Part shown: one piece after another, positions 1 to 64,000 of the stretch
Position numbering within the stretch: position 1 is the stretch's first letter
Layout: every line of letters starts with the position of its first letter
Made by a program: the position numbers and the translations under genes
Notes under the pieces: model-generated
Told to the model about the DNA's origin: nothing
Seen by the model: the letters and a program-made list of their open reading frames with translations, nothing else
Database searches by the model: none
From: Candidatus Obscuribacteraceae bacterium
GTDB lineage: Bacteria > Cyanobacteriota > Vampirovibrionia > Obscuribacterales > Obscuribacteraceae
Length of the DNA: 64,000 nucleotides
Reading direction: 5' to 3'
Assembly (NCBI GenBank): GCA_044229845.1
Contig: JBGASG010000002.1
Coordinates: 544,001 to 608,000 of the forward strand

Positions 1-549
1 GTCGGTGCCGTCGCCAACCGCGGTGTCTGGGTGCAACCGCACTTGATTCGCCGTATTTACGATCCCAAGAGCGGTGTCACCGAGAAGTGGACGATTCCCG
101 AGAAACACCGAGTGATCAAAGAAGAAACCGCCACACTGGTTTGCCACTTGCTGGGCGAAAACATCGCCCTTGGTTCGCAGATAGCCGGTCAGGTGCCCGG
201 TTATCGAGTGGGCGGCAAGACCGGCACTGCGCAAAAACCCAATGCCGGCGGACGCGGATATCAATCTGGGCAAACGATTGCCTCCTTCATCGGTTTCCTG
301 CCTGCAGAAAATGCTCAGCTGCTCTGCATCGCCATCGTAGACGGACCACAGACAGACGGACGCTGGGGTAACACGGTGGCCGGACCGGTCTTCAACTCTA
401 TTGTTCTGGACGCGGCTCGCTATCTGGGACTGCCCACCACGACCAACCCGGAAAATAACAAGAAGAAGGCAGCGGATTTAACACCGCCTTCCATAAAATA
501 CGCTGGAGAGGTCCACGAGACCGAGAAGGATAAGGAACTCCGGCAGTGA
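1..549 (+). CDS. Penicillin-binding protein, transpeptidase C-terminal part (FtsI/PBP2-like), 5'-truncated by the window edge
   Basis: Frame is open from base 1. Contains the class B PBP KTG motif GYRVGGKTGTAQK and ASFIGFLPA...G..VAGPVF. Lies directly upstream of murJ. Confidence 0.85.
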   Translation, partial: VGAVANRGVWVQPHLIRRIYDPKSGVTEKWTIPEKHRVIKEETATLVCHLLGENIALGSQIAGQVPGYRVGGKTGTAQKPNAGGRGYQSGQTIASFIGFLPAENAQLLCIAIVDGPQTDGRWGNTVAGPVFNSIVLDAARYLGLPTTTNPENNKKKAADLTPPSIKYAGEVHETEKDKELRQ

Positions 550-2276
550 CCGACATCCAGCCCGAGCAATCGATTCCGAACCGGAAGCCCAGCATGGCGA
601 AGACGTTCGGAATAGTCGCCGTGCTCACCGTGCTCTCCAAATTCGCCGGACTGGCCCGCGACATCATGGTGGCACGCGCCTACGGAACCGGCGTCATCTC
701 CGACGCATACAACTACGCCTACATGTTCACCGGCAATATCCTTATATTGCTGGGCGGGCTCGGTGGTCCCTTCCATGCCTGCACAGTGTCGGTGGTCGGA
801 CACCACAAGGACGACAAGGACGCAGGTGTGCTGGTCACGCAGGTGATGGCGATCACGATTCTGGTGATGGCGGCGGCCACCGTCGCAGTCTATTTGATCG
901 GTCATCTCTGGCTCGTCCCTAAATTCGCCGCTGAGTACAAGAACAAAGACGGTCAACTGGTGCCGGCGGTGCAACAGGCACTCGCCACCTCCACCCTGCA
1001 GCAACTGGACATCATGCTGCCGATGATCGTGATCGCCGGTGTCATTGGTGTCATATATGGTGTGCTGAATATTTTCAACAAGGTCGCCTGGCCGTCCATC
1101 TCTCCCGCCATTGCTTCGCTGGCGATTATCATCGCGCTTGTTTTGTTCAACGACCCGCACTCCGGAATACCGCTGGCCATAGGGACTCTAGCCGGCGCTG
1201 TCGGGCAATTGCTCGTGCAGCTGCCGGCATTCTTCACCTCCGGGTTCAATTATTCGTTGACGTTCAAGCCACATCCCGATTTGAAGAAATACTTGTGGAT
1301 GCTGTTTCCTGCCATTCTGGGCACACAGATCGGACAGATCACGGTCTATGTCGACAGCGGCTTTGCCAACATGACCGGATCAGGCTCGTGGACTGCCATC
1401 GTCAACGCTAACCGACTCATACAGTTGCCGCTCGGCGTGCTGCTCACAGCCATGCTGGTGCCGGTGCAACCGAGATTTACGGAACACGTCAAAGAAGAGC
1501 GCCTCGATGAGCTCAAAGACGATATTCGTCGGGCGCTGCGTGTGCTCTGGTTTCTCGGATTGCCTCTCAGTGCCGTGCTGCTGGCGCTGCCCGGCGAGAT
1601 TCTCACAGTGCTTTTCCAGCGCGGAGAATGGACCGACTACTCGACATGGGTGACGGCAGCGGCCCTGATATTACTGGTGCCATCGATCTTCTTCTACCTG
1701 GCACGCGATCTGGTGACACGCGTCTTCTACGCTTACCACGACTCCCGCTCGCCTTTCATCGTTGCGTCCATAGCCATTCTCATCAAGTACGCTCTGGACT
1801 ATGCGCTGGTTGTGATCGTGGCGCCGATGCTGGCGCCGTCCCTTTATCAGTACATGGGGGCTCAACTGCCATTCGAAGCGCACGGGCAGACTATCGAAAC
1901 AGCAAGGCAGGCAACCGCCCTAGCCATCTGTGGAGTGGCCGGAGTGTCGCTGGCTACGACGCTCATGACTTTGATCAACCTGGCGTTTTTGACGGCGCTG
2001 ATGAGAAAGAAGATCGGCCTTCTGGGTTTCCGCAAATTAGTCGGACCGGCGACGATCATGGTGTCGGCCTCGGCCCTCTGTTTCATCACCACATTCGGTG
2101 CCTACCGCGGCATCGAGCATCTGCTCCCCGCCAATCACATTTGCATGTTGATCAACATAGCGATGTCTTCAGCAGTCGGCATGCTTGTTTATGTGGGCAT
2201 CTGCCTGGCGGGTAAACTGGACGAACCGCGGACGGTGGCACGCCGGCTGCCCTTCGTCAAGCGCCTGGTCCCTTAG
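546..2276 (+). CDS. murJ: Lipid II flippase MurJ (MviN)
   Basis: N-terminal LSKFAGLARD..VARAYG.G...DAY, ANRLIQLPLGV, LFQRGEW and RVFYAYHDSRSP motifs; many TM helices; GTGA overlap with the upstream PBP. Confidence 0.93.
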   Translation: MTDIQPEQSIPNRKPSMAKTFGIVAVLTVLSKFAGLARDIMVARAYGTGVISDAYNYAYMFTGNILILLGGLGGPFHACTVSVVGHHKDDKDAGVLVTQVMAITILVMAAATVAVYLIGHLWLVPKFAAEYKNKDGQLVPAVQQALATSTLQQLDIMLPMIVIAGVIGVIYGVLNIFNKVAWPSISPAIASLAIIIALVLFNDPHSGIPLAIGTLAGAVGQLLVQLPAFFTSGFNYSLTFKPHPDLKKYLWMLFPAILGTQIGQITVYVDSGFANMTGSGSWTAIVNANRLIQLPLGVLLTAMLVPVQPRFTEHVKEERLDELKDDIRRALRVLWFLGLPLSAVLLALPGEILTVLFQRGEWTDYSTWVTAAALILLVPSIFFYLARDLVTRVFYAYHDSRSPFIVASIAILIKYALDYALVVIVAPMLAPSLYQYMGAQLPFEAHGQTIETARQATALAICGVAGVSLATTLMTLINLAFLTALMRKKIGLLGFRKLVGPATIMVSASALCFITTFGAYRGIEHLLPANHICMLINIAMSSAVGMLVYVGICLAGKLDEPRTVARRLPFVKRLVP

Positions 2277-3189
2277 GTGCAGTCCCCGACCTGGTCATCT
2301 GCTCTTTTAAGTCTTCGCCTTCCAGATCAACGCGCAAATAGTAATGCAGAAGCACACCGGCGATCGCCAGCGACGAAAAAAACAGCGCCGCGATCGGTGT
2401 CAGAAAACAGGCATCGATGAACGCACAACCTACCCCGGCTACTTCGCGCGCGCCGCCTTTGAGAAGATCGGCAAACGCTTCCAGCGATTGAACGGCGCCC
2501 ACCGGCACCGAAAGTAAGTAATAGACGACGGTCAGCAAAATCACGAAGGGAACCAACCCGCCGGTAGGGCTGAAAACCAGGTGGAGGAAACGTTTCATCG
2601 CTCGCCAGAGAGAAAGTTTCTCACACACAATAATCGCCATGAAGAAAGCGTTCAGCGAACAGCCCATCAAGTAAGGAAACGAGAGCAGCATGTAGAGGAC
2701 CATGAGGACGAGCCCAACCACTTCGGCAATTCCCGAGGGCAACAGGTTGACGTGCCTCTCGACAGATTCAACAATCGCTCCACACCCCGCCGCCACCGAA
2801 GTAACGATCAAGTCACCAACAATCACAGGCAGCATCAAAACAGCTGCCAGCAACCACTTCTTAGCGGCCATGTCGACACCGGCCCGCAAGTCGGCAGCCT
2901 GCTCGCTCACGAAGTATTGCAACGCCAACATTCGCTGCCCGATGACGACTTTGGAAACCACGTCTGCCACCACAGCCAGTGCAAGCATCGAGGAAAGCAG
3001 TGCTTCGGGATAACCCGACCAGAGATGCTCGCACACCCAGTAAATGACTTCGCTCGCCAGGTTATTGATGAACGCCGGCACCATGAATAGAAACAGGCAG
3101 GTCCGCCAGTGCTGGCGCGTGATCTTGAACGCGCGACCGGCCAGGTCGGCGGCAGTAGCGGGTATCTCCGGCACGCTGATTATGCTCAT
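2257..3189 (-). CDS. Hypothetical multi-pass membrane protein (paralog of 3186-4082)
   Basis: 310 aa hydrophobic ORF. TAADLAGRAFK...W at the N-terminus and LEGEDL at the C-terminus are shared with the neighbouring gene. Confidence 0.7.
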   Translation of the reverse strand: MSIISVPEIPATAADLAGRAFKITRQHWRTCLFLFMVPAFINNLASEVIYWVCEHLWSGYPEALLSSMLALAVVADVVSKVVIGQRMLALQYFVSEQAADLRAGVDMAAKKWLLAAVLMLPVIVGDLIVTSVAAGCGAIVESVERHVNLLPSGIAEVVGLVLMVLYMLLSFPYLMGCSLNAFFMAIIVCEKLSLWRAMKRFLHLVFSPTGGLVPFVILLTVVYYLLSVPVGAVQSLEAFADLLKGGAREVAGVGCAFIDACFLTPIAALFFSSLAIAGVLLHYYLRVDLEGEDLKEQMTRSGTAPKGPGA

Positions 3190-4082
3190 CGCCGTAGTTT
3201 ACTTAACTTGTTCTGCAAATCTGCACCTTCCAGAACCACACCGGATTGATAGTCGAGATAGGCGCCCGAGAGCGGCACCGTCGCATAAACGAAAGCGCCC
3301 ACCGGCGCCTCCAGACAACTACTGATAAAGGCAGTGACAAAGACAAGAAATTCTCGCGCCTGTCCACTGAAAAGCGCGGGCACCATCTCCACCAATCCAA
3401 TTAATGTGGCGCTCAGGGAAATCGCAAAATAGACGATTACAGAAAGAACCGTATAGCCTATGACGAATCCCGTCCAGCGCGTCAACACATAAGCGAAGCG
3501 ACGCATGGCTTGCACGACGGTCAAGTTTCTGCGGATGATCAGCGCAATGAAAAAGCCGTTCAAAACACAAGTGGCCAGATACGGGAACGCCATCAGCAAG
3601 TACGCGTAGTAGAGCAGCGCCGCCGTCATCTGGTTGGATTGCGAATGAATAGTCGCCAGATAACCGCATGAAAGCGCCGTCTCGGTCAGATCGCCAACCA
3701 CCACCGGCGCGATCAAGAGAGCCGCTAAACCGTACTTTCTTCTGGACAGACTCATGGCGGCACCCAGGTCTTGCGCATGCCCACTCAGGAGATATTGTAC
3801 GGCTATGTAGCGAACACAGATGGACAGCTTCGTGAGCGCCAGGATCAGCAAGCAAAAGCACGCCAGGAAAACTAACCAGCCACCGGACACTTTTGCCGAG
3901 TGACCGGCTATCCACGTCAATACGCTGCGCGCCACTTCATACAGAAAAGACGGCACCACAAAGAGCATTATCAGCGGCTTCCAGTTGAGGCGCGTGTTTC
4001 TGAAGTAGCGCCCGACTAAATCAGCAGCCGTAAAAGGTAAGTCTGGCAGCTCCAGCTCCCAAACCGCCTGTGGTGGCATCAT
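3186..4082 (-). CDS. Hypothetical multi-pass membrane protein (paralog of 2257-3189)
   Basis: 298 aa hydrophobic ORF with TAADLVGRYFR...W, FPYL...LN.FF and LEGADL; 4-nt overlap with the next gene. Confidence 0.7.
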   Translation of the reverse strand: MMPPQAVWELELPDLPFTAADLVGRYFRNTRLNWKPLIMLFVVPSFLYEVARSVLTWIAGHSAKVSGGWLVFLACFCLLILALTKLSICVRYIAVQYLLSGHAQDLGAAMSLSRRKYGLAALLIAPVVVGDLTETALSCGYLATIHSQSNQMTAALLYYAYLLMAFPYLATCVLNGFFIALIIRRNLTVVQAMRRFAYVLTRWTGFVIGYTVLSVIVYFAISLSATLIGLVEMVPALFSGQAREFLVFVTAFISSCLEAPVGAFVYATVPLSGAYLDYQSGVVLEGADLQNKLSKLRR

Positions 4083-4089
4083 TTACTGA

Positions 4090-4350
4090 TTACTGTTGCT
4101 GCGTGTGCGGATAGAGCGCCGGCAATTCGTAGACGTTGTCGCGACGGCGCGGGAATCTGCCTTCCGTGGAGATGACGTTATCTTTCGGAGGCGCCCACTT
4201 CTGGGAATCACGACGCCAGCTGTAAACAGCCCAGATTGCGCCGGCAACGGCGAAACCGAGCAGGACTGTTTGCCAGCTTGCAGTGTACAACGCGGCACAG
4301 ATTGCAAGCACGCCAACAAGAGCACCGACAGTGTAGAGATGACACCGCAT
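4090..4350 (-). CDS. Small two-TM membrane protein
   Basis: MRCHLYTVGALVGVLAICAALYTASWQTVLLGFAVAGAIWAVYSWRR: two hydrophobic helices followed by a basic tail. GAGG lies upstream of ATG 4350, and the gene is co-oriented 7 nt ahead of the paralog pair. Confidence 0.55.
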   Translation of the reverse strand: MRCHLYTVGALVGVLAICAALYTASWQTVLLGFAVAGAIWAVYSWRRDSQKWAPPKDNVISTEGRFPRRRDNVYELPALYPHTQQQ

Positions 4351-4568
4351 GGGAATGCCTCGGCGAGGAGAGTAAGTCAAATTGTAAGAAGCTGCATATA
4401 CAATACACCGCAACGAGATATTGCGGCCGCTTGAAAAGCAAAATTTATTTGGAGATTATCTGCTGCACGGCTGATGCATAGCCGCTCGACGCCCGTCCGA
4501 TATATCAAGCACGCCAAGACGCATGTCTATCGATCTTCGGCGAGCCGGTCGGACAGCCGGTCCTCCAA

Positions 4569-5375
4569 CTATTTCTGTTCGGAGGTGTCTTCTGTCGGCT
4601 GCTGAGATCCAAAGCGTTTGCTGGACTTGGTGACGCTTTCGTAAGTCGCCGCTCCAGTGTCAGCGGAGGGTTCGGCGCTGGCGTCCGGTGCAGCTGCCGC
4701 ATCGCCGCCGGAGGGCAATGACTTGCTGCCGCCGCTGCTCCAGGATTGAGCGCCGGCAGATCCGGCTTGCGGAATGTCTTTAGCCGGGACGGCTCCCGTG
4801 GGGGCAGCTTCGGCTTCAGGCGCAGGCGCAGCTGCCGGAGCCGGCTCTGCCGCTGGGGTACCGCCACCACCCCCGGTATCACCATCGGGTGTCAGAACGT
4901 TGTTCATTTTGGCGCTTTGCCAGAGGCTGCCGTCGGCATACTTAACTTGCAGCGTGCGCACTTTCACGGCTTGCACGCGGGGGTCGACCCTTTCGCCCCG
5001 CCACTTTTGCGAGGCGGTACCGCCGGGACTGAGGACGTTGCCGTCCGGCGCATGGAAGGTACCGCGCACTTTGCCCTGGGCATCTATGTAGCCGACCCGG
5101 AACTTGACGGCATTGATCACCCGATCCCCGGAATTGCGGTAGTCAAGGTAAACTCGGGCGGCGATCGGTGTATCAAAAGAGTCAACTTCCAGATCAACTT
5201 TTGCGCTGGTCACTTCCACTGGACAGCCAGGCTCAGGTATAAATTCTGAAGTAACCGTCTTCAGCTGTGGAGTGGTCTGAGCCCAGACATCCCCCGAACC
5301 AGCTGCAAAACAGGCAACCGACAGGAAGGACAAAATTACTTTGATAGCCGCCAGACTGATCGCCCTTTTAGCCAT
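4569..5375 (-). CDS. Secreted protein with a predicted beta-sandwich domain and Pro/Ala-rich disordered tail
   Basis: ATG 5375 has a perfect AGGAGG 9 nt upstream; signal-peptide-like N-terminus ending VWA-Q; YRNSGDRVINAVKFRVGYID.QGKV strand pattern; PAAAPAPE-rich tail. Confidence 0.7.
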   Translation of the reverse strand: MAKRAISLAAIKVILSFLSVACFAAGSGDVWAQTTPQLKTVTSEFIPEPGCPVEVTSAKVDLEVDSFDTPIAARVYLDYRNSGDRVINAVKFRVGYIDAQGKVRGTFHAPDGNVLSPGGTASQKWRGERVDPRVQAVKVRTLQVKYADGSLWQSAKMNNVLTPDGDTGGGGGTPAAEPAPAAAPAPEAEAAPTGAVPAKDIPQAGSAGAQSWSSGGSKSLPSGGDAAAAPDASAEPSADTGAATYESVTKSSKRFGSQQPTEDTSEQK

Positions 5376-6942
5376 TGCTTTCTGCCTCCTGTTGCCGGGC
5401 GCTGTGTACGCCGAAACGGCTACCTCGCCGCAGGCCTCTGGTTCCTCTAATTCCACAGCAGACCTGACTTTTACCATTTTGCATACGAACGACCTGCACG
5501 CCCACGATAGCTCATTTATGGAAAAGGGCCACTTGGTCGGCGGCATTGCGCGCATCGCGTCTTTGATCAAAGAAATCCGAGGAAACACGAAAAACGTCGT
5601 CGTCGTAGATGCCGGGGACATTTTTCAGGGGACACCCTTTTTTAAGTTGTATCACGGCCAGGTCGAAGTTGATATGTTGAATGCCGCCGGATACGACGTC
5701 TACACCATCGGCAACCATGAATTCGATGACGGGGCTCGCAACCTTGCCGAGCGATTGAAGTCAGCCAAGTTCGATATTGTCTCGGCCAACCTGGATGCCT
5801 CAGCGCTCCCCGACCTGGCAAAGCTGGTCAAACCCTCAGTCGTAAAGACCATTAACGGCAAAAAGGTCGCCTTCATCGGCGGCATCACTCCCCGCCTGCC
5901 GGAGGTCGCCCTCAATCTGGAAGGCGTCAAAGTCAAAGCGATGGGCGCCGAATGGATGCAGCCCTTCAAAGATGAGGCAAAGCGATTGAAGGCTGAGGGC
6001 GTCGATAAGATCGTGCTGGTCAGTCACATCGGCGTCGAGATGGAGAAGCCGCTCGCCCAAGAAGTGCCCGAACTGGATGTGATCATCGGCGGACACAGCC
6101 ATACGCGCCTCGACCAACCGATTATCGTGCAGCGACCAGATGGCTCTTCCTGCGCCATCGTGCAAGCCTGGTGCTACGGGCGCATGCTGGGCAGGCTGCA
6201 AATTTCGTTCGACAAGCAAGGCAACCTGATTCTCTCTGACCTCAACTATCACTTGATTCCAATCACCGACAGTATCGTTGAAGAACCGGCGATGAAAGCC
6301 GAGCTGCTCAAGAAGGGTAAGCCATTTCGTTCGCAAGAGCGCACCATATGCGGTGTGGCGATGGGCGGGTTTCCAAATCACTTCCGCAACTGCTGGTCCG
6401 ACTCGGCAATCGGCGACCTGATAACCGACTCGCTTGTCGACGCCGGCAAAAAATACGGCGCCACCATCGGGCTGCAGAACCGCGGCGGCATTCGCGGCGG
6501 CATTGACGAAGGCACCATTTCCCAGTCGAAGGTGGAGGAAGTGCTGCCGTTCGACAACCGGCTGGTCTTCGCCACGGTTAAAGGCAGCGTGCTTCTGAAA
6601 GCTCTAGAACACGGGCTGTGCAACGAATTCTCAGGCGGGCGTTTTCTGGATGTTTCAGGGCTGAAAGTCGAATACGACCGCAAAGCACCAGCGCAGCATA
6701 AACTGGTCTCAGTGAAGACCCTCACTCCGGCAGGCAAGTGGGAAGATGTGGAGCCGGACAAGCTCTACAAAATCGCCGTCAACGACTTCACATTCAAAGG
6801 CGGCGAGGGCTTCGACTTTTCCAGTGCCACCAATGTTTTCCAAACGCAAAAGCGCCTCTCGGTGTTTTTCATGAACTACCTGGTGAAAAACAAAAAGGTG
6901 ACTCCCTGCCCGGGCACGCGCATCACTCCAGTGCACGAATAG
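5341..6942 (+). CDS. Secreted bifunctional metallophosphatase/5'-nucleotidase (UshA-like)
   Basis: HTNDLH, DAGD, GNHEFD, GGHSH and QNRGGIR motifs plus the 5'-nucleotidase C-terminal domain; signal peptide; AGGAAGGA upstream of the TTG start. Confidence 0.92.
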   Translation: MIAARLIALLAIAFCLLLPGAVYAETATSPQASGSSNSTADLTFTILHTNDLHAHDSSFMEKGHLVGGIARIASLIKEIRGNTKNVVVVDAGDIFQGTPFFKLYHGQVEVDMLNAAGYDVYTIGNHEFDDGARNLAERLKSAKFDIVSANLDASALPDLAKLVKPSVVKTINGKKVAFIGGITPRLPEVALNLEGVKVKAMGAEWMQPFKDEAKRLKAEGVDKIVLVSHIGVEMEKPLAQEVPELDVIIGGHSHTRLDQPIIVQRPDGSSCAIVQAWCYGRMLGRLQISFDKQGNLILSDLNYHLIPITDSIVEEPAMKAELLKKGKPFRSQERTICGVAMGGFPNHFRNCWSDSAIGDLITDSLVDAGKKYGATIGLQNRGGIRGGIDEGTISQSKVEEVLPFDNRLVFATVKGSVLLKALEHGLCNEFSGGRFLDVSGLKVEYDRKAPAQHKLVSVKTLTPAGKWEDVEPDKLYKIAVNDFTFKGGEGFDFSSATNVFQTQKRLSVFFMNYLVKNKKVTPCPGTRITPVHE

Positions 6943-7894
6943 AACTCTTGCCCGACAATGTCTGCCCCAGCCGGTTCTGCACGAAAGCCAGGGCTCGGCG
7001 GATGTCGGCGCCGCTAACGAATGAAATGAAACTGCCCATCATCACCCACTCAAAGAGCGGAATGTTCATGGTCCAGTCGATGCTCAGGTGCATGACTATC
7101 GCCGCCAGCAAGACGAAGTAACGCAGCTCCTTCACCCAGATCAGCGTGAAAAGCGAAAACTCGATCAGGAGCGTGCCCCAGGTAAGCATCTTGATCGTCC
7201 AGAGATGCTCGAATACGTACGGAATACTGAATTTGGAAAACTCCACCAGGTGCGATGTGTAGTAGACGGCGGTGCCGTCCAGCCATGATTCGCCGCGCAG
7301 TTTAGCCCAGAAGGTCTGGTAGTAAATGGCACAGACCTGCAACTGAATCAAGCGCGTCACCCACCGCGGCCACACAGGATCGCCAAATTCATCGCGCGGC
7401 ATATCGTCGGCGCCGTCTCTTCTCAGGCGCTTCCACAACACTTTGTCCAGCGAGAGCATCTTGTTGCAGGGAGAAAAGAGCAGCAAAAACATCAGCACCC
7501 GCAAAAACGTGTCACCGCTGTGCATGATCAGCGGGCAATCATGAGCGAAAGAAACCAGACAAACGACAAGCACCAGCAAACTGAGGCGGGTGAGCAGACC
7601 CAGCGTCAACGCCATCGCCGCCACAGCGGTTACGACCAAGGCACCGGTGGCGGTGCTGTCGCTCCTCGGCAAAACCTCAAAGACATTGAGCACCGTAAAG
7701 CCGAACCAGTCATCTCCGCCGGCAGTCGGCATCATCCGATGGGTACCGTAAAAGTTAGCCACCTCGGGCGCCAACAAGCTGCACCAGATGATCGTCACCA
7801 CCCCTAGATAGATACGCAGCAAACAAACAGGCAATACGGAATCTGGTGCAAACCAGAATTTATTCCACGCTTCAAGTAATTGCTTGATTGTCAT
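6923..7894 (-). CDS. HTTM-domain membrane protein (vitamin-K-dependent carboxylase-like / SdpB-like)
   Basis: WNKFWF..., LRIYLG, GLLTR, HSGD...R, LSLD, RLIQLQVCAIY...WAKL.GESWLDGTAVYY and TWGTLLIE...H motifs typical of HTTM proteins. Confidence 0.85.
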   Translation of the reverse strand: MTIKQLLEAWNKFWFAPDSVLPVCLLRIYLGVVTIIWCSLLAPEVANFYGTHRMMPTAGGDDWFGFTVLNVFEVLPRSDSTATGALVVTAVAAMALTLGLLTRLSLLVLVVCLVSFAHDCPLIMHSGDTFLRVLMFLLLFSPCNKMLSLDKVLWKRLRRDGADDMPRDEFGDPVWPRWVTRLIQLQVCAIYYQTFWAKLRGESWLDGTAVYYTSHLVEFSKFSIPYVFEHLWTIKMLTWGTLLIEFSLFTLIWVKELRYFVLLAAIVMHLSIDWTMNIPLFEWVMMGSFISFVSGADIRRALAFVQNRLGQTLSGKSSIRALE

Positions 7895-8430
7895 TGCAAA
7901 TCTGCCGGCACAACCTTGTAGGTGAAAAACTCGACTGTCCGCTCTTGAGGCTTCTCAGCTGTGCCGTCCAGGGCTTTCCGAGCATCAGGCAGATACCAGA
8001 AACAGCGTTTCAAATGCACCGCCACAGGCGTGCCGCCGTGTTGCGTCTTCTCCTGCCGCGCTACATGTCGCGCCAGGTCCGGCCAGAGTTTCTTGTACTT
8101 CTCCCAATTCAGATAATCGAGACCGAGCTTGCGGTACCGCTCTTTAACCACACGCTCGGGATATGGCAGCTTCTCCATCTGCGGATAGTTCCACACAGAG
8201 GTCTGCCCGTCGGCATACTGAACCTCCGCCAGCAACCGAATATTCGCTCTTCTCACATCAGGCGAGAAGACTTCGTAGTTTTGCCAGAGCCCGAGAAACA
8301 TGATGGTGGGCTCGACATCGACAAGGACGTTGCGCACCCAGCGGGAGTGCGGTTGCAGATAGCACCAGATGGCGCTCACATAGAGCAGGATGAAAACGGA
8401 GATGACAGCCCTGGGAATTACTATCTTCAC
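7891..8430 (-). CDS. HTTM partner protein (SdpA/DUF5819-like), single N-terminal TM
   Basis: N-terminal TM helix then GLWQNYEVFSPD, resembling the Q.W..FAP motif of SdpA/DUF5819-like proteins; ATGA-coupled to the HTTM gene. Confidence 0.6.
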   Translation of the reverse strand: MKIVIPRAVISVFILLYVSAIWCYLQPHSRWVRNVLVDVEPTIMFLGLWQNYEVFSPDVRRANIRLLAEVQYADGQTSVWNYPQMEKLPYPERVVKERYRKLGLDYLNWEKYKKLWPDLARHVARQEKTQHGGTPVAVHLKRCFWYLPDARKALDGTAEKPQERTVEFFTYKVVPADLQ

Positions 8431-9509
8431 GGTTTGCTGCCGGCCTGTTTAGTCAACTTCGCCAGGTTGTCTTTGGCTTCAGGATATTCCGGGTCGATGG
8501 ACAGCGCTTGCTTGTATTCATTTTCGGCAAGGTCCAGTTTACCCAGCTGGCCGTATGCAACGCCTAGATTGTTGTGGGCTTTGGCATTTTTCGGATCGAA
8601 CTTGATGGCCGCCTGGTAATGTCCGACTGCCAGCTGCATCTGATTTTGTCTCTGATATAGAAGTCCGATGTTGTAGTGGGCGTCGGCATAGCTGGGATCG
8701 ATGCGCAGCGCCTTCTGATACTCCATTAGAGCTTTCGGCATATCGCCCTGACTGAAATACGTGATGCCCAGCGTCGTGTGCGCCTGCGCATAGCCAAGAT
8801 TGCGCTGGGCTTCGGCGAAGTTCGGGTCGATGCGTAAGGCGGCTTGAAATTGATCTACCGACTCGGGAAATTTGCCGACGGCACCATATGCAACACCAAG
8901 ATTGTTGTGCGCCTCCACATACTGCGGATTGATCGCCAGCGCCGCTGTGTATTCACTGATAGCCTTTTCGCTGTCTCCAGTCTGCTGGTAAATGCGACCG
9001 AGGGCGAAGTGCATGACGGCATTGTTGGGTTCCAGCTTGATCGCACGCCAGTAGCCGTCGACCGCCTGATCGTTGTGACCGAGCCTCTCCTGGGTTAGAG
9101 CCAGATTGTACTGATACTCGGCATTTTGTGGCTGGCGTTGCGAGGCCTTCTGCAAATACCCGAGCGCCTCTTCGAAGCTGCCTTTGTCGAACATGGCAAT
9201 GCCGAGTCCGTAGTTGGCTTCGCCCAGGTCAGGGTTGAGCGCCAGGGCTTTTTTGTACTGCGCAACCGCCAGGTCGGCTTTGTTTTGCTGTTGGTAAATG
9301 CGGGCCATCAGAGTAAGCGCTGCCGTATTCTTCTGGTCAGCCGAAAGAATGCTTTGCAGATAACTGGCTGCTTCGCCGTAACGTCTTTGATTGAAGGCAT
9401 CCAGCCCGCGCTGATATAGTTCGTCGACATTCTTAGCCCAGGACGCGGCAGGCAGCAGTAACGAAACGGCAGCCGCAAGCAATATCGGTCTCAGCGCTAA
9501 TCTATTCAT
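8427..9509 (-). CDS. Secreted TPR-repeat protein
   Basis: Signal peptide (ASWA-K) and about nine 34-aa repeats of the A..NLG..Y...G....A...Y..AL.IDP type. Confidence 0.9.
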   Translation of the reverse strand: MNRLALRPILLAAAVSLLLPAASWAKNVDELYQRGLDAFNQRRYGEAASYLQSILSADQKNTAALTLMARIYQQQNKADLAVAQYKKALALNPDLGEANYGLGIAMFDKGSFEEALGYLQKASQRQPQNAEYQYNLALTQERLGHNDQAVDGYWRAIKLEPNNAVMHFALGRIYQQTGDSEKAISEYTAALAINPQYVEAHNNLGVAYGAVGKFPESVDQFQAALRIDPNFAEAQRNLGYAQAHTTLGITYFSQGDMPKALMEYQKALRIDPSYADAHYNIGLLYQRQNQMQLAVGHYQAAIKFDPKNAKAHNNLGVAYGQLGKLDLAENEYKQALSIDPEYPEAKDNLAKLTKQAGSKP

Positions 9510-9570
9510 CTACTTGTTCATGCCACAATACGCGGTATGCCTGCACTTTTATCGGTGAGTGAGTCCTCTT

Positions 9571-10830
9571 ATGAACATAGCTAATTCTCGCTCTGCACGC
9601 TCGTTCGGCAATCTGAAACCCTGGGCTGCCGGTGCCCTGGTAGCTCTTTTGGCGGTCTCGCCGGCGACGATCGCACCGCAGACCGCCGCTGCCAAGTCCA
9701 AGAGCGGGTCTTCCGGAAAGTCCGCCGGCGGCAAAGACGATCCCGGCTGCCGGGCTGCGGTCACCCAGGCAGCATCTTTGATAGCCCAGAAGAAAGACCA
9801 GGAAGCGGCCGCCTTGTTGCGCGAATGGGCCGGCAAATGCCCGCACGACTCCCAGCTCCATTTCATGCTGGCGACAGTGTTGCTGCACGTGCGCGCCGAC
9901 ATAAGCGAAGTAGAAGCAGCCTCGCGGCAGGCAGTGGCAGCCGATGAACACTCGATTCCCGCGCACATGCAACTGGCACTGATTCTGACCAACAACAATA
10001 AAGTCCGCGAAGCGGTGCAGCAATTGAAGACGGTGACCGAACTCGATCCAGCCAACTATGACGCCTGGCAAGCTCTGGCTGTGGGCTACAAAGCGCTGAA
10101 TGAAGACGATCTGGCGCTGCAAGCCAACACCACAGCGGCAGAGCTGGAGCCGAATGCTTTGCAAAACAGTATGTCGGTGATTCGAAATTTGCGTCAGTCC
10201 GGCAAAATGATGCAGGCGGCCACCGAGCTCAAAAAGATTTTGGCGCGCAAAAGCATCAGCGCCACCACCGTCCAAGAACTGGCCGCCGAGGGACTTCTGG
10301 TCGGCGACTATCCCGACACAGTGGAAGCATGCAAGCGCGTGCTGGCGAAGTTTCCCAAGTCGCTGCCCGCACTAAAGATGATGGCACTGGCCAATTATTG
10401 CGCGGGCGACTACAACGCCGCTCTGGAAAACGCCAACCAGATACTGGCACATGCCAAAGACAACTCCGACGCGCTGGCGATCAAGGGGCTGTCTTTGCTG
10501 AAACTGAATCAGACCACTGAAGCCGAAGAACCGCTTGTGCAGGCGCTCACCAAACAGCCCAATTCCAGCCTGGCGCTGCTCGGCAACGGCATGTATGCCG
10601 CCGCCAAAGGCAACACCGACTCCGGCGTCGAGCAATTGCTCATGGTGCTCGATTGCAACGCCAGCAGCGCGCAGAGCCAGGGGCTGCCCGAGCCGCTCGC
10701 CCATCTGGAACTGGCTTCTATATATGAGAAAACCGGAAAGAAAGCCCTCGCCGCCGACGAAGCTCGAGCGCTGGCGCAGGACGGGCGTTTCAACAAAGAA
10801 GCCCAGCAGCACGGCGCCACGATTAAATAA
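9571..10830 (+). CDS. Secreted TPR-repeat protein
   Basis: Signal-like hydrophobic stretch followed by degenerate TPR helices (ELDPANYDAWQALA, KQPNSSLALLG). The start could instead be GTG 9559. Confidence 0.8.
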   Translation: MNIANSRSARSFGNLKPWAAGALVALLAVSPATIAPQTAAAKSKSGSSGKSAGGKDDPGCRAAVTQAASLIAQKKDQEAAALLREWAGKCPHDSQLHFMLATVLLHVRADISEVEAASRQAVAADEHSIPAHMQLALILTNNNKVREAVQQLKTVTELDPANYDAWQALAVGYKALNEDDLALQANTTAAELEPNALQNSMSVIRNLRQSGKMMQAATELKKILARKSISATTVQELAAEGLLVGDYPDTVEACKRVLAKFPKSLPALKMMALANYCAGDYNAALENANQILAHAKDNSDALAIKGLSLLKLNQTTEAEEPLVQALTKQPNSSLALLGNGMYAAAKGNTDSGVEQLLMVLDCNASSAQSQGLPEPLAHLELASIYEKTGKKALAADEARALAQDGRFNKEAQQHGATIK

Positions 10831-10899
10831 TTGCGCATAAGAGCAAGGGGAACCTGCCACCCAATCAGCCGTCACCAGAGGCACGAGCAGTGGCAAATA

Positions 10900-11157
10900 A
10901 TGAAGTACTTTCCAGACAGAGTTTCCCATAACGATCTCCTGCGGGCGATGGCATTGCGGATTGTCGGGCGCGAGCAAAGGGAAACAGACTACGCTCTCGA
11001 ACTGATGAATTCGCTGGAAGCTCTCTCGCGTCGCGCGCAGTTGGAAGTTCTCGTTCAGGAAGAGACCGGACTGCCTGCTCAGGTCATTCAAAGCAAGTCG
11101 GTGCCCGAAATGATTGCGCTGCTGGAAGACTTCCACGGCGACAACCTGGCAGCCTGA
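10900..11157 (+). CDS. Small hypothetical protein
   Basis: MKYFPDRVSHNDLLRAMALR..., 85 aa and helical-looking; fills the gap between two co-oriented genes. Confidence 0.5.
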   Translation: MKYFPDRVSHNDLLRAMALRIVGREQRETDYALELMNSLEALSRRAQLEVLVQEETGLPAQVIQSKSVPEMIALLEDFHGDNLAA

Positions 11158-11205
11158 TGCAATCCGATTCACCTGACGTTCACCCCTGAACGGTACGCTC
11201 TAGTC

Positions 11206-12669
11206 ATGAGCAATGGCAAAACACTTGTTTGGTTCCGGCAAGACCTGCGCCTGTCCGACAACCCGGCTCTGCATGCGGCGGCACAGCGTGGCGCCGTGAT
11301 TCCGGTGTTTATCTGGGCACAGGCAGAGGAAGGCGCATGGAAACCGGGCGGGGCGACAAAGTGGTGGCTGCACCATTCGCTCGAGTCACTCGACACAGAG
11401 CTCGAAAAGCTGGACTCGCACCTGGTGGTGCGAACGCTGCCACCGCATTCACAAGAGCGCACCAGCGATCTGCTTGCGACACTGGTGCGGGAGACCGGGG
11501 CTGATGCGGTCTATTTCAATCGGCGCTATGAAGAGTCGGCTCGCAAACAAGAAGAAGAGGTTGTGGCGGCACTGGAAAAACTCGGCACCACCGTGCGCAG
11601 TTTTAACGGATCGTTGATACACGAGCCGTACGAAATTCTCAACAACTCGGGCGAGCCGTACAAGGTCTATACGGCCTACGCGAGAGCCTGCCTGCGTATC
11701 GCCGGCAAGCAGAAAATTGTGCCGACGGTTCGCAAACTTGATACACCGCCTAAAATGCCGAAGAGTGATTTACTGAATGCGCTGCATTTATTACCCAGCA
11801 TCAACTGGGACGAAGGCATCTCCGCAGCCTGGACACCGGGCGAAGCCGCCGCTTCCAAGCGCGCTCGCAAGTTTATTGCCAACTTGGTTTCAGCTTACAC
11901 AACAACGCGCAATCAACCGGCGGTTGATGGCGTTTCTCGCATGTCTCCCCACCTGCACTTCGGTGAGATGTCTCCTCGGGTGCTTTTCCATCTGGTGGAG
12001 TCGGCCCGCGACGATTTAGATAAAGAAGGACGCGAGAGCGTCGACAAGTTTCTTGGCGAGATTTTGTGGCGAGAGTTCGCGTACTACACGCTCTATCATC
12101 AACCGCATACCGCAGAGTCCTGCCTGCGTCAGGAGTTCAATCAGCTCGACTGGCGCAACGACAAAAAAGCACTTGAGTCGTGGCAACGCGGTCAAACCGG
12201 CGTTCCGATTGTCGATGCAGGCATGCGAGAGCTATGGACTACAGGGTGGATGCACAATCGCGTGCGCATGATCGCAGCATCGTTTCTCGTCAAAGATTTG
12301 CTGATTAGCTGGCAGAAGGGGGCGGCCTGGTTCTGGGACACTCTCGTCGATGCGGATCTCGCCAACAACACTATGGGCTGGCAATGGGTGGCCGGCTGCG
12401 GAGTAGATGCCGCACCATATTTCCGCATCATGAATCCGACTTTGCAGGGCAAGAAGTTCGATCCCGATGGAGTCTACGTGCGGCGCTGGATCCCCGAGCT
12501 CAAGGCGGTGCCTTCCCGGTTCATACATGAACCATGGCTGACACCGCCCCTGGTGCAACAACAAGCCGGCATCGAAATCGGAACAGATTATCCGACACCG
12601 ATCATCGATCACAGTGCGGCGCGACAGCGCGTTCTCACTCTCTACAAAGGATTGCGTGCAGCGAATTGA
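11206..12669 (+). CDS. phrB: Deoxyribodipyrimidine photolyase / cryptochrome family protein
   Basis: WFRQDLRLSDNPAL, SRMSPHLHFGE, WREF, GQTGVPIVDAGMRELWTTGWMHNRVRM, DADLANNTMGWQW and YFRIMNP motifs. Confidence 0.93.
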   Translation: MSNGKTLVWFRQDLRLSDNPALHAAAQRGAVIPVFIWAQAEEGAWKPGGATKWWLHHSLESLDTELEKLDSHLVVRTLPPHSQERTSDLLATLVRETGADAVYFNRRYEESARKQEEEVVAALEKLGTTVRSFNGSLIHEPYEILNNSGEPYKVYTAYARACLRIAGKQKIVPTVRKLDTPPKMPKSDLLNALHLLPSINWDEGISAAWTPGEAAASKRARKFIANLVSAYTTTRNQPAVDGVSRMSPHLHFGEMSPRVLFHLVESARDDLDKEGRESVDKFLGEILWREFAYYTLYHQPHTAESCLRQEFNQLDWRNDKKALESWQRGQTGVPIVDAGMRELWTTGWMHNRVRMIAASFLVKDLLISWQKGAAWFWDTLVDADLANNTMGWQWVAGCGVDAAPYFRIMNPTLQGKKFDPDGVYVRRWIPELKAVPSRFIHEPWLTPPLVQQQAGIEIGTDYPTPIIDHSAARQRVLTLYKGLRAAN

Positions 12670-12681
12670 ATTGGGCTTCGG

Positions 12682-13230
12682 TCAAGAAACGGCCGTCGGA
12701 GCCCCCGCGGACAACTTGCCGGTCAGCGAAACAACAGCATCGGCAAACTGCTGCAGACGTCCGTGAATCTCTTTCTGGATTTTTTCTCCAACAAAATCTG
12801 AACCTTCTGCGTAAACAAACCGCGGCAAGATCATGCTACGAAAATCCAACATCAGGCTATTTGCCAGACTGAGCACTGACATATAACTCGAGCGACCGCC
12901 GGCAGCGCAAAGGAATCCGACGAGTTTTTCCGACCACGCGGACCCCGTCAGTTCCACAAGATTTTTCAGCGCACCGCTGACGTTGTAGTTGTAGATCGGG
13001 GTGGCGACGATTATGCAATCTGCATTCTGAATCTTGCTCGTCATCGACACCACGTTGGCATGACCGTAGGCGGCACCGCCATCGCAAAACGGCAGCTCAA
13101 CGTCCTGCAGATCAACCAGCTCGACATCAGCATGCTCTTTCAACAAGTCGGCTACATGCAACGCCATCTTGCGGCTGTTGCTGCCTGGATTGAGACTGCT
13201 GCTGATCACCAAAATCTTGTTCTTCGTCAT
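12682..13230 (-). CDS. NADPH-dependent FMN reductase (flavodoxin-like fold)
   Basis: ISSSLNPGSNS and ATPIYNYNVSGALKNLVE motifs. Confidence 0.88.
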   Translation of the reverse strand: MTKNKILVISSSLNPGSNSRKMALHVADLLKEHADVELVDLQDVELPFCDGGAAYGHANVVSMTSKIQNADCIIVATPIYNYNVSGALKNLVELTGSAWSEKLVGFLCAAGGRSSYMSVLSLANSLMLDFRSMILPRFVYAEGSDFVGEKIQKEIHGRLQQFADAVVSLTGKLSAGAPTAVS

Positions 13231-13733
13231 TTCTTTTCTCCCTTGCTTGCCGTCTCGCGTTCGGTCGTTGCGGCCGCGGCTCCCGCGCCGTCTCCCCCAC
13301 CACCGTAAAGCGTCGCCAGCATTCGCTTTAACTGCTCGCGTTCGCTATCGCTGAGGAGGGCAAGAAACTTCTCTTCCGCCTTCTCCATACGACTGAGACC
13401 CTTTTTGAGAATCTCCTTGCCCGCAGCCGTAACCGTGAGAGCATGGCAACGCCGGTCCAACGGATCGACATTGCGCACGAGATACCCGCCTTCTTCCAGT
13501 GCATCGACAATCTGGACCACGGTGGTCCGGTCGAGTTTGAGCAGTTGTCCCGCCGCCTGCTGCGTCATGCAACCCCGCGTAACAATCAACTCCAAAATTC
13601 CGAGCTGTCGGGCTGAGATTCCTAGTGGCTCCAGAGCCTCTTCCGCTACCTCAGCACTGCGCCGGGCAGCTCCGCGGAGCAGGAAAGGAAGCCCGGAAGC
13701 GCCCTGGGGACTGGCTTTATCGAATTCACCCAT
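13227..13733 (-). CDS. MarR family transcriptional regulator
   Basis: LGISARQLGIL, LDRTTVVQIVDALEEGGYLVR..DPLDRR winged helix; GGGAGG RBS before ATG 13733; overlaps the FMN reductase by 4 nt. Confidence 0.9.
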   Translation of the reverse strand: MGEFDKASPQGASGLPFLLRGAARRSAEVAEEALEPLGISARQLGILELIVTRGCMTQQAAGQLLKLDRTTVVQIVDALEEGGYLVRNVDPLDRRCHALTVTAAGKEILKKGLSRMEKAEEKFLALLSDSEREQLKRMLATLYGGGGDGAGAAAATTERETASKGEKK

Positions 13734-13758
13734 GTCGGACCTCCCATCTGCGAAACAG

Positions 13759-13779
13759 ATTATCAGGTTTGCTGACGAT
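13759..13779. promoter_or_regulatory. Putative MarR operator (imperfect palindrome)
   Basis: attATCAG-gtttg-CTGAcgat with 6/8 arm complementarity, about 25-45 nt upstream of the marR start. Confidence 0.35.
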
Positions 13780-13917
13780 TTGCAACCCGGACTAATCTTT
13801 CTCAGCCACACGCCCCTGCGTGATACGTTGGGGTTATATACGTCAGGAGTCTGGGTACAGGTATAACGTCAGCAAAGTCCGAATCGCGCTTCGGGCTTAA
13901 GGGGATCCCTGGGTTTT

Positions 13918-16101
13918 ATGACTGCCGAAAATCTGCAACAGCAGGAAACAGAACTGGAGTTGTGCACGACGTGTAACACCTCCTATCCATCGGGCACGGG
14001 CATTTGCCAGGTCGACGGCACAGAGCTGATCTCCACCATGCGCGACCCGATGGTCGGCGTGGTCCTGCCGAAGAAGTATCGCATTGTCGGATTGCTTGGT
14101 CGCGGCGCCATGAGCGTCGTTTATCGCGGCGTCCACGAGCCGACCGGCCAGACGGTCGCCATCAAACTCCTCAAGTCTCACCTGGTGTCCGATACTGTGA
14201 GCGCTCGCCGTTTTCAGATGGAAGCGCAGACAGTCGGACAACTGCAGCACCCCAACATCGTCGACGTGCTCCACCATGGCGTCACCGAGCAGGGCGTGCC
14301 TTACCTGATCATGGAACTGGTGGCCGGCGACAGCCTCGCCGACATGCTGCGCATTGAAAACTCCATCTCCAGCAACCGCACCATCCGGATTTTTGCACAA
14401 GCCGCTTCAGCGCTGGCTTACGCTCACGATCGCGGGGTCATCCACCGCGATATCAAACCAAGCAACATCGTCGTCTGCAATACAGCCGATGAGCGGGACG
14501 TCGTCAAAATCGTCGACTTCGGTATCGCCAAGATGCAGGGCTATGGCATCACCAGCCAGAACCTGACCGCCACCGGCGAAGTCGTCGGCACGCCCATGTA
14601 CATGAGCCCAGAGCAGACCATGGGCAAAGACCTGGACGGACGCTCCGACATCTATTCGCTGGGATGCGTCATGTACGAGTGCGTCACAGGCACACCGCCT
14701 TTTGTCGGACAAAGCGCCGTCGACACGATGCACAAACAGATTTTGCAGGACGCGGTGCCGGTGGATACCGTGCGCCCCGACCTCTACATTCCGGAACGCT
14801 TGAAGAACGTCATCAACCTGGCGATGACCAAAGATGTTCGCTATCGCTATCAACACATGCGAGAGTTGCAAGCCGACCTCGAAGACGTAAACAAAGGCAC
14901 CATGGTCAATGCCGTCGTGCCCGAGATCAAAGACACGGGCGCCTGGAAGCGCCTGGTCAGCGGTAACATGCTCTACATCGGCATCGCCGCCGCCGTGGTG
15001 GTGATCGTTGGTATCGGCATTGGTGCCTTCATGCTGATGCCAAAGGTCGGTACCAGCACCGGCAGTGGTCAATCGCAATCTCCGGTGGCGAACGCCGGCG
15101 ACGCGAACAGCTGGCAAACCCACATGAACCGCGGACAAGATCTGTTGCGCCAGGGCAAGTACGAAGAAGCACAGAGCATCTTGCTGACGGCATCTCGCGA
15201 AGCGGAAGCCTTTCAACCGCAGCCCGATGCCCGCCTGGGCAACACACTCAACCAGTTAGCCACCGCGTATTATCTGCAAGACAACTATCAGGATGCCGCC
15301 AGCGAGTCTGAGCGCGCTCTCGATATCAACAAGAAAGTCAGCAAGGGCAAGGACAGTGCCGCAGTCGCCGAAAGTCTCAGCAACCTGGGGATGATCAAAT
15401 GCGCACAGGGCGATTTCGCCGGCGCCGAGAAGATGGGCAAAGAAGGGCTGCGCATGCGCGAAGCAGTGCTTGGTGCAAAACACCAGGACGTCGCGAACAG
15501 CTTGCAAGCTCTGGCTGAATTGGCTTGCAAGAAGAAAGACTTCAAAACCGCCGAATCGCTTCTGACCCGCGCGCTGGATATACGCAAACGCTCGCTCGGT
15601 GCACAGAACCCCGAAGTGGCCAACACGTTGTATAACCTGGGCATGGTGGCGCAAGCGCAAGGCAACCACCAGAAAGCCGAATCGCTCTATAAACAAGCCC
15701 TCAGCATTCAACAGATGCAATTGGGAGCGGAGCACATCAAAGTATCAGACACAATGGTGGCACTGGGCACCCTCAGTTATTACCGTCACAACAACAAGCA
15801 AGCGCGCACCATGCTGAACAACGCGCTCAACATCCGCGAGAAAGCGCTGGGAAGAAACAGCGCCAAAGTCGCGGAGATTCTCACTTGTGTCGCCATCATC
15901 GATGAAGATGAGAACAAACTGCAGGATGCAGAGAAACAGTACCGCGAAGCGCTGGAAATTCGCGAGAAACTCTGGGGCTCGAACAGCCCGAGACTGGTGA
16001 AGAGCCTCGACCACATGGCTCGCATCCTGCATAAGACGAATCAGGACAACGGCGCTGAATATTACATCGCCCAGGCAAAAGCGCTGCGCGCCGCCAAGTA
16101 G
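13918..16101 (+). CDS. Membrane Ser/Thr protein kinase with N-terminal Cys motif and C-terminal TPR repeats
   Basis: CTTC...C.VDG; GRGAMSVVY, VAIK, HRDIKPSN, DFG, GTPMYMSPEQ and DIYSLG Hanks motifs; one TM helix; ~42-aa TPR-like repeats. Confidence 0.95.
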   Translation: MTAENLQQQETELELCTTCNTSYPSGTGICQVDGTELISTMRDPMVGVVLPKKYRIVGLLGRGAMSVVYRGVHEPTGQTVAIKLLKSHLVSDTVSARRFQMEAQTVGQLQHPNIVDVLHHGVTEQGVPYLIMELVAGDSLADMLRIENSISSNRTIRIFAQAASALAYAHDRGVIHRDIKPSNIVVCNTADERDVVKIVDFGIAKMQGYGITSQNLTATGEVVGTPMYMSPEQTMGKDLDGRSDIYSLGCVMYECVTGTPPFVGQSAVDTMHKQILQDAVPVDTVRPDLYIPERLKNVINLAMTKDVRYRYQHMRELQADLEDVNKGTMVNAVVPEIKDTGAWKRLVSGNMLYIGIAAAVVVIVGIGIGAFMLMPKVGTSTGSGQSQSPVANAGDANSWQTHMNRGQDLLRQGKYEEAQSILLTASREAEAFQPQPDARLGNTLNQLATAYYLQDNYQDAASESERALDINKKVSKGKDSAAVAESLSNLGMIKCAQGDFAGAEKMGKEGLRMREAVLGAKHQDVANSLQALAELACKKKDFKTAESLLTRALDIRKRSLGAQNPEVANTLYNLGMVAQAQGNHQKAESLYKQALSIQQMQLGAEHIKVSDTMVALGTLSYYRHNNKQARTMLNNALNIREKALGRNSAKVAEILTCVAIIDEDENKLQDAEKQYREALEIREKLWGSNSPRLVKSLDHMARILHKTNQDNGAEYYIAQAKALRAAK

Positions 16102-16115
16102 TACCGAGAATTCTT

Positions 16116-16769
16116 TTGATTACCGATAATGCAAAAGTGATTAGCGTTTGCGTAGGCAAGCCTAAACTTGTTGTGTTCAATGGCACCACCGTCGAAACAG
16201 CAATCTTCAAGACACCGGTGACCGGCAAGGTTTCACTGAGAAAGCTCAACCTGGATGGCGACAAACAGGCAGATCTGATGGTGCACGGCGGCATTGATAA
16301 AGCGCTGTACTCCTATTCCTCAGAACATTATTCATGGTGGAAAGAGCAGCTCCCTGATGTTGAGTTTTCTCATGGCAAATTTGGGGAGAACCTGACGACA
16401 GAGGGTCTCTTAGAACAGGACGTTTGCATCGGCGACGAATTTCAGGTCGGCACCGGCGTCGTTAAAGTCAGCCAACCCAGACTGCCCTGTTTCAAGCTGG
16501 GAATGAAATTCGCACGCCCTGATGTCATCAAGATGTTCCAGCAAAGCGGTCGCAGCGGAATCTATTTTTCCGTTCTAGAAGAAGGAGAAATATCCGCAGG
16601 CGACTCGATCAAGTTCCTGCGCGGTGATGGTCTGGAAATTGGTGTGCAGGCAGTAGCGAATCTATTTAACAATCGCGACGCTGTGGATCCTGACTTCGTT
16701 GAGCGCGCGCTCGACTCCCAACTCGCCGAGCAGATGAAGACCTTCATCGCCAGTCGCCTCTCTCGTTGA
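16116..16769 (+). CDS. MOSC domain protein (YiiM-like)
   Basis: GDKQADL.VHGG.DKA, FGENLT, IGD...VG, VSQPRLPCFKL and G.Y..VLEEG motifs. Confidence 0.9.
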   Translation: MITDNAKVISVCVGKPKLVVFNGTTVETAIFKTPVTGKVSLRKLNLDGDKQADLMVHGGIDKALYSYSSEHYSWWKEQLPDVEFSHGKFGENLTTEGLLEQDVCIGDEFQVGTGVVKVSQPRLPCFKLGMKFARPDVIKMFQQSGRSGIYFSVLEEGEISAGDSIKFLRGDGLEIGVQAVANLFNNRDAVDPDFVERALDSQLAEQMKTFIASRLSR

Positions 16770-16885
16770 ATTGGATAAAGAGCTTTACGCTTTGCGTCTC
16801 ATGTGCCTCTGAGTAACGCGGAGAAGTGCAGCAATCTCAACGATTTTTTTGAAGCTAGCGGATTCGTAACCAGTGGTGCGGGCAA

Positions 16886-18022
16886 CTACTTCCGGTAAGG
16901 CTGCCTCGCCTTGGGTGTCGTTCCAGTTTCCTTTGGCTTGAGAGCCAACTGGACGTAGACCGGGTAGTGGTCGCTGCCGAGGTTTGGTAGCACCTGGTAG
17001 CTGGTGGCAATAAATTGATCGCTGGCGAGAACGTGATCTATAGGTAGGCGAAAACCTAGCAGGTAGGTCGGCCAGGTTGGTTGCAAGCCGAAGCCGAGGG
17101 CGGTGTTCTTCACCTTCGAACGCAAGGTCAGTTTGTGGAAGTAGTAAGACCACGGCGTGCAGTTGAGGTCTCCCACTAAGAGGAATGGATCTCGCACGGT
17201 CGTATCGCGTGCCGCATTGATGGCCGCGAATTCTTCGTTGCGCAGAGCAAAGTATTCTTCCGACATCGGCGTCAGTGGGTGGGCTGCAATTATCGAAACA
17301 GCCTCACCGCCGCAATCGACTTTGGTGAATATCGCCGGCACCGGAAAGTGATTAGTCTGGTTGTTGTTGTCTTTGCTCTCGATGATCTGCGGCTCTATCA
17401 GAGGTAGGCGAGAGTATATAGCGATGCCGAAGGTGTCCTGGCGCGGTCGCGCGATCTTGTGCGTATATCCAGCCGGTGCTAGCTTCTCCGTCATTGCTTT
17501 GTCCCATTCGAAGGTGACCTCATCAAGACAGACGATGTCCGGTTTCAGCTGAGTAATGAGATCTGCCACCGCCTGGTGCTTGGTGCTTGGCGCATAGACG
17601 TTGAGTTGCAGAACGCTGAGGCGCGGCAAATTGGCATCCGCCACGCCCGGCTTTGTCAGGTAGAAAGGCGCAATCTCACTGACGTTGCAGCCGGCACCAG
17701 CCAGACAGATGGCGATGACAATCCAGCGCCGCGTCGTGGTGGCAAGCACCAGATAGATCGCCTGGAAAACCAGATACTGAACCCGGAAGTGACTGAGGTT
17801 GTCGATCAGGAAGTTGATACCACCCATGAAGGACAAATAGGTGAACGCCACCGAGATCAACATCGGTATCGTCAGGGTGGCGACAAATCCATCACGCCAT
17901 TTTGCGAATCCGTCCATCCACTTAGCGCCGCGTCGCGCGCCGGCTTCGCCGGGCGTCGCCACGTCCTCTGCTGCGGGCGGAGGTCCATCGAGGTTCGAAT
18001 TGTCTGATCCGTCGGTCACCAT
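16886..18022 (-). CDS. Membrane-anchored endonuclease/exonuclease/phosphatase (EEP) family protein
   Basis: Three N-terminal TM helices; QLNV, PDIVCLDE, GDLN, IDH and SDHYPV catalytic motifs. Confidence 0.88.
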   Translation of the reverse strand: MVTDGSDNSNLDGPPPAAEDVATPGEAGARRGAKWMDGFAKWRDGFVATLTIPMLISVAFTYLSFMGGINFLIDNLSHFRVQYLVFQAIYLVLATTTRRWIVIAICLAGAGCNVSEIAPFYLTKPGVADANLPRLSVLQLNVYAPSTKHQAVADLITQLKPDIVCLDEVTFEWDKAMTEKLAPAGYTHKIARPRQDTFGIAIYSRLPLIEPQIIESKDNNNQTNHFPVPAIFTKVDCGGEAVSIIAAHPLTPMSEEYFALRNEEFAAINAARDTTVRDPFLLVGDLNCTPWSYYFHKLTLRSKVKNTALGFGLQPTWPTYLLGFRLPIDHVLASDQFIATSYQVLPNLGSDHYPVYVQLALKPKETGTTPKARQPYRK

Positions 18023-18035
18023 ATTCGATATGAGC

Positions 18036-19211
18036 CTATCGAGGTGTACTTGGAGTCTGCTCGGCTGTGCGCAATGATTCGATCACTGATGCGAGTACTT
18101 GCACGGCTTTCTGGCACTCCTCCATCGTATTGTAGCGCCCAACTGACATTCGTATGGAACCTGCCGCCTCGTCACGCGAGACGCCGGTCGCCATGACGAC
18201 ATGCGACGGCTCGATGATGCCCTTGTGACAGGCTGACGCGCTGGAGACCATAACGCCTTTGAGGTCCATCTGCATGACCAGAGCCTCGCCTTCCAGTTTC
18301 TTCACCACAAAACTGACATGCCCCGGCAGCCGCTGGTCTATTTCGCGCGGACCAGTGAAGCGCACGCCGGGGATATCTTTGATGGTGCGCAGCAACTGCG
18401 CCTGCAGTTGCACCAGGTGCACGCGCGTTTGCGGCAATTCTTTATGTGCGAGTTCCGCCGCTTTACCGATGGCGACAATAGATGGCACAGACTCGGTGCC
18501 CGGTACCAATCCGGACTCCTGTCCGCCGCCGAAAAACAGCGGTGACAGCTTGACGCCTTTACGCACATATAGGATGCCTATGCCTTTTGGTGCGTAAAAC
18601 TTGTGTCCCGACAGAGCCAGCGTATCCACAGGCGACTTGCGCACATCGATAGGCAGGCGTCCAGCTACCTGCACCGCGTCCGTGTGGAAGTGAACGCCGC
18701 GCTCGCGTGCCAGCTCCGCGTAACCTGTGATTTCCTGCAGCGACCCGATTTCGTTGTTCGCCCACATGATCGATGCGATGGCGGTCTCGTCGGACAAGGC
18801 CGCGCGGAACGCGCCTTTCTGGATCACACCTTCTTTGTCGACCGACAAGTACGTGACTCTCCAGCCGCGCCCCTCGAGAAACTTCGCCGGACCAAGGCAC
18901 GAGGGATGTTCGATGGCAGTTGTGATCAGGTGGCGCCGCTTATCGCCGGCCGCTTCCAGCGCGGCGGCAGCACCGAGGATGGAGGCGTTGTTGCTGTGGG
19001 TTCCGCACGGCGTGAACAGTATCTCTTCCGGCGTAGCGTTGAGGAGCGTCGCCACGTGAGCGCGCGCCTCATCCATTGCCTTGCGCGCCTGCCTGCCAAA
19101 GCGATGGATTGACGAGCCGTTGCCGCAGCTCTCGGCAAGAAACGGCAGCATCGCCTCGAGCACTTCGTCGCGCACGCGAGTGGTGGCACTGTTATCCAGA
19201 TAGATGGACAT
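18036..19211 (-). CDS. iscS: Cysteine desulfurase, IscS/NifS type
   Basis: YLDNSATT, EHPS, NNEIG, HTDAVQ, SGHKFYAPKG (PLP lysine) and SSASAC (catalytic Cys) motifs. Confidence 0.92.
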   Translation of the reverse strand: MSIYLDNSATTRVRDEVLEAMLPFLAESCGNGSSIHRFGRQARKAMDEARAHVATLLNATPEEILFTPCGTHSNNASILGAAAALEAAGDKRRHLITTAIEHPSCLGPAKFLEGRGWRVTYLSVDKEGVIQKGAFRAALSDETAIASIMWANNEIGSLQEITGYAELARERGVHFHTDAVQVAGRLPIDVRKSPVDTLALSGHKFYAPKGIGILYVRKGVKLSPLFFGGGQESGLVPGTESVPSIVAIGKAAELAHKELPQTRVHLVQLQAQLLRTIKDIPGVRFTGPREIDQRLPGHVSFVVKKLEGEALVMQMDLKGVMVSSASACHKGIIEPSHVVMATGVSRDEAAGSIRMSVGRYNTMEECQKAVQVLASVIESLRTAEQTPSTPR

Positions 19212-20014
19212 CACAGCGGAGCCTCCTCCGGCTCCGACGCTTCCACTTTCTTGGTGCGCTTTGACGCAGTTTTTGCAGCGGGCTTGGACCTGGTGGCAGG
19301 TTTCTCGCGTGCGGCTCTCTCGCGCTCTTGCTCTTCCGGCGACATCTCATCCACCGGAACCAGAAGATCCGGTCCGTCGTACGCCGGCGAATTGACGCGC
19401 GTCGAAACCGCATACATGGCGATCTCATCGTCTCTTCGCGGTTGCAGCAGGGACACTACTTCTTCGACTTTCATGTTCTTCGGATCGAGCCAATCACCCA
19501 TTTGCTCGCTGCGAAGAATAACCGGCATGCGATCGTGCACCGGTGCGATGGCGTGGTTGGCTGCGGTGGTGATGATGCTGCAACTGTGAATCACTTCGCC
19601 ATCGGGCGAGCGCCACTCATCCCACAGACCGGCAAAGCCGAAGACGGAACTGTCGCTCAGATGGATGAACATCGGCGTTTTGGTGGCGCCTTCTTTTTTC
19701 CACTCGTAAAAACCATCGGCGGGAATGATGCAGCGTTTGCGTGTAATGCAATTTTTCCAGTAGGGCTTATCGGCGATGGTTTCAGCGCGAGCATTGATCA
19801 TCGGTCGCGACTTGTTGACCTCTTTGGTCCAAAAAGGAATCAGCCCCCAGCGAAAACCATCGAGCACGCGCTCTCCTTCGCGTTCGAGCACCACCGGCAC
19901 TTTTTGCGTTGGAGAAACATTGCAGCGCGCCACAGCATCCGCTACAACTTTTTCGATGTCGAACGCCATCTCGATTTCTTCTTGACGGCGATTCAGCGTA
20001 TATCTTCCGCACAT
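19211..20014 (-). CDS. SOS response-associated peptidase (SRAP; YedK/HMCES family abasic-site protein)
   Basis: MCGRY N-terminus with catalytic Cys2, WGLIP.W, NARAET, GFYEW and HDRMPVIL motifs. Confidence 0.93.
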   Translation of the reverse strand: MCGRYTLNRRQEEIEMAFDIEKVVADAVARCNVSPTQKVPVVLEREGERVLDGFRWGLIPFWTKEVNKSRPMINARAETIADKPYWKNCITRKRCIIPADGFYEWKKEGATKTPMFIHLSDSSVFGFAGLWDEWRSPDGEVIHSCSIITTAANHAIAPVHDRMPVILRSEQMGDWLDPKNMKVEEVVSLLQPRRDDEIAMYAVSTRVNSPAYDGPDLLVPVDEMSPEEQERERAAREKPATRSKPAAKTASKRTKKVEASEPEEAPL

Positions 20015-20047
20015 AAACGTTCACCCCTCGTGACACATTTTCAAAAC

Positions 20048-21271
20048 TCAACTTTTGACCATGGCACTCAACGCCTCCAACAATAGATCGATATCGGCTC
20101 TATTGTTGGAGTAGTGGCACGCGACTCGCAAGCCGTGCCCTGGAACGGCACTGAGAAAATCCGGCTGCACCCAGAGTTTGTGTTTCTCCCAGAGAGCCTC
20201 CCGCAGGTCCTCGACCAGAAGGAGTTCGCGCGGCCAGTAGCAGACCACCATGCTGGTTGCTTCATCGAGATTGTTCCTATACAGGTTGGGAGTGCGAAAC
20301 TCGGGTCGCAGCTTTTCGACTTCTTCACGGAAGTATTGCGCCAGCGCCAGTTGATATTCTTCGACAGCCGCAACACCGACCCGCGTAAACAGATCGCATG
20401 CGGCAGCCAGTCCCCACCATTTGACGACGTCGCTTGTACCCTGGGTTTCGAAGCGTGTTATGTCGTGAGCGTCGGCATCCTTTTTCGTGTAGTGTTCCGA
20501 GTCCAGCAGCAGCGGCTGAAAACGTGGCACCACATCTGGTGGCAAGAGAGCGAAGCCGGTTCCGCTCGGTGCACCGAGCCACTTATGGCCGGAACCCACC
20601 CAAAATCGGTAGTCGTGCGCCGTCAGATCACAGTCACGCTGCCCGGGCGTATGAGCACCGTCGATGACTAATTCGACGTTTCTTCCCTCGGAGTTGTGCT
20701 GCGCGACTCCCTCCTGCAACGCGCGCAGGTTGGGACGCCAGCCAGTGTAACAGCCGATCTCGCTGACCAGGACAACTCTGGTCCTATCCGAAATCGCAGC
20801 CAGCATTGTTTCACACATGTGCGCGCTGCCTTTGAACGGAGCTATATCGACGCGTCGAGTTGTGACGCCGCGAGTTTCTTCCAGGAGGCGGCTGATGGCA
20901 TTGACGGAACCATGTTCCTGGTTTGTAATCACCAGTTCGTCGCCGGGGCTGAGCAAATTACTGAGAATGAAGTGCATCGCCTGGTTGGTGTTGTTTTGCA
21001 ACAACAACCTCTTCTCATCCGCATGCAGCACGCGTGCCGCGGCATGGCGCGCCGATGCATAGTGATCGGTATCGATGAAGATAGTGCGTGTCGGATTGAT
21101 GTTGAGTTTTTCGGTGCCCTCGGCCACCGCCTGCAAGACAGATGTCGGTTTGCGCCCGGACGAACCGGTATTCAAATAAATCTCCTGGCGGCGAGGAAAC
21201 TCAGCTGCGACGACCGGCTCAAACTGTTTTTCGAGACGGTCCAGATTGGCTGCGAGAGTGGCGGTTTGCAT
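20048..21271 (-). CDS. Class V PLP-dependent enzyme (CefD/EgtE-like C-S lyase or epimerase)
   Basis: YLNTGS.G, QEHGS, IDGAH and GSGHKWLGAPSGTG motifs. Start placed at MQTATL (21271) to avoid overlapping the divergent gene. Confidence 0.8.
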   Translation of the reverse strand: MQTATLAANLDRLEKQFEPVVAAEFPRRQEIYLNTGSSGRKPTSVLQAVAEGTEKLNINPTRTIFIDTDHYASARHAAARVLHADEKRLLLQNNTNQAMHFILSNLLSPGDELVITNQEHGSVNAISRLLEETRGVTTRRVDIAPFKGSAHMCETMLAAISDRTRVVLVSEIGCYTGWRPNLRALQEGVAQHNSEGRNVELVIDGAHTPGQRDCDLTAHDYRFWVGSGHKWLGAPSGTGFALLPPDVVPRFQPLLLDSEHYTKKDADAHDITRFETQGTSDVVKWWGLAAACDLFTRVGVAAVEEYQLALAQYFREEVEKLRPEFRTPNLYRNNLDEATSMVVCYWPRELLLVEDLREALWEKHKLWVQPDFLSAVPGHGLRVACHYSNNRADIDLLLEALSAMVKS

Positions 21272-21338
21272 GCACGGTATGTTATCACGCGGTAGCCACC
21301 GGGTTGCCACCAGTGAACGGTTTTGCGACAATCCTGCC

Positions 21339-22382
21339 GTGGCGCAATCAACTCTTCAATCACAACCAACTACTTCCTCATCCAACACCGCTGTCATCAA
21401 CTTTGCGGTGCTGGCGGGAGCATTGCTGGTTTCATTGCTGCTGGCTCTTTGCCTGGGCGAAGTGACCGTCAGCCCACAGAGCGCTCTGCAAGTCATCTTC
21501 AGTCCGGGCGCCGGCAGCGATACGGCTCTGCAGCAGGTCTTGTGGGACATACGACTGCCGCGAGTGCTGGGTGCGGTCGCCGTGGGTTGGGCGCTGGCTG
21601 TTTCCGGCTATCTACTGCAGACGCTTTCGCGCAACTTTCTTGCCGATCCTTATTTGACCGGAGTCAGCAGCGGTTCAGCTCTGGCGGTCGCAGGCGTGAT
21701 GCTGTTCGCGCTCGACTTCGCATATCTACCGGTAGCCGCGTTGCTGGGCGGCATGTGCGCCAGCGTCATCGCGGCCGCCATCGCCCGCACCGCGGGCGGC
21801 ATCTCGGTTACTCGCTTGTTACTTGCCGGCATCGCGATTTCGGCCATCTGCAGCAGCTTGATTACGCTCATGGTGACCACATCGGGCGAGACAGCCCGCG
21901 CCCAGGGCGTCTTCTACTGGCTGGCGGGCAGCCTATCCAGCGTCAACTGGGCGGAACTGCGCTCGGGGTCAGCGTACATTGCGGTGGCGCTGGTGGTGGC
22001 AATGGTGATGACGAAACCTCTGCGCCTGCTCTCGCTTGGCGGGCAGACTGCCGCTTCGTTAGGGCTGAGCGTGGCGCGCACACAGTGGACGATTCTGGCG
22101 ACAGCTGTGGTGCTGTGCGGAACGGCGGTCTCGCTGGCGGGTATCGTCGGCTTCGTCGGGTTGATCGCACCGCAGATTGCGCGCCGTCTTTTCGGGCGCG
22201 ACGAGCGCTGCCAGATTGTCGCCGCGGGCGCCAGCGGCGCGCTGCTCGTCGTGCTCAGCGACCTGTGCGCACGCGTGCTCGGACACGGACAGGAGCTGCC
22301 ACTGGGGACGTTGCTCAATTTGATCGGCGGTCCGTTCTTTTTATGGATGGTGCTGCGCCGGCAGAAAGAGGAGACGGCATGA
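21339..22382 (+). CDS. FecCD/BtuC-family ABC transporter permease (iron chelate or cobalamin)
   Basis: IRLPRVL, Q...RN.LADPYLTGVSSG, LLLAGIAIS, WLAGSL, A.SLGL and GIVGFVGLIAP motifs. The start codon is uncertain (GTG 21339). Confidence 0.9.
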   Translation: MAQSTLQSQPTTSSSNTAVINFAVLAGALLVSLLLALCLGEVTVSPQSALQVIFSPGAGSDTALQQVLWDIRLPRVLGAVAVGWALAVSGYLLQTLSRNFLADPYLTGVSSGSALAVAGVMLFALDFAYLPVAALLGGMCASVIAAAIARTAGGISVTRLLLAGIAISAICSSLITLMVTTSGETARAQGVFYWLAGSLSSVNWAELRSGSAYIAVALVVAMVMTKPLRLLSLGGQTAASLGLSVARTQWTILATAVVLCGTAVSLAGIVGFVGLIAPQIARRLFGRDERCQIVAAGASGALLVVLSDLCARVLGHGQELPLGTLLNLIGGPFFLWMVLRRQKEETA

Positions 22383-23200
22383 CGGGCATGACAGGCATTG
22401 GCGGCATCACCGCCACCGACCTGACCGTCGGCTGGCAGACGCGCACGATTGCGAAGGTGCCCAGCCTGACAGTTTCTCCCGGATCGATAATCGTGGTCGC
22501 CGGTCCCAACGGCGCCGGCAAGTCGACGCTGGTGAAGACGCTGGCAAGACAGATTGCACCCCTGTCGGGCAAGATTGCCATCGACGGGGTCGACGCCACC
22601 ACATTTAGTGCCACCGCGTTTGCCAGGCGGGTCGCCTATGTGCCGCAGATGATGAACATGCTGCAAGACCTGACCGTGGCAGAGCTGGTGCAGTTGGGGC
22701 GCAACCCTCACCAGAGCTGGTGGTCATGGAAGGCGTCGGATGCCGATGCGGAAGCCGTCGCCGGCGCGCTCGAACGCACCGGCACAACGCATTTGCGTTC
22801 GCATTTCCTGAGCAGCCTGTCCGGCGGCGAGCGGCAACGCGCTGCGATCGCCATGGCGCTGGCGCAGAGCGCATCGTTTATTTTGCTGGACGAACCGACG
22901 GCGCATCTCGATTTCAAACACCAACTCGAACTGAGCGACCTGATCAAGTCGCTGGCGGCGCAGGGCATCGGGCTTTTGCTGGTTCTGCACGACCTCAATC
23001 TGATGTCGCGCGTGGCGGATCAGATTCTGTTTCTCAAAAAAGGCGCAGCAGAATTCAGCAAGCCCACCGCATATGGCGGCACTGCCGATGTTTTGAAAAC
23101 CGAGATTCTCCGCGATGTCTACGACGTCGAGGTGCAGGTGTTCACCGACCCGATTTCAGGTCAGCAGAACTTCGTACCCACTAGGGTATCGACTGACTAG
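22379..23200 (+). CDS. FecE/BtuD-family ABC transporter ATP-binding protein
   Basis: GPNGAGKST, LSGGERQR, LLDEPTAHLD and LHDLN motifs; ATGA overlap with the permease and GAGGAG RBS. Confidence 0.92.
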   Translation: MTGMTGIGGITATDLTVGWQTRTIAKVPSLTVSPGSIIVVAGPNGAGKSTLVKTLARQIAPLSGKIAIDGVDATTFSATAFARRVAYVPQMMNMLQDLTVAELVQLGRNPHQSWWSWKASDADAEAVAGALERTGTTHLRSHFLSSLSGGERQRAAIAMALAQSASFILLDEPTAHLDFKHQLELSDLIKSLAAQGIGLLLVLHDLNLMSRVADQILFLKKGAAEFSKPTAYGGTADVLKTEILRDVYDVEVQVFTDPISGQQNFVPTRVSTD

Positions 23201-23212
23201 ACGTGCCGGTAC

Positions 23213-23968
23213 TTATCTCCAGCGACGGCGCTGGTCGCCGATCGGGATTTCGGTGCCGATTCTGATTCTGCCGTGGTTTCCGATTGGAATGTCTACACCA
23301 ATTCCGATCTCGGCTCCGCCGTTTTGGTGCGGGTAGCGACGTCCGCCATGCGGGTAGTGACCGCCCTGTTGCGGGTAGCCGCCGTGCGGATAGTTGCGTG
23401 GATAGCCGCGAGGGACAGTGCCTTGCCAATCCGGATCCCAATCGCGTCCGGTGTGCGGATAGCGTATTGGTCCACCGCCGTGGTTGCCACAGCCGCAATC
23501 TGCGTGTCCGCGCTGATCTCCCCAGCGTCCGTTGGAGCGGTAAACGTGACCGCGTCCATCGCTGCCGATCTCGACAAAGATGTCGACCCCTCCATTCTGG
23601 CGGCGCGGCATCGAATACGGTCCGCGTGATTGCTCGAAGGTCGGCACATCCGGATGGCTCTGCCAGGCAAACGGCGGGTATTGGTTGCCGTATTGATCGG
23701 TGCCGATGCGTCCGCCGTTTCTGATGAAGTCGCGCTGGCTGACCGGAATCACCTGTCCGCCGTTTTCCACTTCCATCTCAACCGTTCGCGAACGCGGGTC
23801 GTCCCTGTTCACAAAGACGACATCGCCGGCCTTGGCATGCACGTGCCAGATTTCGTTTCTGGCAGCATCGGCATAATGATAGCCGTCGTTGTTCGGGATA
23901 GCTCCGGTCTTTAAATAGTCATCTACATCTGTCTGCTGTGCCGTAGCACGCCCTGGTTTATCGCCCAT
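23213..23968 (-). CDS. Hypothetical protein with a Gly/Tyr/Pro/His-rich low-complexity C-terminus
   Basis: 251 aa ORF with AGGA upstream of ATG; repeated YP.(G)G units and a GIGVDIPIG-type amphipathic end. Confidence 0.6.
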   Translation of the reverse strand: MGDKPGRATAQQTDVDDYLKTGAIPNNDGYHYADAARNEIWHVHAKAGDVVFVNRDDPRSRTVEMEVENGGQVIPVSQRDFIRNGGRIGTDQYGNQYPPFAWQSHPDVPTFEQSRGPYSMPRRQNGGVDIFVEIGSDGRGHVYRSNGRWGDQRGHADCGCGNHGGGPIRYPHTGRDWDPDWQGTVPRGYPRNYPHGGYPQQGGHYPHGGRRYPHQNGGAEIGIGVDIPIGNHGRIRIGTEIPIGDQRRRWR

Positions 23969-24196
23969 TTTTCCTGATAGCTCCGCATTTCGTACATTTC
24001 CGCAGTTTTTGAACTAATTAGAGCCAACGCCATTAATATTCTTTCTCTTGGCAAGGGGGTGGTCAATGGTGAAACTCCCACGCTCGCCCCGAAACCCTCA
24101 CCCTGCGCGGAAATTCGGCGATCGCCCCGGTTTGAGGCTTTTCACCAAAATTCCACAAAAAGTCTCCAGACAGGGGTTCACAGAGAAACCGTACAC

Positions 24197-24220
24197 CAAT
24201 CTCTTGGCAATCTCTTGGCA
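24197..24220 (+). repeat. Tandem 11-bp direct repeat CAATCTCTTGG x2 (third TCTCTTGGCAA copy at 24044-24054)
   Basis: Read directly in the intergenic sequence. Confidence 0.75.
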
Positions 24221-24270
24221 TTCAATCAATTCAACCCAACCGGTAACCCAAAGACCGCCGTCGGATTAAT

Positions 24271-24330
24271 CCAAGGGTTGCGATAAGCCATCATTTCCGA
24301 CGCAAAAAGATGGGTTATCGCAACCCTTGG
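24271..24330. repeat. Long inverted repeat / hairpin (22-bp arms, 1 mismatch, 16-nt loop)
   Basis: ccaagggttgcgataagccatc (24271-24292) pairs with gatgggttatcgcaacccttgg (24309-24330). Confidence 0.9.
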
Positions 24331-24405
24331 CAGCCCGGGAGGGGAAGCGGTGAAGGTTGCTCTTCAGATTCAACATATATGTCGCTGATGCCGCGCAAGC
24401 TCAAT

Positions 24406-24951
24406 CTAGATTTTGTAGCCTACGAGCGCCAGCAGGCGCGGCATGAAGACCATGCAGCCGACAACAGCGGCTACACCAGCCGAAAACATGACGGCAGCAG
24501 CGGCGACATCTTTCGCATCGCGCGCCAGCCGGTGATAGGCGCCATCGGTAGCGACATCGACGAGCCGCTCCAGAGCCGTATTGACAAGCTCAGCCACAAT
24601 CACCAGTCCGACCGCCATGGTCAGAAGGCAGGCACCCAGCATGTCGACACGCAGGACAACAGCCGCGATAACCACCAACAGGGCGACTACGGAATGAATG
24701 CGCAGATTGCGTTCGCTGCCGAATGCAATGCCGAAGCCCCGAAACGCATGATAGAAGGATTCGGCGACGCTGGCGGTCTGCCACTTGCGGCGTTGCCAGG
24801 CACGCGGAATGAACGGCACCAGCTTCGAATCGTGCTGTTGCTGCTGTTGCTGCTGTTGCTGCTGTTGCTGCGAGCGGGATTCGCTGCCGGTTTTACGAAA
24901 ACGTTTCTGTTGGGGGCGTGGAATGACTGCAGTCCTCAGATCTTGGGTCAC
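24406..24951 (-). CDS. dgkA: Diacylglycerol/undecaprenol kinase family (DgkA) with N-terminal poly-Gln extension
   Basis: SFYHAFRG.....ERNLRIH, ELVNTALERLVD and AKDVAAAAV motifs; lies downstream of ybeY as in many bacteria. Confidence 0.88.
   Translation of the reverse strand: MTQDLRTAVIPRPQQKRFRKTGSESRSQQQQQQQQQQQQHDSKLVPFIPRAWQRRKWQTASVAESFYHAFRGFGIAFGSERNLRIHSVVALLVVIAAVVLRVDMLGACLLTMAVGLVIVAELVNTALERLVDVATDGAYHRLARDAKDVAAAAVMFSAGVAAVVGCMVFMPRLLALVGYKI
24835..24870 (-). repeat. (CAGCAACAG)x4 tandem repeat encoding 12 Gln
   Basis: The + strand reads ctgttgctg x4, in frame within the dgkA N-terminal region. Confidence 0.9.
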
Positions 24952-25107
24952 CGTCGGCGATTTTATAGCGCCTTATGGTTAGACGATATCACGGGAGGTT
25001 GTTCCTAGGGCTGAAATAAATATGCGTGTATCGTATTTCGAACGCAAATTTAACAGCCGTGACGAAGGTCATGTGCCGCACGGCATGGGCGATATCGAAT
25101 ATTCACC

Positions 25108-25605
25108 TCAGCGCTTGAAACCGGCCTTATCGAGAATTTCTTTCTGGCGTCCAAACATTTCTTTTTCTTCAGCAGCGCTCGCGTGGTCAAACCCGAGCAC
25201 ATGCAACAGCCCGTGCACGAAAAGAAAAGCCAGCTCGCGCTCAAAAGAATGTCCGTACGCAGCCGCCTGTTCTTCAGCCTTTTCCAGAGAAATGACTATT
25301 TCGCCGAACTCCCAGGGTAGTCCTACCGGTGGTGGCACTAAATCAAGCGGAAACGACAGAACATCAGTCGCATAGTCCTTTTCCATCCACTCCTTGTTGA
25401 TCTTGCGGATGTTTTCATTAGATGTGAGCACGACGGAAAGCTGCCCCCGCTCGCCAAGTTCAGCCAGATCCACGTCTTTGAGATGCGCTGGACGCCGCCG
25501 ACGCAAATTGCTGAGAACCCCAGCGGAGAGCCGCTCGAACGACTCCTCAACCCAGGTTTTGTCTATGCGAACCCGCCGCTGCCGGTTCGAAAGCGTAAGC
25601 ATCAT
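25108..25605 (-). CDS. ybeY: rRNA maturation endoribonuclease YbeY
   Basis: TDVLSFP, GEIVIS and HGLLHVLGFDH metal-binding motif. Confidence 0.93.
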   Translation of the reverse strand: MMLTLSNRQRRVRIDKTWVEESFERLSAGVLSNLRRRRPAHLKDVDLAELGERGQLSVVLTSNENIRKINKEWMEKDYATDVLSFPLDLVPPPVGLPWEFGEIVISLEKAEEQAAAYGHSFERELAFLFVHGLLHVLGFDHASAAEEKEMFGRQKEILDKAGFKR

Positions 25606-25705
25606 GGGCGCCCTGTTTGAAATCGAGGCGCCGCCATGGTAACATATGAAATTCCGTTCGGTCCCCCGGTTTCCTGCCAGGGGAGCAATCAATACTGGTC
25701 CTTGA

Positions 25706-26233
25706 ATGACAGCAACTTTAGAACGCGTAATTGACCTGGCTGAACATGTGACAACACCGCGCGGACTATCCGTAGTGGACGCTCGAATGAGCCAGCAGGG
25801 CAAGCAACGCACCATAGAAGTGACCATCCACCGCGTCGGCGGACGTATCAGTCTTGACGACTGCGAGCACGTCAGCCGCGAGCTGGAAAAGTTGCTGGAC
25901 GAACAGGTTCCGCCGGTAATCGAAGGCACCTATTTGCTGGAAGTGCAAAGCCCGGGCATCGACCGCAAGCTGAGCAGCGACCGCGAATATCAACTGTTTG
26001 CCGGCGAGCAAGTGGAAGTTTTGCTGAAGAAACCGATCGCGGGTCTGGGCGCCCAATTCAAGGGCAAACTGGACCGGTTCGGCGATGGGCATTTGCTGAT
26101 CGCGGAACCGCAGGTGGTGGCAACCTCCAGCAAGCGCAAGAAAAAAGCGGCCGGCGGTGAAGAGATCGTGACACCAGATAAGGTGCAGATCGACGCCGCC
26201 AACATCACGCACGTGCGCCGTATCGCCCAATAG
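25706..26233 (+). CDS. rimP: Ribosome maturation factor RimP
   Basis: ISLDDCEHVSR and YLLEVQSPGIDR.L motifs; first gene of the nusA-infB operon. Confidence 0.93.
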   Translation: MTATLERVIDLAEHVTTPRGLSVVDARMSQQGKQRTIEVTIHRVGGRISLDDCEHVSRELEKLLDEQVPPVIEGTYLLEVQSPGIDRKLSSDREYQLFAGEQVEVLLKKPIAGLGAQFKGKLDRFGDGHLLIAEPQVVATSSKRKKKAAGGEEIVTPDKVQIDAANITHVRRIAQ

Positions 26234-26270
26234 GCGTGGCACACAGACCTACGGACCACAGGAATCCCGG

Positions 26271-26314
26271 AACAACTGAATAACACAACAATTGAATAAC
26301 TAACAATTGAATAC
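26271..26314 (+). repeat. Three direct repeats AACAAYTGAATA in the rimP-nusA spacer
   Basis: aacaactgaataac (26271), aacaattgaataac (26287) and aacaattgaatac (26302), ending at the GAGGT RBS of nusA. Confidence 0.85.
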
Positions 26315-26326
26315 GAGGTACGAATT

Positions 26327-27445
26327 GTGATTAAAATCGGCGACAAACTACTGGAAGCAGCTGAAGAGCTGGAACGCGAGCGCAATATTCCGCAAGAGGA
26401 GTTCATCTCTTACGTATGCGACGCGATCGTAGCCGCCTATAAGAAGAAAGTCCCCGATCACGATGTGGAAGGCGTACGCGCCATCTTCGACTCGGAAACC
26501 GGCGAAATCGGCATCTTCGCTCCCAAGGAAGTCGTCCAAAAAGTATCCAACGAATATCACGAAATCTCGCTGGAAGACGCTCGCGACCTGATTCCCGACG
26601 TCACCATCGGTGAAGTGCTGGAAATCGAAGTGACTCCGCAAGACTTCTCCGAATTCGGCCGCATTGCCGCGCAAACTGCCAAGCAGCTCATCACCCAGCG
26701 CTTGCGCGAAGCGGAAAAAGAGTTGATCAAAAAAGAATTCGACACACGCAAAGGCTCCTGCACCACGGGACAAATTGAGCGTATCGAAGTAATCAGCAAC
26801 AACCGCAATAACGTGATCATCAACCTGGGCCGCGTGGAAGGCTGCATGCCGTCCAAAGAACAGCTGCCCGGCGAAACTTACCGCGTCGGCAATCGCGTAC
26901 GCGTCTACGTGCTGGAATTGCGCGAATCCGGACGCGTGCCGCAAATTATCGTGTCGCAAGCTCACCCCGAGCTGGTGCGCGAATTGTTCGAGTTGTACGT
27001 TCCGGAAATCGAAGACGGCACCGTGGAAATCAAATCGATCGCCCGCGAAGCCGGCTATAGAACCAAAATTGCCGTGCACTCGGAAGACAGCGATGTCGAC
27101 CCGGTAGGCGCCTGCATCGGCACCCGCGGCGTGCGTATTCAAAACGTAGTCGCTGAACTGCGCAACGAAAAGATCGACGTCATCCGCTTCTCAACAGATC
27201 CGGTCGACTACATCTCGAACGCGCTCAGCCCAGCCCGCATCACCACCGTCGCCCTTTACGACGACGAACAAGGCGGCAAGCGCGCGGAAGTCATCGTTCC
27301 CGATGACCAGCTCAGCCTGGCTATCGGTCGCGGCGGACAGAACGTGCGCCTCGCGGCCAAGCTCACCGGCTGGAAGATTGACATCAAGTCAGAAAGTCAG
27401 GCCGGCGGCAATTACAAACCGTTGCCGGAAAACGCTGCCCGCTAG
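26327..27445 (+). CDS. nusA: Transcription termination/antitermination factor NusA
   Basis: [12 protein letters not shown]1 and KH domains, [23 protein letters not shown] and [25 protein letters not shown]. Confidence 0.97.
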
Positions 27446-27492
27446 GTAACGAACTGGCAGCAATTGTTCACTAACTGGTAAATCACTAGCAC

Positions 27493-27825
27493 ATGCCGGA
27501 TCGGCTATGTTTGGTCTGCAGACAGAAAAGGCCGCAGCACTTGTTGCTGCGGCTTACAGTCGAACGATCAACGGGTCAAGTGTTTCTTAACTCGGGCTCA
27601 CCGGCGGACCGCAAGAAGACAGGCAGATCGGCCTATCTTTGCGTCAGTGAAACCTGCGTGGAAGCGGCTCTCAAAGGCAATCGCCTGAAAGGCGCCCTGG
27701 AAGGGCGACACAGTAAGGAGCGCCCGAGAAAGCGCCACATCACTTGGCCTCTTGAGTCACAACTTATCCATACTCTGAGACGTGTGTGCACAGAACAGGC
27801 TATTGCATGCCACAATACTGATTGA
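27493..27825 (+). CDS. ylxR: YlxR/RnpM (DUF448) family RNA-binding protein
   Basis: P.R.C..CR, LLRL and GRSAYLC....C motifs; conserved position between nusA and infB. Confidence 0.85.
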   Translation: MPDRLCLVCRQKRPQHLLLRLTVERSTGQVFLNSGSPADRKKTGRSAYLCVSETCVEAALKGNRLKGALEGRHSKERPRKRHITWPLESQLIHTLRRVCTEQAIACHNTD

Positions 27826-27838
27826 AAGGAGGGCATGC

Positions 27839-30448
27839 ATGCAAGACCGTATCCGAATTTACGAACTGGCGCGGCAGATGGGTCTGACGAACCAAATGCT
27901 CATCGACACTCTGCGTGAGCTTGGTTTTGACGTGAAAAGCCATTCGAGCACGGTCGACAAAAACGCATTCCCGCTCCTGGTGCAAGCGCTCAACAAGAAG
28001 AAACAAGGTGATACCGCCGGTGCGCCCAAAGCGCCCGCCGCGGCAAAATCTGCGAAAACGCCTCCGCCTCCGCCCCCACCGCCCCCGGTTGTGAAGCCGC
28101 GCGTGCTTAACCGCTATCGCCCGACGCCACCTCCAGGTTCGGTACCGGAGACGCCACCTCCTCAAGAGGCGCCGCCCGCAGCTCCGGAAGTCGCCGAAAA
28201 ACCGGCAGCGCCCGCAGCACCAACGCCCGAGCCGGTCACCAACATGGCACCACCGGCACAAGCCAAAGCGGAAACACCCGCTGCTCCGGAAAGCGCAGTT
28301 CAAGCAGATGCTGTCAAAGCTGCCGCTCCCGAAGAGGTCGACGAAAAGACCAGCATCAACAACAGCGGCAAAGCCGAAAATCAGAAACCTGCGGAGAAAG
28401 AACCTGAAAGTAAGTCTCAAGAAACATTTGATGCCACCCCAACCGATGACAAAGATGAGCCCGGCAAGCGGCTCAAGGGTGGTTTGTCCTCAGTGAAACC
28501 ATCAGCACCATCGGTACCAATTCGTATCGCAGCGCCGTCATTCCGCGCTACACCGCCGCGTCCGCCCAAGAATCATCGGCCACCGGGCGGTCATCACGGC
28601 CAAAAACGCGAAGAAAAGTCACGCCCGGCAGCTGCCACCATCGACGTCCCCAAAGTGATTACCATCACCGGTCCCCTGACCGTCAAGGACCTCGCCGAGA
28701 AGATGGCAGTCTCCGAAACAGAAATCATCAAACGCCTTTTCATGAAAGGCGTCATGCGCACCGTCAACCAGATGGTCGAGCCTGAACTGGCTCGCGACCT
28801 GGCAGCCGAGATGAACTACGAAGTCACTTCGCAAGAAGAGATGGCAGCGGCAGCCGCGGCGCAGGTCCAGGAAGAACAGGATGCGCGCTTGATGGCCATT
28901 CTGGAAGACGATCAAACGGCGCTGGTTACGCGTCCGCCGGTCGTTACCATCATGGGTCACGTCGACCACGGCAAAACCAGCTTGCTGGACGCCATTCGAC
29001 AAACCAAGTTCTTGCTGACCGACAAAGAAGCTGGTGGTATCACTCAGCACATCGGCGCCTATCACGTGGAAATTCCGCATGAAGAGGGCATCCGCCAGAT
29101 CGTCTTCCTGGACACTCCGGGTCACGAAGCGTTCACCGCCATGCGTGCCCGCGGAGCCAAAGTTACGGATCTGGCGATTCTGGTCGTTGCCGCCGATGAC
29201 GGTGTCATGCCGCAAACCATCGAAGCGATCGATCACGCCAAAGCCGCCAACGTACCGATTATCGTCGCCGTCAACAAAATCGATAAACAAGACGCCGACC
29301 CCGAACGCGTGCTCACTCAATTGATGGAGCACGGGGTGCTCGCCGACAAGTTCGGTGGAGACACGGTTACCGTGCCGGTTTCAGCGAAGAAACGTACCGG
29401 TCTGGATGACTTGCTGGAGATGATCCTGCTGGTCGCCGACATGCAAGATCTGAAAGCCAACCCCGAACGCGCCGCCACCGGCTACGTGATCGAGGCAGAA
29501 CTCAATCGTCAGAAAGGCGCCGTCGCCACCGTGCTTGTGCAAAACGGCACCCTGCGCGAAGGTGACTTCATGGTGGCTGGTTCCGCCATGGGACGTGTCC
29601 GCAAACTGCTCGACGACCACGGCAACGAAGTCAAAGCCGCCGGTCCGTCGATGCCTGTTGAAGTGCTCGGTCTGGATATCTCTCCGGCAGCCGGCGAACG
29701 GTTTGAAGTAGCCGAGTCGCAGCAAGCCGCCAAAATGATGGTCGAAGAGCGCAAGAGCCAGGAAGCGGATCGCCGCGTGCACCGCGTCACCCTGGAATCT
29801 CTGCACGACATGGTGGAGTCCGGCGAAACGCAAGAACTGGACATCATCATCAAAGCCGACATGCAAGGCTCAGCCGAAGCGATTGCCGACCAGGTACGCA
29901 AGCTGGCCAGCAAAGAAGTGGGCGTGCGCGTACTGCGCACCGCCGTTGGTGGTATCTCCGAAAACGACGTCAACCTGGCTGCCTCAGCCAACGCCATCAT
30001 CATCGGCTTCAACGTATCGCCCGACACCAATGCCGAGCGCGCCGCGGAAGTGGCGGGCGTCAGCATCCGCGAATACAACATCATCTATCAGATCATCGAC
30101 GATATCGAACTGGCTATGCAGGGCTTGCTGCAGCCGATCAAACAGGAAGTGGAGATCGGCAAAGCCGAAGTACGCGCTCTGTTCAAAGTCGGCAAAGGCA
30201 TGGTAATCGCGGGTTGCATGGTAATCGAAGGCAAAGTGCAGCGCAACTCCGTTGCCCGCATCGAAAGAGCCGGCGAAGTCGTCTACGAAGGCAAGATCGA
30301 TACACTCAAGCGATTCAAGGACGATGCTAAAGAAGTGGCGCAAGGCTTTGAATGCGGCATGAGCTTCGAGAAGTTCAGCGATATCAAAGAAGGCGACATC
30401 ATCAGAGCCTTCACGATTCAAGAAGTCAAACGAGAACTGACGCGCTAG
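27839..30448 (+). CDS. infB: Translation initiation factor IF-2
   Basis: RIYELA N-terminus, Pro-rich linker, [32 protein letters not shown] and LKRFKDD.KEV..GFECG; AAGGAGG RBS. Confidence 0.98.
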
Positions 30449-30469
30449 TTAAAGTCAGGAGGTGGCCAT

Positions 30470-30826
30470 ATGTCTACGCCTCGTCATTTGCGGGTCTCGC
30501 AATCTATAAAACGTGAGTTGTCGGAGATCATTCAGCGTGAGCTGAAGGATGACCGCATCGCCAGCGTCGTTTCTATCACCGATGTTGAATGCTCCAACGA
30601 CTGCCGCCGGGCGAAAGTCTTCATCTCGGTCTTCGGCGATGAAGAACAGCAGAAGAGCACCATGGAAGCTCTCACTGAACGCACCGGCTCGCTGCGCGGC
30701 GAACTGTGCCGCCGCCTCTCGCTGCGTTTCGCTCCCGAACTGATGTTTAAACTAGACACCTCGCTCGAGCGCGGCGCTAAAGTTTCTGCCTTGCTCTCGC
30801 AAATTTCGCGCGGCGAAATCCCCTAA
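30470..30826 (+). CDS. rbfA: Ribosome-binding factor A
   Basis: LKDDRI...VSITDVE.S.D...AKVF and LRFAPEL.F.LD.SLE motifs; directly after infB. Confidence 0.95.
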   Translation: MSTPRHLRVSQSIKRELSEIIQRELKDDRIASVVSITDVECSNDCRRAKVFISVFGDEEQQKSTMEALTERTGSLRGELCRRLSLRFAPELMFKLDTSLERGAKVSALLSQISRGEIP

Positions 30827-30843
30827 ATCTGAGCTGAGCAGCA

Positions 30844-31794
30844 ATGCCTCTGCAGGGATTCATCAACGTCGACAAGCCCGCTGGACTGACGGCCCATGAC
30901 GTCGTGGCTCGCCTGCGCAAAGTTTTGCGCGTTAAGCAAATCGGGCACGCCGGCACCCTTGACCCAATGGCGACCGGCGTCCTGCCGATCGCCGTCGGCA
31001 AAGCCACTCGGCTTTTGAGATTTCTCGACGGCACTAAGGTCTATAAAGCGGACATCCTGCTGGGTCGTCGAACCACAACCGACGACATCGAAGGTGACAC
31101 GCTCTCTACCTTCGATGGTCAATACCCCGCACCAGATGTGGTGCAGGCGGAGTTGCAACACTTTGTCGGCATTCAGCAACAAGTGCCGCCGCTCTACTCA
31201 GCCGTGCACATGGACGGGCGACGGCTTTACGAAATGGCACGCTCGGGCGAGGCACCCCCACCTGATGCCATACCGCCACGGCAGGTAGAGGTGCATTGTT
31301 TGGAGATCCTGGAAAACGCCCCGCCCAAGGTGGTCATTCGCATCCGCTGTGCCGCCGGTACCTATATAAGGTCCATCGCCCGCGATTTGGGCGAACGGCT
31401 GCATTGCGGCGGCTGCCTGCAGGGGCTGATTCGGGAGAATGCCGGTCCCTTCAGCCTGACCAATTCACGCAGCCTGGAGGACATCCAAGCCCTCGTCGAG
31501 CAGAATCAGGAGCACGGACTTTTCGAAGACCCACTGGCGCTTTTGCCGCTTCCTGCTATGGTATTGAGCAAGGAGGAGGCACAAGCCATCTGTCTAGGGC
31601 AGTCGGTCAAATTGCCTGCTCAAACTGCTAAGTTACCCGAAACCGAAAGCAGTAATTCGGAGTCATTGAGTTATGTCCATGTCATGCTCTGCTATAACAA
31701 GCAACTGATTGCCATCGGACAGGCGCATTCCCAGGACGGCACAACAACCGTCAAACCAGAGGTAGTCATTCGCGATGGAAAAGACATCGGTTGA
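30844..31794 (+). CDS. truB: tRNA pseudouridine(55) synthase TruB
   Basis: DKPAGLT.HDVV, GHAGTLDPMATGVL, PPLYSA and GTYIRS motifs. Confidence 0.96.
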   Translation: MPLQGFINVDKPAGLTAHDVVARLRKVLRVKQIGHAGTLDPMATGVLPIAVGKATRLLRFLDGTKVYKADILLGRRTTTDDIEGDTLSTFDGQYPAPDVVQAELQHFVGIQQQVPPLYSAVHMDGRRLYEMARSGEAPPPDAIPPRQVEVHCLEILENAPPKVVIRIRCAAGTYIRSIARDLGERLHCGGCLQGLIRENAGPFSLTNSRSLEDIQALVEQNQEHGLFEDPLALLPLPAMVLSKEEAQAICLGQSVKLPAQTAKLPETESSNSESLSYVHVMLCYNKQLIAIGQAHSQDGTTTVKPEVVIRDGKDIG

Positions 31795-32383
31795 CCGAGT
31801 GACATTACTGAACATAACGATCATCGTAGAAGCCTGTCTTCTGCTGGTGGCAACCGTCTGGGCGCAAGTGAGCAGTATCTCGCTGCCACTGAATATGGTG
31901 CCGCACTTCAAACAGATCGCCATCGGCGTCGGCGCCGGAACTCTGACTGCGGCAGTCTCCCTACTCTTGTTCAGGCTCGGCAAATCTGTCGACGCGCTCG
32001 CTCCATTGCGCGAGATTGTCTTCAAGACCCTGGTCCCGATGTTTTCCGAGACCCGCGTGCTTGACCTGATCGTCGTCGCCGCGCTCTCCGGCTTTTGCGA
32101 AGAGGTGTTTTTCCGCGGCATCGTGCAATCTCAGTTTGGACTGTTCATCGCGGCTCTCGCCTTCGGACTGTTTCATGACCCGACCTTCCGGCACGTGCCC
32201 TACGCAATCCTGGCGTTTCTCTCAGGGCTGTTCTTAGGTTGGCTCTACATGGTCACCGGGAATCTCTGGGTGCCGATTACCGCTCACACAGTCCACAACT
32301 TGATTTCTCTTTATATTCTGCGATTTAAGATAAAGCCCCCCGACAATCCGCTCGAGGACTCCACTTCGGTGAAAGCGCCATAA
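31775..32383 (+). CDS. CPBP (CAAX/Abi) family intramembrane glutamic endopeptidase
   Basis: EEVFFRG, FGLFH and HTVHN motifs within a hydrophobic protein. Confidence 0.9.
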   Translation: MEKTSVDRVTLLNITIIVEACLLLVATVWAQVSSISLPLNMVPHFKQIAIGVGAGTLTAAVSLLLFRLGKSVDALAPLREIVFKTLVPMFSETRVLDLIVVAALSGFCEEVFFRGIVQSQFGLFIAALAFGLFHDPTFRHVPYAILAFLSGLFLGWLYMVTGNLWVPITAHTVHNLISLYILRFKIKPPDNPLEDSTSVKAP

Positions 32384-32415
32384 CAGCGCTATGATACTCA
32401 CAGGGAGAACGAGCG

Positions 32416-33654
32416 TTGGCAATTTCGATTCCTGAGGGTTTCGGGCGCAATGTCGGCCTGATTGCTTACAAAGAGATTCTTTACGGATCTCGCGATCCCG
32501 ATGTGCTGATATACGGCTTGCTGCTGCCCCTGATTCTTTACCCGATCATGTTTATCGGGTCGGGCGAATTTGCCTTCTGGCTGCTCGGTCAATTCGAAAA
32601 ACGCATTGCCACCATCGGCGTCACCTACACTCCCGACCTGCGCTACGAAATCGTCAAACACTCCCTGCAGGAAGTAAAAAACTTCAAGGTCGTCGATTCC
32701 ACAGATCCGCAGTCAGACCTCAAAAGTCATCGCGTCGATGCCGTAGTGATCTTCGATCAAGAGAAGAAACATCGCGTCTTCATCAAACTACCCGGCGCCA
32801 ACTTAATAGACAAAACCAGTCTGCTGGCTATGGCTTCGATCCTCTCCGAACAGGAAAAGCGCATCGACCAAGCAGCGAAGGATGCCGGTATCACCAAAAG
32901 CGACCGCCAGATATTTACGACCAAAACTATCGACGTCGCCCCCAGCACATCGCAACAAAAAGTCGTGCCACTGGAGGAATTGCGAGGTATTCCCGTGGCG
33001 ATCCTGGCTTGCGTACTGCTGGTCTGGGTGCACGTGGCGTTATGCGCAGGACCACCGGCAGCGGTGATGTTTGCCGAAGAGCGCGAAAAGAAGACCCTGG
33101 AGACGACGCTTTTGCTGCCGCCCACCCGCATGGTCGTGGTGCTCGGCAAATTTCTCGCCACCAAGCTGATCGCGCTCGGATCTGGATCTATGTATCTGGT
33201 CGGCTTCGGCATTACGTTTCTCGCCCTGGAGTTTAGCGTGCACGCGCGCACCGGCAAAGGCAGCATCATGGCATCGATGATGCCGCAGGTGGTGGTATCG
33301 CCGGAGTCGTGGGTAATGCTGGCAGTCACCATCTTGCTCTCCAGCGCCGTCTGCGCAGCCGTCTATCTGGCATCTACCGTCAAAGCCAGTACGTTCAAAG
33401 AAGCGCAGGCCTACATCACGGTGCCGGTGCTCTTCTTCAGCTTCATCCCCTTCATGGTGCTGGTGCCGGGCATCGAATTGGATATCTGGACGGCACTGGT
33501 GCCGGTGCTAAATTTGTTTCTGACGCTCAAACGCGGTGAGCCCCACCTGCTCTATACGAGCATCGCCGTCATCTCCATGCTGGGCATCATCATCGGCTGC
33601 CTCTATTTCTGTGCTCACTCACTGAATGTCAAAGCATCACAAAATCTTGGCTGA
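32416..33654 (+). CDS. ABC-2 type exporter permease (NatB-like)
   Basis: KEIL...RD...L, a large extracytoplasmic loop, AEEREKKTLETTLLLP..R..VVLGK and A.TFKEAQ.Y motifs. Confidence 0.85.
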   Translation: MAISIPEGFGRNVGLIAYKEILYGSRDPDVLIYGLLLPLILYPIMFIGSGEFAFWLLGQFEKRIATIGVTYTPDLRYEIVKHSLQEVKNFKVVDSTDPQSDLKSHRVDAVVIFDQEKKHRVFIKLPGANLIDKTSLLAMASILSEQEKRIDQAAKDAGITKSDRQIFTTKTIDVAPSTSQQKVVPLEELRGIPVAILACVLLVWVHVALCAGPPAAVMFAEEREKKTLETTLLLPPTRMVVVLGKFLATKLIALGSGSMYLVGFGITFLALEFSVHARTGKGSIMASMMPQVVVSPESWVMLAVTILLSSAVCAAVYLASTVKASTFKEAQAYITVPVLFFSFIPFMVLVPGIELDIWTALVPVLNLFLTLKRGEPHLLYTSIAVISMLGIIIGCLYFCAHSLNVKASQNLG

Positions 33655-33666
33655 GGTTTAGAAGAT

Positions 33667-34419
33667 TTGTCGATAGAAGTAAAAGATCTGCGCAAGAAAT
33701 TCTTTGACCCCAATCGCGGTGAGTTTTTTGCTGTCGATGGTGTCTCGTTCGATTGTCAGCCGGGTAAAACATTCGGGCTGCTGGGTCCGAACGGCGCCGG
33801 CAAGACTACCATCATGCGCCTGATTGCCACCATTCTCGAGCCGACCTCCGGCACCGTCGTGGTCGAAGGCTTTGATGTGACGAAACAACCGGCGGCGGTT
33901 CGCAAACATATCGGGTTTCTTTCCGCCGACACAGGACTCTACGAGCGCCTGACGCCCCGCGAAATCCTCACCTACTTCGCCCGACTCAATCAAGTGCCGG
34001 AGGCGAAAATCGCGGCTCGCGTCAACGAAGTGATCGAACGACTGGCGATCACTCCTTTTGCTTCAACGCTCTGCGACAAGCTTTCTACGGGCATGAAACA
34101 GCGCGTCTCCATCGCCCGCGCCATTGTGCACGACCCACCGGTTTTGATCCTTGACGAACCGACTTCGGGGCTGGATGTGATCGGTATTCGCGCCATTCAC
34201 GACTTCGTCAATGAGTGCAAGCACAAAAACAAATGCTTGCTCTTCTCCACGCATATCATGGCGGAAGCGGAAAAGTTGTGCGACCAGATTGCCCTGCTGC
34301 ATCACGGCAAGATATTTGCCGTCGGCACCCTCGATGAACTGCGAGCCGAGACCAATGAACATTACCTCGAAGATGTCTTCTTGAAGCTGGTGCCGGAGGG
34401 CGCGGATGAACTGGTCTGA
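33667..34419 (+). CDS. ABC exporter ATP-binding protein (NatA-like)
   Basis: [17 protein letters not shown] (NatA-type signature), [16 protein letters not shown] and STHIM.E.EKLCD. Confidence 0.92.
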
Positions 34420-36373
34420 CATCGGCATAGTCTTCCGCAAAGAACTGCTGCAAACCACGCGCAACAAGAAAACGCTGGTGGTGATGGTGCTGATTTTAAT
34501 CATGCAACCACTGATAGTGGCGCTCGCCGCTAAGGTGCTGGAGAACAGAATTACCAATCGCATGCCGCCGCCTTTTACGCTGATCATCGTCGGAGCTGAT
34601 GCCGAGTGGGTTGCGAAGTGGTTTACCGACAGCAAGGTGATACACACCGACGTGCGCCCTGACGGCAAGCTGCAAACCATACTGGAGCAGGCGGTAGCTA
34701 AGGGCAGCGATAAGATCGTGCTCTCCGTTCCTGCAAAGTTTCGCGAGCAAGTCGAAACCCACGCCGCCAAGGTGCCGGAGCTGGACATTTACGCGGACAA
34801 CCGGCAGGACAACGGACGGCAGATGCGCCTGGTCAACGAGCGCCTGGTTCGCGCCCGCCGCGAATTGTCCGAAGTGATCATGAAAAAGACCGACGTGCCG
34901 GAGGTGCTGCACAGGCAGCTTGATGTTCGTTTGGCTACCGTAGCCAGCAACCAGCAGCGCGCCGGCGCCCTGATCGGCGTCTACCTGCCGATCGCGCTGG
35001 TGATGATGGTGATGACCGTCACTCTATATGCATCGACAGATTTGCTGACCGGTGAGCGAGAACGCGGAACACTAGTGCTTCTGATGGTGTCCCCAGTCGC
35101 GCGCCGAGACATACTAATCGGCAAGATGCTGGTAGTCGTGGGTCTGGCTGCGTTCGCCAGTGCCTTGCTCATTCTGCTCAATGTGGTCTTCCTGCACTTT
35201 ACCGTCCACAAAGCCATTGATACAGCGGGTTTCTTCGACTTTCGCATTCCGTGGAGATCAGCTTTCCTGTCGATTTTGCTGGTCATGCCGCTCGTCCTGT
35301 CGTCCAGCTCAATCTCGATGGCGGTTGCTTCCTACGCGCGCAATTACCAGCAGGCGCAGTCTTATTACACCCTCCTGCTCTTGCTGGCGCTGCTGCCGGC
35401 ATCGGCTCAACTCCTGCCGACCATTGAGTATCCACCGGCTATAGCAATTTTTCCAATCGCCAATATCAGCATTTGTGTGCGCGACCTGTTCACTGGTCAG
35501 TTGCAACCGGGTCTCTTGATTGCGACGGTTGTTTCGTCCTGCCTGTACGCAGCGGGTCTGACTTATGTTGCGCTGCGGCTTTTCGATTCTGAGCACTCCG
35601 TCTTCCCTCAGGACGAGCCCGCGGGAAGCGCTCGTGGCTTCCGGAGACTGACGCTCACCTACCTGAGCTGCGTGTTTCTTTTCTACTTCACGGTCGGTCA
35701 AGCAATTCAGGCGCAGGATGTATTGGTTGGAATCATCGTTTCACAGTTTCTTCTGATTGCCGGACCCAACTTCCTCTACGCCCTCTGGATGAAACTGCCC
35801 GTCAAAGAATTTCTGGGCTTCAAGAAACCTCTCAACTGGCGCTCGCTCGTCGCCGCACCGTTTCTTGCCCCGGCAACCATTGCAGCCAGCAGCGCCCTCA
35901 TGGCAGTGCAGGATCTGTTCTTGCCGTCGCCGAAGGCACTGGAGGAAATGATGATTTCACTGATCATTCCTCCGGGCAAACCGATCTGGTTGGTGTTCGC
36001 GGCGATTGCTGTGACACCGGCGATCTGCGAAGAAATTCTGTTTCGCGGCGCAGTGCAGCGCAGCCTGTTAAAGTCCCTGACACCGCGAGTCGCGCTGATC
36101 TTGACGGCGGTGGCGTTTGGACTTTTTCACATGAGCACATTCAGGTTTCTGCCGACCACTCTGCTCGGACTGGCATTTGGTTATTACTCCTGGCGGCAAA
36201 ATTCCATATACCCGACGATTATTCTGCACGGCTGTCATAACGCGCTGGCTACCGCCATGGTGGTCTACCACCTGAACATCATGTCCGCTCAGGGATTGCT
36301 CGTGCTGGCGGCATCATCGGCAGTGGCGATATTTATTTTGCGTTCGAATCAGCGCCAGTCCGTTCAGGCGTGA
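34406..36373 (+). CDS. NatB-like ABC permease fused to a C-terminal CPBP intramembrane protease
   Basis: GERERGTL.LLM.SPV.R..ILIGK permease motif, then EEILFRG, FGLFH and HGCHN CPBP motifs. Confidence 0.9.
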   Translation: MNWSDIGIVFRKELLQTTRNKKTLVVMVLILIMQPLIVALAAKVLENRITNRMPPPFTLIIVGADAEWVAKWFTDSKVIHTDVRPDGKLQTILEQAVAKGSDKIVLSVPAKFREQVETHAAKVPELDIYADNRQDNGRQMRLVNERLVRARRELSEVIMKKTDVPEVLHRQLDVRLATVASNQQRAGALIGVYLPIALVMMVMTVTLYASTDLLTGERERGTLVLLMVSPVARRDILIGKMLVVVGLAAFASALLILLNVVFLHFTVHKAIDTAGFFDFRIPWRSAFLSILLVMPLVLSSSSISMAVASYARNYQQAQSYYTLLLLLALLPASAQLLPTIEYPPAIAIFPIANISICVRDLFTGQLQPGLLIATVVSSCLYAAGLTYVALRLFDSEHSVFPQDEPAGSARGFRRLTLTYLSCVFLFYFTVGQAIQAQDVLVGIIVSQFLLIAGPNFLYALWMKLPVKEFLGFKKPLNWRSLVAAPFLAPATIAASSALMAVQDLFLPSPKALEEMMISLIIPPGKPIWLVFAAIAVTPAICEEILFRGAVQRSLLKSLTPRVALILTAVAFGLFHMSTFRFLPTTLLGLAFGYYSWRQNSIYPTIILHGCHNALATAMVVYHLNIMSAQGLLVLAASSAVAIFILRSNQRQSVQA

Positions 36374-36552
36374 GCGATCACGGAATCGTGCGGAGTTGCG
36401 GTGTCCAATTTTGTGCCGTTCCGGGTATACCCATGTACCAATGGCGAAACGTCCCCGCATAGCCTAGTCTGGTGAACCCCGTCCCTCATGTCCGCGCATT
36501 TCCGTGCGCGGTCGTGGTAGCCGGACGCACCAAAGCGTGCGGAGGAATTATC

Positions 36553-37494
36553 ATGTCGCCACAACCCGAGCTGGATGCGACTTATCGCCCAGCTGAAAAT
36601 CTTCACTACGAGTCTCAGCCGAATCTCGACAATCTACAAGATTATCGTTTGCCGTTGACTCCGGTGCATAGCCAGGAATCCATTGCCGCAGTCAAGGACT
36701 CTTCGAAGTCGAAATCGGATCACGGCGGCAGCGGCTTGCTGCGCGATGTGGTTTCCATCGGCTCTTATGGATTGACTATGCTCGCTCTGAGTAAATTCAC
36801 CCCACTACCAACGACTGTCAAAATGGCGGTTGGTCTTGTCACCGCCGGTGCCACCAGCGATGTGCTCAAAGACGGCCGCTTAAATGGACCGATTGCCGAC
36901 TTCGGTACGTACGCTCGCGGAGCAGGCATGGCTCTGGCTGCCCACGGAGTGTGGCAGATGGAAATGGGTTCGAGCATGGCGGCGGGGTCGGGAAGTTATG
37001 CTCGAGCGATGCAGCTTAGAGCATCCGGACTGGAACCGATTGCACAAGTCTCAACCAAGGACACTGTCCTTGCATACTTGAATCCCGCCAACATCTTCGG
37101 ACGAAATAATGCTGCTGCCGTCGAGGTTGCATCCCTCCTGTCGCCTGAAGGGCTTATTGCAATGCAAAAGAACGTCGCCGCCTCTAACTTCTATCGACGA
37201 GTTGGAGGAGCCTTGCTCCTATCGACTGCCGGGCAGGTAACCAAATTTGCGGACGGCAGCGTGGAGTTTAAGAGCATTCCCAATGCCATTGAGAAGACTG
37301 CGGCTTCAGGGCTTCTCTTTTCTGCTCTAACCAATGTGGTATTTCCGATTCACAACTCAAAGATAGGCGTCATTCGCAATGTGCTTGGCTACAAGTATGT
37401 ATGGGACTACCAGAATAACGACGAGTTGATCCCGAGTGTGAAATTGCCGAAAATCGATCTGCCATCGGCGATCACGGGAGCAGCTGATCAATAG
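36553..37494 (+). CDS. Hypothetical protein with Gly/Ala-rich hydrophobic helices
   Basis: GGAGGA RBS before ATG 36553; acidic/disordered N-terminus followed by several weakly hydrophobic helices. Confidence 0.65.
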   Translation: MSPQPELDATYRPAENLHYESQPNLDNLQDYRLPLTPVHSQESIAAVKDSSKSKSDHGGSGLLRDVVSIGSYGLTMLALSKFTPLPTTVKMAVGLVTAGATSDVLKDGRLNGPIADFGTYARGAGMALAAHGVWQMEMGSSMAAGSGSYARAMQLRASGLEPIAQVSTKDTVLAYLNPANIFGRNNAAAVEVASLLSPEGLIAMQKNVAASNFYRRVGGALLLSTAGQVTKFADGSVEFKSIPNAIEKTAASGLLFSALTNVVFPIHNSKIGVIRNVLGYKYVWDYQNNDELIPSVKLPKIDLPSAITGAADQ

Positions 37495-37545
37495 AAGCGG
37501 ACCAGAGTATACTTTTGGACTCTCCCAGAAATCTGAGGATTCGTC

Positions 37546-38499
37546 ATGAAAGCAGCTTGGCGCCGAGCATTGTCTGTCGCGGTTGTCGCGGGTTTCGTCT
37601 CACTTGGATTGACATCATGCGGAAAGGTGCCGGACTTCAGCGCCGCAGGGGCTCCCGATTTCGACAAGGCGGTCGACCCGCAATCTAAAGACACTGTTGT
37701 CAATAATTGGGAGATTCAAACGCTCACCCCGACTGGCGTCGATGAGAAAGCGATGAAGGTTCTCAAGGAAACTGTCGGCTCACCTTTGCAGCCCTTCAAA
37801 GAATCGGATGAGGCACGGCTGAGTAAAGCGTTCACCGATGCAGCCAGCCAACCGGGGCAGCCCGCCGGTAATGACAGCGGCGACGATGGAGATGACTCCG
37901 GCAATGGCGGTGGCGACGCTGCCGCAAGTGGCACACCGCCAGCGCAGCCGCAAGATTCGAATGCGCAAGCAGCAGCCACCCCACAGACTGCGCCAACACA
38001 AACCGCTGTAATGGATCAGTTGGCGGGCGGACCAGCCAAAGCACTCGGCGTCATGGCTGCGTTCAAAGATCCCAACAATGAAGACATCGGCATCCGCTAT
38101 GTGGAGATGTTGCGCAAGAAACTACCACACGGCTACATCGTGTTTATCACTGACAGCGACAAAGAAGGCGCGGGTTTCTTCGACGGCAACATCACCGTCA
38201 TGAAGAGCAGCGACCCTTACGAAATGATCAAAGCAGCCGGTACCGCAGGTGGTGGCTTATTCCACTCGGCAGGCAACGACGAAATCGTCAAACAATTCAA
38301 AGAATGGAACAGCAAGTACCCGCTGCACATAGTTAAAGCCAACCACGACACAGTGATAGCAGTTCTCGACAAAGTGCCGGAAGACCCGGACAAGCTCGGC
38401 AGAGAGGTGCATAAATTTGCGCCCGGTGACGGCAGTGCTAAAGCCAGCGACTTTATAGATGATGTGCGTCAGCGTCGCATTTATTGCTGGTGGGATTAG
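37546..38499 (+). CDS. Lipoprotein with probable C-terminal DUF4253 domain
   Basis: Lipobox LTSC; disordered linker; W..KY...I.....D, A/G.E...FAP and terminal WWD as in DUF4253. Confidence 0.7.
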   Translation: MKAAWRRALSVAVVAGFVSLGLTSCGKVPDFSAAGAPDFDKAVDPQSKDTVVNNWEIQTLTPTGVDEKAMKVLKETVGSPLQPFKESDEARLSKAFTDAASQPGQPAGNDSGDDGDDSGNGGGDAAASGTPPAQPQDSNAQAAATPQTAPTQTAVMDQLAGGPAKALGVMAAFKDPNNEDIGIRYVEMLRKKLPHGYIVFITDSDKEGAGFFDGNITVMKSSDPYEMIKAAGTAGGGLFHSAGNDEIVKQFKEWNSKYPLHIVKANHDTVIAVLDKVPEDPDKLGREVHKFAPGDGSAKASDFIDDVRQRRIYCWWD

Positions 38500-38671
38500 A
38501 TAGCCTGCGATCTATCTGATCCGTAATTCCCCCACCCTTCTTCTTGACATTTTGCATGCACCATCGCATGATCGATCCTCTTGCCCGCACTAACAAGAGA
38601 AAGCGCCCGAAGGGCGCTGATCGTCCCGCGCATAATTTGGTTTCTGCTGCCCATCTTCCTAGGAGCGGAAC

Positions 38672-40168
38672 ATGCCGTCGCATGCTTCAAACGCAGAATT
38701 TTGGATGGAGTCGGAACAGGCTCTTGCCTCGATTCACCCGTCCGGCGATTTATTTGACCGTCTCAGCACGGCGCGTGCCCCTGGGGTGGTGCCGACAGCT
38801 CCCCTAGATACTCTCTGCAGCTATCCTGGTTACGCCGGCTTTTCCTTGAGTTCTGCCGAAACTGAATGCGTGCAGTCTGCGTATTTTCGAGATCTGAGCA
38901 AAGTGAATTTTGTCTTCGCCGGATCAAAGGATCCGCAGATGTCGTCGGCGAATTTAATTCTCGATGAGCAAGGGCGTTTGGTAGTGAATGAGGACAACCC
39001 TCCAGTAGATGGTCAGCCAATCGTAGTTGGAATTGAAACCCAAGAGAATGAGTCACAGGCTCGCGAACAATACGCAAACCAACTGCAGAAGCAAACTGTG
39101 CAAGAGCTAGTACAACTGTGGCTCAAGAGCCACCCAGACAAATCAATGGCCGACATACCGGAAAGTTGGAAGAGCGTACTTGACTCTCATCCAGACGAAA
39201 CAGGAGCGAGTGTGTCGCCTGTCCCTCACGGAGGCAGCACTGGCGGTGGTGGCAGTAGCCACGGCGGTGGTGGCAGTAGCCACGGCGGTGGTGGCAGTAG
39301 CCGCGGCGGCGGTGGCAGTAGCCGCGGTGGCGGCGGTCACAGAGTTGATCACAGTGGTACCAGTGTAGACCGGCAATCCGGGCAAGGCGTCGAGTTTCAG
39401 CCCCACGTTCCCAACACTCCGGAGGCAAATCAGTTTTTGGACAAAGTCCAGACAGCAGTCAGCGAGAACCAGCGCGGACAGCCGGCCGACCGCGAGACTA
39501 TTAAAACCGGGATCGAGTCAGGCATGGCAGCTGGCTTCAGAAGCGAGTTGGGACTGGCAGTTTGCGCCGACTTGGCTTGCGCGATTGGACCGGAAGCACT
39601 CAAACAGGCGCTCAATAACCTTGGGAGCCCCGATAGTGTCGAGAAAAACGAAACCGCAGCTCTAAACAATTTAGCCTCCCAAGTTCAGCTTCAACTGCCC
39701 AATGCATCTGAACGCATTAGTGCGTTGAAGTCGAACTTCAGTCATGAGACAAATGTCGATTTCGGTATTCCAGCCGGCGTAGAAGAGTTTTTGCAAGTCG
39801 CGCTTGCTCAGCAGGGCGACCCATATGTGCCGAATGCTCAAGGACCAAACCAGTTCGACTGTTCCGGTCTGGTGTACTACGCGTTGCACGAGTGTGGCGT
39901 GGAAGGAAGTCGGACATCGGCACGTGGATATCAGGCTCGCTATGCCGACAGCGCCGTCAGCGAAGACCAGCTCCAGCCAGGAGACCTTGTTTTTTACTGG
40001 TACAAAAATGATAGAGGCATCCCAGAGGGCAAAGCTTCGCACATCGAAATCTATCTTGGCGATGGAAAAACAATGGGCACAGACAGTCCTAAAGAGGGTG
40101 CCCGGGTGGAACCGCTGGACAGACAACACTTTATAGGTGCCGCTCGCGTCGAAGCGCTGCAAGCTTGA
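38672..40168 (+). CDS. NlpC/P60 (C40) peptidoglycan hydrolase domain protein with a long unknown N-terminal region
   Basis: C-terminal G.PYV...GPNQFDCSGLV, LQPGDLVF and SHIEIYLGDG motifs; AGGAG RBS; no obvious signal peptide. Confidence 0.88.
   Translation: MPSHASNAEFWMESEQALASIHPSGDLFDRLSTARAPGVVPTAPLDTLCSYPGYAGFSLSSAETECVQSAYFRDLSKVNFVFAGSKDPQMSSANLILDEQGRLVVNEDNPPVDGQPIVVGIETQENESQAREQYANQLQKQTVQELVQLWLKSHPDKSMADIPESWKSVLDSHPDETGASVSPVPHGGSTGGGGSSHGGGGSSHGGGGSSRGGGGSSRGGGGHRVDHSGTSVDRQSGQGVEFQPHVPNTPEANQFLDKVQTAVSENQRGQPADRETIKTGIESGMAAGFRSELGLAVCADLACAIGPEALKQALNNLGSPDSVEKNETAALNNLASQVQLQLPNASERISALKSNFSHETNVDFGIPAGVEEFLQVALAQQGDPYVPNAQGPNQFDCSGLVYYALHECGVEGSRTSARGYQARYADSAVSEDQLQPGDLVFYWYKNDRGIPEGKASHIEIYLGDGKTMGTDSPKEGARVEPLDRQHFIGAARVEALQA
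39242..39337 (+). repeat. 21-bp tandem repeat (about 4.5 units) encoding GGGGSS(H/R)
   Basis: ggcggtggtggcagtagccac x2, then two ...ccgc variants and a partial unit. Confidence 0.9.
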
Positions 40169-40313
40169 GTCTTCGATTCATATTTTAGTTTGGTACCGGC
40201 AAGCTCTGCAGTTGAATCGCTGTAATATCGCAGGTGGTGCGCTGCGACAAACGCATTGGGAGCAATCTGAGGTCCCTGTCGTCTAGAGAGCTAAAGACGA
40301 GGAGGCATCACCT

Positions 40314-40685
40314 ATGAATAGCAAGAACCTGATTGCGACTGTCGCGTTGGCTTCATTGACCATGCTGCCGGCATTGCCGGTCGAGGCGCAAGGATTTTTC
40401 GATATGCACCAGACCAGCAACATGGGCAACATCAATCGTAAGCAAAGCGAAGTGCGAGCTCGCATCGAGTTCGCTCGCAGCCGTGGTCAGCTAACCGCGT
40501 TCGAATACAATCGCTTGATGCGAGAGTTCAATCAAATAGCACGCATTGAGGACCGATCCAGAACGAACGGACTCAACTGGTATGAACGATCTCAGCTGTT
40601 GAGTCGCCTGGACAATCTCAACCAGCAAGTGACGCGCCAGATGCATGATCGCCAGACGGCAGGTCGCCCGCGTATCTTCTGGTAA
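40314..40685 (+). CDS. Small secreted helical protein
   Basis: GAGGAGG RBS; signal peptide ending VEA-Q; two G.L...E...L helical repeats (GQLTAFEYNRL, GLNWYERSQL). Confidence 0.75.
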   Translation: MNSKNLIATVALASLTMLPALPVEAQGFFDMHQTSNMGNINRKQSEVRARIEFARSRGQLTAFEYNRLMREFNQIARIEDRSRTNGLNWYERSQLLSRLDNLNQQVTRQMHDRQTAGRPRIFW

Positions 40686-40727
40686 GCAAGCGCAAGCAGC
40701 GGCTGCCTGAGCAGTTCGCAAGTAGAC

Positions 40728-40762
40728 CAAAGGGCTCGTCCAGTAAGCGGACGAGCCCTTTG
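40728..40762 (+). terminator. Probable intrinsic terminator (perfect 14-bp stem)
   Basis: caaagggctcgtcc-agtaagc-ggacgagccctttg, 43 nt after the stop at 40685. Confidence 0.75.
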
Positions 40763-40876
40763 CTTCCTGACAGCAACCCGGACAAAAGTTTAACCTTGGG
40801 CGCGGAATCATCTGAGGAACACGGACGTCGAGAGGCCCAGTGCCGCAATGGCAGAGATTTGAATTGAGGAGATACG

Positions 40877-41293
40877 ATGAAAACTACCCTCGCACTGCTT
40901 ATGGCAGCCGCAATTACTATCGGCGGGTTCCAGGCTGCAAATGCACAGAACGCCCCCCTGAACGGCTACGCCAGCAATGGATCTTTTTTCGGCAACCTTC
41001 TGAATGGTGCCGGGTTTAACAATGGCTACAACAACGGCTACAACCCTTATCTGAATGCCGGCTACGGCAACGGATACAACGGTGCGTACGCCGGCAACGG
41101 CAATGGCTATGGATACGGCAACGGTGGCGCCTGCCAGCAGAGACGACATCACAAGAAGAATGCAATCCGCAAAATGCAACGCCGCATGCAAAGACAAGCT
41201 ATGCAAAACCAATATGGTGGCGGATACGGCGGATACGGGAATGGCTGGAACAACGGCTATCAGAATGCAGGCAATGGTCGCTGGGGATTCTAA
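40877..41293 (+). CDS. Secreted Gly/Asn/Tyr-rich low-complexity protein
   Basis: GAGGAG RBS; signal peptide ending ANA-Q; NGY/GYG repeats on both sides of a basic helical segment. Confidence 0.75.
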   Translation: MKTTLALLMAAAITIGGFQAANAQNAPLNGYASNGSFFGNLLNGAGFNNGYNNGYNPYLNAGYGNGYNGAYAGNGNGYGYGNGGACQQRRHHKKNAIRKMQRRMQRQAMQNQYGGGYGGYGNGWNNGYQNAGNGRWGF

Positions 41294-41333
41294 TTAGTTT
41301 CACCACTAACAGATATCCCTGAGATCTAAATGG

Positions 41334-41374
41334 CGAGAACGGCGACGTTTCCTCCGCGCCGTTCTCGTTTCTTT
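41334..41374 (+). terminator. Probable intrinsic terminator
   Basis: cgagaacggcg / cgccgttctcg 11-bp stem followed by tttcttt; separates the GNY-rich gene from the downstream operon. Confidence 0.7.
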
Positions 41375-41494
41375 GGCGCCCGTTTGGGTTTGCACGGACA
41401 GGTGCGGTTCATTAACTGATCTCGACCGCCCATCCAACAAGTCCAATCCCTCGATAATCCAGAGTACGAAGTCCAAGCATTTCAGAGACACGCG

Positions 41495-42442
41495 ATGACA
41501 ACGGCACAGACACAACTGCAGCAGGCATCCCCGGTTATCAGCCGGAACAATGTGCTGGCACGTCTGTGGCAGTACCAGCGCGAGCGGTTTCCCGTCTTTG
41601 CTCACGGGTTGTTAGTTGCCGCTTTCAGCTTTTCAGGTGTATGTCTCTCGGCGATCCTGCGTGGCAGCGAGCAGTTGCCTAGCGCTGCCACGCTCTTTGT
41701 CGCCTTTGCTTGCGCTCTCAGTTTCTTCTTCCAATTGAGAGTTGCTGATGAGTTCAAAGACGCGGAAGAGGACGCACAGCACAGACCTTATCGGCCAGTC
41801 CCCCGTGGGCTGGTCAGCCTGGGCGAACTGCGCGCGGTCGCCATTTTGACCGCAATCGGACAGGTTGTCCTCTGTCTGCTTGTTAAACCGGATTTGATAC
41901 CACTTCTGGTCGGAACGTGGGCTTACCTTGGACTGATGACCAAAGAATTCTTCGCGGCAGAATGGTTGCGCAAACACCCGGTCGTCTACATGTGCAGCCA
42001 CATGCTGATCTTGCCGATCATCGATTACTTCATCACCGCCTGCGACTGGCTGCCGGGCAATGCCCCGCATGGGCTGGTCTGGTTTCTCGCAGTCAGTTTC
42101 TTCAATGGTCTGGTCATCGAAATCGGACGCAAGTTGCGCAGTCCGCAAGAAGAGGAAGCCAACGTCGAAACCTACAGCGCCCTCTGGGGACTTAAATCAG
42201 CCAGCTCGATTTGGGTAACGATGATGTTTGTCACTGCAGTGTGCGCCACCATCACTGCCATGAGCTACGGTATGGCACCGATGACCGGCGGCATTCTGGC
42301 GGCGTTGCTGTTGATAATCGCGGTGATGGCACCGAAAACCGCTTCGCGATTCGAGGCGTTGTCGGCCGTCTGGACCTTAGTCCTCTACCTGAGCGTTGGC
42401 ACGGTTCCGATGCTCTGGATCAGATTCCTCTCCGCAAACTAG
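41495..42442 (+). CDS. UbiA-superfamily prenyltransferase-like membrane protein
   Basis: LRVADEFKDAEEDAQHRPYRPVPRG matches the first Asp-rich UbiA motif (.D..D...D....RP.P.G); about 9 TM helices; the second motif is divergent (EIGRK....E....TY). Confidence 0.8.
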   Translation: MTTAQTQLQQASPVISRNNVLARLWQYQRERFPVFAHGLLVAAFSFSGVCLSAILRGSEQLPSAATLFVAFACALSFFFQLRVADEFKDAEEDAQHRPYRPVPRGLVSLGELRAVAILTAIGQVVLCLLVKPDLIPLLVGTWAYLGLMTKEFFAAEWLRKHPVVYMCSHMLILPIIDYFITACDWLPGNAPHGLVWFLAVSFFNGLVIEIGRKLRSPQEEEANVETYSALWGLKSASSIWVTMMFVTAVCATITAMSYGMAPMTGGILAALLLIIAVMAPKTASRFEALSAVWTLVLYLSVGTVPMLWIRFLSAN

Positions 42443-42457
42443 CAAACGAGTGCCATC

Positions 42458-45049
42458 ATGCAATTTGTCATCACCATCGACAACGCGATCACCAACGAAA
42501 ACATGCAACGCCTGGGCGGCAAAGGCAAGGCACTGGCATCGCTTATCAAGGCTGGCTTCTCGGTGCCGGCGTGCATCGCGGTGGTGCCCGAAGCATTCGA
42601 TGGCAATACAGTGAACGGTGAAGCCGCCAAACAAATTGCCGCCTCCGTCGCATCGTTGCGCAGCGGTTTCTTCGCTATTCGCTCCTCTGCTGCAGATGAA
42701 GACGGAACCGCACATTCATTCGCAGGGCAGCTCGAAAGTTTCCTCTGCGTGAAACCGGAGGATGTTCTCCAGAGAGTCATTGACGTCTTCAATTCGGCAT
42801 TTGCAGAACGAGTCATCGCATACAGACAAGAGCATTGCCTGTCGGGCGAGTCCCCGATCCCGACTGTGTTGATTCAGGAAATGGTGCATGCCGATTCGTC
42901 CGGTGTCGCCTTCAGCGCCGACCCAACCGCAAATACCGACCGTTCGGTAATCGGGGCAGTGTACGGGTTGGGAGAGGGACTGGTGTCGGGACAGCTCGAT
43001 GCCGACACATATTTTGTTTCCGGCGAACTCATCGAACGCGACATCGCTAGGAAAACAACCGCCTATCATCTGGCTACCACCGAAAGCGGTGGCATCGAGT
43101 TGCGGGCAGTCGATGAGCTGAGCGCCAGAAAGAGCGCGTTGACCGACGAGCAAATCAAGGCGGTCAGCCAATTGGCAATCGCCTGCGAAGCCCATTTCAA
43201 GACGCCGCAAGATATCGAGTGGGCTTATGCCGAACGTCAACTTTACCTTCTGCAATCGCGCCCGATCACTACGGCGATCTCGCGACCCGCTGCGAAGGAA
43301 GAGTTACGCATATTCGACAACAGCAATATCGGCGAAAGCTATAACGGCGTCACCACTCCGCTCACGTTCAGTTTCGCACGCAGAGCATACGAAAACGTAT
43401 ATCTGCAATTCTGCCGCATCCTGCAAGTCAATGAGAGAACCCTGCAACGAGAAAAGCAGGTCTTCGCCAATATGATCGGCTTGATTCGCGGTCGCATCTA
43501 CTACAACTTGATCAGCTGGTATCGTGTGCTGGCGCTGTTACCCGGTTATGCGTTCAATGCTCCCTTCATGGAGCAAATGATGGGCGTCAAGGAACCGCTT
43601 CCTCAAGAAGTCAAACTCGCGCAGAAGAAGCCGCGACGCCTGGAACGCTGGCTCGATTGCATCGCGCTCGCCTGGTCGCTGCTTGGTCTGATTGCTTCAT
43701 TCGTCACATTGAAATCGCGCATTGCCAAATTCTATGTCCGATTGAATGACGCGTTGAAACCGGTCGAATTGAAAAATATGTCAATCGACCAACTGCTCGG
43801 CTATTACCACTTGCTGGAAGCGAAGCTGCTTTTGCAATGGGACGCGCCTCTGGTCAATGACTTCTTCGCCATGATCTTCTACGGCGTCCTCAAGTCTCTG
43901 ACTCAACTGGTTCTGTGGGATGCGCAATCCAATCTGCATAACGATCTACTTGCCCAGACAGGCGACATTATCAGCGCAGAGCCGGCGGCACGAATCGCAA
44001 AAATGGCTAGGGTGGCGTCAGCGGATCCTTCGCTGGTCGATGTGCTCTGCAACAAGTCGCTGTCAGTGATCGAAAGACGCCTGAAGCAAGAGCCCGAGTT
44101 CAAGACAATGATTGATGCATATCTAGAGAAATTCGGCGACCGTTGCATCGGCGAACTCAAACTTGAAAGTCCGACGCTCCTCGATGACCCGCTGCCCCTT
44201 TTGCGGTCGGTCGGTCAGATGGCATCTCGCATCGCCAGCGGCACCCGCGCGAACCGCCGGCAAGGTCGATTGATCAGACGGCGTGCCGAGCAACGAGTTT
44301 TTGGCGGCGGACGCATGACTCCATGGGAGAAGGCAGGCTACGCCTGGGTGCTGCACAATGCGCGAGAAACAGTGCGCAATCGCGAGAACTTGAGATTCGA
44401 ACGCACCCGAGTCTTCGGACGTGTGCGGCAGATATTTGTGGAGGTCGGCAAACGACTGCAGCAACAGAATTTGATCGACGACTACCGTGATATCTTCTAT
44501 CTCGAGCTGTCCGAGATCATCGGGTTCGTCAATGGCACCGCCACCACCTTGTCACTGCGGTCACTGGTGGCAGTGCGCAAATCCGAATTCGATCAATATC
44601 GCGCCGAGGACGAACCGCCTACCCGCATCGAAATACGCGGCGCCGCAGGTATCCCCGCCGCGACGGCCACTAGATTGGGCAACGAAAGCAAGAGCACGTC
44701 AGCAGAATTGCGCGGCATCGCCTGCTGCCCCGGCGTGGTGCGCGGACCGGTGCGCGTCGTGCATGACCCTAAAGACGCCGTGATTCTGTCCGGCGAAATA
44801 CTTGTCGCCAAGCGCACCGATCCAGGTTGGATAACTTTGTTTCCCGCTGCTTCAGGCTTGCTGGTCGAGCACGGCAGCCTGCTTTCCCACTCGGCGATTG
44901 TGTCGCGCGAACTGGGACTGCCGTCGATAGTGTCGGTTTCGGGCATCTGCGACGAGCTCTCCACCGGCGACATCGTCGAGTTCGACGGCAGCTCCGGCAA
45001 CATTCGCGTAATCGCCAGACACGACGCCGGCACCGCAAGCGTGGGTTAG
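42458..45049 (+). CDS. PEP-utilising enzyme family protein with rifampin phosphotransferase/PigC-like architecture
   Basis: N-terminal ATP-grasp (GGKG, RSSA.DED....SFAGQ, QEMV...SGV.FS, GLGEGLVSG, QDIEWA, LQSRPIT); large helical central domain; C-terminal phospho-His swivel (TDPGW, LSHSAIVSRELGLP); no pyruvate-binding barrel. Confidence 0.88.
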   Translation: MQFVITIDNAITNENMQRLGGKGKALASLIKAGFSVPACIAVVPEAFDGNTVNGEAAKQIAASVASLRSGFFAIRSSAADEDGTAHSFAGQLESFLCVKPEDVLQRVIDVFNSAFAERVIAYRQEHCLSGESPIPTVLIQEMVHADSSGVAFSADPTANTDRSVIGAVYGLGEGLVSGQLDADTYFVSGELIERDIARKTTAYHLATTESGGIELRAVDELSARKSALTDEQIKAVSQLAIACEAHFKTPQDIEWAYAERQLYLLQSRPITTAISRPAAKEELRIFDNSNIGESYNGVTTPLTFSFARRAYENVYLQFCRILQVNERTLQREKQVFANMIGLIRGRIYYNLISWYRVLALLPGYAFNAPFMEQMMGVKEPLPQEVKLAQKKPRRLERWLDCIALAWSLLGLIASFVTLKSRIAKFYVRLNDALKPVELKNMSIDQLLGYYHLLEAKLLLQWDAPLVNDFFAMIFYGVLKSLTQLVLWDAQSNLHNDLLAQTGDIISAEPAARIAKMARVASADPSLVDVLCNKSLSVIERRLKQEPEFKTMIDAYLEKFGDRCIGELKLESPTLLDDPLPLLRSVGQMASRIASGTRANRRQGRLIRRRAEQRVFGGGRMTPWEKAGYAWVLHNARETVRNRENLRFERTRVFGRVRQIFVEVGKRLQQQNLIDDYRDIFYLELSEIIGFVNGTATTLSLRSLVAVRKSEFDQYRAEDEPPTRIEIRGAAGIPAATATRLGNESKSTSAELRGIACCPGVVRGPVRVVHDPKDAVILSGEILVAKRTDPGWITLFPAASGLLVEHGSLLSHSAIVSRELGLPSIVSVSGICDELSTGDIVEFDGSSGNIRVIARHDAGTASVG

Positions 45050-45058
45050 GAGAGCATC

Positions 45059-46186
45059 ATGTCCGTTTCTCAAACAGTCTTCCGCCCCGAATCAGCAGCC
45101 GCCATCTACCCGCGTATCCGCTATGCGCAATGCTGGGAAGACGCCGACATCCTGCTCGAAGCCCTTGCCGTTCAACCGGGTGACGTTTGCCTGTCAATCG
45201 CGTCAGGAGGCGAAAACTCGCTCTCGCTGTTAAGCCAGTCGCCAGCCAAGGTGATTGCAGTCGACTGCAATCCCTCGCAGCTAGCCATCTTGGAACTGAA
45301 AGCCGCCGCGTTCCGCAACCTCAGTCATGCCGAACTGCTGCGCTTCCTCGGCTCGCATCCGGCAACCCCGTCCGAGCGCCGCGAATTCTACACCTACTGC
45401 GCCCCCGACCTGGCGCCCGCAACAGCCCGCTACTTCCGAGAAAACGTTCACCTCATTGAGGCGGGTATCAACCACGCCGGCAAGTTCGAGGACTATTTCA
45501 GGCTGTTTCGCCAGACGCTGCTGCCCCTGATCCACGACCGGAGGACAGTTGAACAACTGTGTGCCCCGCGGTCTCTGGAGGCTCGCCGTGCGTTTTACTT
45601 AGAGGTATGGAATACCTGGCGCTGGAGAGCGCTGTTCTCAATGTTTTTCTCAAGGAAGGTTATGGGCAACGCCGGACGCGATCCAGCATTATTCAAATAT
45701 GTCGAAGGAGATTGCTCTTCGCGTATTTTGGGTCGCGTCCGGCACGGGCTCACGGAAGTGGCACCGGAATCAAACCCATATCTTCAGTGGATTCTTTTTG
45801 GCGAACATCGCAAAGGCGTGTTGCCCCATGCACTGCGTGAAGAAAACTTCCAGGCTATCCGCGACAACCTCAGCAAACTGGAATGGCATTGCCAGACGAT
45901 CGAAGAGTATTTGGAAGCCAATCCGACAACCCGAGTCGACTGCTTCAACCTGAGTGACATCTTCGAATACATGAGCGAAGCTGAATATTCCGAGATGCTG
46001 GATACACTGATCGGTGCCTCCGCTGACGGTGCCCGATTGGCTTACTGGAACATGCTGGTAGACCGCCAGGCGCCAGCAGCCTACGCTGATCAAATCACCA
46101 CCCACGAACAGAAGTCGCAAGAGCTACTGGCAGCTGACAAGGCATTTTTCTACAGTGCCTTCAGACTGGAAACGGTACACAGATGA
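45059..46186 (+). CDS. DUF3419 / BtaA-like SAM-dependent (3-amino-3-carboxypropyl) transferase
   Basis: RYAQCWED, SIASGGENSLSLL, VDCNPSQL..LELK, G.FE.Y, NPYL and LSDIFEYM motifs. Confidence 0.82.
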   Translation: MSVSQTVFRPESAAAIYPRIRYAQCWEDADILLEALAVQPGDVCLSIASGGENSLSLLSQSPAKVIAVDCNPSQLAILELKAAAFRNLSHAELLRFLGSHPATPSERREFYTYCAPDLAPATARYFRENVHLIEAGINHAGKFEDYFRLFRQTLLPLIHDRRTVEQLCAPRSLEARRAFYLEVWNTWRWRALFSMFFSRKVMGNAGRDPALFKYVEGDCSSRILGRVRHGLTEVAPESNPYLQWILFGEHRKGVLPHALREENFQAIRDNLSKLEWHCQTIEEYLEANPTTRVDCFNLSDIFEYMSEAEYSEMLDTLIGASADGARLAYWNMLVDRQAPAAYADQITTHEQKSQELLAADKAFFYSAFRLETVHR

Positions 46187-47508
46187 ACGCCTGGATCGCG
46201 ATAGTTTCTGTCCTCGCCGTTCTGCTCGCGTCGATCTCACTTTTGCGCTGGTATCAGATATCACAAAAACCGCACCCGGAAATTGTGCGCAAGCTTTTGC
46301 ACGTGATTATGGGTTCGGTCACCATCACGTTTCCGTGGGTGTTTCACGAAACCTCGCCGGTCTGGCTGTTAGCCCTTGTCTCCGCGTGCACGCTCGGCGC
46401 CATCAAATACCAACCTCGCCTGAAGGAATCAGTCGGCAGCGTCGTTTGCGCAGTCGAGCGCAGAACGTACGGAGAGATCTGCTTCCCACTGGCTGTTGCG
46501 ATTCTCTTCAGCGTCGCACACACGCAGCCGCTTCTCTATTGCGTACCGATGGCAATTCTCTCAATTGCCGATGCTTCATCGGCGCTCGTCGGCATGTTTT
46601 ACGGCAAGCACAAATATTCAACCAGTGAAGGCAACAAAACCGCAGAGGGCTCGTTGACGTTCTTCGCCATCGCCAGCCTGGCTACTCTGGTTCCGCTTCT
46701 GGCTATGGGAGTCGGTATCGAGCGCGCAGCGCTCATCTCGCTGCTGCTCGGCTGTCTGGTCACCCTATTTGAAGCGATCGCGTGGCAAGGTCTGGACAAC
46801 CTCTTCATTCCGCTGAGCGCATACGCGATGCTGCTCACTGGTCTCACCACTTCAATCGGAATGCTTGCCGAGCAACTTGGTGTCGCCTGTCTGCTGCTTC
46901 TGGTCGCGATACTTCTGCGCGGCCGCACCAAGCTCAACGACAGCGCCGCACTCGGTGCCGCGCTTTTCTGCTACCTGAGTTGGGCAATTGGCGGCTGGAT
47001 GTGGAGCATTGCACCATTGACGGTGCTGGCGGCGCATCGCCTGATCTTGCCGGCAAAGTATCGCAGACAAGACGCCCGACCGCACACGATTCACGAAGTA
47101 ATCTGGGTGGCTTCAGCAGGCTTCTTCTGGCTGTGGCTGAGCAAGACAACCGCGCAGTCATTCCTTCTCCCGTACACTCTCACCTATGCCGCACAGCTGG
47201 CCTTGATTGGCTGCGCACACGCCACCATGCCACAAGCCCAGTCTTTGAAAACCAACGCTGCAGTGCAATCATGTTTTGTGGCGTGGAGCGCGTTGTTTCT
47301 CCCGTTCGCGCTGACTACCGGTTTCTCGCCGGAGGCAGTCGCGTTTTCATTCTGCTCCCTGCTCGCCATGCTGATTTGCGCCGCCGCCTTCCTGGCGCTG
47401 CACCGCGGCGAGGCAAATCAATTTCACAGCGTCACGCGCTGGGCTCAGCAAACAGGCGTGGTGGCAGCCTGCTCGGCCGCGGTCTTTGTAATTCTCCAGT
47501 TGACGTAA
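46183..47508 (+). CDS. Phytol/dolichol kinase-like (CTP-dependent) integral membrane protein with an extra C-terminal membrane domain
   Basis: E..RKLLHV..G, RRTYGE..FP, ADASSALVG..YGK, KT.EGS and G.DNL.IPL motifs of the SEC59/VTE5 family, followed by about 7 more TM helices. Confidence 0.8.
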   Translation: MNAWIAIVSVLAVLLASISLLRWYQISQKPHPEIVRKLLHVIMGSVTITFPWVFHETSPVWLLALVSACTLGAIKYQPRLKESVGSVVCAVERRTYGEICFPLAVAILFSVAHTQPLLYCVPMAILSIADASSALVGMFYGKHKYSTSEGNKTAEGSLTFFAIASLATLVPLLAMGVGIERAALISLLLGCLVTLFEAIAWQGLDNLFIPLSAYAMLLTGLTTSIGMLAEQLGVACLLLLVAILLRGRTKLNDSAALGAALFCYLSWAIGGWMWSIAPLTVLAAHRLILPAKYRRQDARPHTIHEVIWVASAGFFWLWLSKTTAQSFLLPYTLTYAAQLALIGCAHATMPQAQSLKTNAAVQSCFVAWSALFLPFALTTGFSPEAVAFSFCSLLAMLICAAAFLALHRGEANQFHSVTRWAQQTGVVAACSAAVFVILQLT

Positions 47509-47521
47509 GGAACTCACCATC

Positions 47522-48415
47522 ATGCCTGTACAAACTCAGATCACCAGAAGCGAACCAGACAAGGTCATCAGTCTGCCTGGTGCCGGTTGCTCGCTTTGGT
47601 GGCGCCACACTCCCGGACTCGATGGAGCAAAGCTCGGCTTCATCGGCCGGTTTGCCGCCGACAGCGCAACAGCATCGACACATATCCTCGATTACGCCTG
47701 CGACCTATTAAAAGAGAATGGCGTCAATCTAGCAGTCGGTCCAGTTGACGGCAACACCTGGAACAGCTATCGCTATACCACCTGGTCATCCGGCCAAGCA
47801 CCATTCTGTCTGGAGCCGCAACATCCCGCGCAGTATCCTCGGTATTTCCAGCACGCCGGGTTCTCGCCGCTGGCGACCTACTACTCGTCAATCACCCATG
47901 ACTTGCACAGCGACAGAAAAGTGGTGGCAAAGCTAGAGGAGAAACTGGCGCGAGCCGGCGTCACCATCAGACAGATCGATGCCGCCAATTTTGACGGCGA
48001 ACTGCTCAAAGTTTTCCAACTGTGCGAGCAAAGCTTCAAAGACAATTTTCTATATTCGCCAATCACGCAAGCTGAGTTTCTTCAGCAGTACGCCGCCGTC
48101 AAGCCGCTGATTCAGCCGCCTCTGGTGCTGCTGGCGGAGGTCGACAGCGAGCTGGTCGGCTTTGTCTTCGCGCTGCCCAATATCAACGATGCTGAACGCC
48201 GGACGATCATAGTAAAGACTCTGGCTCGCTTGCCGCAACGCGAGCTTGCCGGTCTCGGGCACTTGCTTTTGGCACAAGTCCACGAAGCAGCGCAGCAGAT
48301 GGGTTTCAAGCAAGCCATTCATGCCCTCATGCATGAGTCGAACAACTCGCTGGCGCTGAGCAATCGCTATGCCGCCAAGTTTCGTGAGTATGCGCTGTTT
48401 GCGAGGAGCCTCTAA
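47522..48415 (+). CDS. GNAT-fold (N-acyltransferase-like) protein
   Basis: G.IGRF, GPVDGNTW.SYR, EP..P..Y...F..AGF and G.VF..P...TII.KTLA.....GLG motifs, consistent with a tandem GNAT fold. Confidence 0.65.
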   Translation: MPVQTQITRSEPDKVISLPGAGCSLWWRHTPGLDGAKLGFIGRFAADSATASTHILDYACDLLKENGVNLAVGPVDGNTWNSYRYTTWSSGQAPFCLEPQHPAQYPRYFQHAGFSPLATYYSSITHDLHSDRKVVAKLEEKLARAGVTIRQIDAANFDGELLKVFQLCEQSFKDNFLYSPITQAEFLQQYAAVKPLIQPPLVLLAEVDSELVGFVFALPNINDAERRTIIVKTLARLPQRELAGLGHLLLAQVHEAAQQMGFKQAIHALMHESNNSLALSNRYAAKFREYALFARSL

Positions 48416-48417
48416 TC

Positions 48418-49965
48418 ATGAATGTCTACAAGAAACTGCTAGAGCAACTGGCGATGCGCCCCGATGCCACCGCAATCATCGATACGAAGGGTGACAGCGT
48501 CAGGCACACCTCCTATGCACAATTGGTTCATCAAATTGAACAGGCGGCGTCCAACCTCGAACGCAAGGGCGTATACAACGGCGACACAGTTCTGCTGTTG
48601 CACGGACTGAGCCTGGAACTGTACGTGGCACTGCTGGCGCTTCTCAAAATCGGTGCCACGGCCATGGTCATCGACCCTTCGATGCCAGCCGAAGCTCTCA
48701 AGCGTTGCTGCCAGATCGCGCAACCAAAAGCAATTATCGGCGGTGCCAAAGGTTTGGTGTTCGCGTTGTTCAATCAGGACCTGCGATCGATACCGCGTCG
48801 CATTGGATTGAGCCGCATTTTGCGCAGCGCTCAAGGCGACCTCAGCGAAACCTTCATCGCCTGGCCCGAGACACCTGCGTTGATCACGTTCACCAGTGGC
48901 AGCACCGGCATACCCAAAGCGATCTGCCGCAGTCATCAGTTTCTTCTCGACCAGCACGAAGCATTGCACAACGCCCTCAACTTGCAATCAGGTGCAGTAC
49001 AACTGGTGACGCTGCCTGTCTTCGTGCTCGCCAATCTGGCATCAGGCGTGACCAGTGTTCTGCCCAACACGGATATCAGCTTGCCTGGTCAGGTCAATGC
49101 GCGCGCCATCATCAACTACATACAGACAACCGGTGTCACCGAGATTCTCGCATCGCCTGCCTTTGTCGAACGACTCTGCGATCATGCGCTGGCTCATCGT
49201 CGCGCACTCCCAACTATCGAGCGCATCTTCACCGGTGGCGCACCGGTCCTGCCTCGCAGCTACCGCAACATGCAGGAGGTCTTCCCACGTGCCACCATTT
49301 ACGGTGTCTATGGTTCAACAGAAGCAGAGCCGATAGCAAAGATAAATCTCGACGAGATTAGCGCCGAAGATATGGAGGCAATGTCGAACGGCGCGGGATT
49401 GCTGGCGGGGTACTGTGATGGTTCCGTCCAGCTAGCCATCATCGATAGCAACTGGCAGCCGACACCTGAGCAACAGTGCGACTTGAAAGCACATGCTTTA
49501 GGTGTGCGACAAGTGGGCGAAATAATTGTCGCCGGCAGACATGTGGTCAAGTCGTATTTAAACACCGAGCAAAACGCCGAAAGTAAAATCCACCTGAATG
49601 GCGAGACGCTCAGCCCCACGGTGTGGCATCGCACCGGCGACGCCGGTTATCTGGACGAACAGGGACGCCTCTGGTTGCTGGGACGGGTCTCCACGCGTAT
49701 CGATGACGAATTCGGTGTGCTCTACCCGCTGGCATGCGAAGCGCAAGTGATCGAACAGACTGCAGTGAAACGCGCAGCCATCCTCAATCGCGGCTCCATG
49801 CGGACGATGGTCATCGAAAGCCGCGACAGAGCTGCGGCTCCGGCGCTCAAGCGCATCGCCAGCCGCGCGCATATCCAACGCATAGTTTTCGTGGACAGGT
49901 TGCCAGTCGACAAGCGGCACAACTCGAAAATCGACTATCGCGCCTTGCATAAAGTCCTATCTTGA
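48418..49965 (+). CDS. AMP-dependent synthetase/ligase (ANL superfamily, OleC-like)
   Basis: FTSGSTGIPK, YGSTEAEPI, WHRTGDAG, LLGR and C-terminal PVDKRHNSKIDY motifs. Confidence 0.88.
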   Translation: MNVYKKLLEQLAMRPDATAIIDTKGDSVRHTSYAQLVHQIEQAASNLERKGVYNGDTVLLLHGLSLELYVALLALLKIGATAMVIDPSMPAEALKRCCQIAQPKAIIGGAKGLVFALFNQDLRSIPRRIGLSRILRSAQGDLSETFIAWPETPALITFTSGSTGIPKAICRSHQFLLDQHEALHNALNLQSGAVQLVTLPVFVLANLASGVTSVLPNTDISLPGQVNARAIINYIQTTGVTEILASPAFVERLCDHALAHRRALPTIERIFTGGAPVLPRSYRNMQEVFPRATIYGVYGSTEAEPIAKINLDEISAEDMEAMSNGAGLLAGYCDGSVQLAIIDSNWQPTPEQQCDLKAHALGVRQVGEIIVAGRHVVKSYLNTEQNAESKIHLNGETLSPTVWHRTGDAGYLDEQGRLWLLGRVSTRIDDEFGVLYPLACEAQVIEQTAVKRAAILNRGSMRTMVIESRDRAAAPALKRIASRAHIQRIVFVDRLPVDKRHNSKIDYRALHKVLS

Positions 49966-50021
49966 GCACTGTCGGGTAAGATAGATCTGGAAACACCCTC
50001 TCCGACTCACGGCCATTGCAC

Positions 50022-50738
50022 ATGGCTCACCAACAGATCGACAAGACCGACGAGTCTTCGCAGCGCGTTGCGGATCTGATCGCCGCATGCGCACACGATT
50101 TGCGTGCGCCGCTTTCCGGGAATGCATCGCTTCTGGAATTGATGCTCGCCGAAGAGTTCGGATCGTTGCCCGACCAGGCGAGGGATGCATTGCAAGTGAT
50201 GTTGTGCGGCAATCGCAGCATGCACCACACTCTGCAGCTTCTGGTCGATGTATTCCAGCTTGAAGCAAACCAGGGCGAGCTGCTGCACATCGAGAATCAA
50301 ACTGTGTCCGGCGCTGTTCAAAGCGCCGCAGAATCTATGGATAGTGAATCGCAGGCACGAGTCAATTTAGATGTCGCACCGCACATAAGCGTGCGAGCGG
50401 ATCGAGAGGCACTGCAAAAGGTTTTTTCGTTGTTGTTTGCCAGTTGCCTGCGCAAGAACGCACCGGAACAATGCCTGCATGTCACAGCCGCTTCCACGGG
50501 TATCCAGACACGCATCGATATTGCCGGCGCGGCAGTGCCACTGCAAAACCTCCCTGATTGCGAGGCGTTCAAAAGCTTGTGCGGCAGTGCGCCGCGAAAA
50601 AAGCTACCGGCCGGGTCCGTGCTTTCGTTCTATCTCTCTGCGCTCATGGTGCAGCTGCAGCGCGGACAAATGGTGGCAGAACGACACGCCGATGACACCA
50701 CTACCGTTAGTATTACTTTGCCGGCGGGTGCACCATGA
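50022..50738 (+). CDS. Sensor-less histidine kinase-like protein with a degenerate ATPase domain
   Basis: H-box AHDLRAPLS is present; the N-box Asn, DxGxG and GxGLGL motifs are not (LFASCLR, IAGAA, GSVLSF). Confidence 0.7.
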   Translation: MAHQQIDKTDESSQRVADLIAACAHDLRAPLSGNASLLELMLAEEFGSLPDQARDALQVMLCGNRSMHHTLQLLVDVFQLEANQGELLHIENQTVSGAVQSAAESMDSESQARVNLDVAPHISVRADREALQKVFSLLFASCLRKNAPEQCLHVTAASTGIQTRIDIAGAAVPLQNLPDCEAFKSLCGSAPRKKLPAGSVLSFYLSALMVQLQRGQMVAERHADDTTTVSITLPAGAP

Positions 50739-51388
50739 AAACCGCCACTGTGTTTGTCATCGAAGACGACGAGCTGATGCTGGCTGGACTGCGGGCCTCG
50801 CTCGGACGACTCCATCATCTGGAAGTCTTAGGCAGCGCCATGGACGGTCGGCAGGGTCTGGACAACGTCCTCAGGATGCGGCCAGACATTGCCATCGTAG
50901 ACATTGGTCTACCTTTCATGGACGGCATCGAAGTCACCGAACGCATCAAGCATCAACTCGATCACTGCAAAGTGCTGATGCTCACATCACACGATGACGA
51001 CAACAACTTGTTTTCTGCCTTCGCCGCCGGCGCCGATGGATATGTATTGAAAGACTCCGGCATCCAGACCCTGGATCTGGCAATTAACACGGTGCTGGGC
51101 GGCGCCGTTTGGTTGGACTCACGCATTGCCAAACGTGTGTTGCAATACGCGATTGTATCCGCCGCACTGTCACCACCGGCTGCCGTCGAACCGATCATCA
51201 AACTGACTGAGCGAGAAACGGAAGTTCTACGCTTCATGTGCGACGGCATGACTAACGCGGAGATCGCCGAGAGGTTGAATCTGACCACCGAAACCGTCAA
51301 AACTCACGTCAGCAAAATCATGCACAAGCTGGCAGTCAACGATCGCACGCAAGCCGCTGTTAAAGCCGTGCGCTCACACCTGATCTAG
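50735..51388 (+). CDS. NarL/FixJ family response regulator (REC + LuxR HTH)
   Basis: IEDD, VDIGLP.MDG, LTS, GYVLK and LTERETEVL...G.TN.EIA..L.....TVKTHVS. Confidence 0.95.
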   Translation: MKTATVFVIEDDELMLAGLRASLGRLHHLEVLGSAMDGRQGLDNVLRMRPDIAIVDIGLPFMDGIEVTERIKHQLDHCKVLMLTSHDDDNNLFSAFAAGADGYVLKDSGIQTLDLAINTVLGGAVWLDSRIAKRVLQYAIVSAALSPPAAVEPIIKLTERETEVLRFMCDGMTNAEIAERLNLTTETVKTHVSKIMHKLAVNDRTQAAVKAVRSHLI

Positions 51389-51589
51389 TCACCAGACGTC
51401 GTCGTCGCCTTTCAAGAAATAAGTGACCAGTCCACCGAGCAAACAGATGCAACCGGCGATCAGCATGAACGAACTGGTGACGTTGGTGACGGCGGTGTCT
51501 ACCCCTTCCTGCCCCATGCGCAACACCTGCGAGATGACGCAAAGACCGATGCCCGTCGCCATCATCGCAATCGGCATGATCTTCTTCAC
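51389..51589 (-). CDS. Small two-TM membrane protein
   Basis: GTG start with AAGGGAG upstream; VKKIMPIAMMATGIGLCVIS...FMLIAGCICLLGGLVTYFLKGDDDVW. Confidence 0.6.
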   Translation of the reverse strand: MKKIMPIAMMATGIGLCVISQVLRMGQEGVDTAVTNVTSSFMLIAGCICLLGGLVTYFLKGDDDVW

Positions 51590-51603
51590 GGCTGGCTCTC
51601 CCT

Positions 51604-52911
51604 TTACTGTTTCTTGAAGTGAATCAGTTTGTTCTCGGAATCGATGGAATAAGTATACTCCCCAAAAAACTGCTGTCCGAGCAAGGGGCGATCCATATGG
51701 GTGTCTTCGATGGCGGAGACCCAGGGCGAGTACTGAGTAATCGGACCCATTTTGATGCTGTCGACCTGAAAACCGTAACCCATGGTATCCCCGCCGACGC
51801 CACTGTGACGTTCTTTCCGGTAATCGGAAGGAATATCGATATTGAGTTTCTTCAAATGCGACATGGCGAAGGCGCAAACGCCACCAGCCCCGGTATCAAA
51901 GATCATTTCACAGGGCTTGTTGTTGACGAATGCATTGACGATCATGTGCCCGCCGCTCCAGCGAAACGGCACGGCATAAGGATCGCGCGATGCCGACGCA
52001 GAACTGGTTGCTCCGCCGGCGCCTTTCTTTTTCAAAACCAACTGCGAGTTTTGCGTATCGACCGTCACCGAGTAGGGCGCGAAAAACGTCTGTCCAAGCA
52101 AGCCTTCACAGGGCAAGTTGTCTTGAATGACGACCGGAAAATTTTTCCTGTACAAGCCGCCCACTTTCAGGTCGCAGGCTTGCGACCAGGTATTGCTGAC
52201 GCGGCTGCCCACACCGGCTGATTTCCCTTCGATGCCTTTGGCGGCTGGGCGTGAGATACCCAGTTGGGCCATGTGATTTTCGCCGACCACCGTCATTGGT
52301 GCACCGGTGTCCACGATCATTTCCAGCACCTGGTTGTTGATCAGCACATTGACTTTGATACCGTCGCGATCTTTGACAAAGGGAATTCTGACGTCGGTGG
52401 GTAATGAAGCCACTTCGGCCGCCGAAGTCGTATTCTTCAGCCAGCGCTCGGTATTGAAGCCGCGACTGCGACCGTCATCGCCTGCGTCATTGTCATTGTC
52501 ATCACCACCACCCGCTTGTTGCTGTCCCGTCGGCGCCACATAAGTACCGGCAGGATACTGACCGCCGGTGCCGGCCGCGCCGGGAGTGCGCGCCAGTACA
52601 GATCGCGCCAGTTGTCCTTGCTGAGTCGAACCAAAGTTGTCGCTCAGATATTGGAAGAGCTGCCGCGCGCGAGCACCGTTATTGCTCATGTAGTGGGAAA
52701 GTGCGCAGTAGTAAAGAACATTCGGATTGCTCGGTTGTGTCTGTAGAGCTTTCTCGAATTGCTGAGCCGCGCCGCGGTAATTTTTAGCCGAATACAGCTT
52801 GACGCCGGCATCGAAGACCGGATCGGCAAAAGACGGCGAGCCGCCCAACCAGATTGCCAGTGCCAACCCCAAAGCAGTCACCCAGCTTGTGTTTCGCGAA
52901 ACGGAACGCAT
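51604..52911 (-). CDS. Secreted TPR + tandem retropepsin-like aspartyl protease
   Basis: Signal peptide; TPR-like N-terminus; two domains each with DTGA (IVDTGA, IFDTGA) and LLGQ.FF. Confidence 0.88.
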   Translation of the reverse strand: MRSVSRNTSWVTALGLALAIWLGGSPSFADPVFDAGVKLYSAKNYRGAAQQFEKALQTQPSNPNVLYYCALSHYMSNNGARARQLFQYLSDNFGSTQQGQLARSVLARTPGAAGTGGQYPAGTYVAPTGQQQAGGGDDNDNDAGDDGRSRGFNTERWLKNTTSAAEVASLPTDVRIPFVKDRDGIKVNVLINNQVLEMIVDTGAPMTVVGENHMAQLGISRPAAKGIEGKSAGVGSRVSNTWSQACDLKVGGLYRKNFPVVIQDNLPCEGLLGQTFFAPYSVTVDTQNSQLVLKKKGAGGATSSASASRDPYAVPFRWSGGHMIVNAFVNNKPCEMIFDTGAGGVCAFAMSHLKKLNIDIPSDYRKERHSGVGGDTMGYGFQVDSIKMGPITQYSPWVSAIEDTHMDRPLLGQQFFGEYTYSIDSENKLIHFKKQ

Positions 52912-53089
52912 GTGCGAAAGACCTCGTTATTTCAACCCGCATAAAATATGCGCTGTAAGAGCCTATTCTAAACCTCTAAAAGGCTAAGAATACCGTGTTT
53001 TTTACGTTCCACCCCGGGCAGTAAAGTGCCACCGTATCTGGTGCTGAACGCGGTGAGAGTTTCGTCACGAAAATTCTACCGTCCAAAAG

Positions 53090-53120
53090 AAAAAAGCCCG
53101 GCAGTGCCGAGCTTTTTTTC
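53090..53120. terminator. Bidirectional intrinsic terminator downstream of the HU gene
   Basis: aaaaaagcccggca-g-tgccgagctttttttc: GC stem flanked by A and T runs. Confidence 0.8.
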
Positions 53121-53138
53121 GTATGACTAGCCGAGCGC

Positions 53139-53555
53139 TTACTTGCGACGTTTCGCAGGTTTCTTCTTGGCTGCAGGCTTACGCGCAGGAGCCGACTTCT
53201 TAGCCGCAGGCTTCGAAGAACCGGACGAGCGTTTCGGGCCTTCAGTGATCGATTTCGAAAGTGGGGCCAATCTTGAGCGTCCATCAACGATGGATTTCAA
53301 TTCCGCACCCGGACGGAACGCGGGAACGCGTGCCGCTTGGATGGTGATCTTCTTGCGAGGATCTTGCGGATTGACGCCTACGCGTGCTCTGCGATTACGA
53401 CGTTCGAACGTGCCGAAACCGACCAACATAACACGATCGCCTTTGCTCATAGCACCGGTTACGGTGTGCAAAATTGCGTTCAGCGTGTCATGCACGGCTT
53501 GTTTCGTTTGTCCTGTCGACTTCGCGACTTCATCCACTAGCTCTGCTCTGTTCAT
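53139..53555 (-). CDS. hup: HU family DNA-binding protein with a Lys/Ala/Pro-rich C-terminal tail
   Basis: MNRAELV..VA, GDRV.LVGFGTF..R.R.AR.G.NP and VPAFRPG..LK; GGAGGA RBS. Confidence 0.92.
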   Translation of the reverse strand: MNRAELVDEVAKSTGQTKQAVHDTLNAILHTVTGAMSKGDRVMLVGFGTFERRNRRARVGVNPQDPRKKITIQAARVPAFRPGAELKSIVDGRSRLAPLSKSITEGPKRSSGSSKPAAKKSAPARKPAAKKKPAKRRK

Positions 53556-53672
53556 ATTTCCTCCACACAGCACACCAGGATTGGGTTTCCTTGAAACCTT
53601 GCGAATAGTATCACCGCGTTTTTCTCAGCGCAAGTAGTAGGAGAATGCATATATCATTATTCTGGAACGCAA

Positions 53673-55115
53673 ATGAATCACTCGCACGACACCATCGCAG
53701 CAGTCTCAACAGCGCCAGGAGTGGGCGCGATCGCGATCGTGCGCTTCTCCGGATCGCAATCGCTCGAGATCGCGCTCGAGATTTTTGCACAGACCGCCGA
53801 TCACGCGCAAACCCGCGCCCGTCAGCATTTAAAGCCTGAGGACGAGATTCAGATTAAATCGCATCATGCGACTCACGGTTTTATCTTCGACCCCGACACC
53901 GGCGAAGTCCTTGATGAAGTCGTGCTCACAGCCTATTGTGCGCCCCGAACATATACAGGAGATGATCTGATCGAAATCGCCTGCCACGGCAGTCCGCTCA
54001 TTGCGCAATCTATCCTGAGCCTCATTCTGCGCCGCGGGGCGAGGCTTGCAAGAAACGGTGAGTTCACCGAGCGAGCTTTTTTGAACGGACGAATTGATCT
54101 CACGCAAGCCGAGGCCGTGCTCGATTTGATCCAGGCGAAAACGGCAAGGCAGGGGCGTGCGGCGATTTCGGCATTGACCGGACATCTTGGCGAGCAGATC
54201 AGTCACGTGCGTGCGGAATTGCTCGCATTGCTCACTCGTATCGTTGCCGGTCTGGATTTTCCAGAAGAGATAGGAGACGCTCCAGAACCGGAAGTCGACG
54301 AAGTTGTCAGCAGAAACAAATCAAAACTGGCGGCACTTGCGAGCACCGCCCGCAGTGGAAAGTTTTTGCGCGAAGGATTGAAGCTCGCGATCGTCGGTCG
54401 CCCGAACGCGGGCAAATCAAGCCTGCTCAACCAGCTTTTGAAATTCGAACGCGCCATCGTCACGGACATTCCAGGAACGACTCGCGATTCACTGGAAGAA
54501 CTTCTCGATTTAAATGGCGTGCCGGTGATTCTCATAGATACAGCAGGCATCAGGCTTACAGAAGACAAGGTTGAAAAGATAGGAATCGAGCGCAGCAAAC
54601 GCGCCATCGCGGAAGCCGATCTGGTGGTCTTCGTTGTCGACCTCGAAACAGGTTGGGGCGATGCGGAAGTCGAAATCGAAAAGCTGCTCAGCCGCGATGC
54701 AAAGCCCTTTTTGTTGGTAGGCAACAAAATCGATTTGCTCAACGGCGATCTATCTAAATGGACCGACATAGAAAAAGAACACGCTTGCGATCTGGTCGGA
54801 CTGGCCGCGAAGGTGGCGATTTCCGCGAAGAACGGACAGAATATGGCAGCGCTGACTTCGGCTGTCGAAAGCTGGGTGTTCGCGGATAATGCGCGTCGAG
54901 AGGGGCCTTCGCTGAACAGCCGTCAGGCTGACCTCTGCATCAGAGCGATGAGTGCACTTTCGCTGGTCGAACAAACGCTTGCGGCCGGGTACCCTCAAGA
55001 TTGCCTGGCCACTGATCTGAAAACAGCCGTGGATGCGCTCTCTGAGATCTCGGGCGAATCAGTGACCGAGGAAGTGATCACCGAGGTCTTTGCCACCTTC
55101 TGCATTGGAAAGTAA
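53673..55115 (+). CDS. mnmE: tRNA modification GTPase MnmE (TrmE)
   Basis: DTIAA.ST..G.GAI, GEFT.RAFLNG, GRPNAGKSSL, GTTRD, DTAG, NKID and terminal FCIGK. Confidence 0.97.
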   Translation: MNHSHDTIAAVSTAPGVGAIAIVRFSGSQSLEIALEIFAQTADHAQTRARQHLKPEDEIQIKSHHATHGFIFDPDTGEVLDEVVLTAYCAPRTYTGDDLIEIACHGSPLIAQSILSLILRRGARLARNGEFTERAFLNGRIDLTQAEAVLDLIQAKTARQGRAAISALTGHLGEQISHVRAELLALLTRIVAGLDFPEEIGDAPEPEVDEVVSRNKSKLAALASTARSGKFLREGLKLAIVGRPNAGKSSLLNQLLKFERAIVTDIPGTTRDSLEELLDLNGVPVILIDTAGIRLTEDKVEKIGIERSKRAIAEADLVVFVVDLETGWGDAEVEIEKLLSRDAKPFLLVGNKIDLLNGDLSKWTDIEKEHACDLVGLAAKVAISAKNGQNMAALTSAVESWVFADNARREGPSLNSRQADLCIRAMSALSLVEQTLAAGYPQDCLATDLKTAVDALSEISGESVTEEVITEVFATFCIGK

Positions 55116-55118
55116 GTC

Positions 55119-55661
55119 ATGGCGATTTTGAAGTCGGAAGAAACTCAGTGCCCCACGTCCCTGGAATTGACCTTCGTCAGAGAACGGTCCGGCGCCGACG
55201 CCGTTCATGCGGCTGCGTTGGCCGCGCAAACAGGGGCCGGTGCAGTGATGCCCCTGGCGGGGACCGCGCAGGTTAAGGGCGCCGACGACCAGACCTGGGC
55301 GTACGTGGCGTTCAATCTGGTGAGCGGGGGCAATCGGCTGACGACGCCGGAGGGCGCCGATTTTGTCTTGTGCCGCCGGCCTGCCGACGAAGTGGCTAAG
55401 CTTGCCGATCTATTAGATCAGTTTGCTGCGAAAAAAATCGAACGCGTTCTTTTCGAGCCCTCTGAGCCGTCGTTCGAAATTTCGGTGGAGCGCACGGCGC
55501 GCGGCGGAATCAAAGTGGAAGCGTGGCTCGATGCCGGCAATGCTACGACCGCCATCTACACCTGGGACGCTGCCGGAATTCGTTTTTACACAACAGACGA
55601 GCATGTAGTATCGTTCACTCGGGAGCTCAGATCTGAATTTCAGATCGCACCGGCACCCTGA
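55119..55661 (+). CDS. Hypothetical protein
   Basis: 180 aa ORF starting 3 nt after mnmE, with globular composition (FEPSEPSFEI). Confidence 0.65.
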   Translation: MAILKSEETQCPTSLELTFVRERSGADAVHAAALAAQTGAGAVMPLAGTAQVKGADDQTWAYVAFNLVSGGNRLTTPEGADFVLCRRPADEVAKLADLLDQFAAKKIERVLFEPSEPSFEISVERTARGGIKVEAWLDAGNATTAIYTWDAAGIRFYTTDEHVVSFTRELRSEFQIAPAP

Positions 55662-55686
55662 ACGCCCCACCCGAAAAGAGACGGAA

Positions 55687-56046
55687 ATGGAAAGTACGCT
55701 CGACCTGTCGAAAATCGAACTGCACGCTGGTTTGTATGCGGAGCAAAGCGGCTTCCACGAACTGCGGGAAAGACTGGAATCCGAGGGCTTCACGGTTTTC
55801 GTCTGGCAGGACTCGCCGGGCACGTCCTATCAGAATTTGACCAAACCAACCGACGAGCTGATTGTGGTGTCGCAGGGCCGCATCGTCATCACCGTCGGCG
55901 ACATGGAATATGGGCTTTCGGCGGGCGATGCCCTGACCATGCCCGCCAACACCATGCACAACGCCCAAAACGTCGACCATATGGCGTGCTGCTATTTCAT
56001 CTGCACGAAAGGGGGCGACGCCCCAATTATGAAGCGCCCCGAATAG
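55687..56046 (+). CDS. Cupin-fold protein
   Basis: E...V..G.I...V......L.AGD.L.MPA...H.A cupin pattern. Confidence 0.8.
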   Translation: MESTLDLSKIELHAGLYAEQSGFHELRERLESEGFTVFVWQDSPGTSYQNLTKPTDELIVVSQGRIVITVGDMEYGLSAGDALTMPANTMHNAQNVDHMACCYFICTKGGDAPIMKRPE

Positions 56047-56188
56047 CCACACCTGGGCGGGTTTGCGCCTGCCTACGTAGAACCAACATTGACCTGGTCA
56101 TCGAAATATCCGACGATGCAGTGGTTTAACGCGGAAAAGCCGCAACCGCAGGCACCTGCGTCCCAATTGGCACCGAGACTAGGTTCAC

Positions 56189-57220
56189 ATGACTGGCGAA
56201 TTTGGATTAGGCTCAGACAGCTACAACTCAGAAGTAACCCGCACAGGCGGTCCCGGTACCTCCTACCTGGACCAATACCTGAGCTCCCCGGGCAGCAATG
56301 GTGAAGGCATCACGGACCCGCGTTTTTCAAACGACGGTCGTGGCATCGTGACCACCGGGCAAGCACCGGGCACCGACTATGTGGCACAGTCCACCCAGCG
56401 CTGGGAAGTCCAGCAAAACCGCAATGGGTTGGGCGGTAGCGCCCTCGAACTGCGTTACGGCGACCCCGACTTCCAGGCAAAACTGGCGGGCAGCCGCGCT
56501 GAGACCCTGAAAATTACAGGCTTGCCGACCAACGTCGGAATCTCCGAGTGGGCGGACGACAAAGGTTTCTTCATCTGGTTTGCAGACGGGCAGGCGCAAC
56601 ACCAGCGCATGTACCTGCCATCCAGTTTCAAGAACATCGAGGTTAACGGCTACAAGCAGAACGTCGATGAACTGAAGCTAATGACCGCCGATTCGATGAT
56701 GGCGGAATCCAAAGGCACGAAGGGGCAACCGGGCTTCTACAGCTTCAGCGGACGCACCAGCCCTCTGGACTACGGCAAGAAACTTGCCGGAATCGCCGGA
56801 CAGTCGCTGGCGGCGGAAGAGAAATTCCTGCGCGACGGCATCGCCGCGTCGCCTAACAATCCTTATTTCCACATCTACTTATCAGATGTGCTGCTGGCTA
56901 AAGCGATTCAGCCCGTGCTGCAGCAACTGCAAAGCAATCAACCGCTGCAGACCAACAATCCGCAGACTCTCGCCCTGATCGACGAGTCGATCAAAGAGGC
57001 AAAGCTCGCCCAGCAATACGCCGCGCAAGGCGGCAACCTGCGTGTGGTCGACACCCAAAGATCACCGCTCATGAGCCCATTTGGGTTGAACCCCTACTTC
57101 TATAACCCCGACATGTATTGGGGTGGCGCGCTCTATCAGTCGTGGCAACGCGAAGTTTCGCTGACCATGATGAAGGGACTGATTCAATCTGGATTACTCG
57201 ACAAGCTCGAATTGCCATAA
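56189..57220 (+). CDS. Hypothetical protein with a C-terminal TPR-like helical region
   Basis: 343 aa ORF with host-like codon usage; PNNPYFHIYLSDVL resembles a TPR turn; no signal peptide. Confidence 0.7.
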   Translation: MTGEFGLGSDSYNSEVTRTGGPGTSYLDQYLSSPGSNGEGITDPRFSNDGRGIVTTGQAPGTDYVAQSTQRWEVQQNRNGLGGSALELRYGDPDFQAKLAGSRAETLKITGLPTNVGISEWADDKGFFIWFADGQAQHQRMYLPSSFKNIEVNGYKQNVDELKLMTADSMMAESKGTKGQPGFYSFSGRTSPLDYGKKLAGIAGQSLAAEEKFLRDGIAASPNNPYFHIYLSDVLLAKAIQPVLQQLQSNQPLQTNNPQTLALIDESIKEAKLAQQYAAQGGNLRVVDTQRSPLMSPFGLNPYFYNPDMYWGGALYQSWQREVSLTMMKGLIQSGLLDKLELP

Positions 57221-57301
57221 ACGCGCGACCTCCTGAGAACTACAACGGCTCCGCCAGTCGGGTTTGCTATGATCAAGCCAGTTCAAGGCGAGACGGTTTA
57301 A

Positions 57302-58486
57302 GTGAAGTCGCTGAGCATACTGGGATCTACCGGCTCGATCGGCAGGCAAACGTTGGACATTGTGCGTGCGCATGTCCATTCCGGACAGCTGCGCGTCGTC
57401 GCACTGGCCGCCGGCGAAAATAGCCTGCCCCTGCTCGCCGAGCAAATCAAGCAGTTTCGTCCTGAGATGGTCTGTCTGCCCAGTGCCGCTTCTCTGGAGA
57501 AACTCAAGGAAGCCTGCGGCATCGATTCGAAATCGACGGAATTTGTCTTTGGCGCCGAGGGGTTGGAACAGGTGGCAGCGCACCCGAACACGGACATCGT
57601 CGTCTCGGGCGTTGTGGGATTCCTGGGCGTCAAACCGACCGCCGCCGCCATCCGCGCCGGCAAGACAATCGCGCTCGCCAACAAAGAGACCCTGGTTGCG
57701 GCCGGCGCCGCCATCATGCCCATGGTCAATAAGTACGGCGCCCGCATAATTCCTGTCGACAGCGAGCACTCGGCCATCTATCAATCACTCACCGGATATG
57801 GTGCCCGCGATCTGAGATCAATTTGGCTCACCGCATCTGGTGGCCCCTTCCGCACCTGGACGCGCGAAGCGATCAGCAATGCCACCGTGGACGATGCGCT
57901 CAAGCATCCCAACTGGTCCATGGGACAGAAGATCACCATCGACTCCGCAACCCTGATGAATAAAGGGTTGGAGATCATCGAAGCGCGCTGGCTGTTTGAT
58001 GTTTCTGCCGAGAAGATCAAAGTGATCATTCATCCGCAATCTATATTGCATTCGGCTGTCGAATTCGTGGATGGATCGGTCGTCGGGCAGATGGGTATTC
58101 CCGATATGCACCTGCCGATTCACTATGCGCTTTTCTGGCCGGAGCGGACCGAGGGCAAAGCCGGCGTGATTCCGCCGCTCGACTTAGTCAAGCTGGGGAC
58201 TCTTACTTTCGAAGAGCCGGATACCGAGCGTTTCCCTTGCCTGGCGCTTGCACAAGAGGCCGCAAGACATGACGACACCCGCCCCTGTGTTTTAAACGCA
58301 GCCAATGAAGTGATAGTCGAAGCTGTATTGAAGCGCCGGCTACGGTTTGCGGACATACCCCGATATGTGGAAAAAGTCTTGGATCTTCACCAACCCATTA
58401 CCGATCCCACTCTTGACGATATACTTGAGTGCGATTCATGGGCAAGAACGGCGGCAGCCGACCAAATTGGAGCACTAGCGAAATGA
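57302..58486 (+). CDS. dxr: 1-deoxy-D-xylulose-5-phosphate reductoisomerase
   Basis: ILGSTGSIG.QTL, LANKE, PVDSEHSAI, LTASGGPF, HPNWSMG.KITIDSATLMNKGLE and LNAANE. Confidence 0.97.
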   Translation: MKSLSILGSTGSIGRQTLDIVRAHVHSGQLRVVALAAGENSLPLLAEQIKQFRPEMVCLPSAASLEKLKEACGIDSKSTEFVFGAEGLEQVAAHPNTDIVVSGVVGFLGVKPTAAAIRAGKTIALANKETLVAAGAAIMPMVNKYGARIIPVDSEHSAIYQSLTGYGARDLRSIWLTASGGPFRTWTREAISNATVDDALKHPNWSMGQKITIDSATLMNKGLEIIEARWLFDVSAEKIKVIIHPQSILHSAVEFVDGSVVGQMGIPDMHLPIHYALFWPERTEGKAGVIPPLDLVKLGTLTFEEPDTERFPCLALAQEAARHDDTRPCVLNAANEVIVEAVLKRRLRFADIPRYVEKVLDLHQPITDPTLDDILECDSWARTAAADQIGALAK

Positions 58487-59130
58487 CATCCGGAACGAAA
58501 ATGACAAACGTAACCGTGATCGACCATCCCCTCGCGCAGCAACAGCTGACACGTCTGCGTGACTACCAGACACCGACCAGCGAGTTTCGCCGGCGCGCGC
58601 TCCTGTTGAGCAGTTTCCTCGCCTACGAAGCGATGCGCGACCTGACGGCTCGCGAAGCCGGAGTGGAAACGCCGCTTGGACCAGCCAAAGGCACGGTCAT
58701 CGGCGACTATGTCGTGGTCGCACCGATCCTGCGCGCCGGACTGATTCTGGCGGAAGCCGCTCAAGAAATCATGCCGCCCACCGCCCGCGTCTATCATGTC
58801 GGGCTGCGCCGCGACGAAGAAACGCTGCAAGCGATTTCCTATTACAACAAGCTGCCCGATACCCTGCCGGCCGACGCCAAGGTCTTCGTGCTCGACCCGA
58901 TGCTGGCTACCGGCGGTTCCGCCGTCGCTGCTATCCAACTTTTCGCCAAGCTGGGCGTCACCCAGGTGCACCTGGTTTCCTTCCTGGCAGCGCCGGAAGG
59001 CATCAAGCACGTGGTGAAGAATTTCCCCAACATCAAGATCACGACGGCTGCCGTCGACGATCACCTCAACGAGCACGGTTACATCGTGCCCGGTCTGGGT
59101 GATGCGGGCGACCGCATCTTTGGGACATAA
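58483..59130 (+). CDS. upp: Uracil phosphoribosyltransferase
   Basis: PILRAG, RDEETL, DPMLATGGS and GYIVPGLGDAGDRIFGT. ATGA overlap with dxr; alternative start at 58501. Confidence 0.96.
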   Translation: MTSGTKMTNVTVIDHPLAQQQLTRLRDYQTPTSEFRRRALLLSSFLAYEAMRDLTAREAGVETPLGPAKGTVIGDYVVVAPILRAGLILAEAAQEIMPPTARVYHVGLRRDEETLQAISYYNKLPDTLPADAKVFVLDPMLATGGSAVAAIQLFAKLGVTQVHLVSFLAAPEGIKHVVKNFPNIKITTAAVDDHLNEHGYIVPGLGDAGDRIFGT

Positions 59131-59250
59131 TCAAACTGTTGCCTGACCGCCTAATTTGTCGATGGCAAGCGTAGACACTCTACTCAAAGCAAATCGGCAA
59201 GAACGAAATCAGTCTAAGTCCATATCTCAACACGACCACAAGGAGCGTTT

Positions 59251-61644
59251 ATGAGAAGGGCAGTTGCCTGCTTTGTCACACTCGTATTGTTGCTGTCGAC
59301 GGGTGCAATCAGTTCGCCCGCTTACGCGCAAAGATCGCTGGCGGCACCGCTGTGCCAGAGCGGCAGCAAAGCGTATAACGAGGGCAACTATCGAGAAGCT
59401 CTACGCATCTTCCAGGAAGTGGTGACCATGCAGGGGCTCACGGCGGCCGAAGAAGCGACGCTTTTGCAGAGCATCGGCGAGTGTCAAAGATCGCTTGGAC
59501 AGTTGAAAGAGGCTGAAGCGAGCCTCAAAAAGTCGCTGGTCGCAATGGACAAGCTGCCGGCAAAACAACGTGACTATCTGAGTGTATTCAACTCAATCGC
59601 TCTGGTGGATCAAAGTCTTGGTCGATTCACAGAAGCCGAAGCGATGTGGAAGCAAGCCGAACAAAACGGCAAAGCTAACTCCATGCCCATGGCACTTGTC
59701 TATAACGGACTGGCGCGCCACTACGGATTGTGGGGCAAAAACGCGGAGGAGGATGATTACCTGACGCGCGCCGGCAAGTTGGCGCTCAAGTTTCCTGACA
59801 CGCTCGCTAAACCCTACTTTTTGCTCAATGCCGGGCAGTATCTGGAAGAGCGCGGCAAGTATGCGAAAGCCGAGGAGACGTACAAGAGCGGCATCGAAGC
59901 CTGCACGAAACAGCGCGGTCCGAATCACTTCTATAACGGATTCCTCTGGACCGACATGGCGGAACTCTATCGCAAGGAAGGCAAGTACAAAGAAGCCGAG
60001 GAAGCACTGCAACATGCCAAAGCAATTTTTGAAGCACAGGGATTTTCAGATCATCCGGAGTTGTTGCAAACGCTGATTCGTCTTGCTGAATTAAAACGGG
60101 ATCAGGGTAAATATGTCGAAGCCCGCAAGTTGGTGGAATCGTCATTGCAGGCTGCGCAAAGAACATTCGGCGGCGACGACAATCAATACGTCGCCAAAGC
60201 TAAAGACTGCCTCGGCACCATCTACCGCGAAGACGGACGATATGACGATGCGAAGAAACTGTTTGAGGAGTCGTTGCAGAATTATCGAAACATGTTCGGA
60301 AGAGATACGGTGGCATCAGCTGAAACCATCCGTCACCTCGGATTTGTGCAGGAAGATCTGGGCAATTACACGGAAGCGGAGTCGCTGCTCAAAGAGTCCG
60401 AGAGGATTATAGAAACCATAGCCGGTCCAGAACATCCAGCCCGCTCGAAAGCGGCAATGGCACTTGGGCACCTTTATATTCACCAGGGCAATTACGAACA
60501 AGCGGAGCCGCTTCTCAAGAAAGCTCTGGCGTCAACAGAAAAGACGCTCGGCGCAGATAACGTCATCACCGCATCTGGTGCACACGAATTAGGTGATTTG
60601 TACTCCAAGCAAAGTAAGTATGCCGACGCTCAACCTTATCTGGAGAAAGCGCTGTCCATCGACGAAAAGATTTACGGCGACAAGGCACCGCAGGTAGCGG
60701 CCGACTTGACCGCGCTGGCGACCGCTCTGGGCGCATTGGGACAAGCGGACAAGGCGTCGGACCTGTTGAAGCGCGCCGCCGATATCAAAAACGTATTGCC
60801 TGGCGGCAGGACTGATGAACTGGCGGTTCCGCAAATTCTGGTTGGTTCGAACAGCGATCGCCCGGTGAGGGATAAGTGGGCACTGGTCATTGGCATCAGC
60901 AACTTCAAAGACTCGTCGATCAATTTGAAATATGCAGCCAAGGATGCCACTGACTTCAAAAACTTCCTGGTCAACAAAGGACATTTTAGGAACGATCATG
61001 TGAAACTGTTGACCGACGAACAGGCAACACAGGCCAACATTCTGTCCATGCTGGGCGAGGGCTGGTTGCACACGCACGTCAAGAAAGACGACCTGGTGGT
61101 TGTGTACATCTCAAGTCACGGCAGCACGGCGAGTAAGGATTCTGACGGCGATAACTATGTCGTCGCGCATGACACCAACAAAAATAGTTTGATAGCAACG
61201 GGCATCCGCATTCAAACATTGTCGAAGATGATTGCGCAGCAGGTCGATTCAGACAGGGTAATCGTCATTCTCGATGTGTGCCACAGCGGCGCAGCCATCG
61301 AGGGACAGAAAGGACTGACGCGGACGGGCGGAGTCGACGCCACCGCGATCAATGTCGGCGCCGGGCGGATGGTTATGTGTTCGAGCATGTCGAATCAAGT
61401 TTCGTGGGAATCGAAAAACTACGACAACAGCGTGTTCACGCGCCGACTGATCGAGGCATTGCAAGCCGATGCAACCGGCACGAAGATGCTGGATGCATAT
61501 AAGAGATTGCGTGTGTCGGTGGAGTCGGAAGTGCTGCGCGATCGCGGAAACTTGCAGACCCCCGTGCTGGTCAACAAAGCCTGGGAAGGCGGCGACATCT
61601 CAATCGGCGTCGTGCCGACAGCGCAGAAAGAAGCAAGTAATTAG
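59251..61644 (+). CDS. Secreted TPR-repeat protein with a C-terminal caspase-like (peptidase C14) domain
   Basis: Signal peptide; multiple ~42-aa TPR repeats; KWALVIGIS, LKYAAKDA, YISSHG (His), LDVCHSG (Cys) and SVFT..L..AL. Confidence 0.9.
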   Translation: MRRAVACFVTLVLLLSTGAISSPAYAQRSLAAPLCQSGSKAYNEGNYREALRIFQEVVTMQGLTAAEEATLLQSIGECQRSLGQLKEAEASLKKSLVAMDKLPAKQRDYLSVFNSIALVDQSLGRFTEAEAMWKQAEQNGKANSMPMALVYNGLARHYGLWGKNAEEDDYLTRAGKLALKFPDTLAKPYFLLNAGQYLEERGKYAKAEETYKSGIEACTKQRGPNHFYNGFLWTDMAELYRKEGKYKEAEEALQHAKAIFEAQGFSDHPELLQTLIRLAELKRDQGKYVEARKLVESSLQAAQRTFGGDDNQYVAKAKDCLGTIYREDGRYDDAKKLFEESLQNYRNMFGRDTVASAETIRHLGFVQEDLGNYTEAESLLKESERIIETIAGPEHPARSKAAMALGHLYIHQGNYEQAEPLLKKALASTEKTLGADNVITASGAHELGDLYSKQSKYADAQPYLEKALSIDEKIYGDKAPQVAADLTALATALGALGQADKASDLLKRAADIKNVLPGGRTDELAVPQILVGSNSDRPVRDKWALVIGISNFKDSSINLKYAAKDATDFKNFLVNKGHFRNDHVKLLTDEQATQANILSMLGEGWLHTHVKKDDLVVVYISSHGSTASKDSDGDNYVVAHDTNKNSLIATGIRIQTLSKMIAQQVDSDRVIVILDVCHSGAAIEGQKGLTRTGGVDATAINVGAGRMVMCSSMSNQVSWESKNYDNSVFTRRLIEALQADATGTKMLDAYKRLRVSVESEVLRDRGNLQTPVLVNKAWEGGDISIGVVPTAQKEASN

Positions 61645-61801
61645 GTCTCTTGTCGGCTCTGCCTTCGGGATTATCCTTCGACGCGGCAACATGGTGTCCT
61701 TTGATGTCCATGGCACTGGTCAGTTTCTTCACGACCTTGCCGCTGGTTTTTCTTTGCCACGTTTCCCACTCGACCTTATCGCCTTTCTTGAAGTTTGCCA
61801 T
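61571..61801 (-). pseudogene. DUF2945 (Tudor-like) small protein, probably 3'-degenerate
   Basis: FKKGDKVEW....KTSGKV.KK......KGH...ASKDNP matches the family N-terminus as I recall it; the reading then diverges and runs 74 nt into the convergent caspase gene. Confidence 0.45.
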
Positions 61802-61803
61802 CG

Positions 61804-62322
61804 CTAGTGCCCTCTCACCGACGAACCAAGATCGAGCTTCTCATGCACCGCGCCTTCGTCTTCGTAGGGCTTGCCGGTTAGTTTCGCTTTGGCGAAACCC
61901 AACAGCATAATCATCGGGCTGGTCGGCGAGTCCCACAACTCAGCCTTCTGCGGCACCACTTTCAGTACCGCGATATTCGGATCCTCCGGACCTTTCGGAA
62001 ACCATGCTGCGTAGAGCGGATTCCACAACTCTTTGACCAGCTCCGGGTCGCTGACAGCTTCAGCGGTTCCACTGACTGACAGATAGGTATTTGATTTTAT
62101 GTCTGAAAAACTCAAACCTATTTGATTGTCGTGCTCGATCTCGCGGATCTTGCCGGAATTGAACTCGGTCAAAAAAAGAAAGGTGCCATCGAACTTCTTC
62201 TGCACCGACATCGGACGGCTGTGTATTTGTCCGTTGTCATCGCGCGAGTTCATCATGCATATATCTATCTCTTTGGCGCGTTCCCAAATGGATTTCAGCT
62301 CAGCTGACAAAGCTTCGGACAT
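61804..62322 (-). CDS. General stress protein, pyridoxamine-5'-phosphate oxidase-like FMN-binding split barrel
   Basis: SRPM, K..EI..D..I.L.F, YLSVSG.A and LWN....AWFP.G.EDPNI..L.V.P..AE.WD; GGGGAGG RBS. Confidence 0.88.
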   Translation of the reverse strand: MSEALSAELKSIWERAKEIDICMMNSRDDNGQIHSRPMSVQKKFDGTFLFLTEFNSGKIREIEHDNQIGLSFSDIKSNTYLSVSGTAEAVSDPELVKELWNPLYAAWFPKGPEDPNIAVLKVVPQKAELWDSPTSPMIMLLGFAKAKLTGKPYEDEGAVHEKLDLGSSVRGH

Positions 62323-62422
62323 AATCGTTTCCTCCCCGGCTCGGATTGATTTCGACGCCCCGAAGCAGGAAGGGTTCCTAAGTGAACGACCAGTGAACTC
62401 AAGAGTACACGCAAATTTGGCT

Positions 62423-62439
62423 TGCACCAAACTGGTGCA
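62423..62439. promoter_or_regulatory. Perfect palindrome TGCACCA-N3-TGGTGCA in a divergent promoter region
   Basis: tgcaccaaactggtgca read directly between the stress-protein gene and the response regulator. Confidence 0.45.
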
Positions 62440-62660
62440 CCGGATTTGGTACCAGCACTTGGCGCACCCTCTTCTTCCTAGTCGATGGCGGACGCCGTAG
62501 TTTCTTCCCGCACGCCACCCCCGCCACCCATCCTCATGCGGTAAGCAGTCTACATATATAGGACAAACCCCAATTGACGGGTTGATGAGATGTCGGCTTG
62601 AATGAAATTGGTAAGGCGCCCAGAGCCGTTCCCAGAGACATACAATAAGGCATACGAGCA

Positions 62661-63392
62661 ATGCTTCGCGTCTGTTTAATCGACGACGAATACGACGTCA
62701 CCGAAATCCTAAAGGAAGAACTCGAGGCGACTTCCGATCAGGTCCGTGTTACCCGCATCGCCCACAACATCGAGGAAGCGAAGCGGATAATCGACACGTT
62801 CCTGCCACTGATCGACTGCTTTATAGTGGATATGACTATGCCCGCGAGCGCGACTTCAGACAGACTGGAGCGCGACGCCGGACTACTTATACTCAGCTAT
62901 CTGCGGCAGACTAAACACTTCGCCGGGACGATCATCATCCTCACCAACTCCTGCGAGTTCGATGACGGCAAGAAAGCATTCGAAATCGGATGTGACGTTT
63001 ACCTGTGCAAGTCGCGGCAGCTGGATGATCTGATCGATGCTATCCAGTTTTGCATGCAGCGCCGGCTAGATGCTCCGGATCTGCAGCACTTCTTCCTGCC
63101 GGAAGAGATAACCACACGCGAAGCCCGGCTGATGGAAATGCTTTACGACGGGGCGTCATGGCAAGACATCGCATTTGCCCTGCGCTACGGCAATGCCGGC
63201 GCGGCGAGGATCGCCGCCGAGGACACGTTCAATAAATTACTGGCGTGGCATGCCGTCGCGCCGCCGATCGACAAGAGACGCGACGTTGCCATGCAACTTT
63301 GGAAATGGCGGCACGTCAGCCACGCCCCCGCGTGGGAGGTCGTAGCGGAGGTTCCGCATCGCACCAGTATTAGCGAGGAAACTCGCCACTAA
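62661..63392 (+). CDS. Orphan response regulator with a divergent C-terminal HTH-like domain
   Basis: IDDE, IVDMTMP (phospho-Asp), LTNS and YLCK; ITTREARLMEML.DG.SW.DIA.AL resembles a LuxR HTH start. Confidence 0.75.
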   Translation: MLRVCLIDDEYDVTEILKEELEATSDQVRVTRIAHNIEEAKRIIDTFLPLIDCFIVDMTMPASATSDRLERDAGLLILSYLRQTKHFAGTIIILTNSCEFDDGKKAFEIGCDVYLCKSRQLDDLIDAIQFCMQRRLDAPDLQHFFLPEEITTREARLMEMLYDGASWQDIAFALRYGNAGAARIAAEDTFNKLLAWHAVAPPIDKRRDVAMQLWKWRHVSHAPAWEVVAEVPHRTSISEETRH

Positions 63393-63403
63393 GGAGCGAG
63401 AAG

Positions 63404-63607
63404 CTAGTCTTCCAGTTTGAAGCCGACCTTGATGGTGACTTGAAATTCGGCGACTTCGCCTTCTTTGATCAGTCCGCGCTGGTCGACGACTTCAAACCAG
63501 CCCAGGCTGCGCAGCGTCTTGGAAGCGCGCTTGACTGCCGACTTAGTCGCTTCAGCGAAACTGTTGGGCGAGGTGCCGACGATTTCGGTCATTTTATAGG
63601 TTGCCAT
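63404..63607 (-). CDS. Dodecin (flavin-binding protein)
   Basis: YK.TEIVGTS..SF..A...AV.RASKTLR.L.WFEV...RG.I..G.V.EFQV..KVGF.LE; GAGGA RBS. Confidence 0.93.
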   Translation of the reverse strand: MATYKMTEIVGTSPNSFAEATKSAVKRASKTLRSLGWFEVVDQRGLIKEGEVAEFQVTIKVGFKLED

Positions 63608-63776
63608 ATGCGATGTCCTCGATTGCAAATTGAGAATTGGAATACGATTTAATCTGCTTGGCATGGCGCAGCGGAGGCTCTTAAAGCAACGTTTTACATG
63701 CCTGGTGATAACGCACGTGCCGATCGTGGATAATGCCACTTCCAGTCCAGATTCGAGCATTAGAAAGGAGCGGGCG

Positions 63777-64000
63777 ATGGCTACCAAAACCACGACCAGA
63801 GCATTCGAACTTACCGATTTCGACTTCGACCACATCGTTGCTAAAGATCGCGAGCTGCCCGCACTCGGTTCTCACGACGTGCTCGTCAAGATGCATGCAG
63901 TGTCGCTTAACTACCGTGACTTCCTGGTCGCCAAAGGGCTTTATTCGCGCAACTTGAAGCTGCCGTTGATCCCGCTGTCCGACGGCGCCGGCGAAGTTGT
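63777..64000 (+). CDS. NAD(P)-dependent medium-chain dehydrogenase/reductase, 3'-truncated by the window edge
   Basis: Not in the ORF track; translated by hand as MATKTTTRAFEL...DVLVKMHAVSLNYRD....G.Y......LIPLSDGAGEV; AAGGAG RBS. Confidence 0.88.
   Translation, partial: MATKTTTRAFELTDFDFDHIVAKDRELPALGSHDVLVKMHAVSLNYRDFLVAKGLYSRNLKLPLIPLSDGAGEV

Follow-up and report, generated by a model that had tools for sequence, protein, structure and literature searches.

Six co-oriented genes on the forward strand of a 64,000-nucleotide stretch of DNA from a Candidatus Obscuribacteraceae bacterium (the window, taken at its full length) raise the question of what an operon combining UbiA-, RPH/PigC-, BtaA-, prenol kinase-, GNAT- and OleC-like proteins might make. 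The six reading frames proved intact, with intergenic gaps of 15, 9, −4 (ATGA), 13 and 2 nt, as originally described. The family assignments also held in family scans and profile comparison: the scans returned UbiA for gene 1, PPDK_N and PEP-utilizers domains for gene 2, DUF3419 for gene 3, no family for gene 4, a weak GNAT match below cut-off for gene 5 and AMP-binding for gene 6. Partners of the btaB, oleABD and pig/red types were, as originally stated, absent from the window (47 other window ORFs and the remaining scanned ORFs).

Upstream of the operon lies a GC-rich hairpin with a T-rich tail (~41332–41374, + strand; stem ~41332–41369), a candidate terminator of the upstream gene. Its stability is unusual (z = −3.58, with 0 of 200 shuffles equally stable), but the terminator scanner did not list the stem, and contigs from two RNA libraries cross it; the hairpin itself is thus upheld, whereas the insulation of the operon ascribed to it is not. 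No Rfam element was found between 40000 and 52000, the hairpin included, and promoter matches for the operon region did not exceed chance level. Pieces of the operon were present in RNA libraries of four studies, with possible DNA carry-over and a cover too patchy to compare the genes or to demonstrate transcription.

Comparison across genomes revealed that the operon is a shortened version of a cassette that has seven genes and occurs in many kinds of bacteria. Among 80 GTDB loci, which are best matches and hence biased toward the close subfamily, 52 carried all six genes, more than chance would give, mostly in the window order or with the gene 5–6 pair shifted upstream. The co-occurrence across phyla that the original prediction had proposed to check was found in 33 of 38 fully flanked GTDB loci, spanning about a dozen phyla, and in 21 of 22 long metagenome loci. 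The DGGGP-synthase-like UbiA and the RPH-type dikinase form the cassette core, occurring jointly in 19/20 regions of a phylum sample and in 58/59 metagenome loci having downstream sequence. A class I HMG-CoA-reductase-like gene usually heads the cassette (49 of 56 loci). The six-gene unit is therefore correct as to its members, but the usual cassette has seven genes, one of which is missing in the window. Distribution is patchy, with one plasmid copy and one integrase-linked copy; cultured carriers include Roseinatronobacter sp. S2, Microcoleus sp. FACHB-1515 and Brevibacillus laterosporus B9.

The earlier statement that no characterised pathway combines these families gained support, the cassette appearing to represent a conserved and undescribed pathway. 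A literature search, with most subscription journals and all supplements outside its coverage, returned no description of it. The accessible text of PMC6107057, PMC11334938 and PMC10865984 does not describe the cassette, and that of PMC7923214 names DUF3419 solely as a gene flanking the chlorosphaerolactylate cluster; a paper on C. difficile hex genes (PMC10128005) was, in its accessible part, irrelevant to the cassette. The novelty lies in the combination of genes, as every single enzyme family is already known.

Cassette copies differ in several of their parts. Genes 5 and 6 relocate as a pair among loci, and gene 5 or the pair is missing from several loci with UbiA and the dikinase (L070, L117, L118, L122, L125 and L129). 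The gene-4 kinase was found in 115 of 193 loci and a YegS/DAGK kinase in 8, never both in one locus. CdsA, a CDP-alcohol transferase, PS decarboxylase and two desaturases are partners in 2 distant loci, a CarS-like gene follows the dikinase in 2 loci, MMPL neighbours occur in 9, and a fatty-acid hydroxylase and a desaturase are found among the neighbours in some. Fusions link the kinase to UbiA (L073) and the ANL enzyme to UbiA (L114, L115). Accessory variants comprise a P450 (9 loci), a sulfotransferase (3 loci) and an aminotransferase fusion (only 2 loci), all of them compatible with a secondary metabolite. Across the neighbour clusters of 91 loci, no PKS, NRPS, carrier protein, exporter or regulator recurred.

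Gene 1 (41495–42442, + strand; PF01040) encodes a membrane transferase that belongs to a distinct subfamily of the UbiA family. The best PDB matches of its profile were DGGGP synthase and chlorophyll synthase, the former match being weak (E = 9e-5 over 95 columns); both of these enzymes prenylate oxygen. The first Asp-rich motif is kept as DEFKD..D, whereas the second, which DGGGP synthases also possess, is replaced by GRKxR, with its G, R and K in 55/55 sequences (D85, E86, K88, D89, D93, R212 and K213 are invariant in 55/55), so that something other than prenyl transfer may be catalysed. The archaeal ether-lipid line (DGGGP synthase, CarS) thus resembles the cassette in its UbiA enzyme and in the occasional CarS-like gene, but differs in that GGGP synthase is not among the recurring neighbours and that the cassette has an obligatory dikinase partner.

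That partner, gene 2 (42458–45049, + strand), shares with rifampin phosphotransferase (RPH) and PigC the order of ATP-grasp, substrate and C-terminal phospho-His domains, consistent with a small-molecule dikinase. R75, R642, E643, R646 and H811 were present in 50/50 sequences and K22 in 49/50; the first five correspond to RPH Arg117, Arg666, Glu667, Lys670 and His825, giving the RPH phosphotransfer set with Arg at the Lys670 position. Nevertheless, gene 2 scored 302.7 bits against the RPH family (cut-off 999), does not reach the >42% identity to RPH-Lm that marks clade A, and scored 323 and 335 bits against the PigC and RedH models (cut-offs 1300 and 1350). Its substrate domain is largely unaligned to RPH, N-terminal part included, and kin sequences sit on long branches in a quick dikinase tree.

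The seventh gene encodes a class I enzyme (E = 5e-88 against an archaeal enzyme) that PF00368 covers over almost the whole model, with a score below the TIGR00533 cut-off. The catalytic Glu, Lys, Asp and His are kept in 53/53 copies. In contrast, the Ser684 position is Glu or Asp (Glu counted in 53/53 copies), and the Lys735 position is hydrophobic and never Lys in the 53 copies; according to the accessible text of PMC9500038, Lys735 binds the terminal carboxylate of HMG. None of five cassette hosts checked had HMG-CoA synthase, placing the reductase-like enzyme outside the mevalonate pathway, and none had a mevalonate kinase over cut-off. A canonical mevalonate role was rejected on these grounds, the replaced pocket residues included. 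PF00368 had no match in 9 of 10 cassette-bearing genomes of the host class (the window genome and eight kin; completeness 86–99%). The other six genes persist in this lineage, an observation that counts against the ether model developed below.

Gene 3 (45059–46186, + strand; PF11899, E = 1.8e-69) is, judging from its family, a probable aminocarboxypropyl transferase, although its class I SAM fold fits aminocarboxypropyl and methyl transfer alike. It is a full-length homologue (28%) of a rhizobial DUF3419 protein encoded before a methyltransferase gene. The BtaA/BtaB betaine-lipid (DGTS) pathway, in which diacylglycerol is the BtaA substrate (accessible text of PMC10685587), differs in having BtaB: no BtaB-like gene was detected in the operon, among recurring neighbours or in the genome (one rhizobial query; genome 88% complete). 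The subfamily motifs of gene 3 also differ (ASAGDN, LSDIFEY, YWNM), and its partners are genes for UbiA, the dikinase and the reductase.

Gene 4 (46183–47508, + strand) is assigned as a phytol/dolichol/DAG-kinase-type membrane protein by profile comparison, homologue names and atlas leads. A kinase-type region (residues ~1–215) carries RKxxH, D..AA..G, KSxEGS and DNL, which we take to be VTE5/SEC59/Dgk1-type kinase motifs, and aligned (hhalign 99.7%) to a cyanobacterial match of 210 residues, presumably a phytol kinase. Homologues are annotated at source as "phytol kinase" or "diacylglycerol/polyprenol kinase". The C-terminal membrane extension appears dispensable; several homologues lack this half. 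A VTE5–VTE6 (DUF92) fusion was also considered and rejected, as DUF92 gave weak partial matches in 4 of 49 homologues and its profile aligned over only 37 columns, within the N-terminal half. Neither gene 3 nor gene 4 matched a solved structure by sequence, and fold searches yielded nothing beyond generic SAM and tandem-GNAT folds.

Gene 5 (47522–48415, + strand) had been called a GNAT; the family stands, but rather than a generic member it is a tandem-GNAT acyltransferase of the YghO/ceramide-synthase type. It aligned to E. coli YghO over its full length (hhalign 99.05% over 284 columns; BLAST 3e-12; identity 22–25%), and its model (pLDDT 93.8) shows a tandem GNAT fold. yghO itself adjoins spt, ACP, epimerase and fatty acyl-AMP ligase genes, and synteny with the Caulobacter ceramide locus described in the accessible part of PMC9393093 makes YghO a likely orthologue of bacterial ceramide synthase (bCerS). 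The same text reports that a sphingosine-kinase-related protein phosphorylates ceramide, and on that basis a ceramide-type backbone fits the YegS kinases and YghO equally well, which speaks against the ether model. Gene 6 (48418–49965, + strand; AMP-binding) encodes an ANL-family acid adenylating enzyme of the PRK09274/OleC-like clade, with adenylation motifs conserved among homologues. It scores against the OleC models of the OleABCD system, but at 243 and 220 bits, below the cut-offs of 900 and 850, and the window has no oleABD. As in the bacterial ceramide locus (Spt, ACP, ACP synthetase, bCerS/YghO, CerR and CpgB), the YghO-type enzyme adjoins an adenylating enzyme, and some cassette copies have lipid kinase and CDP-alcohol transferase neighbours. 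Unlike that locus, the cassette and its recurring neighbours lack Spt, ACP and CerR, and UbiA, dikinase, reductase and BtaA-like genes are added.

The families swapped in among cassette copies handle diacylglycerol-, phosphatidate- or ceramide-type lipids, pointing to a lipid pathway, and gene content suggests that the product is probably a membrane lipid. Of the two products originally envisaged, a new lipid is thus supported, whereas the partner exchanges seen in distant loci make a prenylated secondary metabolite less favoured. The exchanges that involve head-group enzymes are not independent observations: all stem from a small number of loci within a single branch of one phylum. As to structure, we tentatively propose an ether-linked, two-tailed backbone with an unmethylated homoserine or phosphate head, each step being deduced from homology and genomic neighbourhood. 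Where the seventh gene is present, its HMG-CoA-reductase-like product would convert a hydrophobic acyl-CoA, not HMG-CoA, into a long-chain alcohol, which the dikinase would (pyro)phosphorylate through its phospho-His to yield a donor. UbiA would move this chain onto a hydroxyl of a glycerol-type acceptor, forming the ether, after which a fatty acid activated by the ANL enzyme would be added as the second chain by the YghO-like GNAT. Gene 4 could phosphorylate or recycle the diacylglycerol-like product; alternatively, the BtaA-like enzyme could add a SAM-derived aminocarboxypropyl (homoserine) head, left unmethylated. With the first step lost in the window lineage, the alcohol must have another source, perhaps MEP-pathway prenyl alcohols or diphosphates (dxr lies in the window). 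UbiA enzymes depend on diphosphates of the activated kind (allylic or anomeric). Since a saturated alkyl phosphate donates poorly, ether formation would require an allylic alcohol or new chemistry. In myxobacteria, the elbB–E ether-lipid genes follow a ligase, reductase and acyltransferase logic (ElbD) resembling that of the cassette; the enzyme families of elbB–E and of OleABCD differ from those of the cassette.

The tandem GNAT could instead serve a ceramide-like lipid made without serine palmitoyltransferase, in which reductase, dikinase and UbiA would provide a long-chain amino alcohol, ANL and the YghO-like enzyme would attach an N-acyl chain to it, and its 1-OH would be decorated by the kinases and the BtaA-like enzyme. 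The full-length homology to YghO, the match between yghO neighbours and the Caulobacter gene set (PMC9393093, accessible part), the joint relocation of genes 5 and 6, the hydroxylase and desaturase neighbours and a strictly conserved acidic position within the pocket of the reductase that could bind an amine all fit this reading. We nonetheless find it unlikely: the usual cassette has no amine-donating enzyme beyond the rare aminotransferase fusion, UbiA and the dikinase are kept in several loci without gene 5 or the pair, identity to YghO is low, and the genome has two distant Spt-like matches (28–32%) on other contigs. The phospholipid head-group enzymes of distant copies and the missing biosynthetic, carrier, export and regulatory neighbours make it quite unlikely that the product is a lipophilic secondary metabolite, prenylated, condensed in PigC fashion and optionally oxidised or sulfated; the patchy distribution, the plasmid and integrase-linked copies and the P450 and sulfotransferase accessories agree with such a product, as do the PigC and RedH scores, which nevertheless fall far under their cut-offs.

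Loss of the reductase, together with long branches of kin dikinases and insertions that split some kin copies, could also mean that the cassette of the window lineage is a decaying or repurposed remnant. This seems improbable, since none of the six frames is disrupted, the phosphotransfer residues of the window dikinase are kept, a same-genus genome retains the genes at 93–99.8% identity, the six-gene form occurs in two families, and pieces appear in RNA libraries, DNA carry-over being possible. Finally, an isoprenoid route, in which a standard prenyltransferase is supplied either by a genuine HMG-CoA reductase or by a salvage line of fused phytol kinase and phytyl-phosphate kinase, is very improbable: the class I affiliation of the reductase, the phytol-kinase-like gene 4 and the DUF92 matches are outweighed by the replaced HMG-pocket residues, the missing HMG-CoA synthase, the short DUF92 alignment and the exchange of gene 4 for YegS, or its loss, in some loci.

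How bacteria synthesise many ether and amino lipids is still an open question, and the cassette offers a compact candidate for such synthesis that can be tested by expression. It also places one orphan clade of RPH-like dikinases in a gene context, and one clade of bacterial "HMG-CoA reductase" annotations probably works outside the mevalonate pathway. It is conceivable, though doubtful, that the ether model describes a bacterial ether-lipid route without any step of the Agps, Elb or PlsA/Ger routes, running from the reductase through an (allylic) fatty alcohol and the dikinase to a UbiA-formed ether. If true, this route would span about a dozen phyla, soil Acidobacteria and Verrucomicrobia among them, and orphan ether and homoserine lipids of the environment might originate from it.

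We re-derived the open reading frames in the window and recovered the same six genes as in the original prediction (41495–49965, + strand), with identical gaps of 15, 9, −4, 13 and 2 nt. Pfam assigned UbiA to gene 1, PPDK_N and PEP-utilizers to gene 2, DUF3419 to gene 3 and AMP-binding to gene 6, with no match for gene 4 and a sub-threshold GNAT match for gene 5. None of the six proteins reached the cut-off of any NCBIfam model, the best scores of genes 2 and 6 being 755 bits for PRK06241 (cut-off 883) and 394 bits for PRK09274 (cut-off 478). The hairpin upstream of gene 1 (~41332–41374) is real, but the insulation of the operon ascribed to it is unproven, because contigs of two RNA libraries span it. 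Ahead of the operon, 40314–41293 (+) encodes two small proteins that begin with what resembles a signal peptide and match no Pfam family; the second, with abundant Gly/Asn/Tyr repeats, has the top contig depth in three of four RNA libraries, a measure that cannot rank genes. Fifty nucleotides past gene 6, on the operon strand, lie a HisKA-only kinase and a NarL/LuxR-type response regulator (50016–51388, +), a pair that does not recur at other cassette loci. One RNA-library contig connects 49962 to 51388 (short side 22 letters), a weak hint of a related strain without this pair. At 31775–36373 (+) lie genes for ABC-2 transporters that include Rce1-like (CAAX protease) domains, in one case fused to the permease.

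The six genes co-occur across phyla. A gene-3 alignment, scanned against the species genomes of GTDB, gave at least 545 relatives among 599 stretches listed; in the best 80, which we examined, all six genes were present in 52, and in 33 of the 38 loci with full 10-kb flanks. By record title, a few of whose bin labels may be wrong, the loci belong to Verrucomicrobia, Acidobacteria, Gemmatimonadota, Rhodothermales, Planctomycetota, Chloroflexota, Cyanobacteria, Proteobacteria, Geobacteraceae, Armatimonadota and Eisenbacteria. A UbiA alignment, used independently on metagenomes, found the set complete in 21 of 22 loci with >8.5 kb downstream, and two plasmid-database records (Roseinatronobacter sp. 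S2 and Brevibacillus laterosporus B9) share the gene order. The distribution is patchy: within the host phylum, the UbiA profile matched at E ≤ 1e-30 in 39 of 301 genomes, 14 of them strongly. The host probably belongs to this phylum: one source name labels homologues of its kin Melainabacteria, and the phylum sample also takes in cyanobacteria at GTDB genus level. In a 2-Mb genome of the host's class (G065), the six-gene cassette adjoins an integrase and a HipA-like gene (L131:4761–7120); the UbiA gene occurs in 9 of 123 genomes of the family to which G065 belongs. A variant (L040:4665–9931, L076 and L046) carries extra genes ahead of the DUF3419 gene: a class III aminotransferase fusion, a second PEP-utilising enzyme and a DUF4440 protein.

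Gene 2 has the domain order of RPH and the residues that RPH requires for phosphotransfer (PMC4844700); the same paper treats distant RPH-like clades as dikinases for other substrates. At E ≤ 1, the only solved relatives that the gene 1 profile matched were DGGGP synthase (E 9e-5) and chlorophyll synthase (E 2e-3); basic residues replace its second Asp-rich motif. The gene 3 product and a rhizobial DUF3419 protein, encoded ahead of a methyltransferase, align over their full length; BtaA couples homoserine from SAM to diacylglycerol (PMC10685587). The window's genome holds a second, distant DUF3419 gene (26%; G000:C21:7021–7929, L024), clustered with genes for a DoxX-like protein, a methyltransferase and DUF2071; G022, another compared genome, has a similar cluster. 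The N-terminal half of gene 4 is of the phytol/polyprenol/diacylglycerol kinase type; profile comparison rejected a complete DUF92 domain as its C-terminal half. Four cyanobacterial genomes lack gene 4 in the operon, and three of these hold a full-length copy elsewhere, the fourth none. Gene 5 is a tandem GNAT homologous to YghO across 284 columns. In an E. coli strain with an intact locus, yghO adjoins spt, ACP, epimerase and fatty acyl-AMP ligase genes, and Caulobacter bcerS has comparable neighbours (PMC9393093). Gene 6 is an OleC-like ANL enzyme, and genes 5 and 6 shift position among loci as a pair.

The commonest additional neighbour, immediately upstream of UbiA, encodes a homologue of class I HMG-CoA reductase; among loci with enough sequence, 49 of 56 from GTDB and 54 of 61 from metagenomes have it. 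A search for PF00368 detected no copy in the window's genome or in eight of nine cassette-bearing relatives. When aligned to solved enzymes, all 53 reductase copies retain the catalytic Glu, Lys, Asp and His. At three further positions, in human numbering, Glu replaces Ser684 and one of Met, Val, Ala, Thr or Phe replaces Lys735 in all 53, and Arg590 is retained in 35. A distant reductase clade has Asp and Ala at the first two. Lys735 forms a salt bridge to the terminal carboxylate of HMG and Ser684 makes one of the polar contacts (PMC9500038). In five reductase-bearing genomes, neither HMG-CoA synthase nor mevalonate kinase scored above cut-off, with positive controls detected. The cassette reductase probably acts on another acyl-CoA, more hydrophobic than HMG-CoA.

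Partner genes change in distant copies. Of 43 places matching the UbiA profile in the host phylum, we surveyed 20, from 18 genomes; UbiA and the dikinase stood together in 19, and L121 had UbiA alone. Across 193 loci, gene 4 was present in 115 and never together with a YegS/DAGK kinase, which occurred in eight loci, all without gene 4. MMPL genes were found in nine loci, a CarS-like gene in two, and CdsA, CDP-alcohol transferase and PS decarboxylase with two desaturase-type genes in two. The loci with swapped partners all stem from a single branch and are not independent. Fusions joined ANL to UbiA in two loci and a kinase to UbiA in one GTDB locus (L073:11110–12798). In the latter fusion the UbiA half reaches 148 bits against PRK13592; its UbiA relatives are common in metagenomes and are labelled mostly 4-hydroxybenzoate polyprenyltransferase. 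At five distant loci (L114, L115, L128, L132 and L133), AurF-type diiron genes follow the dikinase alongside MMPL transporters.

The product is likely a membrane lipid, mainly because the swapped-in families have diacylglycerol-, phosphatidate- or ceramide-type molecules as substrates. A secondary metabolite is less probable, since neither a scaffold synthase nor a carrier protein is a recurrent neighbour of the loci. For a membrane lipid, the reductase would convert an acyl-CoA to an alcohol, the dikinase would activate it, and UbiA would join the activated chain to a glycerol-type acceptor as an ether; the ANL and YghO-like enzymes might then add a second chain, and the head would be phosphate via gene 4 or unmethylated homoserine via gene 3. 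The leaving group is the weak point of this ether route, which requires an allylic or otherwise activated donor. The reductase is gone from the window's genome, and its donor may therefore be isoprenoid; dxr lies at 57302–58483. A ceramide-like product would use identical genes to build an amide backbone, but its amine source is missing. Decay of the cassette in the window's lineage is a possible reading, against which stand the intact reading frames and dikinase residues of the window copy.

At least half of the sampled words occurred in 14 sequencing runs, chiefly metagenomes of sludge and bioreactors; 11 of these runs may be the source. Contigs of four of six RNA-recorded runs cover 9–21 of 30 bins, which is compatible with cassette expression but also with DNA carry-over. 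The cassette misses a defining feature of every known system considered. No description of the gene combination turned up in the searchable full texts, which include few subscription papers. The cassette is real and widespread, and apparently undescribed so far.
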